A stretch of DNA of 64,000 nt. Origin: Gnetum montanum. Its lineage: Eukaryota; Plantae; Gnetophyta. The stretch's first letter is position 1; every line of letters starts with the position of its first letter. The translations under genes and the position numbers were made by a program. The stretch covers positions 1 through 64,000 of the forward strand of contig MNCI01000329.1 of assembly GCA_015680685.1 (NCBI GenBank), read 5' to 3'. The notes beneath the pieces are model-generated. The model searched no databases. It was given only the letters and a program-made list of their open reading frames with translations, and was not told where the DNA came from. This document shows, piece after piece, positions 1 through 64,000 of the stretch.

Positions 1-558
1 GGACACTTGTTGGCGGTCGCGTCCCAAACGGTCGCCAACACATTCTAGCTATGAAATAATTTTTAGGATAATATTTGGGAGTAGAGAAATCTAAGAGTCC
101 AAAGCCATCTTCAAGAGTAGATCACCAAAGATATCAAGCATTAGTTGTAGATAAAATAAGTGAACTAGGAACATTTTGGAGGACTACAAGACATAGATTG
201 CCTAGCCATATGTCAAAATTTCATCACTACATTACAAGAAATAGTGGAACAACTGTAGTTCCATACATTGTATTGTCTAAACCTGTATTTTTTTCACAAA
301 TTAATATAGATTTTGTAGTGTTTTGGCATATGTTCTTTCTTAATATTTTTACAACCTTACTTCAGTGTTGACTTTTCTTGTTATGCACTTCTCCATTTTC
401 ACTATTTTCAATTTAGTAATAGACTTATAAGTCCTTAGTTGATTGATAATACCATTTGAAGCACTCCTAGGTCCTTTTCAAGGCCTATGGATTTGCGAGC
501 TAAATTGTTCCGCACCAAAATTTTTGATCCTCTAGCACCAAATTTTTCTATCATTATA
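1..558 (+). repeat. 3' (U5) part of a Tat-family LTR; start lies outside the window
   Basis: Ends ...TCATTATA (decayed TACA) 5 nt before a PBS. The motif TAAGTCCTTAGTTGATTGATAATACCATTTGAAGCAC (~428-463) matches the U5 motif of the E1 (~24211), E2 (~34448) and E3 (~52717-52752, minus) LTRs. Confidence 0.7.
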
Positions 559-563
559 GATTT

Positions 564-580
564 TGGTGCTAGAAGGAGGG
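564..580 (+). promoter_or_regulatory. Primer binding site, tRNA-Asn(GUU) type
   Basis: TGGTGCTAGAAGGAGGG is the complement of the plant tRNA-Asn 3' end (CCCTCCTTCTAGCGCCA) with one C>T change. Same PBS as E1, E2 and E3. Confidence 0.85.
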
Positions 581-2089
581 CCTGTACCTAACTTCTTTGC
601 TAAATCCTGCTTGGAAATTTTTTTATTAGTGTTGGCCTTAGCCTATGAGCCTATCTTGTGCAATGAATGTATGTTTTGGGTTTTCTCAAAACCTAGCATG
701 TGGCCCTACAATTAATATTATTTGTAGCCACTTAAAAATAGGTTTTATCTTTTTTCAAAATCTAGCGTATGGCCTACAAACTATTTTTTTGACAACTATT
801 TTTACTTTAAATAAACAATATGGATTTGAACATGCATTACATTATTACTTAACCAATAAGAAGATGAAAGTGCATAATCTAATAAAGTTATATAGATTCT
901 TCATGAGCTTGTTTGTAAATAAATAGTTGAAATGACATCATCAATAGCTTTGTAACATGATGATGATGGTAACCTAAAACACAAGATTTTCATTTCCAAG
1001 GATGTGAAGATTATGCTAACAAACAACATATAGGTGGAGACAAGATAGGTTAATAATACTATGAGAACTATCATGAAAAATTTCTATGGTAGAAATAAAG
1101 CACCATCTCAACTTCTATAGTACATAATCTCCAATCTATGCTCATAGTGCTCATTTTATGGGATACAAAGAAGTAATTACTCTCGCATCTTGTGTGATCA
1201 TTAACATTTCATAAATTATAAGGGTTAATGCTCCATAAATTTTTTGTGGACATAGGAACGCCTTACATTTGTAGCCATATGTCAAGTTAGGTATTTAAAA
1301 TGTTTGAAGATATTTCTAAATTTTAATAAAAAAGTATAGAAAAATAGGATAGGAAGGTAACAAGTAGGTCAAAATTACTAGTCTTAGATGCTAGTCTTAG
1401 AGTTACAATGGAAAGCACCCAATCTAGCAACTCAAATTAACAATGTTAAAGTCATTACAAATCTTGAGTCCATAAATCCATCATTGAAAGTAACATCTTT
1501 AAAATAATAAAAATTGCTAAAGTTGCAATTAAAAACATCTACAACTACAAAAAAATGTAATAAAGAGCATTAATAATATCATAAATATATTGTAAAATAA
1601 TCCTTTAGTTATTGAAGAGTTCTTCTTTGATTAAACTACCTTTGTAACATGTTGACTATATATTTGTAAATTTTGTACAATAATTCCCACTCCATTTGGA
1701 TACCTTAAGCAACAAATTTCACTAATTGTATATATTTTTTTGATTGGATATTAAGCTAAACCTTGTGATAAAATAAATGAAGTGTTTTAAGATACTATAG
1801 CATAGTAACATGGTAACTCAAGAATTTAAGGATTCCATATTTGATCAATTCTTATGAAGTATCATACAATCAACATTGATACTAACATCTAATGTTACTT
1901 TTGACACCATCATCATTTTTTGCTTTATATTAACATTAGAAATGATGGACAACATTAATATTAGTGTAAGTTTCTATAATCTTGTTAAATGAATATCCAA
2001 CTAGCATTTATATCATCAATGACCAACATTAAATTAGTGTAATCTCTCAATATGCTTAAATTGATATCCAAATTGACATTTAATGTTAT

Positions 2090-2460
2090 TAAAATTATTG
2101 TTTTTAATATTTATTTGAAATCAACATTATTTTCTACATTGGCACTAAAAATGAGGTCAATTTATCACTAATCCTAAGTGATGCCATCTTAACTATAAAT
2201 AAGAGTACAAATATTTCATTCTTACATGTTGCACATTAAACCAATGTCAAATCACATTTTAGTTAAGCACTCTACGTACTTCTATTATATTGCATAATAT
2301 TAATTTTAAAATTTTTAATTTCTTATATCTTATCATTGAAACTTGAGAGATTAAAAAATGGAGGCAAATATTTCTTGGCCAAGATGATAGGCAACATTGG
2401 TTTTAGACTTGTAGTTTTGCATCATATCCAACTTTAACATCATGTTTATAATGCATGTTT
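2090..2460. repeat. Dispersed direct repeat, copy 1 of 3
   Basis: Shares TTTCTACATTGG...CATCTTAACTATA...TTACATGTTGCACATTAAACCAAT...AAGCACT...ACTTCTATT with ~5300-5575 and ~6505-6900. Confidence 0.8.
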
Positions 2461-5299
2461 AAAGTTCATTTTAGTAGTCTCTACAAAAATCAATATTTTC
2501 ACTCATTTAAAATTCTAAACACTTATAACATAGAAATACATTCAATATTAACATCTCACATGTCACACATGGTATCATCTATCAAATCATTGTATTTGAT
2601 TTATTTTCTACCCATGTGCAAAGGCCATATGCCAATTGTTGTTACATAAACAAACTCATGTAATAACATGCTATACCTTCCTAGCAAGTCAAAGGCATGT
2701 AACTCTTGATATATCTAAATGTTATACTGATATATACATGACCACACAAGTATCTTGAATATAGTCTCTATCATACACCAATCCATAATAAATGGCTTTA
2801 ATATTCATACACTCTTATAATGAGCAATTACACACCAAAAGTGCAAACTGGATTAAATATTAAAGTGTACCATGTTGATATTAAATTCTATTATTGACAT
2901 CCCTTGAAGTTCATGTTGTAGGAAACTTCAACTAAAAGGATTACCTCAATAAACTCTAACATATATAATTTAAGTGAAGTGAATGTTTCCCAATAATGAT
3001 TATTACTAATAAGGAATGATTCATTAAATGTGTAAGAAAATGAAATTGCAAAAACAATGATACAAGTTGATAATTTAGATGATTACAAAAATAGTTGAAA
3101 ACATGACTATCAAGTTTTTGAATCACCATAAATCTTTGTATGATGATGTTTAAGTATTGCATACTGAAGTGGTACATGCTTGGACCATTCCCAATTTAAA
3201 TGTCTACAAATACTACTCCAAAGTATTGGAATCATTATAAGCTTTAGATGATCAGACATTAACATGTACTACTAGTATTGTATGCACTTGTATGGTACCT
3301 AGTCCACATAGATGCCTATGTTAATTTAAAATGTTTTGACCAAAGCCATTAGTCAATGATCATTAATGAATCCATATCACTTGATTCATAAAAAGTGGTT
3401 ATAAATAATATCCATATCACTTGATTCATGAAAATAAATAATGGAAAATTGAAAGGACTAGTTCAAAAATAGGGAATGAAAAGAAAAGTAATTTGAATAA
3501 AGGAATATGATGAAGGAACATGTTATTGGACATAAGTCGAAGGGACATTATGTTGGTGGATTTGATATGTGTTGGATTAGAAGATTTGAAGAAGTTATAT
3601 TTGATGATGAAACATATCTACGTACTAGAGGCATAGGCAATGCTAATTTATCATCATTGCCCATACTTATGTCTTTGACACTCTAATGATCATTATTGGG
3701 ACTAACTCCTCTTATGGTATTAATATTGGAATGATCCACAAGAAAATTTATAGAAGTTACTTTGCTATTGTTACAAAAATAAGAACTCAACAAGAGCTTT
3801 ACTTTCAATTTTGTTGAAATGGATGGAATGATCAAAATTAGGTAAGAAAGGTTTAAGCTTGTGGTCAAGTTTCTATTCTGTGATATGTTTAAGCTCCAAC
3901 TTAGAGAGGTTGATACTCAACTCATGCTTGGTAAAAGAAATTTTATAATCATGGTTAGACATGTTGTCAATGAATTTTTAATTCTTCCTTAACTACATGA
4001 GTTTCTAGACTTTCATATTTTAAAAGAAATTAAAGAGGTGAAATACCATGATCTTTTGTTAAAAAGATATGTTATGCAAGTTTAATGAAAGTGATATTTT
4101 TAGTGTAACCTAGGCTTTCTTGAGAACTTTTCTTAGGTACTTAGACATAAATTTATTAAATAAAAGAAGAAGAAATAATGCTAAAATAAAAATGTTGTTA
4201 AACTATTAAAATGATAATAAAGAATAACAATAACAATGGTATCACTTGTTAGTAATGGTTGACATTAGGAAAAATACAAGTAATATAAGTGATGTTAACA
4301 TTATCGTAAGGTCTAAAATGATGCTAACACTAAAATAATAAACAAAAAAAATGTAATAAAAATAATGGTAAGAAGAGATAACAAAGAAAGAAAAGGAATA
4401 GAAATCAAGAAGGTGAATTGTATGCTAGAAAAGAAACCATAATAAAGCAAGCATAAAGATTAAGCACTTAAGAATTGAGATGCACTTCCTCTAGCACTAA
4501 AAAAATTACAGTGAAATTATTCTTTGAATATCTTGCACAATTACACTTTCATTCATCAGAGAGATATACCTAAGTCATTATCATAAATGATCAAAAGCCT
4601 ACTCTACAACTGATTGGAAATGATAATAATTCAAAAAATAAATTCTTCAAATCAAATATGAACTTATTATATCATGTGATGCATAATGATTTGAGTCATG
4701 AAATCTATAAAATATGATGATGATGAGAATGAAAATAAATATAGTCATAGAAATTTTAATGCTAATGTGATTAACAGTAAGAAAAAGATAAAAGAAAAAT
4801 AGTAAAAGATAGAAGCATAAAGGAAGGGAATGGGATCAACTTATTTTGTTATCTAGGTAGAAGAAAACATTAAAAATATTTTCTCTAACGAAAGAAGGAA
4901 GATATAAAATGTTGATTACAGAGTTATTGGTAGAGGAAAAGAAAAAGAGAAAGATTTAAATTCTATTGGTAAAAGTTATAAAGTATACTTTTAGAATGCT
5001 GATGATGAAGTTGGTTGAAGAAGAAAAGTATTAATTAATGTTGAAAAAGGTGAATTGTTAAGTGAAATTAATGTCATTAAGTTAGTAATGATAATGATAA
5101 TTCAAACTTTTGAAGTTATAGTTGTAAATGGATAACTTGCAGAGTGACTAACTAGCTAAAGAAGATTGACTTTAAAATGCAACTGCTAACACACAAAAGT
5201 AATAAAATATCCTTATGGGATAAGAAGATGATATTGATAGTGATGGTGACATTGATGTTGAGCTGTCACTTAGATCATCAACTTTGAATAAAAACAAAA

Positions 5300-5575
5300 T
5301 AGAAGTTACTGAAATAGAAAAAAAATGTAATGGAATAATTTCCATCATTATTTTTAGGATTTTTTTGAAGTTAATTCCATTTCTATGTTGGCATTGAAAG
5401 AAAGACCAAATTATTAATAATCCAATTTAACATCATCTCAACTATAAGTAGGGGTGCCAATATGTTATTCTTACATGTTGGCACATTAAACCAATATTAC
5501 ATTGTACTTTCATTAAGCACTTTAAGAACTTCTATTTCATTGTACAATGTCAATTTTAGACTTATTAATAATTAA
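5300..5575. repeat. Dispersed direct repeat, copy 2 of 3
   Basis: Colinear with 2090-2330 and 6505-6765. Confidence 0.8.
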
Positions 5576-5580
5576 GCCCT

Positions 5581-5730
5581 GTTTCAATCCCTTGCAGAAT
5601 AGGTGTAATGTATAAACATAAAAATGATATAAATCACTCTTTCATGTTACAATCCTTTATGGAATAGGTGTAATGTGGAAATCAAACATACATGAAAAAT
5701 ATGTTTAATCCCTTATGGGATAGGTGCAAC
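5581..5730. repeat. Three degenerate ~29-bp repeats (AATCCCTTATGGRATAGGTGTAA-like)
   Basis: Units start at 5581, 5646 and 5703. Confidence 0.7.
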
Positions 5731-6222
5731 ACTAACACACAAAAGTAATAAAATATCCTTAGTCACACTTTTGATGGCCCAACACCATTCCATATAGGTA
5801 TGACCCTTTTAGGCAATATGGAATCATCGCAAAGCTCCATAAAACTATGCTAATCTATCTAAATAAATTAAATTAATTATAATTTTTAAATTTAATAAAT
5901 AGATTCACTAATAGGATGTTCCCATTAAAGTTGAATAGAATAAAGATTGAAAAATTTAATGAAATTAAAATAAAATTTATTCATTTCACAAACACTTGAT
6001 TCTACATCAACCAAATGGTTCTAAACTACCAAAGCATGAAAATACTCTAACAAAGTCTCCCTATATGTTAAACTGATGACTTAAAAATGACAATGAAAAT
6101 AAATTACACAGTTACCCAAGCAAGGAGTAGAAGCTCTTACATAAAGAAAATTGGAAAAATGAAAGCTCCTTTTGAGTTTTTCCCCTTGGATATTAATATT
6201 TTTTAGGTTTGTAATGAAAGTG

Positions 6223-6385
6223 GTGAGGTGATGCACCTAAGGAAATGTACCTCATGAGGTAGTGCATTAGGTAATGTGGCATACTATTTGAGGTAGTACA
6301 CCTGGTGAGGTAGTGTACCATGTGAGGCAAAGAACTAAGCAAGGGAGTACTCTATATGATGTAGTACCAATGATGTATCACCACT
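6223..6385. repeat. Degenerate minisatellite, ~17-bp unit TGAGGTAGTGCACC
   Basis: GAGGTGATGCACC, GAGGTAGTGCATT, GAGGTAGTACACC, GAGGTAGTGTACC and further decayed units. Confidence 0.7.
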
Positions 6386-6504
6386 CATCAAAAAAAGCCT
6401 AAACTATAAGTTTGAATGCACATAAATGACTTTATCCATTAAAGCTTATAATCAAATTCAAAATTTCCACTAGGTGCCTCATTAATAAACAAAATAAAAG
6501 TTAT

Positions 6505-6900
6505 AAAAATAGAAGAAGATGTAGTGGAATAATTACCATCATTTTCTTTAGCATTTAGTTGAAATTTATTTAGTTTCTACATTGGTATTGAAAGAAAATT
6601 TGAATTAGCGATAATGTAATTTGATGTCATCTTAATTATATGTAGAGGTGTTAATATCTAATTTTTACATGTTTGCACATTAAACCAATGTTAAATTGCA
6701 CTTTAGACAAGCACTTTAGGAACTTCTATTTCATTGAGTAATGTCCATTTTAGACTTATTAATTTTTCTCATATCTAATCTTTGAGACTCAAAAGTTTAA
6801 AAACCAAGGTAGACATTGCTTAACAAGGATGATTGGCAATATTTATTTTAGACTTACATTTCCTACATCACTTACAACATTAATGTCACATCTATAATAC
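6505..6900. repeat. Dispersed direct repeat, copy 3 of 3
   Basis: Colinear with copies 1 and 2. Confidence 0.8.
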
Positions 6901-7469
6901 CTATATTTTTTATATTATGCTTCATACTATTTGATGAATGATAAATTTACTATTTTAGAGGGGCTTCATCATTATAGATTGATCATCTAAGCCTATATTG
7001 TGATATTGCAACTATGAAATCATAGCTTTGATTTTTTATTATAAATACTATTCATTTACTAAGTCTATGGTACTATTTGGTCACTAGTGCAACAAAAATC
7101 TTGTAGTTTATTTTTTTAGTCTAGTGATAGTTAATGGATGCCCATAACATAAATTTGAGTTGATGGTACAACATCTTATTCGAGTGACAATGTATATAGA
7201 TCCAATCCATGATTGATAATAAGATCGAGATTGATTTAAATTCATTGTAATACTTTGAAATAGCATAAAATTTACTTTCAAGGTAATTTATTTTCTATAC
7301 AATTAGTTTAATATTTACTTTTTCCTTGCACATTAAATTCAATAAAAATGACTACCACTAGTTTCTAGTGTAAACACATATTCATTTGTTAATCATAGTA
7401 GCACTATTTCTTTGTTTACCTAATAGCATAGTTCTTGGTAATCCTAATAGTGAGTATAAGAGTTGATGG

Positions 7470-8689
7470 TGTGTACCTTTTGGTGTGTTTTGGTATGCCC
7501 AAAACATTAAGTAAAGTGGATTCAAAAGTTGTTTGCATGACTGTGTGGTTATTATGTTTGTAGGACTTAGTACATGAGAAACCAAGATGAGCTAAAAAGG
7601 AAAATGAACAAAATGTTTAGAGCTCAAAAAAATGGTCTTCAAATGAACATGCAAGAATTTCAAAAAACATGGACAAGAACTAGATACTATATAAGAAACA
7701 TTATCATCATTAAAGAATGCAAACAATCAAGGCTATGGACAAGGAATGATGAATTCAAAAGACAAATAAAGTGGAAGAAGGATGTCTTTGGGAAACAACA
7801 TACGTCTTGGTTGAATTAAAGTAATCTTAGGCAAAGATGTCTTCAAGAAATAGTAGACATATTTCTCTAGGCAAAGATGTCTTCATCAAATGGAGGCTAG
7901 TACCAAAAAGATGTCATTTACAAGATAAAGACAGCTTCCAAAATGGAGACTTTAGAAAAACATCTTTCATAAAACAAAGACATCTTCCTAGAATTTTAGT
8001 AAAATTTAGAGAGATTTCTTAGGCATGAAGAGGATGTCTCCTATGATTATTAATGATCATTGGCTAGTTGTTGCACAAGTTTCAATATGGATTAAAAAAC
8101 ATAGCAACTATAAGAAGACTTGATGTGCATTGGAAAAAGATCAAGCCTTATTGTATTCATTGTATAATCATTTATAATCATTGAATTATCTATTGCTCCT
8201 CATTGTCTTATCATTTTATCATTTTAAAGTGTCTTGTACCTAATTGTATAAGCATCAACAAAATAAGTTGCAATTATCCCTTGTAATTCTTTTTCTTGTT
8301 ATCCTATGGGATTGATGTGATTAAGCTTGTCAAGATCCTATGGGATTGAGTTGTTGGTGCTATGGTACAACACTCTAGTGTGAAGCTTAAGATTGAAAAG
8401 TTTGTGGAAACCTTGAAACAACATTTCCAAGCTTGATGGGACCTTGCAAGGTTGAGTGATTGGTGCTATGGTACAACACTCTGAAGTGGGGCTTGAAGAC
8501 TGTGTAGGCTTTGGATCCTTCAACCACATTTTTTAGAGTAAGAAAGTCTGGAGGTGTGCTTGTGATCTACCCTCTAAGTATGGACTACCCAAGTTGGGGA
8601 ACTACGTTAAACTTGATGTGTGTGCTTTGGTTGTTTAAATTTTAATTTGGGGAACTTATTCACTCCCACTCTAAGTTCAATGATCCACA
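7470..8689 (+). repeat. 5' LTR of SIRE-like element
   Basis: TG...CA ends. Sirevirus-like U5 signature ATTCACTCCCACTCTAAG near the end. Aligns with 18307-19110. Confidence 0.8.
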
Positions 8690-8691
8690 AG

Positions 8692-8705
8692 TGGTATTGA
8701 AGCTT
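8692..8705 (+). promoter_or_regulatory. Decayed tRNA-iMet PBS
   Basis: TGGTATTGAAGCTT versus canonical TGGTATCAGAGC, 2 nt after the LTR end. Confidence 0.65.
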
Positions 8706-8744
8706 GGTACTCTTCTTTGTCATCATCAACCTCAAGACTAAATA

Positions 8745-9904
8745 ATGGAGGGGACATTTTACAAAAAGCCACCTATTTTTGACAAATTTGGCTTCATCTA
8801 TTAGAAAGCCAAAATGCAACAGTTCTTCAAATCCATGAAATTTGAAGTATGGAAGGCAATTCTAGAAGGCTATGATTCATTGATCAATGACACCATTGAC
8901 ATCATCAAGCCTTGCAACAAATGGCCTTAAGAGGAGAAGGATAAGTTCATGTTTGATTCAAATGTAAAAAGTTGTTTATATTGTGCATTAAATAAATATA
9001 AATTTAATAGGGTATTAGGATGTAAAATCTCTAAAGAAATTTGGAAAATTTTAGAAGATACTTATGAAGGAGCCTCTAGTGTTAAGTAATTAGAATTGTT
9101 AGTTTTACAAAGTGAAAATGATAAACTCAAAATGAGCAAAGGTGAGAAAATCTAAGATTATTTTTCTAGAGATAATGCTATTGTTATAGCAATTAGAGGA
9201 ACATGAAAGGATTTGACCAAAAGTGATGTAATTATCAAAATGATTAGAATTCTTCAGCTAGAGTTTAGACCTAACATCACAGCCATGAAAGAAATCAGAG
9301 ATTTCTCAACTCTGAAATTTGAGGAACTTCAAAGTGCTCTTATCACCTATGAAATGAATCTAATAGGAGAAGAAGGGACTCAAGAAAGACCTATTTCTCT
9401 AAAGACTACCTCTAAGGAGAAGGAGGTTAATGAGCATGATAAGAAAAATGAAGATCAGATTGCACTTCTCTCAAGGAGACTACAACAACTACTTACAAGA
9501 AGAAACAAAGGGTTAGCAATAGCAAAGACCTAATTTCTTCAAAGGTACAAAAAGAGGTAGATATTTTTTAAATTCTTATAATTTAGATTTTTCTTCTATA
9601 GAATGTTGGATTTGTGGAGGAAGAGGCAATAAGACCTTTGAATGTCCTAGCGATCCAAGTGATAGCAAGGTACAACAAAGGAATAGATAAAATGATGAAG
9701 AATTGAAAAGACAAACTTTTATATAAGTTGGGATGATGATGAGAAAAGTGAAGAAGAAGCATGCAATTCTTCCAAAGATTCAAATCTCATATGCATGATG
9801 ATTACCAATGAAAATTCCTCACTTTTGTTTGAACAAGATGGTAAGTGTGATAAGAGGTATAGTGAATTCAAAGAAGAAATTTTTCTTTTACATCATTTGA
9901 TTAG
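8745..9904 (+). pseudogene. gag: Copia/SIRE gag (UBN2/Retrotran_gag_2-like), 5' part
   Basis: PPIF... and MKFEVWKAILEGY fragments; ORF 9213-9533 FRPNITAMKEIRDFSTLKFEELQSALITYEM...QIALLSRR. Many stops and frameshifts. Confidence 0.85.
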
Positions 9905-10701
9905 TGATGAGCCACGATATCGCATCCAACCCTACGATATCGCATACATGATATCGTAGCCCACCGTAATTTTTATAAATAAGAGGTGGCTTTCCCTATG
10001 TTGGACACTTAGACTTAGACCCTTAGGCAAACTATAGCAGTTTTACCATTCCAGAGTTAGAATAATTTCCATGTGCCCGTAGTAAGAGTCTTGAAGTGAA
10101 CAGATCTTTATTCAAGCAAGTTGTACCTGAGCACAAATTTGTGTATGATAATAAAGATGAACTTTTCGATAAAGCTTGCTGCATATGGACTAAGCTAAAT
10201 AGTAATTAATTATTGGTAAATGCTTAAATTCTTTTCTAGATAATTAATCTCTCTCAACCCTTGAATCTCCTAGCTAAGTGCACTTAGTACGACCACTTCG
10301 AGCACATGTGTAATGCTTGGTAACCTAGTAACGAGTAGCGTTTGGTAATCCTAGTAGCGTTGCACTGGTTCAGGGTGTGTGCGACAACTAGGAATGGATA
10401 CTAGTGCTAGGAAAACTAGAACTTAGTTAGTGAATAGTTAATGAAAGTTAGTCACTTAGTCTCTTCACCTTCCCCTATTAGCTTAAGACATTAAAAAGAT
10501 AAAAGATATAAAAATCATATACCTCAAGATTACTTAACCATACAACTGTGACAATACAAGTAAGTTTGGGAAGATAGTGATTGATTAACCTTAAGTATTT
10601 CATTAAGGCGCATAAGCACTTAGTCCTTGGAGTTCAACCGAATCATGCACGAGACACTCATATTCATATGGTTGAGTGTAGGGGTACCTTGCCACTCATC
10701 A
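9905..10701 (+). repeat. 5' LTR of Athila-type element A
   Basis: Highly similar to 15393-16181. TATAAATA near 9974. CGATATCG palindromes at the start. Confidence 0.95.
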
Positions 10702-10702
10702 T

Positions 10703-10720
10703 TGGCACCGTTGCCAAGGA
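10703..10720 (+). promoter_or_regulatory. PBS, tRNA-Asp type
   Basis: TGGCACCGTTGCCAAGGA versus Athila TGGCGCCGTTGCCGGGGA. Confidence 0.85.
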
Positions 10721-11099
10721 CTTAGTTGTTTGTGCACTACGTAGAAAATAGGAGATCATTCATATCATTGGGATGCTAGAATAAACCCTTAGGGGTAATT
10801 AGGAAAAGATACGATGATGGTAAACAACACACCAAACAAGACAAAAATGTCTTCTTCTTTGCACAAAAGCACTTCACTACCTAAGACTCACACAAGAGAC
10901 AATTGGTGGCACAACACACGTAACCAAGACCCGCTGGTGCCTAAATAGTTCCTTGTGGTATATATTCATCACAATGAGTATGTACCTAATTTTACCTTTA
11001 TTCTCCATCAAGATGAACAACTGCATTGAAGAGACTTGAAGGGTAACATAGTGTTGCCTCAAGATGAAGTAGTCCCCAACCTGCTTCTTCTTACTCTCA

Positions 11100-13420
11100 C
11101 GCTAGTAGGCATGTCATAGTTATATACAGAATACATTGCATGTGATTATGACACATGGGATTACCATCCCACAGAAGTGCAATGTCAAAGGGACTTGTGA
11201 TAGGAGAGATACTATACATCTTTGAAGGGCAAAGAACCCCATAACGCTCCATCCACATGAACCAAAATTGAGGGTGGTGAACCTATTTTAACAGGTCCTT
11301 CACCAATTGATGTTTCCCCTCCTAACGATGGTTAGGAGGTGGTGTATCAGAACCTCCACTCCATGATTCACAACCCTAGTTCTGATCTCCACAAATACAA
11401 AGTGTTCAACGAGGGAACACAAAAACATGATAAGGGTGAGCAGTCTGATCGTAATCACGATTGGGGCCAGTACCATCAAACAGAAGGTGGGAAACATCGT
11501 CATGGCAATGGTTCTTCTTCTTCTTCACCTTCATTATCACATTCACCCTCTCCTTCAATATCAGCACATAGTCATATAGAGCCTAGGATCATGGTAAATA
11601 GAGTGAGAAACCTTGATGAGAGAATCGAGAATGAGAAAAAGGGCACTCTAGAGAATCATGGCATGGAAGAAGGGAGAGTAGGAAACCACGTAGACATCAC
11701 AGATGCCATGAATGAAATGGCCATGAAGAACTCCTACTTGCAACCCAAAGCATGTTAGATATCACAGAGGGACATGGATAATGCATGTAACAAGGATAAG
11801 GGTAAAATTGCCATCACCGAGGAGGTTGTGGATTTTGATATGGACAATGACGGTGGATGTGAGATATGCCAATATGACCATCCTAAGGGATGCTGCCTAG
11901 TAATCTCGCATCTATAAGAGTCTGGGGTGTATGCACTCAACCCATGACTTAACAAATGGCAAGCACCCTGATGGTTACCTTATCCCCAAGTTAACCCGAG
12001 GAAGTTCCACCAACCTTTAATGTATTATCCAAGTGGAACTCCACCACAACCTATTGAGTAGCATTAGTAGTGGCAATACCCATAGTCATGGGGGATGCCT
12101 CCACCAAGGCAAAAATACCCTTACTGAAAACTGGATCCATATGGCTACTACGTGCAATAGCCAATCTCTCCATGTGACTCTATTGGTCACGTGACCTCAC
12201 AACGTTACTACCAAGATCAGGAGTATTATAGGACTCCTTCTCCTAGGGGAGATACAACACATACATACAATCCTCCAAACCCATGCACAACTCTCACACT
12301 GATAGCTCAATTACCATCCACTCTAGTAATGCAAGGGGAACTCCCCACTCAACCATAGCAACATAATGCAACGATAGCTGTAAACCTTCAACCTGCTACT
12401 AGTTCTGACAACTACACAAAGAGAAGACCTTTCTTCAGAACGAACAGTCCAACCAAGCTCTAAGAACCACAAGTAGTTGAGCCTTTGAATATTTCTCTGT
12501 CAAATAAGGCTTCAGAGCTCCCTTCAAACCAAAAATAGAGCTCAACACACACGGTTATGTTAACACATGTCATCACTAACTAGATTAAGGAGGGCCACAT
12601 TCCCAAGAAATTCTCTGATCCTGGAAGCCCTTTAATCTATCTCCATGTAACTAGTAATGAACCATCTAAAGCTCTTTTGGACTCAGGTTCTGAAGTCAAC
12701 TTAAGATCACAAGAGATGTATAAAGCTTGGAACCTACCTCCACTAAGAAAGAGCAATATTCACTTAAAGTTGGTTGACCAGTCCATCATAGTTCCCTTGG
12801 GACTGGTGGAGGACATCATTGCTACTATGTGTGGGTGGTCATACCTAGCTGATTTCCTAGTGATACAAGTAAACAATGAAAAAGGGGACTTTCCAATAAT
12901 AATGGGAAGGGCATGACTAAGTACCATAAACACATGCCTAGGAATCTACTATCTTTCCCTGGAAATATCTAAGGAAAACACTTTTGGGAAGATTGAGAAG
13001 AAGAAAGTCCCATGCATCACATACAATGATACATGGTGTGATTGTGTACAGGAATGTTCAAAATTGCTTGTGTGCAACCGGTGTGCCCAAGAAATTAACA
13101 TACAAAAGTGCCTGTATGTAGCAACGACACAACAAGAAAACACCCAGTGATTGATAGCTGATCAAGAGAGTAACTCACCAACATGCATGGACCTAACTAG
13201 GAGAACAACTTGCATCCACATCAAAAGCATAGATGCACTGAGGCAACCATGTTGCCAACTTCCAACCCTTAACCTGAAAACATCAATAGGGGGAAGCTGG
13301 AAATTCCTAAAAACTTCAAACAAGCGTTCTGATAAAAAATTACTAGTCAATGTGCAACAGACCAAACCTTACCATGGATCTAAAATGGTCAATGCACATA
13401 GCACATCAAAGAAAGGATAA
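11100..13420 (+). pseudogene. Decayed gag-like polyprotein with aspartic protease
   Basis: IPKKFSDPGSP...KALLDSGSEVNL...LKLVDQSIIVPLGLVEDI...DFLVI...PIIMGRA (12600-12916) is a typical Athila/Gypsy protease. The upstream boundary is approximate. Confidence 0.75.
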
Positions 13421-15379
13421 CCTTTCTCATTATTTTGGATCTTCCCCTTTCAACTCAGTCATGGGGGAGATGGCCACCCATGCTGATCGTTCGAGGTCCT
13501 CAGTTACTTTTTAAGTTTTTTGTCTTACACATTTTTGTTTTACAAATTTCTTTAACTTTTCTTGTTTTTATTTTGCAACATCGTTCATACCTTTTCATTA
13601 TTTGTGTGTTTATTTATTTATTTTTGTTTTTTTTGTTCAGTTTTTCACCTAATAAGTGCTCCTGATAGTGGTATAAACTATGTTCTATTGATTTCTAATG
13701 TTTGGTTTTTTACCTTAGAGTTGTAATGTTGATACTAAGGTATGGTTCTTTTGATATAACAGGCAAAGAGTCCATGTCACCCATGCATCCATGAATTTCT
13801 ATGGTCTCTCTTGGCTTGGAACTATACAGTTCCCTTCTTCAAACAATAAAACTATCAACGAATTGACGACCATGCATTTCTCAAACTAAGGAAGGCCTCT
13901 AGGATTGAAAAGGGTGTGCCTTCAAGGGGATTTTATGCATTTTTGCTGGCCATTCTCTTAGGTTCTTGGATGTTTTCTTCTTGAGTTTTCCTTACCATTT
14001 TGATGATTGCTCCATTTTTAGGAATCTGAGCTAATAAAAATAATAAGTCTTTGCATGGTGTGGTTCTCACGCAAAAAAGAAAAAAAAGTGAAAAATGAAA
14101 ATTTGAAAATCAAAGCATACCCCTTAGACAAAATAATCATCTGGGCTACAAGCATTGGTTATGGAACTAAATAAACATGTTCCCTCCAACTAAGGCCCTT
14201 CCTCACTTCCTACTTTCTCCTTTTTTCAATTTGTCGGAATGTTGGTGACTCTTTGGTGGAAGCATTCTTGTTACTTCAAGTGGATGGATTGGCCAAATGT
14301 ATTAATGTGAAGTCACTAGATGTGGATTTTTTGAGGCTAGATTTGGAATGAGATCTACTAAGTTACATTAACCATTAACACACAAGGGGCTATACACCAC
14401 CTTGTTCTTGAGATTCCATTTCATTCTCTCCTCCGCATCATTCTCTCTCCATTTTTTACCTCATTTCTAGTTTTATCAGTAGTCTATATTTTGGTTGATG
14501 TATTATTTTCTTTTTGGTAAACTCTTGTGGTTAAGACTTTAACTTTTTGCTTTTAGACAACATTTTCAGAGCCTATGGACTCTCTAAATGTGGGTTTTTC
14601 AAGGCATTCAAGCCATGAGCCTACTGTGGGGAGGACCCTTTGGAATTCCTATTTGGTGCATCAGTTAACTTCTTTTCCTTAAACATTTTTGCAATCACCC
14701 TTTATTTTTTTCATTTCCATCTCTAACATCCATTTCATTGGTGTTACAGTTGTTTCTTTTTCTTCATCTTTCTTATTTCTTATCTTTTTCCATGCTACCA
14801 CTACTGAAGGTTTGCTCTTAGTCATGGGGGTCCTGGTCCAATTTTTTTAATTTTCTCCTAACCCCTACACCTTGGGTAGTCACCAGTGTTATATCTCTAG
14901 AATCTATATTAGCCATATCAAAACTCAGCCAAGGAACTCTACATCGAAGCAAGGTATCAACTACATTGTGATTTATTTACCCTTGCTAATATGTGACTGT
15001 GTTGTGTGTGTAGATGAAAATCATACAATAATGGATTGGACCTAGAGGAAACACTTGGAATGGACTAGTGCTAGAGCAATTATGCAAGGAATAGGATTGA
15101 TGGCATGTTTATGGATGAATAATGAAAAATGCAATTTTGGCATCGGTAGCAACACATCTTCTTCTTCTTCTCTCTCTCTCTCTTCTCTACCAGCTATTAA
15201 ATAAGGCTGGATGTCAAATGTACATAGTGTTCACTCTTGTGGTCATGAACACTATTTTTGCCATGTATTATAATGATGATTCATTCACATGTCACCCCAT
15301 TCATCATTAGCATCATTTAAGTCAATAATCCCATACCTTCCCAATATTTTGTAAGGAGCTCAAGGATGAGTTTTCATTT

Positions 15380-15392
15380 AGTCATGGGGGTA
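15380..15392 (+). promoter_or_regulatory. Polypurine tract of element A
   Basis: AGTCATGGGGGTA directly before the 3' LTR. Confidence 0.75.
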
Positions 15393-16181
15393 TGATGAGC
15401 TGCAATATCACATATGTGATATCATGTACGCGATATCGTGGCCTTCCGCAATGTCTATAAATAAGAGGTGGCTTTCCCTATTTTGGACACTTATACTTAG
15501 ACCCTTAGCCAAACTATAAAAGTTTTACCATTCCAGAGTTAGAATAATTTCCATGTGCCCATAGTAGGAGTCTTAAAGTGAATGGATCTTTATTAGAGTA
15601 AGTTTTACTTGAGCACACATTTGTGTACAACAATAAAGACAAACTTTCTAATAAACCTTGCAGCATATTGACTAAGATAAATAGTAATTAATTATTGTTA
15701 AATGCTTAAATGCTTTCCTAGATAATTAATCCCTCTCAACCCTTGACTCTCCTAGCTAAGTGAAGTTAGTACGACCACTTTGAGCACGTGTGTAATGCTT
15801 GGTAACCCAGTAACGAGTAGCGTTTGGTAATCCTAGCAGCGTTGCACTGGTTCAGGGTGTGTGCGGAAAGTGGAAATGGATACTGGGTCTAGGACAACTA
15901 GAACTTAGTTAGTGAATAGTTAATGATAGTTAGTTAGTTAGTCTCTTCACCTTCCCCTATTAGAATAAGACATTAAAAAGATAAAAGATATAAAAATCAT
16001 ATACCTCAAGCTTACTTAACCATACAACCATGACAATACAAGTAAGTTTGGGAAGACAACGATTGATTAAAATTAAGTGTTCCATTAAGGCACGTAAGCA
16101 CTTAGTCCTTGGAGTTCGACCGGATCGCATGTGAGATGCTCATATTCGTATGGTTGTGTAGGGGTACCTCACCACTCATCA
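15393..16181 (+). repeat. 3' LTR of Athila-type element A
   Basis: Direct repeat of 9905-10701. Confidence 0.95.
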
Positions 16182-16650
16182 ATTACAAAGGCAAAGAAAC
16201 TAACACTTTCTAAGTTAGATATTGTTCATACTAAAGTGAAGGAAGAAATATTGGATATAAAAGTTGAGATTCAACAAGTAACCTCTTTGAATAAGGATTG
16301 TAGTAAGATTCAAGAAGAGGAGACTATTGAAAATAAACCAAAGAATTTAGATGAAACAACATATGAAAGTGCAAGCTCAAGCTCAAGATCAAGCATAGTA
16401 AGGTTTGATAATTTTGATCATAAGGATAATATTTTATTTATAAGTAAAAATTTTGATGGTAAGCAAGCTCTTAGCTATGATTATCAAAGTAGGATTAATG
16501 TTTGGTCTTGTCAAAAAGGCTTTGGTAAGGAAAATTGTGCAAGTACCAATAAGTGAGAATGAAGGAAAGTGGAGTACTAAAAGTAATGCAAAAAGTGATC
16601 AAGAGTTCTATCACAAGGAACATGAGAAAATAGAGACATCACATACATGA
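16182..16650 (+). pseudogene. gag: Continuation of SIRE gag (charged, coiled-coil-like C-terminal part)
   Basis: K/E-rich frame resumes directly after the TSD (ITKAKKLTLSKLDIVHTKVKEEILDIK). Confidence 0.55.
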
Positions 16651-18096
16651 TCTAATGAAATAGAACCTAAGGATGAGGAGGTACTTCATGCTAGGAAACC
16701 TCACCTTAGACTCCATTAATCTTTTCATTTTATTAGTAATCAAGGTAAGTCTCTATCTCTTTGCTTGCTAGTTATTAAGGTTAGTATATGAGAAATCCTA
16801 CATTATCAATGTATTAGATCAAAAATGGTGGAATAAGTATCTAGAGAATTTCCTATGTTCATAATATTGATATAGTTTTTTTTGAGGATTTATAATAGCA
16901 CATATAATAAGTTCCCTTGGATATTTATCTTATAAAAATTATAGTTTGATTTCTTGTTTTGCATTTAGTCATGCTTAATCTAAAACTCTTGTGATGATCT
17001 ATTTCTATGCTCATAGTCTTTGGGATGATTTTTCCATTTATAAGATAAGAAAAACCTCTAAATATTTTATCAATATTATTGGTTGAAGATCTAGATCTCC
17101 ACAATTGGGCTTAATGTTAATCTATAGCTATAATGTTGTTTTGTGACTTGAATTATGGTCCTAAGGCCCTCAAAGAACTACACATGTGTAGGGGAAGCCT
17201 ATTCCTCATTATCAATGATCATCTTGGAGATCACATATGTAGGGGGAGTCTTCAAAGATCTCAAACTCTAAAACAACAAATTATTTCACAATGGGCCCAA
17301 AGACCAAAATAAGTAAGAAAAGGACTTCAAGATGTATTTTATGCTAAATTGGATGGAAAAGTCTTGAATGGTTTTTTTTGTTGCATATGTGGACTTTAAA
17401 AGGTATTTAATGATAATACTTAGTTCTTTATCAACATCAATTTTTTTAAATGATTGTGTTTTTTGTATTTTCTTATATAAAAAGAAAAATATGAATGTTT
17501 CTCTCATAGACCTAATATTCTATTGTTAATCTCTTTTGGGTGAATCTAGAAATACACATTGTCATAAAACAATTATGTCTAATAGATAGCCTTCTTAATA
17601 CTCCATGCTCTATCCTTAGTCTTTAGCATCAATTTGTGTTTGGTCCTCATTGTTTTTATAGCCAATCTATTTGATATTCAATCATAAGATGAATTAAGAA
17701 GTACCTATTTTTGAATATCAACTAACTAATATTATGAGGAATACCATGATATATCTTTTTTAAGTATCTACAACTTTTATTGAGTCATCCATTGAATAGT
17801 TTGAATTTGGTATTTGGCATGGCTGATTTCATGTTGGAGATTGTCATATTCTCCTTATTATATAGATATGCTCTCTTTTTCTCATGGTTATCAAAATGGA
17901 GAATACTTGATTATTATAAGAACCATGTATTACTAATGACTTATTATTTTAGAGGTAGAAAACTTACTCTTCAATGTTCACACTTCACTTCATGCTTCAA
18001 GGTTGAATATCACTTGGAAGATTTGGATCAGTTCTTAAGAAATCAAGGGCACCTCTTCATGGAACTTGTTACTGAACAATTGATTCTCTTGCTTCA

Positions 18097-18099
<3 letters not shown>

Positions 18100-18135
<36 letters not shown>
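18100..18135. repeat. (AT)n microsatellite
   Basis: About 18 TA units. Confidence 0.95.
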
Positions 18136-18138
<3 letters not shown>

Positions 18139-18291
18139 GTTATGTCATTATGTTTGTTTCTAAATATTAATGATCTTTTCTTAATTAAGATTGTGTCCTT
18201 TATTGTTTCTGTTGCTATTCAAAAAGAGAAAGAGTAATATGGTTATATTTGTATGATCAATAACCCATTTTCTTAAGTTTTGAAAATCAAC

Positions 18292-18305
18292 AAAAAAGGG
18301 GGAGA
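18292..18305 (+). promoter_or_regulatory. PPT of SIRE-like element
   Basis: AAAAAAGGGGGAGA before the LTR TG. Extra AGGGG(G/A)AG copies at 17190 and 17241, as expected for multi-PPT Sireviruses. Confidence 0.85.
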
Positions 18306-18306
18306 T

Positions 18307-19110
18307 TGTGGACCTTTTGGTGTGTCCAAAATGTTAAGTAAAATGGAGTCAAAGGTTGTTTGCATGGCTATGTGATTATTGTGTTTGTAGGACTTAGTAC
18401 ATGGGAAACAAAGATGAGCTGAAGAGGAGAAGGAATGAAATGTTTAGAGATCAAAGGAGGAGGTCATTCACATGATCTTTGAATGAACATGCATGAATTT
18501 TAAAGAATGTGGAAAAGGATTAGATACTATACAAGAAAAGTTATTATCATCAAAGCATGCAGAAGATCAAGGCTATGGATAAGGAATGATGAATTCAAAA
18601 GTCAAAAAAGTGAAAGAAAGATGAATCTAGGAAATAGTAGACATCTTGGTAGAATTGAAGTAATCTTAGGTAAATATTTTTTCAAGAAATAATAGATTTC
18701 GTTTTCTAGGCAAGGACATCTCTATCAAAAAAAGATGTCTTCACCGAGTGAAGGCCAATACCAAAAAGATGTCTTCTAGAATGGAGACTTTAGAAAGACA
18801 TCTTTTACAAAAGAAAGATGTCTCAAACACAAAGAATATATCTCCAATGATTGTTAATGCCCAATGAATAGCCATTGCAAGAGTTCCAAGATGGATTTAT
18901 AAACACGACAACTATAAGAAGACTTAACATGCATTGGGAAAAGAGAAAGCCTTGTTGTATTCATTGTATAATCATTTGTAATCATTGAATTCTCTATTGC
19001 TTCTCATTGTCTTATCATTTTGGAATTATAAAGTGTTTTGTGCCTAACTGCACAAGGATTAGCAAACTAATTTTCAATTATTCTTTGTAATTCTTGTTCT
19101 TATTGTCTTA
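18307..19110 (+). repeat. 3' LTR of SIRE-like element (partial)
   Basis: Aligns with 7470-~8305, then breaks at TGATGAG (19111). Confidence 0.85.
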
Positions 19111-20283
19111 TGATGAGGCAAGTAAAATTTGGTGCTAGGTACCTTTAATCTTTATCTTTGTTTCTTTCATTGTAGAAATTGTCACATCATCTATGACTAA
19201 CCTGCAAGTCGTATACCATGGAGGAATAGTTTAAAGTTAAAAGAACATCAAGACATAAGACCAATGATTAGATCTAGATTCAATTGAAAACACCACACCT
19301 ACAGTTATCACCCATAAGTAAAATCAACAATATTCACCTTAACTTCTAACATTAAGTTCAAAGATGAATACAATCAATTAAAGCAAAATGAATTCAAATA
19401 AATTTATGAGAAATAAGAAAGATTATAAAGGATACGTCACCTAATTTTTGATCTTGCTCTATTGTTTCCATAGTGCAAAAACTTCACAATCTTAAAACAT
19501 TGTTGGCTATTAATTGCCACAAAGCATCAACACTCTTCCTTCATAATTTTGTGCACAAACAAAAACTCTAATTTGGTGTGGTTCTCTCAATAGTATCCTC
19601 TCTCTATTTCTTCAATCCTTTTTTTATTCTTCCTTCCCTCTATTGGATTTGGCCAAGGAATTTATAAGGACCTATTTGGCACATGAGGAGTCATCACTCA
19701 TGCATAATGGCCATAACAATTACTACCATGTGTAACATTCACTATAACGTCCACCACCACCACCCATGTAGGTAACATTTACTATAACTTCCACTGCCAC
19801 CAACCCCATAGATAACATTCATTATAACATCCATCGATCATGTGTCAAAGAAATTCACAGCTCCCACCACCCACATGAAAGTAACAACTACAGGAATGTG
19901 TAGTCATAAAATGTACAATTGCAGAGCCAACGTCCAAGTTACAACTCCATTACCTCCATAAATCCTCAATGTGCATTCCTGTTACTGCTGCAAAAAAAAA
20001 AATCAAAAACTAGAAAACATAACATACCAATATAGATCAAGGAATTGGATTCCTCAATTGCCACCACATGGCTGCCCAACAACAAAACGTACACCTATAG
20101 TTTACATCTCTAATACATAAAAACTAATAAACTAATAATAATTGAGTAATAATAAACTAATAATCATCACTATAATAAACTAAAATAAATTAAAATAACT
20201 AAAATAAACATTAATTAATCACTAATTAAATAATTAACAATATATAATGAAGATTTAAAAGCTACCAATTTTGGGGTTTAACA
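19111..20283 (-). repeat. 3' LTR of element B
   Basis: Minus strand reads TGTTAAACCCC...CCTCATCA, preceded by a purine-rich tract at 20284-20300. Confidence 0.7.
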
Positions 20284-21949
20284 TAGCCCTCGACTAGCCT
20301 TTGGTTAATGCCTAGCCATAAAGGTGAAAATAAAATAAAAGAAAACATTAATAGATGTATAAGAAAATAGAATTATTTCAAGATATATTTTGTAGATATT
20401 TAACAAGAAAAAGATTAAAAATAAATAAATTTTTCTATTGCCTAAATTTCCAAATATTTATTTACTAATTATACCTATTTCTCTTTTGATGTTAAATTTT
20501 TATTCTTGGATATGAGTTCACATATAACTTAGTTAGGAAGGTCCTACCTAGGATTAATTGTACTTAACCTCACCTTAGGATTAATTAGACTTAACCTCAC
20601 CTCAAAAGGTTTGCTTAGTTAGGTGTAAGAATGTCTTATAAACTCAAGGTTTAAACCTTTCTTATGATTCAAGGATCCTAGATGCATTACTTACATCTAA
20701 CTCATTCCCTAATTTGATCTTGGCTTAGCTTCCAAGGTGGTTATAGCCTACCATCATATCCTTTATTAATTGGTGGTTATTCCCTCCTCCTAAGTAAGCT
20801 AAGGTATGTAACATACCTAGGTTAATTAGCAAATATAAATTATTAAAAAGAGATATGATCAAAGGATATACCAAAAGTAAAATTTGCTAGTATCCATCAT
20901 TGGGTACCATAGTATGGATATTGACCATTGATGTCTATGGAAGACATGATGGAAAACACAAAGAAAACCCATGTACAAAAGTACCATTAGTCAGAGAGAT
21001 GATCATGCAAGAGAAAATAGGAAGATAACATAACAAAAATGAAAAATAGGAATAGAAAAAGGTAAAAACTAGGTAAAAACAAAAAAAGAGAACAATAATC
21101 TAAGAAGTACAAAGAAGCATAAGAAAAATAACTAAATAACAAAGTAAGAGAAATGATTAAAAGTGAATGTGCCCATTAAGATACCAACTATGGATGAGTC
21201 ATTCCTTTACTGCTAGTGTTATACCCTAGTTCTAAGGTAGTGGCACCTTGATTTTATTGATAATTTTTTCCTATTCTTTAAACACTTTACTTATAGAAGG
21301 GGGTTCTTATAGGATGCTTAAAATTGTGAGCTTGAAGCATCACCCCATTTGTAAGGTTCTTGTGATAGTGGGGCTCAACTCATGATTAAAGGTTCTTATG
21401 GGATCATTCTTTTATTTTCATTTTTATTTCTTGATTTTTTTTCTTTTTCTTTCTTTTCTTTTTGTAAGAAATTAAATATTTAACCAGCTTCAACCATAAG
21501 GTTCTTATGGGAGCCAATTTCATTTTGTAAGAATTGCTCAAATGGCTTGATATCAATAGATGCCGTTTGCTATTGGAGAAGCTAGGTCCAATATAACACA
21601 CCCTTTCCACCTTAGTGAATCATCTAATCAAGTATTTCATAGAAATAAAACACCAATAAGCATTATGCTAAACTAAGCTATATAGCCACCTTGATTTATG
21701 AAACTTCTACTTAAAGAATATTGTTGAAAAATAATAAAGTTTATTATGTGTATGACACTTATTATTCTAAGGCTCACCCTTATTTGGATTTTGGGTTTAA
21801 ACTTAATTATCTCAAGGTAGAAGGATTTGTCCTTCTCCCTTACATTCCAGATATGATGCTACCAAATTCTTTATAGTCCCAACTAACAATAGAATTTCCT
21901 ATTGCCCTCTACATTTTTCAAGGTAAAAGTTGTAGACTGTAAATACTAA

Positions 21950-22805
21950 TTTATAGTTTATTCTATGACATAAGAGTCTTTTTGAAGGTTATTTTTAAGA
22001 TCTAAGACTTCTAATGTATTATTGTTATGTAATTCATCAATTATGGAATAAGTTGGGTCACTTAGCTCTACAAGTTCATCTTCTCTAGGTTCCTCAATGT
22101 AATGTTGATGATATAAATTACATCTTTGTCCATTGACTATGAATGTAGTTGAGGAATCATGAATAGGTGATATGAGAACACTTCTATTATCATGTGGTTG
22201 GATAACTCAATAAGGGCCTTCCCACCTAGTTGTTAACTTTCCTATAAATTTATGTAATCTCATATTGTAGAAAAGAAATTTATCACCTATGGAAAATGTT
22301 TTTTTAAAGATATTCTTATCATGTAATATCTTCATTTGTATCTTTACAAATTTTGTTTGCTAAGAGCATGTAGCCGTTAGTTGATTTGAGCAACCTGGTT
22401 CATATCTTCATCAAAGTTGAGTTGTTGTGCTAATCATAAAGATTGATATTTAAGTTCAATAAATAATAGACATAACTTACCAAAAACCATTTGATAAGGT
22501 GAATATCCTAGACTTGATTTATAGGTAATCCAATAATCCCAAAGTGCATCTTGCAATTTCTTAGACTAATTCTTTTCTTTAATATATACATTTTTATTCA
22601 TGTATTCAAGATAATTCTATTGGAATTATTTACTTGGACATTTGTTTAAGGATGATAGAAAGTATTTATTTATATTGGATACCACAAGACTTAAGAAATT
22701 TTTGAATGATTTTATTGAAAAAATGGGTTCCTTGATCACTAGCAATCGCTTGTCGAGTTTTGAAATGTGTTAAAATATTTTCTCTAAGAAATGCTACAAC
22801 AACAT
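21950..22805 (-). pseudogene. int: Athila-type integrase, core end and GPY/F module
   Basis: VVAFLRENILTHFKTRQAIASDQGTHFFN; ALWDYWITYKSSLGYSPYQMVFGK; KLTTRWEGPY; FIVNGQR. Confidence 0.9.
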
Positions 22806-24354
22806 TGAAACACCATGAAAATTGTGAGTCGGCCTCAGGCAAAGATTTGCAATTCAGGTGAGAGCGCATGCCAGAATTCCAGAAGGGAGAATAAGACAGA
22901 GCAAGACCAAGAGGCGTGTAGCATCAAGTCTTCGACTTCCTATGCAGATTCCTAATCTTACTATGTTTTCTCTATTTACGCTATATCACGCGACGTAGCG
23001 TAATGACGCTTAGCGTGATTCCGTTTGACATAGTCCGGCGTCAGAAGGCCATTTACTGCAGCACGCAGAAGGGCTTGAGCAGCGTAATATGCAATTTCTC
23101 ATATATTTTGCTAAGTCTTTTGTTCAAAGCCAAGTTTACGCTCTGTAACGCACGGCAGCGTAATGAGCTTCAAAACAGTTAAAGGCAAAGCCTAAGGAAG
23201 TGCACAGATCAACCCTTTTCTCTTGACGTGTGGATTGCTCATCATATGCTCATTACGCAACGTAGCGTATCACAATGTAATGCATTGCCAAGCTAAACAT
23301 TGTTTACGCTTCATTACGCGCGGCTACGTAAGCGAGCGTAAAACAGCTTGAATCCATTGTTTCCATGTTATGTTACGCTCTCGCACGTGACGCAATGCGT
23401 ACGAGCGTAATATAGCCCAAAATCAACGGAGACATGCCTGACCCACACTTGTCACTCATACGCACAATATGCAAATGCACATATTGTGTGTAGTCACGGA
23501 GTTCAACACAAAGTTGATTAGGTCAACGATCTTCCGAAAGGTCTGAAACACGTGTCATCACAGTTGTGCCTTCTCCACATATTGTCAAACCTATAAATGT
23601 CCCAGTTGGCGAAGAAAAAGGGAGGGAAACTAGACAGAAAAAGAGCAACAGAGCAACAACAAAGAGACAGAAATAGGATATACTTGACTTGATCGTTGGT
23701 AATAAGAACAATTACCCCTTTGGAAAAAAGACAACTTTCCCCATTGGTGATCGTCGGCAGTTCTGAGCAAAAACTACCTAAGGCAAAAGGAGCTGATCAA
23801 AGATCCAGAGATCATCTAGTGTGGTTTGTGAGTTTCTATTGATCAGAAGCAGTTGAGCAATAGACATCAGCACTTGACCTTCCTTGCATCCCTTCTCCGA
23901 CCTACAAGGTAGATCGGATTCTATTCTGCACTTCCGCTCAGACAGTTTGCTTGTTTCTTGTTACTTTGTACTTGCTTTATACAAAATAATCGGGGCCTCC
24001 CCAGTGTAACTTGAATATACAAAATACTTATCTTCCCGGGTCAAACCATAGATCTTGTAATCACGCGTTTCTCTCGTGTCTGATTCCTGTTATTGTGTTA
24101 ACGTTGTCACCATCATTACCATTCATTTACATCGCTTTCTCTCATTTTGCGACTCGTCGAATTAGATCGTTCCACGAGATATTCATAATCTTCATCGGTT
24201 TACTGATTAGTAAGTCCTTGTCTAATCGACAAGACCGTTCAGGGTGCCATGGATTCATTTTTCCAGCATAGCCCTCGCACAGATCTGTGGTTAAAACTGT
24301 GTACGCGGGATTTTGTTTGGTATTTTCTAGCTGCCGACATTTTCCATCATTACA
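22806..24354 (+). repeat. 5' LTR of E1
   Basis: TGAAACACC...CATTACA. TATAAAT at 23592. Followed by GTTTTC and the PBS. Confidence 0.85.
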
Positions 24355-24360
24355 GTTTTC

Positions 24361-24377
24361 TGGCACTAGAAGGAGGG
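24361..24377 (+). promoter_or_regulatory. PBS tRNA-Asn (E1)
   Basis: TGGCACTAGAAGGAGGG. Confidence 0.9.
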
Positions 24378-24596
24378 CCTAGGCTCTTATCCATATTTTT
24401 CGGGTAGCCCTGTTAGCAATTTATACCCAAAACTGTAAAAGTAATACCTCTAGGGAAGTTTACGGTAAATCATGTGGTGTAGATCGGTCGCAAGAACGAT
24501 TCCTCTGGAATCCTGTAGGGTAGAAAGCCTATTTGCGATCTTTTTGTCAGACACCTTTTATATCCAATCGTTCATCGCTGTTAATCCACTTTATCA

Positions 24597-27500
24597 ATGG
24601 ATTCCGTATACACGACCACAACCGCCATGGTCGCCGCTGACTTGGGTGCCACATCCATGAACCCCATCCCTGTCACCAGGCCAGCTCCTGGTGCGACAGG
24701 ACCTCAAGGACCATCACCTAGGTCATTGAGACTGCAGGGCAAAGACCCTATTTTCACGGTCATGACCCCTGATACAATTTCATTTGCATTAAGATCCAGG
24801 CAAAGCTTGCCCTTAGCTGGGCTGAGATCAAAGCAAAAAGAAATTATGAGATGATCCATCGAGGGGGTCACGATTTCACTCCAACAGCCTACGACTTTAT
24901 TCCTTTAATAGACCAGCAACATGAAATCATAACACAGTTGGTCATGGCCAAGAGCCAGGCTTCATGGGCTATGTTGGAGCCCCAGAATGGAGAGGAGGAA
25001 GAGGATGAATTGGCAGCCCAATATGAACACTCGTTCCATACTCTGAGCCCCCACACATATGTAAATCCCCTGTTTGCTTTCAATGGAGAGGCCGCTCCTC
25101 TTGACTTAGCCATAACCACATAGATGCATGTCCCCATCATTCCACAAGCCACTGCGTAGCCATCTGGGCTGCAAGTGCAAGTGCCCCACAATAACATGGG
25201 GGCGGTCGCATCATCACGGGTACTCAGCATTCCAGCCGTGGTTCCAGCAACCACCATGCCCTATTTCATCCTATAGATCCAACCCCAAACCATATCCATA
25301 ACTTGCCCGATGCAAACCCTATCTTTGCCACCCCCTCCAACCTAGCAGATCACCACCATCGTGCAACCGCAAATATCTGCTCAATAGTTTGCCGCCGCGA
25401 GTCAGTGGACCTACCCTACGGCACAACACAACCAATCGACAGTGTACGGTGTGCAACCCTTGGTGGCACCAGCAACATACATTCCGCAGGTGAACCTGCA
25501 GTACCACTACCCTTACCCCGCACAGCCGGTGACGGCAAATCTTTCTTCCCGAACCAGCAGATGGTGGTCTTCACAGGCACCCTGCCTTTAGGGATTCCCG
25601 CCCCACAGTCTACCGGCCCAACCATCCCACCATTCCCACTACCTGGCACTGCCTTCCTAGGTCAGCCCCCTGCTCCTCCTACACAAGCACCCCTAGCAAC
25701 AGGTCTAGACTAGGCTTTCCAACTTATCCAGACTCTTACCAAGGAGGTTAGATGCCTCAAAGCCACCGGTTCAAATACCGTTTAGATCATGGACTTTTAC
25801 TAGGATGATCCCATCAGTCCAGCGGTCCCCATGTTGTCGTTGCCTCCAGGGATGTCCTTACCCCATTTCACCAAGTATAATGGAGAGGGAGATCCCAATG
25901 CTCACTTGGTCACCTTTAGATCCGAGTCCTTGTTGTTACAACAATGGCCACACACGATTATCTGAGTCTTTGCTATGTCGTTAACAGGGAAAGCTTTGGA
26001 TTGGTACCGGGCCCTTCCATGCTCTTCCATCTCAACCTTGGAAGAGCTACTGACACAATTTGTGACCCTCTTTAAGTATAACTTGAAGTCGGAAGTCACG
26101 TTGGATCAGCTCATGGGGGTGAAACAAGACCCACTCGAACTAGTCCAGAGGTTCATACAACATTGAAATGCTACCTTGAATGAAATCTGTGAGTCAATCG
26201 CGGATTCACATCTACTTGCTATATTCAAGGGAGCAGTCAATGAATTTATTAAGTTAAAGCTGTACTATCTTTCCCCCAACTCTTTACATCAGGCCTTCGC
26301 TCAAGTTAGAAGCATCCAAGATGCTGCGGAGGCTAGCAAAGACCTGACGTATGTCGCCTACAGGAATGCTCACAACAAGGGCAAAGACAAAGGTAAGGCC
26401 ACAACAACGATAGTAGCTATGCTGACTGAGGGCTCGAAGAACAAGAACAAGAAGGCACCTACGTTGCCTCCTGAGGCTACGGCCAGTGCAAGAACCAGCC
26501 AAGACACCGTAGCTCCTGAAAAGGCCCCCAGCCAAAACCAAACTTTGAGCGTAAAGATCGCTCAAAGTACATGGCCCTACCTGTAAAGCATTCAGAACTA
26601 TTGAAACAACTATTAGGGGCAGGGCACATTCAACCTAAGAAGGTGTTCGAGGAATCTCTGAAGCGTCACAGACGTCATTGTGAACTACTGAAGAACCCTT
26701 CTTTAGCCTTACCTAACAAACCACCAGTTCCGAGATCTTTCAGGCTAGACCGTTTTTGTGACTATCACCAGCTGTGTGGTCACGATATAGATTACTGCTG
26801 GGTGTTGAAAGATGACATTCAACATATGCTGGATGATGGTTTACTCAAGTTAGACGACAGTAACCCGACGCACCCAGAAAACCAAACATTGCACGTATAT
26901 AAGGACCCGTTGAACGCAAACGACACTCCTTATACAATCAATGTGGTGAGTATGGACGGTTAGAGGAGGGGACCTCCAAAACAGCCTTTTGTTTTGTGTG
27001 TGCCTACCAGCTTACCAAAAGAGGGAAACCCTTCATCGATAGCCAGTAGTGCCTCCAGGACGCCCTTCATTATATGGGCACCTTCTCAGATAGACACTCA
27101 GTCACGCAGCAACAGACAAGCCGCAGCTTCATCCGCGCCCATGCCCAGGGTGCCCTTCATTATTAGGGCGCTAAAACCACAGGCTGCTCCTCTCACGCAG
27201 GGGTAGACCTCTAACCAGAATAGCCGACCATCACCCCCCAAGCGAAAGGGAGAGGACATACCTATTAACGCAATGAAAGACCATTCTACACTCGGCTTCC
27301 CTAAGCCTAGGCCCTTGGTCGCTACGCCTTCATCTCTGCCTCAGAAGCAGGATAAAGGCACAGAAACGCAGCCATCTTCTCTTGGCAAGAAAAAGAACAA
27401 CCCTTTGACCGACACTGTCCTACCTCGAGAGATCCGTCTTTTGGGCCAGATGGAAGAGGAAAAGGGAGACAAACCACCTAGCCGAGAGAAAGACGTCCTC

Positions 27501-28376
27501 GACGCAATTACGCAAGTCAAACAGGCTCTCAAACAAAAAAACACAACCCTGAGCCTTTATGACCTGCTTATGATGTCTCGAGAACACCGTGAGGCTATGG
27601 TTCGCATGCTGACATCCATATCAGTGGATGAAAGCTTGCCAGTGGAGGAGGAAGTGATACATGCTGTCATGTTTCCTTCCTAAGCTGAGCAACCTACACC
27701 TACTTCCCTGACCTTTCACGATGAGTCTATCAAAGATGATCCTGAGAAGGGTCAGGTCACAACTGAACCTATGTTCATCACCATTCGGGTCAGTCAATAC
27801 CAGATTCGGAGGGTACACGTGGATGATGGCGTAGCTACAAATGTCATCCCCTATTCCATCGTGAATAGGTTGGGTCTGGTCGACCATATCACTCCCACAG
27901 CTACGACTTGCGTAAAATCGTTCAACAGGGCATGGGTTCAAGTCAAGGGGATGGTGCATATCGAGTTTGTGGTAGGGGATCAATTCCCAATAGAGGCCAC
28001 ATTCTTAGTCATCGAGGAGATGCCGGGGTTCAACTTGATCTTAGGGAGGTCATGGTTAGCCCAGTTGAGGACAGTTTCATCACCGATACACCAAGAAATA
28101 CACTTGCCCTATGCCGGAGGGGAGGTCGTGATATGTGGAGATGAAATCACCCCCAGGACCGTCAATAACATTGAAGAAGAGCAGGGTTCGGAGATAGAAA
28201 CGACTGATGATCAGACCCATCTCCAAATCCCTCAGCAAACTGATATCAATGACGACAGTCTCGCCTGGGCCAACCTGCCATTTCCGGATGGCAGTGTAGA
28301 GGAGTCAAATCATAAGTCCCCCCACCCTTATGCAAACGTAAAGGCGATTAAGAGACAATTGCGTATTAATGGTTAA
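24597..28376 (+). pseudogene. gag: E1 gag-protease
   Basis: Retrotrans_gag motif KYNGEGDPNAHL...SLTGKALDWYRALP; Tat-type CDYHQLCGHDIDYC knuckle; protease RRVHVDDGVATNVIP...FNLILGRSWL. At least ten stops or frameshifts. Confidence 0.9.
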
Positions 28377-28603
28377 ACAATGGCTTTTGCGTGCGTCATC
28401 ATGTCTGAGCAAGTTATCATGGCCCATACTTAGCATTTTTATTTCATGGATTTTTACGTTACATTTGTTTTTAGTTTTTACGCTTGTCATTTTTTCACGC
28501 TGTTATATTTCTCGTACGCATGATATTCACATTTTTTGATCAATTTAGCATAATTACGCAAAATTGTGTACCAGTATCATTTACGCTTGCTGTATTATGT
28601 ATA

Positions 28604-28838
28604 TGGCCCGCAACGGCCTTAAACTAGCTGTGGCCCGCAACGGCCTTAAACTAGCCGTGGCCCGCAACGGCCTTAAACAAGTTACACAGAATTGTGTACT
28701 ATCATCATTCATGCTTTCTCTACATAACGCAGATGGCCCGCAATGGCCTTAAACTAGCCGCGGCCCGCAATGGCCTTAAACTATTCCCTAGTTCACGCAG
28801 AATCATATGATGGCCCGCGATGGCCTTAAACTAGCCAC
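28604..28838 (+). repeat. Tandem array GGCCCGCAACGGCCTTAAACTAGC (27-bp unit, ~6 copies)
   Basis: Units at about 28605, 28632, 28659, 28735, 28762 and 28812. Confidence 0.95.
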
Positions 28839-29020
28839 TATATTCTATCATTATAACTTAGGAAAAATCCTTAACAAATTATGCTTACACTTTACAGATA
28901 ACAACAAAAAAACAAATTAATTGACATTTGAAACAACCACCAAGTCTTATAGCCCATTCTTTCAGTCATTCATAAAACAACATTTGACTCCAAATCAATA
29001 AAATTATGCGTAAACCACAA

Positions 29021-32000
29021 TTATGCATCTCCTCTACTGCTACTCTCACCAGCATCTCTTAAGTCCAGATCTAGCCCTAATGGATCGTCCTCTAGTGGAC
29101 TGTCATTTCTGGGAAGTATTCTTTCACGAATAATTTCCTCTTCATGAGGTCCTTGTTCTCGTACCGGTTCCACAGGAGGACGCTCTTCATCACTGCGTTC
29201 TTCCTCTTGTACTAGTTCCTCAGCTTCCTCGTCTTCCCCATCCTCTTCTAGCACCTAAATACAAATGACATCAAATTTAGAGTAGGCAACATGGTCAAAA
29301 AATTTTAGATTTAGTCATGTATAAGCTTACTCGCGATGGCCCCACTTCCGCAGCGAAGGGAAGCTTCTCCAGGCCAGCCCACAGGCGCTTCATAATCTCT
29401 TCCTCCGTTAGATCTGACCACACATCATCTCCCAAGGAAGCTCCAGCCTTCACCTTCCCTTTCTCCACGCTAGTCCAGCGAGTTGGGTCAGGGAAGAATG
29501 TAGGGATGGTAGTCTGGCCCCCAGGGAGAGTCATCTCCCTTTCCGGGGATGCACTTACAGTCACCTGCTCTTCGAATTTCTTGAAAGCTTCTGATGCTCC
29601 GATGACGTCCAAGAAAACTTCTAGGGATTGAGCCTTGATGGTAGAATTGCGATAAAGCTTAAGGTAAGAAATGTTGTCTTGCTTATACACATGTTTGTGG
29701 TCCTTCTCCTTCTGCCCCCACTCTTGGACACATGCACAATAATCCCTCCAATCCTGGCTCTTCTGAGCTAGGAGCTCTATCTGCATCCACTGCTCTACCA
29801 ACGCTCGACTGGTTTGTACGCTGTGCTTAATGACGGTCCAATACCGAGAGTAGTCGATAACAGCAGTACGCCAGTCTTCATCCCCCATCTCCCGTGCCTG
29901 TAGGAATTCACACCGCGACCTTGGACCTCTGACCTCTTTGACCAGAGACTCCACCCTCCGCTCTGACCTCTGTAGCCTTTTCCATAAATTTTCATTTACG
30001 CCCCTACTTTCCCATAAGGAGCGTGTTAAGCATAACACACATTTATGCATTTCCTCATAAATGTGACGTGGCATGGCTGCCTCATCGGATGGCGGCTCCA
30101 TTGTGTCAAAATCAATGGGCTCCGTGGGATCCCATCGAAGGCGAGCTCCTAACAAAAAAAATCATCAATGTTGGTGGCATATTACCACTGTACAATATCA
30201 CGAACTTACAACAATCATAACCTACCAGCTCTAGGTTCGACGCACTCTAGGCGCTCGATCATGTCACTAACAATGCCTTCCATGAAGGTAAACTTGTCAG
30301 GAAAGTCTCTCCACGCTCTGCTCACGGCGACAGACGTGGATACCTACTCTTCTCCTGTAGCGTAATCAAGTTAGAAACTTTATTTATTAATAGAATCCTG
30401 CAAAATTTCTAACATACTCATTACCTCTACCGGTGACAGTGGCGACTTCGCCAACATCTTCCACCTCCTTTTCCTCTTCATGCACTTGGGCTTGTGCGTC
30501 GTTGGTTCCAGCAGTTGGGGCCTCCTCACGCACTAGGGTCTGTGCATAACTCACACTGGCAGCTGGGGCCTCTTCTTCCAAAACTGAGGCCCGTTCCCCA
30601 TGACTTACTATCATTGCCCCTATTTCAGGGGTCAGTTGCTTTGTAATTTGCACTAGTCACATTACAACACTCTTAGTATATCATTCCAAACATTCTAAAT
30701 AAACATTGCATAATAAAGTTTTCAATACATCTTCTTCACACTTACCAGGCGGAGGTTTACTCCGCTGAACCCTGACTTTCACGGTTTGACCACTCCCAGG
30801 CTCTGCAGAGGCCTTAGTTATACAAAGCCTTTTGCTCCGAGCTGTAGGTTCCACAATTTCCGCCGCTAGTCGTTTCCCCCATGAGGCATCGCCAGTGTAA
30901 GTAGGCATTATCCCACCTACACTGTCAGGGCCTCGCAGATGGGACGTCGCCAATCCTTTGGTCGTTATAGACAGTGACTCCCCGATCCCTTCTGGTGGAT
31001 CTTGCCCACGGGTAGTGCCAAGGATATGGGTAATCCAAGGTTTGGATAGCTGGTTTTGGTCTTGCTGCACCCAGAACTCATTCCTTTGGACGACCAGAAA
31101 CTCCGCAAAACACCCAAGGCAAGCTATGAAGAAGGCGTAATGCACATTGAAATGAGACTCAAGCTTCTTGCGAAGCTTGATCATCTCATTGCGCAGTCCC
31201 TTAGTGAAATAGCTTGCCCAATTGAACTGGGTCCCCTCTTCCAGAACCTCCTGCATAATACGGGTCTGTTCTATAGAAAAGAACTTCCCTTGTGAGAGCA
31301 TTTTGGGGAAGGTCCGGGCCCGAAAAAGGGGATAAATTGTCTTGGCGACGCCCATTTTGAATCTTTCGCAAGGAAACCCTTTAGCCTCCTTCGGGACTCT
31401 TACCCACTCCTCCAGCCACCTCTGGAAGTTGAGGCTCCTCTTCACCTTCTCATTTATGGGAAGGTCATCAGAGGGGATGCCAAATAGGTCTTCGAAGAGC
31501 TGAGCATCAATGTCAAAACTTACATGTACGTGATGCATGCGCGTGCAAAAATGATCTGCTTTTTCGTTGAAGGAGTTGACCAGGGTTAGCATTTCACTGG
31601 AGGGGACATCAGGAGTCGCAGCTAAAAATAGATGCATTAGCCCCACTGCTCGGATCTTGCTGGTCACTGCAACTGGGGCCACCGAGTGGTTGAGCCAGCG
31701 CTGTGCGTCCTTGATGTCGCCGTAGCGGAAGAGGACGGTATTCACCTCGCGGCCGGAAATTGTAAGGGTAATCTCTCGGGATTCCCTGACTAAACAATGT
31801 ACACCACAGGTCAAACAAAACACTATCACACAATATTTACAAATTCACAACTACACTACACAATAATCAACTATACAACAGCCTTACTAGGTCCAAATGG
31901 CAAGGGAAATGATGGAAGGTTCCTCTGCATGTCCTCAATGGTAAGGGGCGTATCTAAGGTCCAGTCATCATGTAGCCACCCGAGCCTTTGGCAATTCTCA

Positions 32001-32580
32001 AAAGCCTCAGCATAGCGGGTGGGGTACTCACGCATGTCGAAGCTGATCTGCCCTACAACACCAGCGCGCACGTTGCTAGTTGAGGTAAACGCCATTATTG
32101 CCGTTTCGGTCCATGATAACGTATCTCCATCTCCAAGTAACCTATTTTCACAAATAAAAAAACCTGTACCATACCACATAGGCTTACCTTATCTTATACT
32201 TTGTAAAACACAGATAATTGACATATAAGAACAATACAGTTAACAAAATTTGTTTACCCGCCTGGGTAGTACACTGTGCCTTGTGGGTTCTGGAGGTAGG
32301 TCGAGACATGGCGAACCATGAACAACATGTTATATGCATGATAACAGCTGAAATGGGCCATTTCCCAGATCCAATTTAAGCACCTTAAACCTTAGGCGCT
32401 GGGTTCTTAGTCCTCAGGATAACCAATATCAATGGCTTCATCTGTCAGGAAGGCCAGAATCCCTTATGCAGAACCCACCAGCAGGTGCTCCAGAATGGCA
32501 CCGGCGATATCACCGGACAAATCAGACCACACAATGACGCTGTAGTTGCGCAGTAAGAGCTGCAGAAACTCCAACTGTAG
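29021..32580 (-). pseudogene. E1 antisense multi-exon accessory gene: NIF/FCP1-like HAD pseudo-phosphatase + PMD-like + acidic/coiled-coil
   Basis: Exons >32580-32258, 32163-31888, 31789-30746, 30652-30425, 30354-30226, 30148-29331, 29254-29021. Six GT-AG introns of 94, 98, 93, 70, 77 and 76 nt. Introns 2-6 are phase-compatible. Exons 2-7 contain one internal TAG (30344-30346). Confidence 0.85.
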
Positions 32581-34588
32581 AACGGTCCACCCAAGTGCTA
32601 AGCTAGGAGTTGTCAAAGATGTTTAGGATGGACTAAATAGTTTGGAAACTTTTCTAACTGTGAGGCTTGCTATGCTACACTACGCTGCATAGCGTAGCAG
32701 GCCATGTGGTGTTAAAACTGTTGCAAGTATTAGATCAGATGCAAAATATATAGTTGGCAGATATTTGGTTTTCAAAGATGCCTGCCCTACTTCATCCTTG
32801 AAGTGTGATTAGAAAATTTCATCAAAAATCACCTCGGTCTAAGTGCTACACTGTGCTATGCTACATAGTGTAGCACAATGTAGTAGGGGCCTAGCATGAA
32901 AAAATATTTTCTGAAATTGTCTTGACAGGGAAAACACAAATGCCCATGCTTCAACCATGAAAAATGCTTATTCTACTGCCACCTTATAATATCACTAAGA
33001 TCCCATGACAAAAAACTTGCAAAGTAAGTCAAAATTTAAGTAAAACTAGGTGCTATGCTATGCTATGCTACATAGCATAGCACAACGTAGCTGGGTGATA
33101 ATGCAAGAAGATCGTCTATCAAGTTGTTCTAACAAAAGAATTGCACTTGGTCATTCTTCAACCTCCAAGACTACATGTCCCACTTCGCCCCCAAATCCCA
33201 ATCAAAGTCTCCTAACAAAACATTGCAAATTTTGATTCAAATTCATTCTAAACTAACTGCTACACTGTGCTACACTGCATAGCGTAGCACAACGTAGGAA
33301 GGACCTAAAAGATAAAAGGTGCCCTAGGGATGAAACCAAGTATCAGGCTCTTTTAACATGAAAAGTGTAATGGTTGATTGCTAAAATAGATTACCTTGCT
33401 AGGCCTTGAATGGGTCTTTTCAATTTTTCAGCAAGATTTGTCTTAAAGGTGGCTATTACGGTATGCTATGCTATGTAGCGTAGCATAGTGCAGCAAGCGG
33501 GTATTTATGCTACTTCACTATGCTGAACAATGTAAGTAGCGTAACACTTGAAAATAAGTTGTAGGACATCTCTAGAAGCTCCAGGACTCATCATCGATGA
33601 TCATTTCTTCCCCAACATCTCCTTGATAGCTAACATCAATAGTTTTCCTTGTTGCATCCCTTGTTGAGTCCCAAAATTTTCTCTATGCTTGACCTTACTC
33701 ATAAGAGAGGGGAAGATGTAGTGCCAAAGTGTAAGCTTCACTTTACATTTGTCATATGAATTTTTTATAAAAATATGGTAGTCCCTTGGGAACATGCAAT
33801 CTAAATGATATGGTCATAGCTCAGCAGGTTTCACTTCTAGCCTCATTCCATTCAGCGTAGCACATCAACTCAACATCACATGTCAGCGTAGCACATCCAT
33901 GTTTTTGCCCTGTGGGGCTTAGGAGACATGATATCCAAGCCACATCTCTCTCCCACTCTTGGCTCTACAAATACCCGAGCAAACAACATTCTGGGGGTTG
34001 GCTTTTGGTAGTAAGCTTTGACGAAGAGATTGGTAAATAGAAGGTTGATAAACAACAAATCCCAGTAGTAGCACTTCCTAGATCTCTCTTCAACCTAACA
34101 TAGCAGCTCTTAGCCCAGCAAGCATTGGCTCATTAGTTCCTATTAGCATCCCATTCGTAGTAGTCCAAGAGCTATAACCATATTGTTCCATTGCTAGTTG
34201 TGCCTATCCAGTACTACATACTAGTTTAGATCCCTTGATTTTGGGGTGGTGCATTCCCTCACCTAAACTCTCATTCTATTTTTGCTATAACATCTATGTT
34301 GCATCTTTGTGTACTTGTTCATGATTATTATCCTGGTTACATACTTTGATGTGTTTCTATTGTTGTGCAACCCATGTTTTCTTCCATTTCAACCTCACCA
34401 TGTTACATCTTAAAATTACTGTTTGCATATAGTTATTGTACACCACGTAAGTCCTTGACTGATTAACTAGACCATTCAGGGCACCCCATTTCCATTTTCT
34501 CCAGCATGACCCTTGCATGGATCTAGGGTTAGGCTATATTCCTAATACCCTCTTTGTGTTCCAGCCATCAACGTTTTTAGATGTCATA
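32581..34588 (+). repeat. 5' LTR of E2 (first ~300 bp missing)
   Basis: Match to the 3' LTR begins only at ACGGTCC (32582 vs 62641). Ends GATGTCATA before the PBS. Confidence 0.8.
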
Positions 34589-34593
34589 GTTTT

Positions 34594-34610
34594 TGGTACT
34601 AGAAAGAGGG
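34594..34610 (+). promoter_or_regulatory. PBS tRNA-Asn (E2)
   Basis: TGGTACTAGAAAGAGGG. Confidence 0.85.
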
Positions 34611-34784
34611 CCTAAACCTTTGTGTCTCTTTAGTGTGTCATGGGTAATCCTACATGTTGTCCATACCTCTTCACCAGTAGCCTGTTAGTGTAGACGTGAC
34701 ACCCCTATGGTTGTCTATGCAATAGGTGGTGCATATTGGTCACCATGATGGTTCCTTTGGAACCCTATAGGATGAAAGCCCTAA

Positions 34785-35065
34785 ATTGTCTACTGTGTTA
34801 CACTGCCTGTCTACTGCATTATGCTACCTATGTCATATGTAGCATAGCGACCTTATCAGTGTAGCGATTCTCAAACTATCTATTGTGTTACACTACCTAT
34901 CTACTATGTTACATTACCTCTGTCCTATGTAGCGTAGCAACCTTGTCAGTGTAGTGGTTCCAAAACTTTCTACTATGTTACACTACCTATATACTATGTT
35001 ACACTGCCTATGTTCTATGTAGTGCAGTGGCCCTATCAGCATAGTAGTTTCTCTTAGTGTAGCAA
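34785..35065 (+). repeat. Three ~91-bp tandem repeats in the E2 5' leader
   Basis: Repeated TCTACTGTGTTACACTGCCT...ATGTAGCATAGCGACCTTATCAGTGTAG. Confidence 0.85.
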
Positions 35066-35232
35066 GAGTAACAACGAAGAAACCTAGATTTTTAGTATTT
35101 TTAAATGCCCCCAAGTTCAGTCTATTTTCTCTATAGCTTTAGACCTTAACCATTTAACATAAAATGTACTATTTTTAACTATTTCTTACATGTATATTTT
35201 CCTTTTATTTTCAGCTTTTTCATATCAGAAAA

Positions 35233-38200
35233 ATGAATCCTGCTACCACTTCGGTTCCTACCGTGAGTTTGGAGGTGTCTCAGTTTGTTCCACACATGAT
35301 GGATCTTGAGAGACCACCTAGCCTAATGCAAGTATCGTGGTAGTCTCTTAGATTGTAGCATCAATTTCCCGAACGTCTGACTTAAGATGAAGAGCGATAT
35401 AACTTTTTATGTGTAAAATCCAAGCAAATCTACCATTGGACTATCATGAATTTGAGGAAAAATGTAACTTTAAGATCATTCATTAGAACAAAATGGAGTT
35501 CATTCCTATGTTTGATACCACTATCCCACTCATCGACACATGTCAATGGATTTTAAACCACCTTGTCCAATTAACTAGGTCAAGAGAATAGCACACAATG
35601 TCTCACTATGATGAACCTTTTCATGATGACCAAGATGAGTTAGACTCCCATTTTGAAGGTGGTGGCCCAATCTATGCTATGACTGTCTCTTCCACCTCTG
35701 TTGTTTGTTCACACCAATCACAATTTTTTGCCTCTTTTGCTACTTCCATGACATTGCTGCAACCTAGACCCTCTTTGCTGATGGGTAGTCATCAAATGTT
35801 GCCAACATATCAACATGCAAGCCCTTCAACCCCATTTCCCATTAACCATCCTTCCGAGTCTGTCCAAGCCCTGCATCCAACGTCTATGATGCCCACACTA
35901 CCATACGTGCACATCATGCCCACATCACAATCCCATGTAAGTTCTATTTCTATCCCCTCCTCTATACCCATTCCACCATTAGTAGCAAGCCCAACTTCAA
36001 CTACATGCTGGACAACAACGACCTCTTTTCCTGTGGCTCAAATGTCTCACATGCCACAATACACACAACCCCAAACATACCAAGTTTCACATGTAATGCA
36101 ACCAAACATGGGGCTATGGGACATCCCAAACATTGGGTAGATAACCATCCCCATAGTGCCATTGATGCTAGCCACTCCAGTGGCATTGCCCACTAGGTTG
36201 TGGGCTACTCAAACAACACCACTAGCAAGAGCTGTTTCGCCAACATCCTCAATGGGACTCGTAGCCTCACCAATAGTGCCAGTAGTAATGGTTGTTCCAG
36301 TAGCTTCACAACCTCCTATAACACCCTTGAGTCTATACCAAGCCTTTCAACTCATCTAGACACTCATCGTAAAAATTAAATGGCTCAAAGCTGCTAGTTC
36401 TAAAACCATTCAAGTCATGGACTTCTACCAAGATGACCTAATTAGTCTAATTTTTCCCATGCATATGTTGCCCCTTGGGGTACAACTTCCCCAGTTTACA
36501 AAATAAAATGGGAAAGGTGATCTAAATGCCCACCTAGTCACTTTCAAATCTGAATCCTTGTTACTATAACTATGGACCCATACCATGATTCATGTTTTTT
36601 CCATGTCCTTGATAGGCAAGGCCTTAGACTGGTACCGCGCACTTCCTTGCACTTATATCTCAACATTAGAAGAATTGCTAAGCTAGTTCATGACTTGTTT
36701 TAAGTATAACTTGAAGTTGGAAGTCAGTTTATATCAACTCATGAAAATTAAACAAGAACCATTAGAATCCATACAAAAATTCATACAATGTTGTAGTGCT
36801 ACCCTAAATGAAATAGATGAACTAATTACCAAGGCCCATTTGCTAGCTATTTTCAAAGGAGTAGTAGACGATTTTATCAAATCCAAACTATATTATTTGG
36901 CTCTGCATTCCCTTAGCCAAGCATTTGCTCAAACTAAAAGCATTCAAGATGCGATGAAGGCTACTAGAGATCTAGCCTACTTAGCCTATAAAAACACACA
37001 TACAAAGGAAGATAAGGAGAAAGGGAAGGCCACAACAACCATGGTGGCCACTGTGGCTAATGAGATCAAGTCCAACAATAGCAAACAGATAGCCACAACA
37101 CCTAAGCCTCCACTAACACAACACTCGGCCCCAGTAGCACTAGTTAGCCCCCAACATTAACACCCATAGTGCAAACTCTACCAAGGCCAAATTTTGAGTA
37201 CAAAGATCACTCAAAATATACCCTGTTACCAATTAAGCCTTTGGAGCTTCTAAGTCAATTGCTAGGAGCTAGGCATATCCAACATACATGGATGTTAGAG
37301 CAGGCCCTTAAGCATCACGAAAGGTACTGTGAAGTCCTTCTAGACCCCTCCTTGGCTATGCCTAATGAACCACCAGTACCCAGGAACTTCAGGCTAGAGC
37401 ATTTTTGTGATTATCATCAATTATGTTGCATGATATAGATTATTTCTTAGCATTGAAAGATGATATCCAACGAATGATCCATCAAGGTAAGTTGGTCTTG
37501 GATGAGAGCAGTCTTGTCCAACGTGAAAACCAATCAATGAATGTTTACATAGATCCTTTGAATGCTACCAATCTAGGTTACACTATTGATGTCATTGGCA
37601 TTGATGATGACACAAAATCACAACATGAATCATTCATGGTTCATGAAACCCCTTGCAATGCTAAAGCTTCAACAACAACTAGGTCAAAAACCCCTTTTGT
37701 TGTTAGGGTCTCTCCATAGACATCTGATGCACCTTTTTTACTTAAAATTACATCGCATCCCACTGCAAAAAAGCTTATTAAAACTATCATCCTATAATTC
37801 AAAAAAGCTTATTATCCAACCCAAAGTCACTCCCCCTTGGGAGATTTGTCTTCTAGGGCACAGAGAAGAAGAAAAAGTTAGCAAACAATTAGACAGTGGG
37901 AAAGACTTCCTAAATGCACTTTCATAGGTTAAATAGGCTTTGAAACAAAAGAACACAACATTAAGATTGTATGACTTAATAATGACCTCTACGGTGCATT
38001 GTGAGGCTTTTTTTTTGCATGTTAGCATCTATTTCTATTAGTGAAAACATTTCAACTAAAGAGAAAGCTATCCACACCATTATGCTTCCCTTTGTGGCTA
38101 AAGAATTGTGGCCAGTCCATTTAACATTTCATGACAAATCCATCAAAGATGATCCTAAAAATGGTCAAGTGACTACCACCTCAATGTTTATCATAATTCG

Positions 38201-38819
38201 GATATGTCAGTATAAGATTTGTAGAGTACACGTTGATGACGGGGCTGCCACCAATGTGATACCATTCCCCATAGTGGACAAGTTGGGCATGATGGATCAA
38301 ATCAAGCCCATAGCAACCTCATATTTAAAATCATTCAATGGGGCATGTGTCATGGTCAAGGGGACTATTACCATCAACTTCATAGTAGGGGACCATTTTT
38401 CCACTAGTGTAGTATTTATTTTGGTAGAAGAGATGCCCGAGTTTAACCTGATCTTGGGAAGATCATGGTTAGCCCAACTAAGAGTTGTCTCCTCACCCAT
38501 ACACCAAGAGATCTACTTACCCTACATGAGTGGAGAGGTGGTGATCTTTGTTAATGAAGTAGCTCCTCAAGCCATAAATAATATAGAGGTGGAGAAAGGA
38601 TCAGAGATAGAAATATCTGAAAACAAATCATCCATTCATGTTGAAATTCCATTTTTGACAAATGAGCCATCCAAAACTGTCAACTTAAATAAAGAAACCA
38701 TGTGGGCCGAATTTCCCTTCCAAACAATAGATGATAGCATAGAGGAATACCACCACAAGGCCTCCTGATCATATGCCTTGCTTAACCCACTTCAGATTAG
38801 GAAACAATTGCATGGTTAA
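35233..38819 (+). pseudogene. gag: E2 gag-protease
   Basis: Homologous to E1: SLIGKALDWYRALP, FCDYHQLC, CRVHVDDGAATNVIP, FNLILGRSWL. Ends RKQLHG*. Confidence 0.9.
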
Positions 38820-38854
38820 AGTTTGTCTCTACTACTGGCATTAGTTAAAGTGAT

Positions 38855-39075
38855 TATAGCCCAGAATGGCCTTAAACTATTACCACAGCCCACTAAGGCC
38901 TAAAACTAGCAACACCACTTTCGAAAAGCACCTTACACATAGCCAAAAATGGAATTAAAATACCAAAATGGCTTGCTAAGGCCTAAAATTAGCAACCCCA
39001 CTTTCGCATATTACTTCACATATGACCCAAAATGACCTAAAACTAGCAATGGCCCAAAATGGCCTTAGACTAGAG
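38855..39075 (+). repeat. GGCCTTAAACTAGC-type array after E2 protease
   Basis: About six degenerate units. Confidence 0.85.
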
Positions 39076-39224
39076 CATGGGGGCCCACAAGGGGCTCCAG
39101 TACACCAACAAACACATTAACCAAAAGGAATAAAACAAGTGTTTTACTTTTCATTATATATAAGTCCATACTTAGAATACATAACAACAAGCATTTCATT
39201 TCAAAGAAAAAATTTGCCAATGGG

Positions 39225-40940
39225 CTATGAGTCTCTGCTAGTATCTTTATCCCCCACCCCACTAGGTCCAACATCCTCATTTAGGTCCTGCATAAAGCAA
39301 GAATAAAATAATGAGTCAAATTATGATCACATATCATAAAATAAGCTACAATATAGTAAAGCTTGGCTAACATGAGATGGGCTTGCGTCCATCTCTGGAG
39401 GTATTCTATCCATTCCAGCTACTAAGCATCGAAGTATTTCATCCTTACTTAAGTTGTCCCAATCTTCTTCCCCTAGATCAACGCCTACTACAATTTTCCT
39501 CTTCTCCATAGCTATCCATGTGGGTGGTCCTAGAGAGAATGTGGTAGTAGTGGTCTCCCCAAAAGGCAAGGTCATCTCTCTCTTGGGAGATTCACTCACC
39601 ACCACATGTTTTATAAATTTTTCATAGGCCTTGGTAGCACCAATCACATTAAGAAATAGCTCATGAGTATGCAATTCAATAGAAGCATCTCGATATTTCT
39701 AATGGTAGGTAGCATGTTCTACCTTGTACATGTGCTTATGATTTTTTTGTGCCTACCCCCATTCATACACCTTGGCACTGTAATCTTTCTAGTCTTGGTT
39801 TTCTTGGGCTAGTAGATCCATTTGCAAGCATTGTTCAATTATTTTAGGGGTAGCACTATTTTTTCCTCGTATGGCCAACCAATATCTTGCATAATTGATT
39901 ATGGTCATACACCAACTATTTTTAAAGGTGTTGCAAGCCATCAAGATTTCATTTTATGACTACAAATCTTCTAACTCAATTGCTTGACTAGCTTTCTCCT
40001 TTTTAAGCTTCTAGACTTGCTTCTAGAGCTCTTCGTTAATGTGTCTACACTCACACAAGGATCATGCTGAGTATAGCACATATTTACTAGCCTCCTCATA
40101 TATGTCACAAGATACCTTGATTACCTCTAGGGGGAGTTTAGGCATAGCATTAATTTCAACTGTTTGTCTGGGATCGCACTTAATTCAAGAAGCTAAGATA
40201 TCAAACATGAGAAAGTGTCAATCACAAGATAATGGAAAAAATAGAATAATGCAAATAGTAAGTATTGTAGTCTAAACATGCCTATTTCGGGATCAATTTA
40301 CCTTAAGCGGTCAATTATATCATGAACTAACCCTTCCATAAGGGTAAATTTATCTGGGGTTTTTGCCCATGGTCGTAGGTGAAATGAGGAGGAAGATTCA
40401 AGAACCTTAGTAGCATTGTTTGCTGTGCAACAAAGGATGTTAACATTGTAAATAATAGGGAGAAGAAAGGAGGAAGTAATATAAATGACAGTGTCAAGCT
40501 CCTACCTAGCAAACCCTCAGGGGTGAGAGTAAGGGGATTGTCCATCAGTACATTGTCAAACAAAGCATCAAACTCACCAGCCCCAAACTATAGTCATTCT
40601 TCCTCAAGTTAAGTTAATAGTGTAACAGTGTCTTCAACATCATGTGCCCCTTAGGTGCTGGGGCACACTCTACGAAAGGTTCATTTGTAGAAGGAGCCTC
40701 TTCCTCTATGCAGGGGACCTCCTCCTCTGCAGTCCGAGCCTCTTCTTCTTCTATAGCAAGGGCCCCTACCTCTGGGATCAAAGCTTCTTCTTCTTCATCT
40801 ATTAAACACATCTAAAGTGAGCATTCTAGTCTAACATAAAAAGGGAAGGGTGGAGGGGTAGCTAACAAGACAATTAAACCATACATACCAATAAATGTAG
40901 GTTGTACTTTATGAAAGTTGAGTCGGTTGCTATATACCAA
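39225..40940 (-). pseudogene. E2 antisense accessory gene, 3' exons
   Basis: LFLNVIGATKAYEKF...SESPKREMTLP...WDNLSKDEILRCL matches E1 exon 6. PDKFTLMEGLVHDIIDRL matches E1 exon 5. Last intron 39371-39288 and last exon 39287-39225. Confidence 0.85.
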
Positions 40941-42365
40941 TAGTTAGAAAAATGCACCACTCCGAAGCTACAAGCTTGCTCTATCAAGGTGGATATAGTC
41001 AGTTGCATGGTGTGGTGGAGTGCAGAGATCTTGAGAGTAGCCAAGACATGTGGAGCAAAATGGGTTGTGCGCTTGGGTGTGGCCGTGGGCGTTGACCATG
41101 CAGAGATTCTACCAAGGTGGTAGAAAGGGAATGGAACAAAATGCCAATAGAAATTGCTAACTATTTGTAGTGTCAAACAGGAAGCTTATAATGCTTGATG
41201 TCACAACATGTCAAGAAGAGAGCTTGAGTGCTAGAGAGAGGAAAAGGCAAAGACTCCTTTAAATCTTTGAACTCTTCAAATGATGCTTGTTGAAAGAATT
41301 TGAACCCTTTGAATGTTATTTTTTGGAGAATTTCCAACAGCCAAAGTTAGTCCAACCCCTTTGAGCACTATTCATCAGGGTTTTTATAGGGCTAGAGGGC
41401 ACGCGAAAGGGGTGGTTTGGATGCCATGTGCCCTAGGCCCATGTTGACTTGCTGGCACCACATGTATCATGTATGACCATTGGACCGGCAAGACCATTGT
41501 AATGCGAACTTGCTATTCCATAATTGTGAGCTTTCCATGCCATAATTTTGCCATCAGCATCTAGAGATGTATGTCAACAGTCCAATTAGATGAAGTGCAT
41601 TGATTTTGTACAACCACTCACATGCTGCGCTGTGCTTTGTAGCGGAGCATGCTTGGTATGGCGTAGCACCTTATTGTACATTTCACTACATATGTGTTGC
41701 ATGCTTTCTATGCTATGCTATGCTACATAGCATACTGTAGCATAGCAACTGGCCTTAGCCATGAAAGCTTTGCCAATTTGCAAACTTTTCTTTCGTGAGA
41801 CTTGCAAACTTGCTGATTCCACCCTTTGAGCTACCTTTTGTCTTTTTCATAGGATTGCTACACCTTATTGCGCCTTGTAGCTTAGCATAGCATAGCAGTA
41901 GACATGGTCTATCACTTCCTGATTCAAAGGAACATTGCTAAAGGACTTAAAATTAGGCATGGGAATTGGCTGTGAAGCTTTTTCCAGGCTATGCTATGTC
42001 ACATGGCATAGTGTAGCGTAGCGCTCCATTCTGCAATTGTTTTCTGGAGCTTGCTATGCTACATAGTGAGGTGTAGCATAGAGTAGTAGACTTCATGACT
42101 TAGAAAACTTGCTAAACTATTTTTTACATCCAAAATGCTGTTGCCAACTCCACACGTCATTTCTAAGCAGGTTGTCAACTCGGCACGCTACTTAGGTGGA
42201 CAGGCAGGATGACCTGTAGAGCCTGTTTTCATCTAACGTAGAAAATTTGCCAAACTGGCTGGATTGAACTAAAAATGTTCTCCTCCTGAAGAACTACCAT
42301 GGTGCTGCGTGAATTGCAAGGCCTGGTGAAGCAAGGATGATCCTACATTTTTTTGGGGTGTTTCA
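40941..42365 (-). repeat. 3' LTR of E3 (last ~280 bp deleted)
   Basis: Matches 52888-54311. Minus-strand start TGAAACACCCC. Confidence 0.9.
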
Positions 42366-42399
42366 TTGGTCCTTCTTAGTCGACGTCTAGAGTACAGGC

Positions 42400-43310
42400 T
42401 TGATACAAGTCAAAAAAGAATAGAAAACACTGCAGCAAGCGAAATGCTAAGGTTATCACTTGGTGGGTGTTTAGACATCGCTCGACTACACTTGAGAGTG
42501 TTGCATTGGTTTTGCAGAGGTTAAGATAGAGAGCAAAGATGATGTTTAGTAGAGTCCCTCGTTGGAGTGCTCTGAGGGGCTCATTTTCATTTTCATCTTT
42601 GGCTGGTGTTGTTCTTCAACCTCTTGTAGGATAGGTATTTCCTTCATAGGATGAGTTGTGTTACATCCGTGAAGGATTTTGACCTACCTACAATTGCTTT
42701 CCATGTGGCGAGTTGCGTTGCACACATGTCATGGAATTTGCACTCTGAAGTAGCTAAGCTAGTTGAGGCACTCGCTTTGCGACACTGTAGAATTTGCTGC
42801 TGTTGCGAGATGTGCCCTTAGGGGCAAAGGTCTTGTTAGCTATGGGCATTGTTGAAGCTGTTAGACATCATTACTAGTGTACGATGTCCAAAGCAAGAAG
42901 GCCAATAGTGACCTTGATAGCATTAGCGCAGGGGAGCTAGTCTCTAAGGCACCAAGAGGTGCTGCGGGTGTAGATGCTCTGGAATCCCTGCTAGGGGCTT
43001 GCATTCCTATTTTAGCTATGGGATCAGTTGCCACATAGCTAACGTTGTGCAAGACCAAGCATTGGTAGGGAGTTGGAGTAACAACATCGTGGCTGGGCCA
43101 CAATACTGCTAGAACTCCAGATGTGGGAACTAGCCTAGGAACCATCGTTAGGATGATGGGCCATGGCGACGGTAGGTTTGAAGGGTGAGTGTGACACCAT
43201 ACGACATCTTTGGAGGGCCAACATGATGCCAAGGGTGGCGGCGCCACATATGTTCCAAACTACATTCTCAATGTGTTGTGAATTGTGTTCTAGAACTACA
43301 ATGTCCCACC
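42400..43310 (-). pseudogene. Decayed extra sense ORF in the E3 3' region
   Basis: ORF 42861-43247 frame is homologous to E2 ~60975-61120 with synonymous third-position changes. Confidence 0.5.
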
Positions 43311-43374
43311 CACATGTTATCATCACACCCAATCATTCAATATGTTACTGGTGCATGCTGGGGATGCGACGCAA

Positions 43375-43590
43375 ACCTAGTTTAAGCACCTAGTAGATCA
43401 TGTGTTGGTTTAAGGTCCCAGTGGACCGTTGTGCTAGTTTAAGGTCCCAGCGGACCGTACATGCTAGTTTAACATTGTAGCAAATGGCTATTGCCAGTTT
43501 AATGTCGTAGCGGATGTTGCTCGATGTCGCTAGTTTATCATCATTGCAAACGCTACTTGGTGCGATTACTAGTTTATTGTCATAGCGAAC
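43375..43590 (-). repeat. TAAACTAGC-type array after E3 integrase
   Basis: About seven ~30-bp units (plus strand GCTAGTTTAA). Confidence 0.85.
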
Positions 43591-43614
43591 GGTGCTTGTA
43601 GTTGCCATTGCATT

Positions 43615-46600
43615 TCAGATGTAGTACATCTTGAGATACGAGTGATTCACTAGGGTGGTGAACTTGTTGCCACTCATATCTGCCAGCTTGAAGGCTCCAT
43701 TCCCAAAGGCTTTAGTGACCACATAAGGACCTTCCCAGTTGGCTGAGAATTTGCTCACATGCTCACGGATGGCCTTGAGGATGAGGTCTCCCTTTTGCAC
43801 TGGCTGTCAATGTGGGTCTACACAGTGCTTTTGCTACTACTTGCTCTGGTAGTGCTCAATGTGTCTCAACGTTTGTGTGTGCTCCTCCTCCATTGAGTCA
43901 AGGTTGATGGTTTGCAAATCATTGTTCTAGGCTTCACTCATGACATTCACGAGGATCATCTGGAGTGAGGGTACCTGTAAGTCAAGAGGCAATAGAGCTT
44001 CAGATCCATAAACAAGACTATAAGGGGTCTTACACATTGTAGTTCTGCACGTTGTTCTGTAGGCCCAGATGACATAGAGGATTTTCTCGTGCCATTGTCT
44101 CTTGCTGTTGTTAAGCATTCACTTCAGCAAGTTGATGATAGACTTATTTGTAGCCTCCACCTACCCATTCGCCTGTAGATAGTAAGGGGAAGTAAATGAT
44201 TGTTTAATGGCTAGATTGCTATAGAAGGTTTGGGTTTTCGTGCTGCTGAACTGTGGTCCATTGTTGATCACAATAGTCATTGGAAGCTCAAACCTTGTTA
44301 CGATGTTGTCAAGGATGAAATGGTAGATTTGTTAAGACATTGTCTTCCTTAGGGGAATGGCTTCCACCCACTTGGTAAAATACTCAATGGTGGTAATAAT
44401 GAAGCTATGCCCCACTGAGGAGTTAGGTGTGATAGGTCCTATGAGGTCTAATCCCCATCGTTGGAAGGGCCACATGATTTGTGTTGGGTGTAGGTCTGTG
44501 GGCGAGACATGCATGAGATTTACATATCTCTAGCATGTTTCACATGTCTTAACTTTTGATAGGTAGTCATGTTCCATGTGGGGCCAGTAGTACCCTAGTC
44601 ATCTAATTTTGGTAGCCATAGTCTTGGGTGCTATGTGTCCACCACACAACCCCTCATGATGTACCTCATTAACTACCTTCTATGCTTGCTCGCCGCCCAC
44701 GCATGCTAGAAATATCCCATCGTAGGAGCATTGGCACAGGGCATCATTTCCCATGAGCATGTATTGTTGGGAATGCTTACGGATTGCATTTCTCTGGGCA
44801 AATGTCAATCCACCTGGGGGTTTTCTGTGCTGTAGATAGGTTTTAAAATTGGCATACCATTCTTGGGTATCTGCAGCACTGACAGATGCCATGTGTTTCA
44901 CCCAAGTGATAGGCTCTATGCATTCTATAATAGCAGTTGGCAGGTTTGCCAAGGAATGTGATGGAATGTTTAACGCAAGGGTAGCTAAGGCATCTACTAT
45001 GGTGTTCTCATTGCATGGCACGTGTTGCACATCCATCGTTACAAATTTCTTAAGTAAGATTTTTGATAGGTCGTAGTAGGGTTGCAGGTGCATAGCTTTG
45101 TAGGCATAAACCTTGGTGATTTGATTCATGACTAGTTGTGAATCTCTGCGGATCGCTAGGTGTTGTATGCATAGTGCTCAGGAAGTTAAGAGGCCTCTGA
45201 GTAGCCCCTTGTATTCTACCACGTTGTTGGTGCAAGGGAACATAAATCAATAAGCGGATGGATGTATTTCCCAGAGGAGAATGTGATTATGGTAATGATG
45301 CTACCTCCTTGAGTGGTTGAGGTGCCATCAAAATGTAAGGTGGCTTTGAAATGAAATGGGACGATGTTGACATTGCCAGCGTACTCGTCCGGGAATTCAG
45401 GGTCTATGGTTGCTTGTTCATCGACTAGTGATGTCATGAGTTGGGTCACTATGGATTGACCCTTTGTCGATGATTGACTTACATAGCGTAGATCAAACTC
45501 TGTGGTTATTGTCTTCCATTGGGCTATCCTACTACTTTTGTATAAGTTGTTGGTGATAGCCCAGAGTATATTGCTTTTGCAAATGGTGTTGGTTGTACTA
45601 TAGAATAGGTAATGCCGCCACTTCTTTATTGCGAATACTAACGCTAGGAAATTCCTCTTCACTTCATTGTATTTTTCCTCGTGCGCTATTAGCACATGAC
45701 TCAGATAATACACTGGTATCTCAGAACCGTCGTCTTGTTTCTGACAGAGCAGTGTTGCAATAGATGTGTCAGAAGTGATGAGGTAGATGAAGAAGGGTTT
45801 ATCCCTTTCTAGTAGATGCATAGTCAGGAGGTGTAAGAGTTCCTTCTTGAAGTCATCAAAGGCTTGTTGACATTGAGTTGTCCATTCAAAGTTAACCCCC
45901 TTCTTCAGAAGATGTTGCATGGGGTGTAACTTGTCAATCAACCTTGCGATAAACCTTCGAATGAATTGCACTCTACCTTTCAAACCACGTAACTCCTTAA
46001 GGTTTTTGGGAGGCGCTAGGTTGATGATGGCCTTAACTTTGTCAGGGTCCACCCGTAGTCCAGCCTCTGATACTATGAACCCTAACATGCATCCATTTTC
46101 ACCCCGAAGATGCACTTCTTAGGATTGAGGAATAAGTCGTGCATTTGGCAGCATTTGAGGACTACCCCTAGATCACGTGGGTGATCAGATGCCTCCTTGG
46201 ACTTGATTGTTATATCATCCATGTAGTTGTTTAATGTTTCTATGATGTAATCACTAAAAATCTAAGTCATGGCTCGCTAGTAAGTTGCTCCAGCATTCTT
46301 GAGCCCGAAGGGCATCATGGTGTAGTAGAAGGTTCCCCATAGGGTCATGAAGGTTGTGGAAAACTAGTGCTCTGGATTAATGCAGATTTGGTTGTACCTA
46401 GAGAAACCATCCATGAAGGATAGCAGATCATGGCTAGCCATGGTGTTGATCATTTGATCAATGCTTGGTAGTGGGAAGTCATCCTTGATTGTTGCCTTGT
46501 TCAAGTCCCAGAAGTCTATACAGATCTGTATTCCTCCCTTTTTCATTGAAACTATGATGATGTTGGACACCCACTCTAAATAGTCAACTGTGTGGATGAA

Positions 46601-47086
46601 ACTTGCTTGATATAGCTTATTGATTTCATCCCTCATGACTAGTGCTATTTCTGGCTTAGCTTTGCGAGCCTTCTGCTTGACTTCCTTCATGTGTTGGTCT
46701 AGGACGATGTTATGCTAAATCAGCCGTGGATCCAGACCTGGCATGTCTCTATACAAACATGCGAAGACATTGATGTTTTCTTGCAGAATCTTGGCTACAT
46801 TTTTATGCATTTTTGTGTCTAGGAGGGAGCTGAGTTTCAATGTCTTCTCCTCCCCCGTTAACATGGTCACAAGTGTCTCGACGAGAGGGTCCTCAGTTAC
46901 ATCCCCGGCCTCTATGTCTAGAGCTTGGACTAGATTCATGGGCTAATCCAGGGATGCTTCGAAGGCTGCTATAGTGATAATTGTGGTCGACCCCTAGTCA
47001 ATCATGTTCAGGTTCAACTATTCTGTGAGCTTGCTCTGTGGCCCTGCTAATGTTAAAGGTGTGGAAAGGTCATGATGGATTCCCAT
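43615..47086 (-). pseudogene. pol: E3 pol: RT, RNase H, archaeal-type RNase H, integrase
   Basis: DLNKATIKDDFPLP, SFMDGFSRYNQI, MPFGLKNAGAT, YMDD; PVYYLSH; LHFDG (aRH); WPFQRWGLDLIGPI, YFTKWVEAIPL, WEGPYVV. Confidence 0.95.
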
Positions 47087-47329
47087 CTCTTGCTCGACCT
47101 ATCATCATAAGATGAAAGCCCAGTTAAGAGGCATTTGTCAGTAGAGATTGTGTGTAACGAAAATTTGTAAAGTAGTGATGAGATGCAACTTGTGAAGTGT
47201 GTCGATGTAAAGATTGCAAGTTTTTCTATTTAAGGTCATGGTGGACTGCCAAGGCATAGGAGCATAAAACTGCTAAAGGTGTAAAAATACTAACATAAAG
47301 TATGATGTTGTGTGACTTTCAATATGCAA

Positions 47330-47900
47330 ATGCCAAACTGCTAGTTTAGTGTCATTTTGGACTACCAAATTGTGACATGCAAAATCTTAACATGCAAAAT
47401 AATAGTATGTGAAACGAGAAACTTTGAGTATGAGAAGTGCTGACCGTTAATGTGAAAATATGAACTGCAGACATGAAGTCACAAAACCAATAGAAATGGT
47501 GACATCGCCCATGTGGAAGAAGATGCGAAAACCACTAATGTAAGCATGCAATGTTGTTAGTTTAACATCATTATAGACCAAAAAATGTAACAGGTCAAAA
47601 ATTCTAGTTTAGGATTTTTTCATACTGTTAGAGGTGCAACTATGCTAGGATTACTAGTTTAAGGTCTTTTCGAATCATTGCTAGTTTTAGGCCATTTCGG
47701 GCCATTGCGTCAAATGGCAAAAGGATTATATATTAGCAAAGTCAAAAGAAAAAATGCTAGTTTCAGGCCATTTTGGGCCATTTCCAAAAGAGATAGTACT
47801 TTAACAAAGAAAAAAAGCGATGATGTTAGTTTTAGGCCATTTTGGGCCATAACAAAGCAGAAAGCAATGATGCTAGTTTTATGCCATTTCGGGCTATACC
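47330..47900 (-). repeat. GGCCTAAAACTAGC-type array in the E3 PR-RT spacer
   Basis: Plus-strand GCTAGTTTTAGGCCATTT-like units at ~47340, 47655, 47680, 47756, 47826 and 47872. Confidence 0.8.
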
Positions 47901-47981
47901 GTAGCATGCCATAAGGATGGCATGTTAACAAAGAAAAGAAGTGGTGAAGCACAAGGGATGGCAACTGGGCAGGAAGCTTTA

Positions 47982-50900
47982 GGATGCTACACTATGCGTA
48001 GCTACCTCTTGACTTGTCATGGGTTGATCGAGATGTGAGGCCAAGGTATTTCACCAAGGCCCTCGTTCACATCATCATCCTCTATTTGAAAGGGCAACTC
48101 AACCCATGATTTTTTGATCTAGGAGTCAGCTCACTGAGCCAATCCTTCCATTGGATGGTTAATGCATGCATGAGCAGGTGCCTCCCTTTTGGGGGTCGTG
48201 ACCTCCAAGCCTTGCTCCATGTCTACGTTACTGATTACTTGCATCACTACCTCATCACCATGGATCACCACCTCCCTGCCTGCATATGGTAAGTGGATTT
48301 CCTGGTGTATATATGAGAAGAAAACCCTAAGTTGTGCTAACCATGACCTTTCCAAGATTAGGTTAACCCCAAGCATTTCCTCAACCATGATGAAAGTTGC
48401 ATCTATGGGGGAACATGTCCCCTGCTAGGAAGTTTATGTGAACTGTGCCTTTCACCAAGATGTGTACCCCGTTGAAGGACCTTAGACATGACATCACCAT
48501 GGGTTTGACCTGGTCGACCAATCCCAACTTTTCTACAATAGGGAAGGGAATGACATTTGTGGCGGCCCCATCATCAACGTGTACCCTTCAAATCTGGTGT
48601 TGGCCGACCTGAATTGTGATGAAGAGAGGCACCGTGGTCACCTGACCTCCTTCGAGATCTTCCCTAATGGCATCGTCATGGAAATTCAATTGAGGTGTCA
48701 TGGAATCCATGGGTACAGAGGGAAGCATGACCGAATGGATCACTTTCTCCTTTACTGGCATGTTCTCGTAGATCGGAACCACTATTAACATGCAGATTAG
48801 AGCCTCACGGTGGGGCACAGATGTCATGATTAGGTCATACAAGTTTAGTGTAGCATTTTTCTACTTTAGAGCTTGATTGACCTGGGTGAGGGCATCTAGA
48901 AATTCTTAGTCATCCCCTTGTTTGACACCTTCCTCCTTTTTGATTCGTCCTAGGAGACAAATCTCCCGAGAAGAGGTGACTTCAGATCTGGGTTCAGATC
49001 CTTGTTGGCAGGGTGATGCATGTTGCATAGTCATGTCGACCTTCGTCTTTGGTGGCGAAGGTGCAGATGCAAGGGGTGAAGATGTGGGCTTGGGGATACC
49101 CTTGACAGTACTTCCCTTCGACGTCTCACCCACCAAGTGGACTTCTCACCTTGTGGGATGAGGAGGTTGTTTAGCTTTGTTAGGCAAGATAGGGGCCATT
49201 GAAGGTGTTGGCCTCCTGATGACGAATGGAGCTAGAGGTGTTAATTGATGGGACCATGTGGCTCCATCAATAGGTGACACAAAGGTGGATGCCTATGGTG
49301 GGACTTTTAGGATGAATGACTATTGCGAGCTTGGACCAGCTGCTAGTAGTGCTGGTGCACGACGCTGAGGCACGCAAACCACGAATGGTTGCCAAGGTGG
49401 CCTAGGATCATTGTCAATTCCAATGGCATTGATTACCTAACAAAAATTGTTGACATTAAGGGGGTCTATGTAGAAATACATAGATTGGTTTTCAGGGTGC
49501 ACTGGGTTGCTTTTGTCCAGCACCAGTTTCGCCAGGTCAACTAATCTTTGGATGTCGTCCTGCAATGATAGACAATAATCCATGTTGTGACCACACTGTT
49601 GGTGGTAGTCACAAAACCTGTCTAGCCTGAAAAACCTAGGAATCAGAGGCTCATTGGGCAAGGCCAAAGAGAGATTTTTAAGGAGCTCATAGTAGTGTTG
49701 ATGTCTCATGTTTTCCTCTTCTAACATTTGCTTATGCTGGATGTATCCCGCTACTAGCAGTTACTTCAGAAGCTTTGAAGGCTTTAGAGGTAGTGGGGTG
49801 TACTTTGAGCGGTCTTTGTGCTCAATGTTGGGTTTAGGGTGTGCAGATGTCTTGGGCATATGTGCAACCGATTGCAGCATGTGGTCCTGTTTGGGGTTAG
49901 TCGTGGGTATGGCCAATTTCTTGTTGTTCTTTATACCACTGTTACTAGGTTTGGGCTTGGCCTCAGTTGCCACAATAGCCATTATGGTTGTTGGGGCTTT
50001 ATCCTTGTCGTTCTTTGCAAAGGTGCTTTTGTAAGAGACGTAGGCTAGGTTTTTGCTCGTTTCATCCGTGTCCTGTATGCTCTTAGTCTGAGCGAAGGCC
50101 TGACTAAAAGAGCAAGGAGTGAGGTAGTACAGTTTAGACTTGATGAAGTTATTCATTGTGCCTTTAAAGACGGCCAGTAGGTGGGCTTCCACGATGGGCT
50201 CATAGAATTCATTAAGGGTTGCACTTCAAAATTGAATGAACTTTTGGACCAGCTCTAGAGCATCTTGCTTTATGCTCATCAACTAGTCCAGCATGGTTTC
50301 TAGCTTCAAGTTGTACTTGAAGTACATCATGAACTAGGTCAACAGCTCTTCCAAAGTTGATATGGATGAGCGTGGCAATGCACGATACCAATCCAAGGCT
50401 TTTCCCACTAGGAACATGGTGAAGACATGAATGATTATGTGTAGCCATTGTTACAATAGCAAAGACTCAGATTTGAAGGTGACAAGATGTGCATTGGGAT
50501 CTCCCTCCCCATTGTAGTTTGTGAAATGTGGGAGAGACATCCTTGGGGGTAAAGTCAAAGTAGGGACTACAGGGTTGATAGGTTCATCCTTGTAGAAGTC
50601 CACAACTTGTACCATGTCAAACCCAGCAGCCTTGAGGCATTTTATTTCCTCAATGAGGGTCTGGATGAGCTGAAATGCTTGGTCCAGACCCGACAACGTT
50701 GTGGATGATCGAGGCACTGCAGGGGTAGTTCCCACTTGTGGTATGGTGGGGGTAGTGGCCTGACCCATTGGCGGTACCATTGGGATTACCCCTACAGGCA
50801 GTACTGCCTACATTGTCCACCACTCGATAGGTGGTGTTGTTAAGGTGGCAACCGTAGGTTGGACTACCCGGTAGACTGCTTGTGTCATCGATAACGTAGA

Positions 50901-51797
50901 CCATAATCCCATGTTAGGCTATCCTAACTACGAGGCTTGGTGCATTTGAGAGGGCATGTAGTGAGACATTTGCGATGCTTGCGGAATGGGTGAAGGAACA
51001 AATGGGGCCCACCATGTGGATGGGATGGGGCCCACCATAGTGGGTGGAACGAATGTGAATGTAGGAATAGAAACAAAAGTCATGTATGCTTGTGAAAGAG
51101 GCATGGTATGAACATGTGGTAGGGTAGCCACGATTGACGTACGATATGCTACAGGAATAGACTGTTGAGTAGTTAGCAAAGGGATAGTAGTTGCAGGCGA
51201 AAGAGGGTGTTGAAACATCATAGAATTAGCATGACTACCCATAGCAGCTGTAATCATGGGTTGTGGGAGCATGGGAATAATTACAAAGGGAGTGGTAACA
51301 GATGATGGCTTGGCCTAGAAGGACCAGGTAGGAGGGACAGGAACGGGGCCGGTTGGATCTCCCTCATTTGATTGGGAATTGAGTTTCTCTTGCCTATCCT
51401 GGAAAGCATCATCTTGGTTGGATGCTATGTCATGTTGCTCCCTAAGCCTAGGCAACTGGATTAGTTGGTCTAGAAGCCTTTGGTACACTTGTGGTAAAGG
51501 TAACGAAATGCCGGGAATAGGGATAAATTCCTTCCCATTGCAGTAAGCGAACTCGAAGCTACATTTCTCTTCGAGTTTGTGTAAATCCAAGGGCAGATTT
51601 GCTTGCACCTTTGCACAAAGGAAACTGTAATGCTCATGTTGCTGGGCCAATCCCTCAAGCCCTCGATTTTGGACTCTGAGAGATCGATGTGTTCCTAGAA
51701 TCGGATTCAATGGTTTTTCAGCACTAGTAGTGCCTTGAACCATGATGGGAGCTTCAACATTAAATAAGTTGGTAGTAGTAGTTGAAAAATCCATCAT
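47982..51797 (-). pseudogene. gag: E3 gag-protease
   Basis: NYNGEGDPNAHLVTFKSESLLL, FCDYHQQCGHNMDYC, RVHVDDGAATNVIP, NLILERSWLAQL. Confidence 0.9.
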
Positions 51798-51887
51798 TAA
51801 ACAAGTAGTTATGCAAAAAAGTGCAAAAGTTATGCAAAAGAGTGCTAGCAAACAAGGAAATTGGAAGACAACAAAAAAGAAAGAAGA

Positions 51888-52490
51888 AGAGGAAGGCTTT
51901 ACATCTTGCTAGATTCCGAAGGAACCGTCGAGGCGAACGACCTGCACCACACAAGTCATAAACAACTAGAAATGGGTGTTGCATTTACGTTAGTATGTGA
52001 TAGGGTGCAGAACACGTGCAAGACTACCATAAGAATGGAAAGCTAGTTAGCAACCAAGAAGGCTTTGCATCTCATAGGATCCTGAAGGGACCATCGAAGT
52101 GACCATCCTATACCATGCAAGATGGGGTATGGAACACATGTAAGAAAACCAGAAGGTGGGCAAGCTAACTAATGGTCAGGAAGGCTTTGCATCTCGTAGG
52201 ATCCCCGAGGGACCGTCGAAGTGACTGTCCTGTACCACGCGAGATGGGGTACAGAACACATGCACGACAACAGTAAGGCGGGCAAGCTAACTGGCAATCA
52301 AATGCTTTGTGTCTTGTAGGATTCCAGAGGGACTGTTGAAGAGACCATCCTGTAGCACACGAGATGGGGTACAAAATACATGCAAGAAAACTATAGGAAT
52401 GAGCTAGTTAGCTAGCAATCGGAGGCCTTGTGTTCTGTAGGGCTCCCAAGGAATCGTCAAGGTGACTGATCTGCACCACACAAAGTGCAA
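51888..52490 (-). repeat. Five copies of a ~120-bp leader repeat in the E3 5' UTR
   Basis: Units start near 51890, 52057, 52178, 52300 and 52420. Confidence 0.9.
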
Positions 52491-52584
52491 ACAACCACAA
52501 AATGATGTCGCATCTATGCTTATGCATATTAGGATGTAGAAGGCTCATAGAACTACCATGACATGTGGAAAAGGCACCAAAAGG

Positions 52585-52601
52585 CCCTCCTTCTAGTGCC
52601 A
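52585..52601 (-). promoter_or_regulatory. PBS tRNA-Asn (E3)
   Basis: Plus-strand CCCTCCTTCTAGTGCCA. Confidence 0.9.
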
Positions 52602-52607
52602 GAAAAC

Positions 52608-54311
52608 TATGAAGACCAAAAACATCGATAGCTAGAAAACACTGAGGGCCTGGTGGGCATGACAATTTTGACCTCATACCTGCGGGAGGGCCATGCTAGG
52701 TGTGTGTGGATACGGGGTGCCCTGAACAGTCTAGTTGATCAAATAGGGACTTAATCGGTGTCTATATAGCCTTTTGCAACGTATAGTTTGGAAACAGAAA
52801 TGAAAGCACGAAGTAATGCTTGAGAGTAAATAAAGCAGGAAAAGTAGTGCAAAAAATGCAACAATAAGCAGGAAAGAAGATAAAGTATAGTTATAAAAAT
52901 ACACCACTTCGAAGCTACAAGCTTGCTCTACCAAGGTGGATACAATCAGTTACATGGTGTGGTGGATTGCAGAGATCCCAAGAGTAACTAAGACGTGTGG
53001 AGTAAAACGGGTTGTGTGCTTGGGTGTGGCCATGGGTGCTGACCATGTAGAGATTCTACCAAGGTGGTAGAAAGGAAGTGGAACAAAATGCCAACCAAAA
53101 TTGCTAATTGTTTGTAGTGTCAAATAGGAAGCTTACAATGTTTGATGTCACAACGTGCCGAGAAGAGAGCTTAAGTGCCAGAGAGAGAAAAAGTTGAAGA
53201 CTCCGGAAAATCTTTGAACTCTTTGAATGCTGCTTGTTGGAAGAATTTGAACCCTTTGAATGCCATTTTCCAGAGAATTTCCAACAACCAAAGATAGTCC
53301 AACCCCTTTGAGTGCTTCTCATTAGGGTGTTTATAGGGCTAGAGGGCATGTGAAAGGGGCAGTTTGGATGCCATCTGTCCTGGGCCCACGTTGACTTGCT
53401 GGCACCACACGTATCATCTATGACGGTTGGACCAGAAGATTGTTGTAATTCGAACCTACTATGACATAACTATGAGCCTACCACACCGTAATTGCACTAT
53501 CAGTGTCTGGAGACATGTGCCAACGGTCCAATTAGGTGAAGTGCATTGATTTTTCACAACCACCCGCATGCCTCGTTGTGCTTTGTAGAGAAGCATGCTT
53601 GGCATGGCATAGCACGTTTTCATGCATTTCACTACATATGTGTTGCATGTTTGCTATGCTATGCTACGATATATAGCGTAGTGTAGCATAGCAATTGGCC
53701 TTAGTAACGAAAGCTTTTCCAATTTGCAAACTTTTCTTTCCTGAGACTTGCAAACTTGCTGATTCCACCCTTTGAGCTACCTTCTATCTTTTCTGTAGGA
53801 TTGCTATGCCTTGCTATGCCTTGTAGCTTAGCGTAGCATAGTAGCAGACATGGTCCATCACTTCTTGATGGAAAGGGACATTGCTGAAGGACTTAAAATT
53901 GGGCATGGGGACTGGCTGTGAAGTTGTTGCCATGCTACGCTACGTCACGTGGCGTAGCGTAGTGTAGCGGTCCATTCTATAATTATCTTCTGAAGCTTGC
54001 TACGCTACATAGCGAGGCGTAGCATAGCGTAGCAGACTTCATGACTTAAAAAACTTGTCAAACTATTTCGTGCATCTAGAATGCTATTTCCAACTCTATG
54101 CGTAATTTCTAAGAAGGTTGTCGGCTTGGCACACTACTTGGGTGGATAGGTAGGATGACCCGTAGAGCTTGTTTTCACCTAAAGTAGAAAATTTTCTGAA
54201 CTAGCCGGACTGAACTCAGAATGTTCTCCTCCTGAAGAACTACCATGGTGCTGCACGAATTGCAAGGCCTCATGAAGCAAGGATGATCCCACATTTTTTT
54301 GGGATGTTTCA
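52608..54311 (-). repeat. 5' LTR of E3
   Basis: Minus strand TGAAACATCCC...CTTCATA. Direct repeat of 40941-42365. Confidence 0.9.
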
Positions 54312-55398
54312 CATCTTTGTAGTTGGAATACTTGGATTTATTGCTAAAAATAGGTCCATGAGCCTAGCCTCCTAGACATTCTGAACAAGGGTGGCTAGGG
54401 ATCCATCGCATAATCAGCATTATGTCTTGTCCACTTCACTATATTGAAATAAGAGGTTAGTTTCATCATGTCCTAATGTGATTACCATAACCTTTGTAGA
54501 GTTGGCCACCACTGCATTAATCAAAAGATAAAAACAAAACCAATTAATTGATCAATCAAAGGCATATGAAAATACATACAGAACCTAACTCACCTAGTGC
54601 AAATAGTGTGGGAAATGATGTGCTCTTCACTAGAACCTCTTCCATGGTAGGTACATGGTGGGATACCCATTTTCCATCCAACCATCCAAGTTCTCCACAC
54701 TTTAGATAAAACATAGTATATTTGGTTGAGTAGGTTTTGAAATGGGTCCCAAGCTATTCTATGACACTGGCCTGCATGTTCTTAGCAGAAGAGAACTCCT
54801 GTAAGGCTATTTGGGCCAATGCGAATGTCGCCTCTTTATTGTGAAGAACGTCCTCATCGATTATGAACTTGGCAACATAATAGATCATAATAAGCATTTC
54901 AACTATGCAAGAAAAACAATACAATAGGTCTAACTATCTTCATAGGACTCACCCACTAGCACAGTAGATGGTCCTAGGTGGATTCTAGAAGAAAGTGCCC
55001 ATGTGGTGTGTGAGAAACAAGGTTTTGTGTTTATGGTAACATTTAAATTCAAGAATGGCCTAAATCAAAGAAAAATGTCTCAATCCTTTTGGATGTTGAT
55101 TTGAGCCCCCTACGCCTTCACCTTCAACAGACCCATCAACCATAAATTTTAAGATGCCTCAGTTTTCCCCAAGCAATAATGTTTCAACCAAAACATTGGT
55201 TGTCTCAGTTGACAAGTGTGACCATACCATCACACTGAAATGGAAAAGGAGGAATTCTAGGAATTCCTACACGCCTTCTCAAAACTAGATCACCTAGTCC
55301 CTTGCGTGTGAGGAGGGGGAACATTGGTCACAGGGGTACTTAGGTAGCACAAAACCCCTACCAGCTTAATCATAATCAAGATGGGTTTTAACATGATC
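54312..55398 (-). pseudogene. E2 antisense accessory gene, 5' exons (NIF-like domain and start of PMD-like exon)
   Basis: ATG 55394: MLKPILIMIKLVGVLC...EFLEFLLFHFSVMVWS...NPPRTIYCASG|GTGAG (donor 54952). Exon 2 ends SFPTLFAL|GTGAG (donor 54593). Acceptor 54512, then ...LMDLFLA. Confidence 0.8.
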
Positions 55399-56369
55399 CT
55401 GCATGGTGTAGCACAAAGCATTAGTTCATAGTATTCAAGTGAAAGTTATTGTATAGCGTAGTAGCTCCTAGTATGCAAATTTTTCCTAAGTATGAAATGT
55501 TATGTCCTCAGACCGGTTATGTCAAGTATCAGTTCCACTTTCATGACTTGAACTGTATAGCATAGTAGCTGCATTACGTGTAGCATAGCAAGGTGGCGTG
55601 GGGCATAGCATAGCAGGTACACCCTGCACAACATAGTAGCTACATTACATGTAGAGTAGCGTAGAGGGTGTACCTTGTGCAATGTAATGACTGTGTCATG
55701 TGCAGCATAATAACTACACCCTTGCGTAGCATGATGGTTGCATAATGCATAGCGTAGCAACATAACAGTGTAGTGTAATAGCCCCTAGCCCTATCCTGTT
55801 GCATGGAATGTAACAAAAGTTAACTAGAACTCCCTCAATGGGTGTTACACTACCTAGAACACATGCTATGCTACCCAAGATGCATGCTACACTACCCAGA
55901 ACATGTGGTATGCCATGTGGTCTCAAAATGATACATGTGGTCTCACCCATAACAATGGTAGCCATGGTAGTGGCATGTAATAACCACAACGTAGCAGCAA
56001 TGGTGGCAGTTGAGGCCATAAAAACAAAATTCACAACATAGCAATGGTAATGATTGCAACCACCAAGGTGTGGTGATTACCGTAATAGCCCCATTTAATA
56101 GATTGCACAATGTAAGAAAGGGTAGCATAGCAACCTACTAGGTAGATGGTGCCTCCTGTCATTCCTCAATGCGTGCTCTAAGGAGACATCATAAGGCATG
56201 CTCCCCTTCATCTATGTTAGTGATCCCTTAATGTCTGCGCTCACTCCTGCATGCCATTACCTTGACATCAAACTTGTCTCTGTCAAACACTATGCTACAA
56301 CTGCTACACTACATTTCTATCTGAACTATGCTACACTCTAGTTAGTTAGCTCTAATAGTGAAAATGACA

Positions 56370-56570
56370 GGATTACCATGGGTAATCCCCTATTTATAGC
56401 TTATAGGGTTACAACACTTGTTACTTTTCAGGACCTTCCATGTCCCATGCATAACATGGGACATCCCACATCTTGCACGTAACATGGAATGAACTTGTTT
56501 CCTATAGCATAGCATGGGACATCCCATGTCCACTACTACGTAGCACATAGCTACAGCGTAGCATGTAAAT
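56370..56570 (-). promoter_or_regulatory. Putative antisense promoter of the accessory gene
   Basis: Minus-strand GCTATAAATAGGGG (TATA 56398-56391) with upstream CATGGGACATCCCA(T/C) near-palindromes. Confidence 0.5.
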
Positions 56571-56599
56571 ACACCAAAATTTTCACCTTATTTTTATAA

Positions 56600-56925
56600 T
56601 GTTGCATGGTTATAGTCTACTACAACCTTAAACTGGAAATTTTAACTTACAATGTTGCTCAATCATGGTCCACTATGACCTTAAACTAGCAATTTTTGAC
56701 ATATAATGTTGCATGGTTGCGATCTGCTATGACCTTAAACTTGCAATTTTAGAATTCCCCTTAATTTTTAATCATAGTCGTGGTCCTCTATGACCTTAAA
56801 CTAGAAATTTTGACCTTGTTGACTTATAATCTTACACAATTGTGGCCTGCTATGACCTTAAACTAGCAATCTTGAAATATAATTTTGCATGGTTATGGTC
56901 TACTAAGTCCTTAAAATGGCAATTA
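56600..56925 (+). repeat. CTATGACCTTAAACTAGCAATTT array upstream of E2 pol
   Basis: About six units at a 55-62 bp period. Confidence 0.9.
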
Positions 56926-57033
56926 TGTGACATTGCATAATCACCTTGCATATATTTCATCACATGTTGCTCTATTAAGCAAGTATCACTTAATTTCTAT
57001 TTGTTTTGCTTATTTTGCAGGAGTGCTTCAAAA

Positions 57034-60000
57034 ATGGCTATGCATGTTGATCTCCATTTGCCCTTAATCTTGATAGGACCTCATGGCAAACTCATGAGGT
57101 GCTTGAACATAGAGTTGGGAGACTTGGAACCATCCCCTTATGATACCAACATAGTAGCCTTAGAAACATCCCTAGACTGGCCCTAGCATCTAATCCAAGC
57201 ATTAGATTTAGAAGCTGGTGATGCAACTAAGGACCTCCTTATCAAAATCCCTATGACCACACCTAGAGGCAAGGCAAGAATGTTAAAATTTAGCTTCCTA
57301 CTAGAGCCATAGGTGCACCAAAACATCTCTAAAGTTCTCAACAATAATGTCAAAGTATTTGCATGGTCGTATGAAGATATGTCAGGCTTAGACCCATGAG
57401 TCATACAAAAAAATATCATCCTAGATTCACATGTCAAAGTGGTTAAACAAAAAGCTCGCAAAATTAAACTAGAGATTGCCTTAGCTATACATGATGAAAT
57501 CACCAAACTTTATCAAGTTGGTTTCATCTGGGTTTTTGATTATTCATATTGGGTTTCAAACATCATAGTTGTCCCCAGAAAATTAGGAGTATATGAATTT
57601 TTATAGACTTCTGGGACATGAATAATGAAACAATTAAGGATGATTTCCCATTTCCTAGTATCAACTAACTTATTGATACTACATTCGATCATGCCTTACT
57701 ATTCTTTATGGATGGGTTCTTAGGCTACAATCAAATCCACATAAATCCATAACATCAGCTACGAACTACTTTCATAACCCCTTGGGGAACCTTCTATTAC
57801 ATGATGATGCCCTTTGGGCTAAAAAATGCTGGAGCAATGTATCAACAAGCAATGACTTACATTTTTAGAAACTATCTTTTGGAGAGGTTAAATGATTATG
57901 TGGATGATATAGTCATCAAATCTAAGAAAGCTCCTAATCATCCCAAAGATCTCAACATGGTTCTTCAACATTGCCATTGGAATGACTTTTGCTGTAACCC
58001 CAAAAAAAGTTTTTTGGAGTTAAAAATGGACTTATGCTAGGCTTTGTGGTGTCAAAAACAGGGATACGAGTGGATTTTGATAAAGTTAAGGCCATTGTTA
58101 ACTTGGCACCATCTACAAAACTTAAGGAGTTGCACAGGTTGCAAGGCATGATATAGTTCATAAGAAGATTTATCATAAGGTTAATGGATAAATTGCATCC
58201 AATGCAACACTTTCTTAAAAAGGAAGTAAACTTTAAATGGACAAAACAATGCCAGGAATCTTTTAATAACTTAAAGAAGGAGCTTGTTCATCTTCCCACC
58301 ATTTACCCTCCACAGAGAGATAAGCTTTTCTACATTTATCTAGCCACTTCAGACATGTCTATTGCTACATTGCTATGCCAAAAGAGGGACAATGGTTCCG
58401 AAATCCCTGTTTACTACCTAAGTCATGCATTGATAGCTCATGAAGCAAAGTATAATGAGGTGGAGAAAAATTATCTTTCTTTAGTATTTGCACTTAAAAA
58501 GTGGAGGCATTACTTGTTTCATAGCCAAGTAAACATCATATGTAAAAGTAACATACTTTGGGCTATTATAACTGATATATACAAAAGTAGCAGGATAGCT
58601 TGATGGAAAGCCATAACTACAGAATTTGATCTATGCTATATAGCACAGTCATCTATAAAGGGTCAAGTAATAGCTACGCAACTCATGACTTCATCCACCG
58701 ATGACCAAGCAATAATAGAACCTGAATTCCTAGATGATCATGTCAGTAGCATAAACCATATACCACTAGATTTCGAAGCTATTCTACATTTTGATGGTGC
58801 TTCAACTATAAGAGGTGGTAGTGCTGCTGCTGTTCTCACATTCCCCTTTAGGGAAATTTGACCATTTGCATATCACTTCACATTTCTTTGCATAAACAAT
58901 GTAGTAGAATATGAGGGTCTCCTTAGGGACGTTCTAGTAGCTTGAGAGTCAGGGATCCAAAACTTAGTAATTCGAGGTGACTCACAATTAATCATTAACT
59001 AGATTACAAAAGTTTATGCTTGCAAGGCATAACATTTGTAGCCTTACTATGATTTGGCCATATGCTTACTAAAGTAGTTTACAATCTTAGACATTCAACA
59101 TATGCCTTATAATGAAAATACTATAGTCGATGCGCTAGCCACATTAGCTTTAAGCATGTTGGCACACATGTTTAGTACCTTGCTTGCCACAATAGTGAAA
59201 TGCACCAATCCCATCATTCACACAACACACATCGTGTCTATAAGTGTAGCTCACACTTGAGAATATTATGATGACAGTAAAACATATCTCCAACATGGTG
59301 AACCCCCACATGGCGTGACATCTACCCAAAGGGATGTAATATGAAAGAAAACATGGTAATATGTTCTCATAGGAGACAATACTCTATGCAAATGCTCTTA
59401 TGATGGGATATTTCTAGTTTGCGTTAATGGGGATGAAGCATAAAAAATCATTGATGAAGTCCATAAAGGATTGTGTGGAGGGAACATAGCTCCTAGAGCT
59501 ATGGTAGCAAAAATTAGATGATAGGGCTACTACTGGCTTTCTATGGAGAACAATTGTGTCTTTAAGGTTAGAACATGTGATGTGTGTCAACATCATGGCA
59601 ACCTCTTACATGTATCACCCATTGAATTGCATGTCACAAAAAGCACATGGCCCTTTCAACGTTGTGGACTAGACATTGTAGGGTCCACCACACTCAAGTC
59701 TTTTGCATGGCATAGTTTCATCACTACAGCAATCAAGTACTTTATGAAGTGGGTAGAAGCCATTCCTCTTAGAAAGACCACATCCCAATAGGTTTGCAAG
59801 TTTATTTTGGACAACATAGTGACACGATTTGGCCTTCCCATGACTATTGTTATAGACAATGGACCCCAATTCAACAGCATAGAAACCAAAGTCTTTTGTG
59901 AAAATCTTGATATTAAACATTCTTTCTCATCACTGTATTACCATCAAGCAAAAAGCCAAGAAGAAGCCACTAATAAGGTTATTATCAACCTTTTGAAAAG

Positions 60001-60505
60001 GATTCTCAATAGTAGAAAATGACGATGACACGAGAAAATTATCTATGTGCTTTGGGCTTATCGCACAACATGCAAGATAGCTATAGGTAAGACCCCATAT
60101 AGTCTTATACATAGATTTGAAGCAATGTTACCTATTGAATTATAGTTCTCATCATTTCAAATGATCCTTTCAAACATCATGGACAAGGCTCAAAAGAATG
60201 AGTCAAGGATCATTGACCTTAACTGTGTAGAGGAGGAGCGCACCCAAACACTTAACCACATCGAGTGGTACCAAGAAAAGCAATGGTAGAAACATCACTG
60301 CAATTTGCACCAACGTCCGATCAAGAAGGGGAATCTAGTCCTTGAGGTTGTTTGCAAGCTTGTGAACAAATTCTTGACCAACTGGGAAGGGCCCTTTTTG
60401 ATCACAAAAGCATATGAGAATGGGGTATTCAAACTAGCTAACTTAGATGACAATGAGTTCCGAAATCTTATCAATAATTTGTACCTAAAGCCCTACTATG
60501 CCTAA
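57034..60505 (+). pseudogene. pol: E2 pol: RT, RNase H, aRH, integrase
   Basis: VFAWSYEDMSGLDP, MPFGLKNAGA, YVDD, PVYYLSH, LHFDGAS...NNVVEYEGLL, KWVEAIPL, WEGPF. Confidence 0.95.
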
Positions 60506-60544
60506 CATGCAATATTGCACTGAACATAAAGCAAGGTAAGAAAA

Positions 60545-60890
60545 TAGTCTGCTATGACTATAAACTAGCACAAATCATCCTCTATGGCATAAAACTAGCA
60601 CAAAATATCCTCTATGATGTTAAACTGGCACAACATGTCTTTGGGCCATGACATAAAACTGGCACCTACAAATTGTCCTTGGGCCATGACATAAAACTAG
60701 CACTCACAACATGGTTTTCTATGATCTTAAACTGGCCATCCTCTAGCCACTATGACATTAAACTAGCACAATGATCTGCTGGGACCTTAAACTCACATAG
60801 CTCAATCTGCTCGGACCTTAAACTAGGACCACTATCTGCTAGGACTTTAAAATAGCACATTTGACAATCTACTAGGATCTAAAATTGGGT
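60545..60890 (+). repeat. TAAACTAGC-type array after E2 integrase
   Basis: About eleven ~30-bp units (ATGACATAAAACTAGCAC / GGACCTTAAACTAG). Confidence 0.9.
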
Positions 60891-60949
60891 TCGTAGTGCA
60901 ACATCTCCTAGCTCACACATGTAACCTTGTGAACAAGTGAATGTGCATA

Positions 60950-62030
60950 TCTTTGAGCTTCCTAGGCAAGATGGGGTGGGACATTACAGTTCTAGAATGA
61001 AGTTCACGTCATCAAGAAAAAACCCTCTAGGATACATGTAGTGTCGTCGTCCCTAGCATCCTGTTGATCCTCCAGAGATGCCATATGGCATCTTGCTAAC
61101 CTTTCAAAGCTATTACTACCATCGCCAATTAGTTTGATCATAGCTCCCATCATCAGCACTCCCTACTAGAGTCCCAAAAGAGCTGTTGTGCAGCCACAGT
61201 GCTAGCACCCTCTAACCCTCATCATCATTAAAGTCTAAAAAGGTGTTCAACTATTAGGCTTCTCACTTTGTAGTTGAATTTCATGACTCTTTCCTTTTTT
61301 TGGGATTCCTAAGCACCCACATTACCATTGCTCCTAGCCTTTTTAGTGCTTATTTCTAGCATGGTCGTTGAAGTTTTTCAGCCTACCACCCTCTAAGCTG
61401 GTACTAGCCTTCCTACTTCAGACATTACACACATCATACATAGCACTTGCCACCTCAACAATGTCTCGAGTAGATAGGAATTCACCCTCATATTACATGC
61501 TAGTTATTTTTCTAGTTTTCTCTTTTTTGTGTTTGCAAGGTAAATGCCAAGATGACATTATTCAAGAATGTATTTCACCATCGGGACAAGGTGCTACATT
61601 GTTCCAAAGTACCCACTCTGATCAGCCTAGCTACTTGAGAGTGCATACCCTACTATCCCTTCAACCAACCTAACATCCCTTCCTTATACTTACAATTTCC
61701 AACATCTTTCTCCAAAGCTTTTCCAATGCATGTGAAACCCTTTCCCATGCTTAATCGCCAAGCCCATGAAAAACGTAATGTAGCTCATCCTATGAGAAGC
61801 CTCCGTAGACTGGTTAAAGCCTCACATGGATGTAACACAAACTCATTCCAAGGAAGAAAAAATTATTCTACAGTGATGACACAGTTGCCTTCGAATGAAC
61901 ATGGGTGTGCAATTTCTCCCAAAAAATGAAAAATGAAAATATAGTCAAGTGCCCAAGACAAATGGCACAATTGCTTTTCAATTATGTTAGCTTTAGATCA
62001 ACCACTGCTAAGCACTCCAATGAGAGGTCG
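60950..62030 (+). pseudogene. Decayed extra sense ORF in the E2 3' region
   Basis: Homologous to E3 42400-43310 (GGTLQF..SLASC.SSRDAIW). Confidence 0.45.
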
Positions 62031-62317
62031 AAATCCAAAGGGAGAAGCTACTCATGTGTGCTAAATCCCTCATATGCATTTTGATGAGGGATCACACTAT
62101 GGCAATGGCTCTCATGATAACACATTCTACACCTTTCCTTTCCCTAGCTTGATTTCCTCAAACCCATCCCCTTTCTATATCATACTTAGCTTTCCTAGCA
62201 CTCCCAAGTATATGAAAGCATTGTGTAAGTGCACACTGATGAATAGTATGGGTGTCATGTTCAACATGGTATTTCATTTTCTTTATAGATGTCACTTAGG
62301 TCGATCCTCCAAATGTC

Positions 62318-62330
62318 AAAAAAGAGGGGC
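62318..62330 (+). promoter_or_regulatory. PPT of E2
   Basis: AAAAAAGAGGGGC just before TGAAACACC. Confidence 0.8.
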
Positions 62331-62333
62331 CAT

Positions 62334-63073
62334 TGAAACACCATTAACTTTGGGAATCTCATGATTTAGCATAGTCCTAAAATTTGGGCAAGGATCTCTG
62401 CAAGCGTGATGTCATGCTAAATCATGTAGATAACATGACACCCTAGAAGTCCTAACACCACCACTTCCAATTCTACCTTCCACCCTATATAGCACAGTGA
62501 ATGTAGCACCCAGTTGTGAGGCCAGTTTGAACAAAAGAGGCACATAGGATGGACGAAACGGTTTGGAAAATTTTCCATCTTCTAGACCATCAAGCTTGTT
62601 GTGCTCTTTAGCCTACCTAGCCTGACAAATGTCCCAGCTGACGGTCCATCCAAGTGCCAAGCTAGGAGCTTTCAAAGGTGTTTAGGATGGACTAAATAGT
62701 TTGGCAAATTTTATAACTATGAGGCCTATGATGCTACACTACACTGCACAATGTGGTAGGCCATGTGGTGTTAAAATTGTTGCAATTGTTAGATCAAATG
62801 TAGAAGATGTAGTTGGCAGATATTTGGTTTTTAAAGATGCTTGCCCTAGTTCATTCTTTAAGTGTGATCAGTATGACATAGAAAAATAGAGAAAATTTCA
62901 TCAAAATCCACCTTAGTCTGAGTGGTACATTGTGCTACACTACATAGTGTAGCATAGCATAGTAGGGCCCTAGCATGACAAAATCATTTCTCAAATTATC
63001 TTGACATGGAAAACATAATTTCCCATACTTCAACCATGAAAAATTATTGTTCTACTACTATACTGACCTAAAT
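62334..63073 (+). repeat. 3' LTR of E2 (partial, interrupted)
   Basis: Starts TGAAACACC. 62641-63060 matches 32582-32990. Confidence 0.85.
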
Positions 63074-64000
63074 TGTCAGTGTGAGGCTGGAAGGAAAAAC
63101 AAACACCAAAATATCGTCAAGCAGACACAACTGACCCTGCCTTTGCTTGAGGAAAATTTGGAGAAGAAAATGAAAGTAGAGTGCCTTGGATGGTCTACAT
63201 GAAAATCAACCAAGGACTTCCCTGAGTGTAAACTATGACTTGTGTTGGGGTTATCATAACTAATGTTTGAACAATACACTCAAGATACAAAATGTAAATA
63301 GTACACATGAAATGTAAACAGAAACTTAGATAGAACTGGTACTGTAAACAAAATGTAAACTCAATTTAGAATAGTGCAAAAAATATAATGGCCAGCAAAA
63401 TGAATTGTATTGTATTGCTTAGACAAGGTGTGCACCGGTCAACGCGTAGCTGCATTGTAGATGGAAGGTTAAGCGTGAAGCCCCGGGGTGATGTATTTCA
63501 AAAATGCGTGGATGCTAGGAGTCAAGTGCATCCGAGCATCCAAGGATTACTAGTCTATGTTTTCTAAGCTGTCAACCTTCAAAATTGCCGACCCCATTTA
63601 TGTGAATTGACAGGGTATTTATAGGGTTTGGCTAGGTTCGAGAAAAAAACTCATGGATGGAATCAATGGCTGAGAGATGAGAGGAAAATGGATCATGTGA
63701 CACATGTTTGATGGACAGCTGTTTGTGAGTTGGATGTGTGTAGGCAAGCTACGTTTTTGACTAGGTGCATTGTATCTTACAACATGTGTTGGCTTGCTCG
63801 AGCTAGCTTACACTTATGAAAGCACATACAATTTAGAGCATAAGAGCTTGTCAGGGCCAAAAATGATGAACGTTTATAATTAAAAAGATAATGTACAATA
63901 AGAGAATTTGACTCTGGCTTGCTTGAATCTTCTCTATCTCTAGATTGACTACTGCAGGATGTTGATCTGAGTGGCTTTGCGGCTGTTTGAGGTGCCTTTG
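63074..64000 (-). mobile_element. Probable LTR of another retrotransposon inserted in the E2 3' LTR
   Basis: LTR similarity is lost abruptly at TGTCAGTG (minus-strand end ...CACTGACA). Minus-strand CTATAAATAC near 63615-63624. Confidence 0.55.

What the first reader, a model, noticed from the sequence alone, without database searches (positions are those of the whole stretch)
31888..32580. Cargo protein begins with an FCP1/NIF (CTD-phosphatase) fold lacking catalytic aspartates
Seen, E1: LEFLQLLLRNYSVIVWSD...GLRCLNWIWE...YHAYNMLFMVRHVSTYLQNPQGTVYYPG. Seen, E2 (55394-54953): KPILIMIKLVGVLC...LVLR..GV*EFLEFLLFHFSVMVWS...YHKHKTLFLTHHMGTFF*NPPRTIY. This follows the NIF/FCP1/UBLCP1 pattern (LLVLDxxGxL; RP...EFL...F/Y.V.VWS; K.L..IW; NTLLxDD...NP.....P) in the right order. 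The motif-I Asp residues (visible only in E2) and the motif-IV DD (both copies) are replaced. Synonymous changes (CAT/CAC, ACC/ACT, AAC/AAT, ACA/ACC) support this frame. Inference: a transposon-borne pseudo-phosphatase that may bind phospho-peptides such as the Pol II CTD.
Basis: partly seen in the sequence, partly recalled or inferred. Interest (0 to 1): 0.88.

Follow-up and report, generated by a model that had tools for sequence, protein, structure and literature searches.

The report
Retrotransposon gene with dead phosphatase domain
Two related plant retrotransposons carry a backward-facing, likely spliced gene whose first exon is homologous to host NIF/FCP1-type phosphatases and was kept by selection although its catalytic aspartates are replaced, so the element likely uses it as a non-enzymatic binding module; what it binds is untested.

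Summary
The minus-strand exon at 32580-32258 and its copy at 55394-54953 match plant/algal 'DLNG-type' NIF (PF03031) domains: profile-profile probability 96.5%, E 9e-10, 103 columns; 0 of 400 shuffles reach the score; they rank first and second of 1704 six-frame chunks. Pfam NIF alone misses them. The frame was under purifying selection (codon-position identity 0.56/0.64/0.30). The motif-I and motif-IV Asp and motif-III Lys are replaced; family contigs confirm this at one motif-I and one motif-IV codon. Corrections: the nearest host subfamily has DxN, not DxDxT (80 of 96); homology is confined to exon 1; nothing points to the Pol II CTD. New context: the gene is a multi-exon antisense ORF of Ogre/Tat-type Gypsy elements and, in E2, lies between protease and reverse transcriptase rather than 3' of pol. 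Both copies are dead; splicing is inferred, no spliced read was seen. Best reading: an element-encoded accessory protein with a captured pseudo-phosphatase binding domain. New variant of known extra ORFs; interest 0.62.

The parts
32258..32580 (-). E1 exon 1: NIF/FCP1-like domain, 5' part (motif I) cut off; three TAA stops
   Evidence: GT donor after 32258, phase 2
32524..32526 (-). Motif II Ser (W-S), retained in both copies
32383..32385 (-). Position of motif III Lys (Lys in 96 of 96 host domains); Arg in both window copies
32311..32316 (-). Positions of motif IV Asp-Asp; Val-Arg in E1, Thr-His in E2; family contigs are not Asp at the first
31888..32163 (-). E1 exon 2 (inferred), about 90 aa, no known family, not the host NIF tail
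30746..31789 (-). E1 exon 3 (inferred), stop-free, about 350 aa, no known family
29298..30148 (-). E1 last exon (inferred), stop-free, about 285 aa, 38% identical to E2, no relatives in 1.84 billion representatives
25195..28373 (+). E1 gag-protease region
   Evidence: Retrotrans_gag E 2e-4; Asp_protease_2 E 0.11; 66-69% DNA identity to E2 and E3
28604..28835 (+). Spacer repeat cluster (CCTTAAACTAGC-type) after protease in E1
32580..34475 (+). Probable 5' LTR of E2, beginning where E1 exon 1 is cut
   Evidence: 81% match of 32582-32977 to 62641-63056; start GAACGGTC mirrors the end GACC(A/G)TTCA shared by E1 and E2; inferred
35592..38822 (+). E2 gag-protease region
39339..40205 (-). E2 last exon of the antisense gene (decayed)
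   Evidence: tblastn E 1e-58
40940..54313 (-). E3: nested related element, LTRs 85% identical, gag-PR, about 1 kb spacer, RT-RH-aRH-INT, no antisense gene found
54312..54511 (-). E2 exon 3, 5' part, cut by E3
54594..54868 (-). E2 exon 2 (inferred; acceptor non-canonical in this copy)
54953..55394 (-). E2 exon 1: whole NIF-like domain from an ATG at 55394, with stops and two frameshifts
55359..55367 (-). Motif I core (host D-x-N): Lys-Leu-Val in E2; most family contigs make the first codon Glu, none listed makes it Asp
56595..56927 (+). Spacer repeat cluster before RT in E2
57020..60500 (+). E2 pol (RT-RH-aRH-INT), 67% identical to E3 pol
62639..63056 (+). Probable start of the 3' LTR of E2
   Evidence: inferred

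Best explanation
The stretch is the first exon of an antisense, likely spliced accessory gene of Ogre/Tat-type Gypsy retrotransposons; the exon is homologous to plant DLNG-type NIF phosphatases, was likely captured from such a host gene, has its catalytic residues replaced, and likely works as a metal-free binding module. Shown: homology, purifying selection on this frame, replaced catalytic residues, high copy number, and in E2 the order gag-PR, antisense gene, RT-RH-aRH-INT. Inferred: GT-AG splicing into one protein of roughly 900-1000 aa (NIF-like N-terminus, two unknown middle domains, a charged helical end); an own antisense transcript; survival of the gene's introns because they face away from the genomic RNA. 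Mechanism I commit to: with the Mg-binding acids gone, the motif II Ser kept, Lys changed to Arg and Arg/His residues where the acids were, the old active site would hold a phosphorylated residue without hydrolysing it, letting the protein bind or shield a host phosphoprotein (a substrate or partner of the host DLNG-type phosphatases) to favour the element's expression. The partner is unknown. The two copies in the window are dead.
For: Homology:; SCP-type viral set weaker (E 1.4e-4). Selection: exon 1 identity by codon position 0.56/0.64/0.30, pS 0.91 against pN 0.40, the same as the last exon (0.53/0.68/0.32); 9 of 16 family variants listed in 55394-55312 are synonymous (scored by hand). Catalytic loss: host sets keep motif I Asp 94 of 96, motif III Lys 96 of 96, motif IV Asp 85 and 77 of 96; the first Asp is the nucleophile in SCP1 (PMC7281111, passages); family contigs differ from E2 at 55367 in 71, 78 and 79% of depth in three DNA runs, giving Glu, and from E1 at 32315 in 99.8% of depth in one DNA run and 22 of 22 RNA reads, with a letter that an Asp codon cannot have. 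The stop at 32466 is not shared by 98% of contig depth. Copy number: 25,897 contigs of one run laid on 4 kb of E1. Splice sites: same phases in E1 and E2 at exon 1/2 and 2/3. RNA: run X12 has about 8 times more first mates on + than on - (bins summed by hand). Layout.
Against: No spliced junction in 3 RNA runs; reads run into intron sequence; X15 and X16 show no clear strand bias, X12's strand convention is unknown and its reads start at few places; 1 RNA read on the E2 stretch. Only two catalytic codons were checked in the family, each in one subfamily; the other two E1 stops were not among the 40 of 609 rows shown. No fold support: pLDDT 37.8. Direct Pfam and PDB searches blank. The donor is unplaced: the pair sits on a branch of 3.17 with support 46. 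The related element E3 lacks the gene, so it is not needed by every relative. Phospho-binding is inference only; whether the host subfamily itself is an active phosphatase was not established (listing only).
Confidence: 0.55

Rival explanations
1. The domain is kept only as a folded scaffold or protein-protein surface; the old active site no longer binds phosphate.
For: The pair has drifted far from all hosts (stem 3.17); the shared residues are mostly core hydrophobic ones; the residues at the motif IV positions differ between E1 and E2.
Against: Motif II W-S, the Arg at motif III, the His after motif IV and N-P are shared by two copies with saturated synonymous sites.
Confidence: 0.2
2. One reading: the domain reads the phosphorylated Pol II CTD and steers transcription or splicing of the element.
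For: Fold family includes CTD phosphatases; a sense-strand intron between protease and RT, as in Ogre (PMC4408406, passages), would make splicing control useful.
Against: Nearest relatives are the DLNG subfamily, nearer to UBLCP1/HAD-IIID than to SCP1; no CTD activity for that subfamily turned up in the listing; no direct test.
Confidence: 0.1
3. The domain keeps a changed or weak enzyme activity with Glu at the nucleophile position.
For: The family codon is acidic (Glu); 2 of 96 host domains also have Glu there.
Against: Both motif IV acids and the motif III Lys are replaced as well.
Confidence: 0.06
4. The antisense gene is a passenger: a host gene or DNA-transposon gene that landed in the protease-RT spacer and rode along, with selection acting before capture.
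For: It has introns; E3 lacks it; decayed NIF repeats of another kind exist in plant-like metagenome contigs.
Against: E1 and E2 carry it at the same place and it diverged between them with synonymous saturation while their gag regions are 66% alike, so selection acted inside the element lineage.
Confidence: 0.07
5. The NIF likeness is chance.
For: No direct Pfam or PDB hit; the reference subfamily was chosen after seeing the query.
Against: 0 of 400 shuffles, reversed control score 13.3 against 58.3; both copies rank top of 1704 chunks with two profiles; four motifs in order and spacing.
Confidence: 0.02

Closest known systems
Antisense extra ORFs of Tat-clade Gypsy elements (Retand TRP28/Transposase_28 ORFs, maize Grande gene23, PMD and PMD-coiled-coil ORFs) (PMC7264820, PMC11963269, PMC4408406, PMC6317226)
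   Same: Conserved antisense gene in an aRH-bearing Gypsy element, tandem repeats beside it, function unknown, regulatory role proposed.
   Different: Those lie 3' of pol or 5' of gag; this one lies between protease and RT (E2). It has several introns. No PMD or Transposase_28 hit; a NIF-like N-terminus instead.
[quoted passage not shown]
   Same: gag-PR, spacer, then RT-RH-aRH-INT; candidate GT donors after PR and an AG acceptor before RT.
   Different: The spacer holds a whole antisense gene; the candidate donor and acceptor phases do not agree, so the sense intron is not shown; no 5' extra ORF was looked for in detail.
Orchid Gypsy elements with a captured AlkB m6A demethylase (PMC9289625, abstract and section 12)
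   Same: A host enzyme domain fixed in an extra ORF of a Gypsy lineage.
   Different: That domain is active and close to host enzymes; this one has lost catalytic residues and is very diverged.
Plant DLNG-type NIF/FCP1-homology HAD proteins (PF03031; names: 'FCP1 homology domain-containing protein', 'NLI interacting factor'); solved relatives UBLCP1, SCP1, CTDNEP1
   Same: Collinear profile match over 103 columns, motif II W-S, N-P.
   Different: Motif I Asp, motif III Lys and motif IV Asp-Asp replaced; domain at the N-terminus of a transposon protein; no intron inside the domain.
Moss CACTA elements with a C-terminal NIF-like domain (earlier scan notes e1-7303624, e1-9728884; unchecked AI notes)
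   Same: A plant transposon accessory gene carrying an NIF-type domain under selection.
   Different: DNA transposon, domain at the C-terminus; no sequence similarity outside the domain was seen between the window and the decayed NIF loci I fetched.

Membership tests
NIF/FCP1-like HAD (PF03031) | Pfam NIF score above the gathering cut-off | tested here: not met
   No hit for either copy
NIF/FCP1-like HAD (PF03031) | Collinear sequence homology to family members | tested here: met
   references are 17 of 17 Pfam NIF
NIF/FCP1-like HAD (PF03031) | HAD Rossmannoid fold | tested here: inconclusive
   AlphaFold2 on two rows, pLDDT 37.8; no fold search run
Active FCP/SCP phosphatase | Motif I nucleophile Asp (DxDxT; DxN in the nearest subfamily) | tested here: not met
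   Lys in E2, Glu in 71-79% of family depth; host Asp 94 of 96; not visible in E1
Active FCP/SCP phosphatase | Motif II Ser/Thr | tested here: met
   W-S in both copies
Active FCP/SCP phosphatase | Motif III Lys | tested here: not met
   Arg in both window copies; host Lys 96 of 96; family contigs not checked here
Active FCP/SCP phosphatase | Motif IV Asp-Asp | tested here: not met
   Val-Arg and Thr-His; first codon not Asp in E1's family
Active FCP/SCP phosphatase | Phosphatase activity or CTD binding | not testable with these tools
   needs assay
Tat clade (Ogre/Retand type) Gypsy | RT-RH-aRH-INT order | tested here: met
   RVT_1, RT_RNaseH, RVT_3, rve in order in E3; E2 pol 67% identical and collinear; aRH position per PMC6317226
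Tat clade (Ogre/Retand type) Gypsy | Placement by RT-RH-INT phylogeny against REXdb | not tested
   no reference set on hand
Ogre subclade | Spliced intron between protease and RT | tested here: inconclusive
   candidate sites present, phases disagree; no RNA laid there
Retand-type antisense ORF | Position between pol and 3' LTR, TRP28 domain | tested here: not met
   gene lies before pol in E2; no PF04195 or PF10536 hit
LTR retrotransposon | Paired LTRs, PBS and target-site duplication for E1 and E2 | tested here: inconclusive
   only 416 bp of the E2 LTR pair match (81%); E1's 3' end lies outside the window; no PBS or TSD identified

The most novel reading that the evidence does not exclude
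Ogre-type retrotransposons hide a spliced counter-silencing gene, backwards, inside their protease-RT intron; its captured NIF pseudo-phosphatase reads a phospho-mark on the host transcription or silencing machinery (possibly the Pol II CTD), and unrelated plant transposons (moss CACTA) captured the same host subfamily independently, making it a recurrent transposon tool.
Probability: 0.17. Interest if true: 0.88.

Novelty: new variant of a known kind. Interest (0 to 1): 0.62.

Why it matters
The origin and function of antisense extra ORFs in plant LTR retrotransposons is an open question; a review states that most have no similarity to host genes (PMC7264820). Here one has a traceable host-enzyme ancestor and a defined pocket, which makes its function directly testable by binding and activity assays. 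It also points at an unstudied plant phosphatase subfamily as something transposons find useful, and shows an extra-gene position (between protease and RT, intron-containing) that ORF screens of 250 codons or more, placed 5' or 3' of the polyprotein (PMC6317226), would miss.

Tried and rejected
Direct family and structure searches of exon 1: Pfam, NCBIfam, PDB sequences: nothing. Word-based search with the exon-1 pair, longer proteins: 0 of 449 candidates (32). Exon 3: 0 of 1598 candidates (20), no Pfam, PDB or NCBIfam hit (16, 97, 98, 99), fold pLDDT 34.7 (88); its likeness to PMD/Transposase_32 patterns is recalled and unconfirmed. Last exon: 0 hits in 1.84 billion representatives (33). Fold of the exon-1 pair pLDDT 37.8 (35); no fold search was run on either poor model. 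A giant-virus SCP-type profile did not pick the exons out of the window (ranks 9 and 17 of 1704). A third chunk at 62199-61750 (E 0.048) vanished with the larger profile (87): chance. Exon 2 as the host NIF C-terminal tail: score 11.1, 54 of 150 and 75 of 150 shuffles as high (101): rejected. Tree: donor unresolved (100). A U6-like stretch after the LTR ends (recalled likeness): no Rfam support (86). No whole genome held (6). No ESM Atlas result was obtained. No RNA holder listed among indexed runs (21). The exon-2 row used a wrong E2 frame and was redone (0.50/0.60/0.41). The 22 near-fixed E1 differences scored are mostly private to this copy and were not used as a selection test. Paper searches for a transposon-borne NIF domain: searches gave nothing relevant; (catalytic mutant) gave 0.
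Full report
Observation. E1 has three TAA stops; E2 has more stops and two frameshifts. The copies are homologous (37% identity, E 3e-18). No whole genome is held; the host is an unidentified plant.

Is it NIF? Pfam, NCBIfam and PDB searches of the single copies or their pair found nothing, and a two-row AlphaFold2 model was useless (pLDDT 37.8). I therefore fetched reference domains. Ten viral SCP-type NIF proteins gave hhalign E 1.4e-4 and did not single the exons out in the window. A recalled motif of the plant-type subfamily fetched 122 metagenome loci; 22 distinct full-domain ORFs were cut to 17 by redundancy, all 17 Pfam NIF. Against these the pair aligns over 103 columns, probability 96.5, E 9e-10; 0 of 200 column shuffles and 0 of 200 eight-column block shuffles reach the score, and the reversed pair scores 13.3 against 58.3. 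Among 1704 six-frame chunks of the window the two exons rank first (E 9e-7) and second (E 0.004), and again with 96 domains that add 79 land-plant ones (E 4e-6 and 0.014). The subfamily was chosen after seeing the query, but its sequences are independent of it. Homology ends with exon 1; exon 2 does not match the host tail.

Catalytic residues. In 96 host domains motif I is Asp (94), followed two places on by Asn (80) and by Asp only once; motif III Lys is invariant; motif IV is Asp-Asp (85, 77). So the nearest host form is DxN, not DxDxT. In the element, motif II W-S is kept, motif III reads Arg in both copies, and motif IV reads Val-Arg and Thr-His. Motif I is seen only in E2, in register but weak alone (E 0.15), as Lys-Leu-Val-Gly. 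Because both copies are decayed I checked other copies. At 55367, contigs of three DNA runs (579, 529 and 554 laid) differ from E2 in 71, 78 and 79% of depth, which makes the codon Glu; no variant at its other two bases or at the Asn position reached the 25% listing limit. At 32315, 99.8% of depth in run X1 and 22 of 22 reads in X12 carry a letter that no Asp codon has. The first Asp is the nucleophile in SCP1 (PMC7281111, passages). The loss is thus a family trait at the two codons tested; motif III and the second motif IV codon were seen only in the window.

Selection and expression. Between E1 and E2 exon 1 has identity 0.56/0.64/0.30 at codon positions 1/2/3, pS 0.91, pN 0.40, and 29 of 37 shared residues use different codons; the last exon behaves alike; exon 2 gives 0.50/0.60/0.41. 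The stop at 32466 is absent from 98% of contig depth; the other two were not among the 40 of 609 rows shown. Run X1 laid 25,897 contigs on 4 kb of E1, so the family is large. Of three RNA runs, X12 (346 reads, few start sites, strand convention unknown) shows about 200 against 25 summed depth for first mates on +, which in a usual stranded library means antisense RNA; X15 (108) and X16 (31) show no such bias; no splice joint was listed in any, and reads continue into intron sequence. One RNA read lay on the E2 stretch.

Gene and element. GT donors and AG acceptors fall at matching places and phases in both copies (exon 1/2 phase 2, exon 2/3 phase 1; the E2 exon-2 acceptor is non-canonical). 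Exon 3 and the last exon are stop-free in E1 and have no relatives in any search. The window holds three related Gypsy elements with gag-PR, a spacer with CCTTAAACTAGC-type repeats, and RT-RH-aRH-INT, the order of Ogre/Retand (PMC6317226, passages). E3 (40940-54313, minus) has a spacer of about 1 kb and no antisense gene. E2 reads: probable LTR at 32580, gag-PR to 38822, repeats, the antisense gene (split by E3 with a deletion), repeats, pol from about 57020, repeats, probable LTR start at 62639. The gene therefore lies between protease and RT, where Ogre has its intron (PMC4408406, passages); candidate sense splice sites exist but their phases disagree. E1 has the same order and is cut at 32580 where E2's LTR begins, which explains its missing motif I; the rest should lie beyond the window (inferred). 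An earlier unchecked note on another piece of this genome describes the same layout (e1-10288023); I had noted it first, and it is not independent proof.

Mechanism. Shown: homology, selection, replaced catalytic residues, position. Inferred: a spliced protein of about 900-1000 aa made from its own antisense transcript, as reported for Grande gene23 (PMC7264820), with introns that survive reverse transcription because they face away from the genomic RNA. I think the domain most likely binds a phosphorylated host protein without hydrolysing it (0.55): the acids that hold Mg are gone and basic or His residues stand in the pocket. A plain scaffold (0.2), a Pol II CTD reader (0.1), a passenger (0.07), a changed enzyme (0.06) and chance (0.02) are the rivals. 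The CTD idea has no specific support: the host subfamily's best solved match is UBLCP1 (E 2e-6) ahead of SCPs, its best NCBIfam match HAD-IIID. That UBLCP1 acts on the proteasome is recalled, not from a call. The donor lineage is unresolved.

Known or new. Antisense extra ORFs and captured host domains in Gypsy elements are known. I found no report of an NIF domain in an LTR element in searches, nor the word phosphatase in PMC11963269, PMC6317226 or PMC12786077, nor NIF among the domains named in section 12 of PMC9289625. What I saw: PMC7264820 parts 1-2 of 3; PMC9289625 abstract and section 12; passages of PMC11963269, PMC6317226, PMC7281111, PMC12786077, PMC4408406; all others as listings only. 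Gaps that bear on novelty: only 17,418 characters of the REXdb supplements were held, the full domain chart of PMC9289625 could not be read, Steinbauerova 2011 was not read, and subscription papers are not searched. Two unchecked scan notes describe moss CACTA elements with an NIF-like domain; 39 of my 122 metagenome loci are decayed NIF copies, and 22 of them compared share long flanks at 65-92% identity, which fits a second transposon-borne family but does not name its class.

Verdict. Real, selected, transposon-borne NIF pseudo-phosphatase domain in an unusual gene position; partner unknown. New variant of a known kind; interest 0.62.

Noticed in passing
L012, L026, L042, L051, L057, L072, L087 and others (39 of 122 loci): Decayed, intron-less, low-GC NIF copies forming at least two or three repeat families with shared flanks up to 3 kb; probably transposon-borne. 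They keep motif IV Asp-Asp, but the search pattern required it. Their transposon class was not determined.
   Followed up: partly
L024:676-2928 and P0010-P0038: Host DLNG-type proteins often hold two NIF domains in tandem (149 near-full domains in 120 proteins); some are fused to CCCH zinc fingers or an RRM.
   Followed up: no
window 28617-28824, 38870-39063, 56626-56909, 60558-60845, 47883-47351, 43504-43387: The same 26-30 bp repeat unit flanks pol on both sides and brackets the antisense gene in all three elements; it could promote gain or loss of the gene or of pol by recombination.
   Followed up: partly
window 24240-24300, 34475-34540, 52720-52660: After the shared LTR end GAC(C/T)(G/A)TTCA no TGG-type primer binding site is evident; the following motif TAGCATGGCCC looked U6-like from memory but Rfam gave no support. 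The priming mode is unexplained.
   Followed up: partly
window 30745-30150: Between exon 3 and the last exon lie an acidic low-complexity stretch (30684-30450) and a short conserved block (30319-30224, 53% with E2 40375-40280) that may be two more small exons.
   Followed up: no
window 1-22800: AT-rich region with older retroelement fragments (gag/protease-like ORFs at 9207-9530, 12584-12913) and direct repeats 9936-10701/15418-16181 (88%) and 7488-8308/18315-19112 (75%).
   Followed up: no

Follow-up and report, generated by a model that had tools for sequence, protein, structure and literature searches.

The window analysed here, a whole stretch of 64,000 nucleotides (positions 1 to 64,000 of contig MNCI01000329.1 of Gnetum montanum), contains three nested Tat-type Ty3/gypsy elements, called E1, E2 and E3. 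E1 and E2 share a homologous minus-strand gene with at least seven exons, referred to below as the antisense gene. The features are:

22806-24268, plus strand: 5′ LTR of E1 (TG...CA), with a PBS-like motif after it, common to E2 and E3
24600-28376, plus strand: gag-protease region of E1, broken, with a stop directly past the protease
28604-28833, plus strand: short 27-nt-type repeat array of E1, past the protease
29021-32571, minus strand: antisense gene of E1, ~1,015 codons with 4 stops, 5′ end lost at ~32576; exons 1-3 at ~32571-32258, 32187-31888 (acceptor ambiguous) and 31789-30746, exons 4-7 at 30652-30431 (donor uncertain), 30354-30226, 30148-29331 and 29254-29021
32576-34506, plus strand: 5′ LTR of E2, first ~300 nt missing, adjoining exon 1 of the E1 gene, PBS-like motif next
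35592-38818, plus strand: gag-protease region of E2, broken
38868-39072, plus strand: repeat array of E2, PR side of the spacer
39225-40939, minus strand: 3′ part of the E2 antisense gene; exon 3 remnant 40939-40889, exon 4 from 40798, exons 5-7 at 40422-40282, 40192-39372 and 39287-39225
40940-54311, minus strand: E3, a third Tat-type family, inside exon 3 of the E2 gene; LTRs at 54311-52694 and 42365-40940 (3′ LTR without its last ~190 nt), interior with gag-PR, a 1.1 kb PR-RT spacer with repeats but without the gene, and RT-RH-aRH-INT
54312-55397, minus strand: 5′ part of the E2 antisense gene; exon 1 at 55266-54953 (may begin at an acceptor near 55398), exon 2 at 54902-54594, start of exon 3 at 54511-54312
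55398-56570, minus strand: upstream region of the E2 antisense gene, a putative promoter with a TATA-like motif near 56400
56577-56933, plus strand: repeat array of E2, RT side of the spacer, same short motif
57021-60506, plus strand: pol of E2 (RT-RH-aRH-INT), broken, with a pyrimidine tract and AG (57019-57020) just before
60552-60860, plus strand: repeat array of E2 past the integrase
62318-63056, plus strand: polypurine tract and start of the 3′ LTR of E2 (TG at 62334)

The LTR traits of Tat-type elements are present, namely TG...CA LTRs, PBS and PPT, with two of the LTRs truncated. The gag-PR and pol regions of E2 lie on one strand inside an LTR pair, the 5′ LTR being 84.8% identical to 62641-63056 over 396 nt, and the likeness ends at 63056. 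No second LTR of E1 was found in the window. The K2P distances are 0.172 for the E2 pair and 0.173 for the E3 pair. The PR-RT-RH-INT order with an additional RNase H is present in E3 (Pfam matches RT_RNaseH_2 at E 2e-23, then RVT_3 at E 1e-7); the pol of E2 is colinear with it at 66.9% nucleotide identity, and in the window E1 is without pol. The E1 protease matches Asp_protease_2 at E 0.11, which is under the cut-off, and is 59% identical in amino acids to that of E2. The gag-PR regions of the three elements are about equidistant (66–69% at the nucleotide level), and the nearest RH proteins to these elements are 32–52% identical. The RH-aRH-INT order is described for many land-plant groups in the available text of PMC10508981. 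The stretch 39225-55398 (~16 kb), which the preliminary description treated as the second gene copy, is largely E3, unrelated to the antisense gene.

All four intron starts quoted earlier for E2 are indeed present on the minus strand, at 54952 (GTGAGT), 54593 (GTGAGT), 40888 (GTATGT) and 39371 (GTTAGC), and the matching starts in E1 are 32257, 31887, 30745 and 29330. The preliminary description held that these donors fall at equivalent codons, which is the case for donors 1, 2 and 6, where codon and phase are the same (exon alignments at z 21.8, 14.2 and 38.5 relative to shuffles). For the KPPP/PTFI pair, the phase is shared (1) and the next acceptor is exactly equivalent, but no alignment is obtained for the 16 preceding codons (z 1.3), as E2 has lost most of exon 3: E3 is inserted at 54311 and the deletion took ~265 of the 347 codons. 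The pairing of these two donors is plausible. Acceptors 3 and 5 and donor 5, which is GC in E2, are exactly equivalent in the two copies, while acceptor 2 is one codon off and acceptor 4 four codons off. Donor 4 of E2 was not found, and exon 7 gives no alignment between E1 and E2 (z −0.4 relative to shuffles). The end of exon 1 is in phase 2 in E1 and E2 alike, the frame being set by codon-position identities of 0.56/0.65/0.30, and this conflicts with the best-placed intron 1 acceptors, which are in phase 1 in both E1 and E2. The occurrence in E2 of GT at three of four anchored donors and AG at both exactly anchored acceptors has a chance probability of 2e-6, a rough, post hoc figure. The introns are 50–153 nt long, T-rich and 59–77% A+T, with GT-AG signals. 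As claimed earlier, they are unalignable while the exons align, since none of the six intron pairs scores better than shuffles (z −1.4 to 1.5). This adds little, however, because synonymous sites are saturated too. The minus-strand frame over E1 exons 3 and 6 has no stops, compared to 8–24 in the five other frames. A third copy of the gene was not found within the window, E3 included.

The exon peptides of E1 and E2 are 27–45% identical, with codon-position identities of, for example, 0.55/0.70/0.31. Over 561 aligned codons, pN is 0.396 and pS 0.861, and pN/pS is 0.41–0.52 (bootstrap). The corrected dN is 0.56, and since dS is saturated no point value of dN/dS is given. The purifying selection proposed previously is thereby supported, and the minus-strand frame appears to have been constrained for a long time. 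Both gene copies in the window are dead, the aligned E2 frames containing 18 stop codons. Within the family of E1, 19 of 65 scored variants are synonymous where 19.9 are expected (p 0.64), i.e. there is no signal of selection; this count is based on 72 distinct best-supported variant rows (40 of 873 plus 40 of 235 rows), with 7 outside scored codons dropped. These rows are mostly sites at which E1 differs from nearly all its relatives, and thus likely reflect the decay of E1 itself.

In E2, the antisense gene is located between the protease and the reverse transcriptase. This position is absent from the preliminary description. A non-coding PR-RT spacer with stop codons measures 1.1 kb in E3 and 4.8 kb in E2 without E3, and the short repeat that fills it in E3 brackets the gene in E2. 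The pol homology of E2 and E3 begins in both at an AG behind a pyrimidine tract, the AG of E2 matching the one at the same place in E3 (47099), with phases that differ by one base. Close to the PR end, E1 and E2 have candidate GT donors, none of them in phase and common to E1, E2 and E3. The upstream region of the E2 gene has no homology elsewhere in the window. It should be stressed that the PR-gene-RT layout is seen in one copy, E2, as E1 ends before any RT. Moreover, E3 has spread without the antisense gene, which is therefore not essential in cis.

DNA data contain many relatives of the E1 gene, and these are transcribed, mostly on one strand. One DNA run, X2, labelled as another species, has 28,332 contig records on the gene, and of 22 listed runs, 9, belonging to 4 studies, contain part of the gene; the run search returned no RNA run among the listed runs that contain it. 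The RNA evidence comes from relatives, as no RNA reads are 99% alike to E1. First mates on the plus strand account for 91%, 72% and 84% of the depth in runs X12, X13 and X14, respectively, and for 46% in X15. Under the usual protocol, the bias in X12–X14 corresponds to minus-strand RNA; if the protocol was reversed, it would be the element's own sense RNA. One contig of X18 skips a net 77 nt at 30149-30233, which is exactly intron 5 (30225-30149). The claim of a spliced gene is therefore backed by a single contig for one of the six introns, the joined form being seen in this one, presumably RNA, run. Reads of relatives also cease to match at two predicted junctions, the donor of intron 1 and the acceptor of intron 2, where they have loose ends. 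In contrast, splice joints were found in none of the five raw-read RNA runs, where reads at introns 1, 2 and 5 are unspliced, and run X21 gave no match.

With a probability of roughly 0.6, we consider E1 and E2 to be dead members of two Tat-type families, distant from each other, which have in common a seven-exon antisense gene, located between PR and RT in E2 and likely accessory. This reading builds on the homology of the copies, the constrained minus-strand frame, the equivalent junctions, the position in E2, the relatives in DNA and the strand-biased RNA of relatives. The carriage within a retrotransposon lineage suggested earlier is supported by the finding of the gene at the same position and in the same orientation behind gag-PR in two families, and by the records in X2. 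The opposition to a one-off capture was, on the other hand, a false one: the simplest origin is that the gene was captured a single time and then retained for long.

One alternative is that the gene is a genuine accessory gene of the elements but E2 is a chimera: the gene would normally be located at the 3′ side of non-autonomous elements with gag-PR only, as E1 looks, and RT-INT (57-60.5 kb) would stem from another copy through recombination or deletion. The absence of pol from E1 in the window, the E1 gene running into an LTR, the two deletions at LTR junctions, which show that rearrangement took place here, and the usual Tat layout with antisense ORFs beside the 3′ LTR all fit this scenario. 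However, the LTR beside E1 belongs to E2, with its own PBS-like motif and gag, and matches 62641-63056 and not the E1 5′ LTR. In addition, spacer repeats are found to either side of the E2 gene, and E3 has a match to the pol acceptor. The chimera is thus unlikely. Another option is that a separate DNA transposon or a captured host gene entered the spacer twice, or once late, so that the constraint is older than the stay in the retrotransposon. The presence of introns suggests an origin at the DNA level, the gene has diverged more (in terms of dN) than gag (0.40) and PR (0.27), and E3 lacks the gene while its gag-PR is about as far from E1 and E2 as these are from each other. Nevertheless, the same place and orientation right behind the PR-side repeats in both families, the absence of any transposase family match and the finding that none of 15 inverted-repeat pairs of at least 40 nt bracket either gene make this scenario quite improbable.

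For the reading with a shared accessory gene, a mechanism can be proposed. Based on the sequence, the E2 spacer looks like the intron of Ogre elements, which lies between Gag-PR and pol (available text of PMC4408406 and PMC12786077). The stop past gag-PR, the non-coding spacer, the acceptor-like site before RT, the RH-aRH-INT order and the large size are common features. The extra ORFs of Ogre, in contrast, are 5′ and in sense orientation, and the available parts of the same papers mention no gene inside the Ogre intron; splicing of the spacer is here a prediction. The spacer would thus be an intron of the element RNA, its removal yielding Gag-PR-Pol and ridding the pol message of the 4.8 kb passenger. 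Reverse transcription would act on the unspliced full-length RNA, such that the passenger gene is copied. Its own introns are reversed on the element RNA and would remain unspliced before copying, and so survive. The antisense gene would be read from its own putative promoter at the RT side and be spliced in the normal way.

The homologue searches with the protein gave no relatives. For exon 3, none of 1,709 candidate proteins of near length is homologous, nor is any of 183 longer proteins compared to residues 35-250, the latter being weak evidence. Exon 6 has no homologue among 1.84 billion representatives. Among PDB sequences, exon 6 has one chance match (E 1.5) and exon 3 none, while the 106 and 42 pattern matches of the metagenome scans gave no confirmed case. 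No Pfam family reaches the cut-off; TRP28 (PF04195) and PMD (PF10536) are absent in 10 pieces at E 10, and the plant mobile domain/DUF1985 HMM gives no match even at E 10. Structure prediction from a single sequence for exon 3 and from two rows for exon 6 gave pLDDT of 34 and 36, with all residues below 50. A language-model atlas places exon 3 next to Streptophyta proteins (0.91) and to clusters with DUF1985 and PMD (0.88, i.e. below 0.9, with PMD on only 18% of that cluster), while the best score for exon 6 is 0.87, with a recognition of 1335, which is uninformative. There is also what we take to be a loose motif likeness to PMD/DUF1985 proteins. Kinship with the plant mobile domain is thus suggested by these model scores only as a lead. 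The group comprises PMD (PF10536) and DUF1985 (PF09331), including the Gypsy-encoded PMD-A and the host MAIN/MAIL1; according to the available text of PMC5418596, it is Gypsy-borne in Tat, and the host PMD proteins act in silencing. The antisense-gene protein differs from this group in the missing HMM match.

The protein could have a central helical domain distantly akin to PMD/DUF1985, plus the acidic tail. It may then be a nuclear chromatin or transcription helper that likely favours expression of its own family or escape from silencing, although we regard this role as tentative, with the odds somewhat against it. A more far-reaching and doubtful reading is that a widespread Tat lineage of non-flowering plants uses the PR-RT intron as a cargo bay, in which a six-intron antisense gene, kept since before synonymous saturation, encodes a 1,000-residue orphan protein binding to, or acting at, the repeat arrays of the element against host silencing, as a family-specific anti-silencing gene with an exon-intron structure of its own. 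We have also considered genuine exons whose product is not nuclear but works at membranes, as an envelope-like or movement-type protein. Exon 3 does have a hydrophobic 19-residue stretch (Kyte-Doolittle 1.99), and for the extra ORFs of Tat elements the available literature excerpts discuss env-like roles, but the stretch is single and marginal, exon 6 is charged and helical, the tail is acidic and the atlas neighbours are of PMD/DUF1985 type, making this very improbable. Finally, the possibility that the pattern of exons and introns arises artefactually from ordinary similarity between related elements, which could draw on the one unaligned donor of four, the intron 1 phase conflict and the mostly unspliced reads, is largely refuted by a third-position divergence far above that of the first two, the unalignable T-rich introns, the junction match and the one exact splice.

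Antisense genes are found in other LTR retroelements, HBZ of HTLV-1 being one. As in the present case, brtn of Boty (Botrytis) is an antisense accessory gene of such an element (cited in the available text of PMC8365987, PMC4227169 and PMC7264820). Both brtn and HBZ are spliced; they differ from the present gene in being 3′ of pol, in their small proteins and in belonging to other kingdoms.

Antisense extra ORFs of Tat elements are already known. Antisense PMD ORFs are among them, and the aORF-3R/eORF-3′R class includes Grande gene23, RIRE2, the Retand TRP28 ORFs and the PMD ORF of the gymnosperm Tat lineage III (parts of PMC7264820, PMC11963269, PMC4408406 and PMC6317226). For the Grande ORF, an own antisense promoter is reported in the available excerpts. 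The Tat-type host, the antisense orientation, the nearby tandem repeats, the conservation across families and the unknown function are shared with the gene studied here. Those ORFs, however, have their place past pol and before the 3′ LTR, or else 5′ of gag, and the available excerpts present them as ORFs, whereas the present gene lies between PR and RT in E2, has six introns and ~1,000 codons, and does not match TRP28 or PMD. The word "intron" does not occur in the available text of PMC7264820 and PMC11963269, and plant LTR retrotransposons are generally without introns according to that of PMC12786077. In the literature searched, neither the PR-RT position with six introns nor any other antisense or multi-exon PR-RT gene is reported; a 2011 survey of extra ORFs may bear on this. 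Surveys of extra genes, as described in part of PMC6317226, sought single ORFs of at least 250 codons upstream of the region for the polyprotein or downstream of it, a design that would overlook an antisense gene of several exons lying between PR and RT. Should this layout prove to hold across the genome, it would constitute a new site for a large gene in a retroelement at no cost to pol expression, explain how introns survive reverse transcription, and provide an abundant, transcribed and testable candidate for the role of accessory protein in Tat elements.

A multi-exon gene with introns is carried on the minus strand of two element families of the window, has been under constraint in them, and lies between protease (PR) and reverse transcriptase (RT) in one of the two. 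The DNA itself is eukaryotic, CpG-poor and rich in repeats, with zero N. Self-comparison of the window, combined with translation and Pfam, yields three Ty3/gypsy elements, called E1, E2 and E3:

22806-24268, plus strand: 5' LTR of E1
up to ~28376, plus strand: gag-PR of E1, next to which short tandem repeats follow
~32576, minus strand: truncation point of the E1 minus-strand gene
~32576-34506, plus strand: 5' LTR of E2
35.6-38.8 kb, plus strand: gag-PR of E2, then repeats
39225-55.4 kb, minus strand: minus-strand gene of E2, then repeats
57021-60506, plus strand: pol of E2, then repeats
62334, plus strand: start of the 3' LTR of E2, with the PPT
54311-40940, minus strand: E3, inserted within E2

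According to Pfam, the domain order of E3 is RNase H, second RNase H and integrase (INT), and self-comparison and translation show the pol of E2 to be colinear with it. An additional RNase H is given as the marker of the Tat clade (PMC6317226), and the order RNase H-additional RNase H-integrase is reported for most land-plant groups, ferns and several gymnosperms included (PMC10508981). Taken with the protein atlas, this points to a plant as the source; that it is a non-flowering one is a guess, prompted by the scarcity of close proteins (the best match found has 52% identity). Since the gag-PR regions of E1, E2 and E3 are nearly equidistant (66-69% at the nucleotide level), the elements belong to three families. 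The K2P divergences of the LTR pairs, 0.172 for E2 (396 nt) and 0.173 for E3 (1,425 nt), are as expected if E2 were a single element, slightly older than its guest E3.

At the insertion edges 32576 and 40940, one LTR end has been lost and the flanking host-element DNA is gone too, so that no target-site duplication is readable there. Further to the left, an older LTR element occupies 7488-19112 (LTRs ~7488-8308 and 18315-19112, 75%), and this in turn contains another, bounded by LTRs at 9936-10701 and 15418-16181 (88%), which has little coding sequence apart from a protease-like ORF (12584-12913). An A+T-rich dispersed repeat is present in three diverged copies (71-79%) at 2088-2452, 5292-5571 and 6487-6898. 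At the right end, similarity to the E2 5' LTR stops abruptly at the start of 63057-64000, and what follows probably stems from a further insertion; near 63165-63224 the leader motif has an inverted match of 60 nt.

The homology of the two gene copies was examined exon by exon. With the E1 frames as tblastn queries the E2 exons are recovered, with E values down to 1.6e-53, and codon alignments of E1 against E2 were scored against shuffles.

Identity of E1 and E2 exons, numbered in gene direction, with z relative to shuffles
Exon 1: 104 codons, 37%, z 21.8
Exon 2: 27%, z 14.2
Exon 3, start: 27%, z 8.7
Exon 4: 36%, z 4.2
Exon 5: 45%, z 13.8
Exon 6: 272 codons, 39%, z 38.5

Aligned position and phase are identical in the two copies for four donors (1, 2, 5, 6; donor 5 of E2 is GC) and for two acceptors (3, 5), while acceptors 2 and 4 are offset by one and four codons, respectively, with the phase kept. 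The preliminary description, which had the same exon-intron structure in both copies, is thus borne out for most exons and junctions, but no E1-E2 alignment is obtained for exon 7 (z −0.4) or for the tail of exon 3 (z 1.3), and a search for donor 4 in E2 found none. Of its four donor pairs at equivalent codons, those at donors 1, 2 and 6 agree in position and phase, whereas the KPPP/PTFI pairing, at the unaligned exon-3 tail, agrees in phase only and is plausible. Its statement that the introns are unalignable holds, as none of the six intron pairs exceeds shuffles.

The donor of intron 1 is in phase 2 in both copies, but the best-placed acceptors are in phase 1. Reads of relatives retain a strong donor at this intron, and in 47 of 72 reads (2 starts) the first part of exon 2 differs by an indel of one base. 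E3 is inserted in exon 3 of E2, where a deletion has removed ~265 codons of the exon and, along with them, the 3' LTR end of E3.

Over 561 codons of exons 1, 2, 5, 6 and the start of exon 3 (exon 4, the exon-3 tail and exon 7 being omitted for poor alignment), pN is 0.396 and pS 0.861 between E1 and E2, with pN/pS of 0.41-0.52, a corrected dN of 0.56 and saturated dS. In the controls, where pS is saturated throughout, dN is 0.27 for PR and 0.40 for gag (E1 vs E2) and 0.14 for RNase H (E2 vs E3). By these comparisons, constraint has acted on the gene for as long as on gag-PR, although the gene evolves faster. Exons 3 and 6 of E1 each have a single open frame on the minus strand. The purifying selection suggested earlier is supported by pN below pS, but not by the read tables, in which the synonymous share of the 65 scorable variant rows is no higher than chance. 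Both copies are dead, E1 with 4 stops and a missing 5' end, and E2 with 18 stops in the aligned frames, the large deletion and the insertion.

Relatives of the gene were sought in sequencing runs with the E1 gene as the reference. The E1 gene is partly present in 9 of the 22 listed runs, from 4 studies; eight of these carry four organism labels and have 0.20-0.42 of words in common, and the window may derive from the best-matching one. In the DNA run X2, labelled as a different species, 28,332 contig records match the gene, mostly 90-95% alike, and none of five joints equals a predicted intron. Five raw RNA runs contain 461, 87, 38, 172 and 40 matching reads. None of these is 99% alike to E1, so the transcripts appear to come from relatives rather than from E1. 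First mates on the plus strand make up 91%, 72% and 84% of the depth in X12, X13 and X14, and 46% in X15 (X16 was left out of this tally). If the usual protocol was followed, the RNA of the relatives would be minus-strand; under a reversed one, it would be sense RNA of the elements. The RNA depth of X12 peaks (~50) at 32000-32370, with unspliced intron-1 reads, many of them from few starts, which may reflect expression of a single relative or the place where a transcript ends.

No splice joints are listed in the five raw-read RNA runs. Loose read ends occur at the donor of intron 1, at the acceptor of intron 2 and within intron 5; these reads are unspliced, with an exon side that matches E1 and differing intron letters. 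X18 consists of contigs that are possibly RNA. Of its three joints, one leaves out a net 77 nt at 30149-30233 and so corresponds exactly to intron 5 in length and place. Another we read as an unspliced, diverged intron 5, and the remaining one spans intron 4 without a clear splice.

As to the position of the gene, which the preliminary description overlooked, the PR-RT spacer of E3 is 1.1 kb long and contains no gene trace, while that of E2 is 4.8 kb without E3 and holds the gene between two clusters of a short repeat motif. All three elements have this motif behind PR, and E2 and E3 have it at two further places, before RT and behind INT:

28604-28833, 38868-39072, 56577-56933, 60552-60860, 47885-47353 and 43581-43446, in element orientation: short repeat motif
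24269-24290, 34507-34525 and 52693-52675: PBS-like motif after the 5' LTRs

E1 is truncated and gives no confirmation of the order PR-gene-RT, so the layout is known from E2 alone. The pol homology of E2 and E3 starts at an AG after a pyrimidine tract, and by analogy with Ogre elements, which are reported to have an intron between Gag-PR and pol (PMC4408406), we infer that the spacer would be an intron of the element RNA; no in-phase donor common to the elements was found for it. The short repeat motif is conserved across three families whose remaining non-coding DNA hardly aligns, and possibly acts in cis as a signal, be it for splicing, for packaging or for the binding of a protein. Some 170 nt across the LTR end and leader are likewise conserved in E1, E2 and E3, alongside the PBS-like motif. 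The 3' untranslated parts of E2 (60900-62330) and E3 (43400-42365) are similar in patches, with no clear reading frame, and family-specific tandem arrays occur in the E3 and E2 leaders and an LTR (51999-52479, 34783-35052 and 32811-33503; units of 122, 90 and ~207 nt).

In the proposed mechanism, unspliced element RNA would be copied with the gene carried along, its introns probably being unseen by the spliceosome on that strand; retrotransposition reporters are described as exploiting the same strand principle in reverse (PMC12786077). Splicing of the spacer would release pol from the passenger gene, which may be transcribed from a promoter at 55.4-56.5 kb. The simplest history is one old capture from a DNA source, with retention and a loss in E3, although the order of gain and loss cannot be fixed because the three families are equidistant.

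The E1 product has ~1,015 codons, the start missing, with acidic stretches encoded by exons 4 and 7. Pfam gave no family at the cut-off, sequence searches no homologues, metagenome scans for the locus no match, and structure prediction no usable fold. In the protein atlas exon 3 adjoins unnamed Streptophyta proteins (0.91), with DUF1985 and plant mobile domain (PMD) clusters as leads (0.88), and exon 6 gives nothing. Antisense PMD ORFs are reported in Tat elements of gymnosperms and angiosperms, and host PMD proteins are described as working in silencing (PMC5418596). On these three points we tentatively favour a nuclear chromatin or transcription helper; any targeting of the flanking repeats by it is speculative.

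The minus-strand gene is real. In the freely available main texts searched, a multi-intron antisense gene in plant elements was not met, nor was an antisense gene between PR and RT. Extra ORFs in antisense are a well-known feature of Tat elements, and the available accounts place them between pol and the 3' LTR (PMC7264820, PMC11963269, PMC4408406, PMC6317226), whereas the E2 gene lies in the PR-RT interval.
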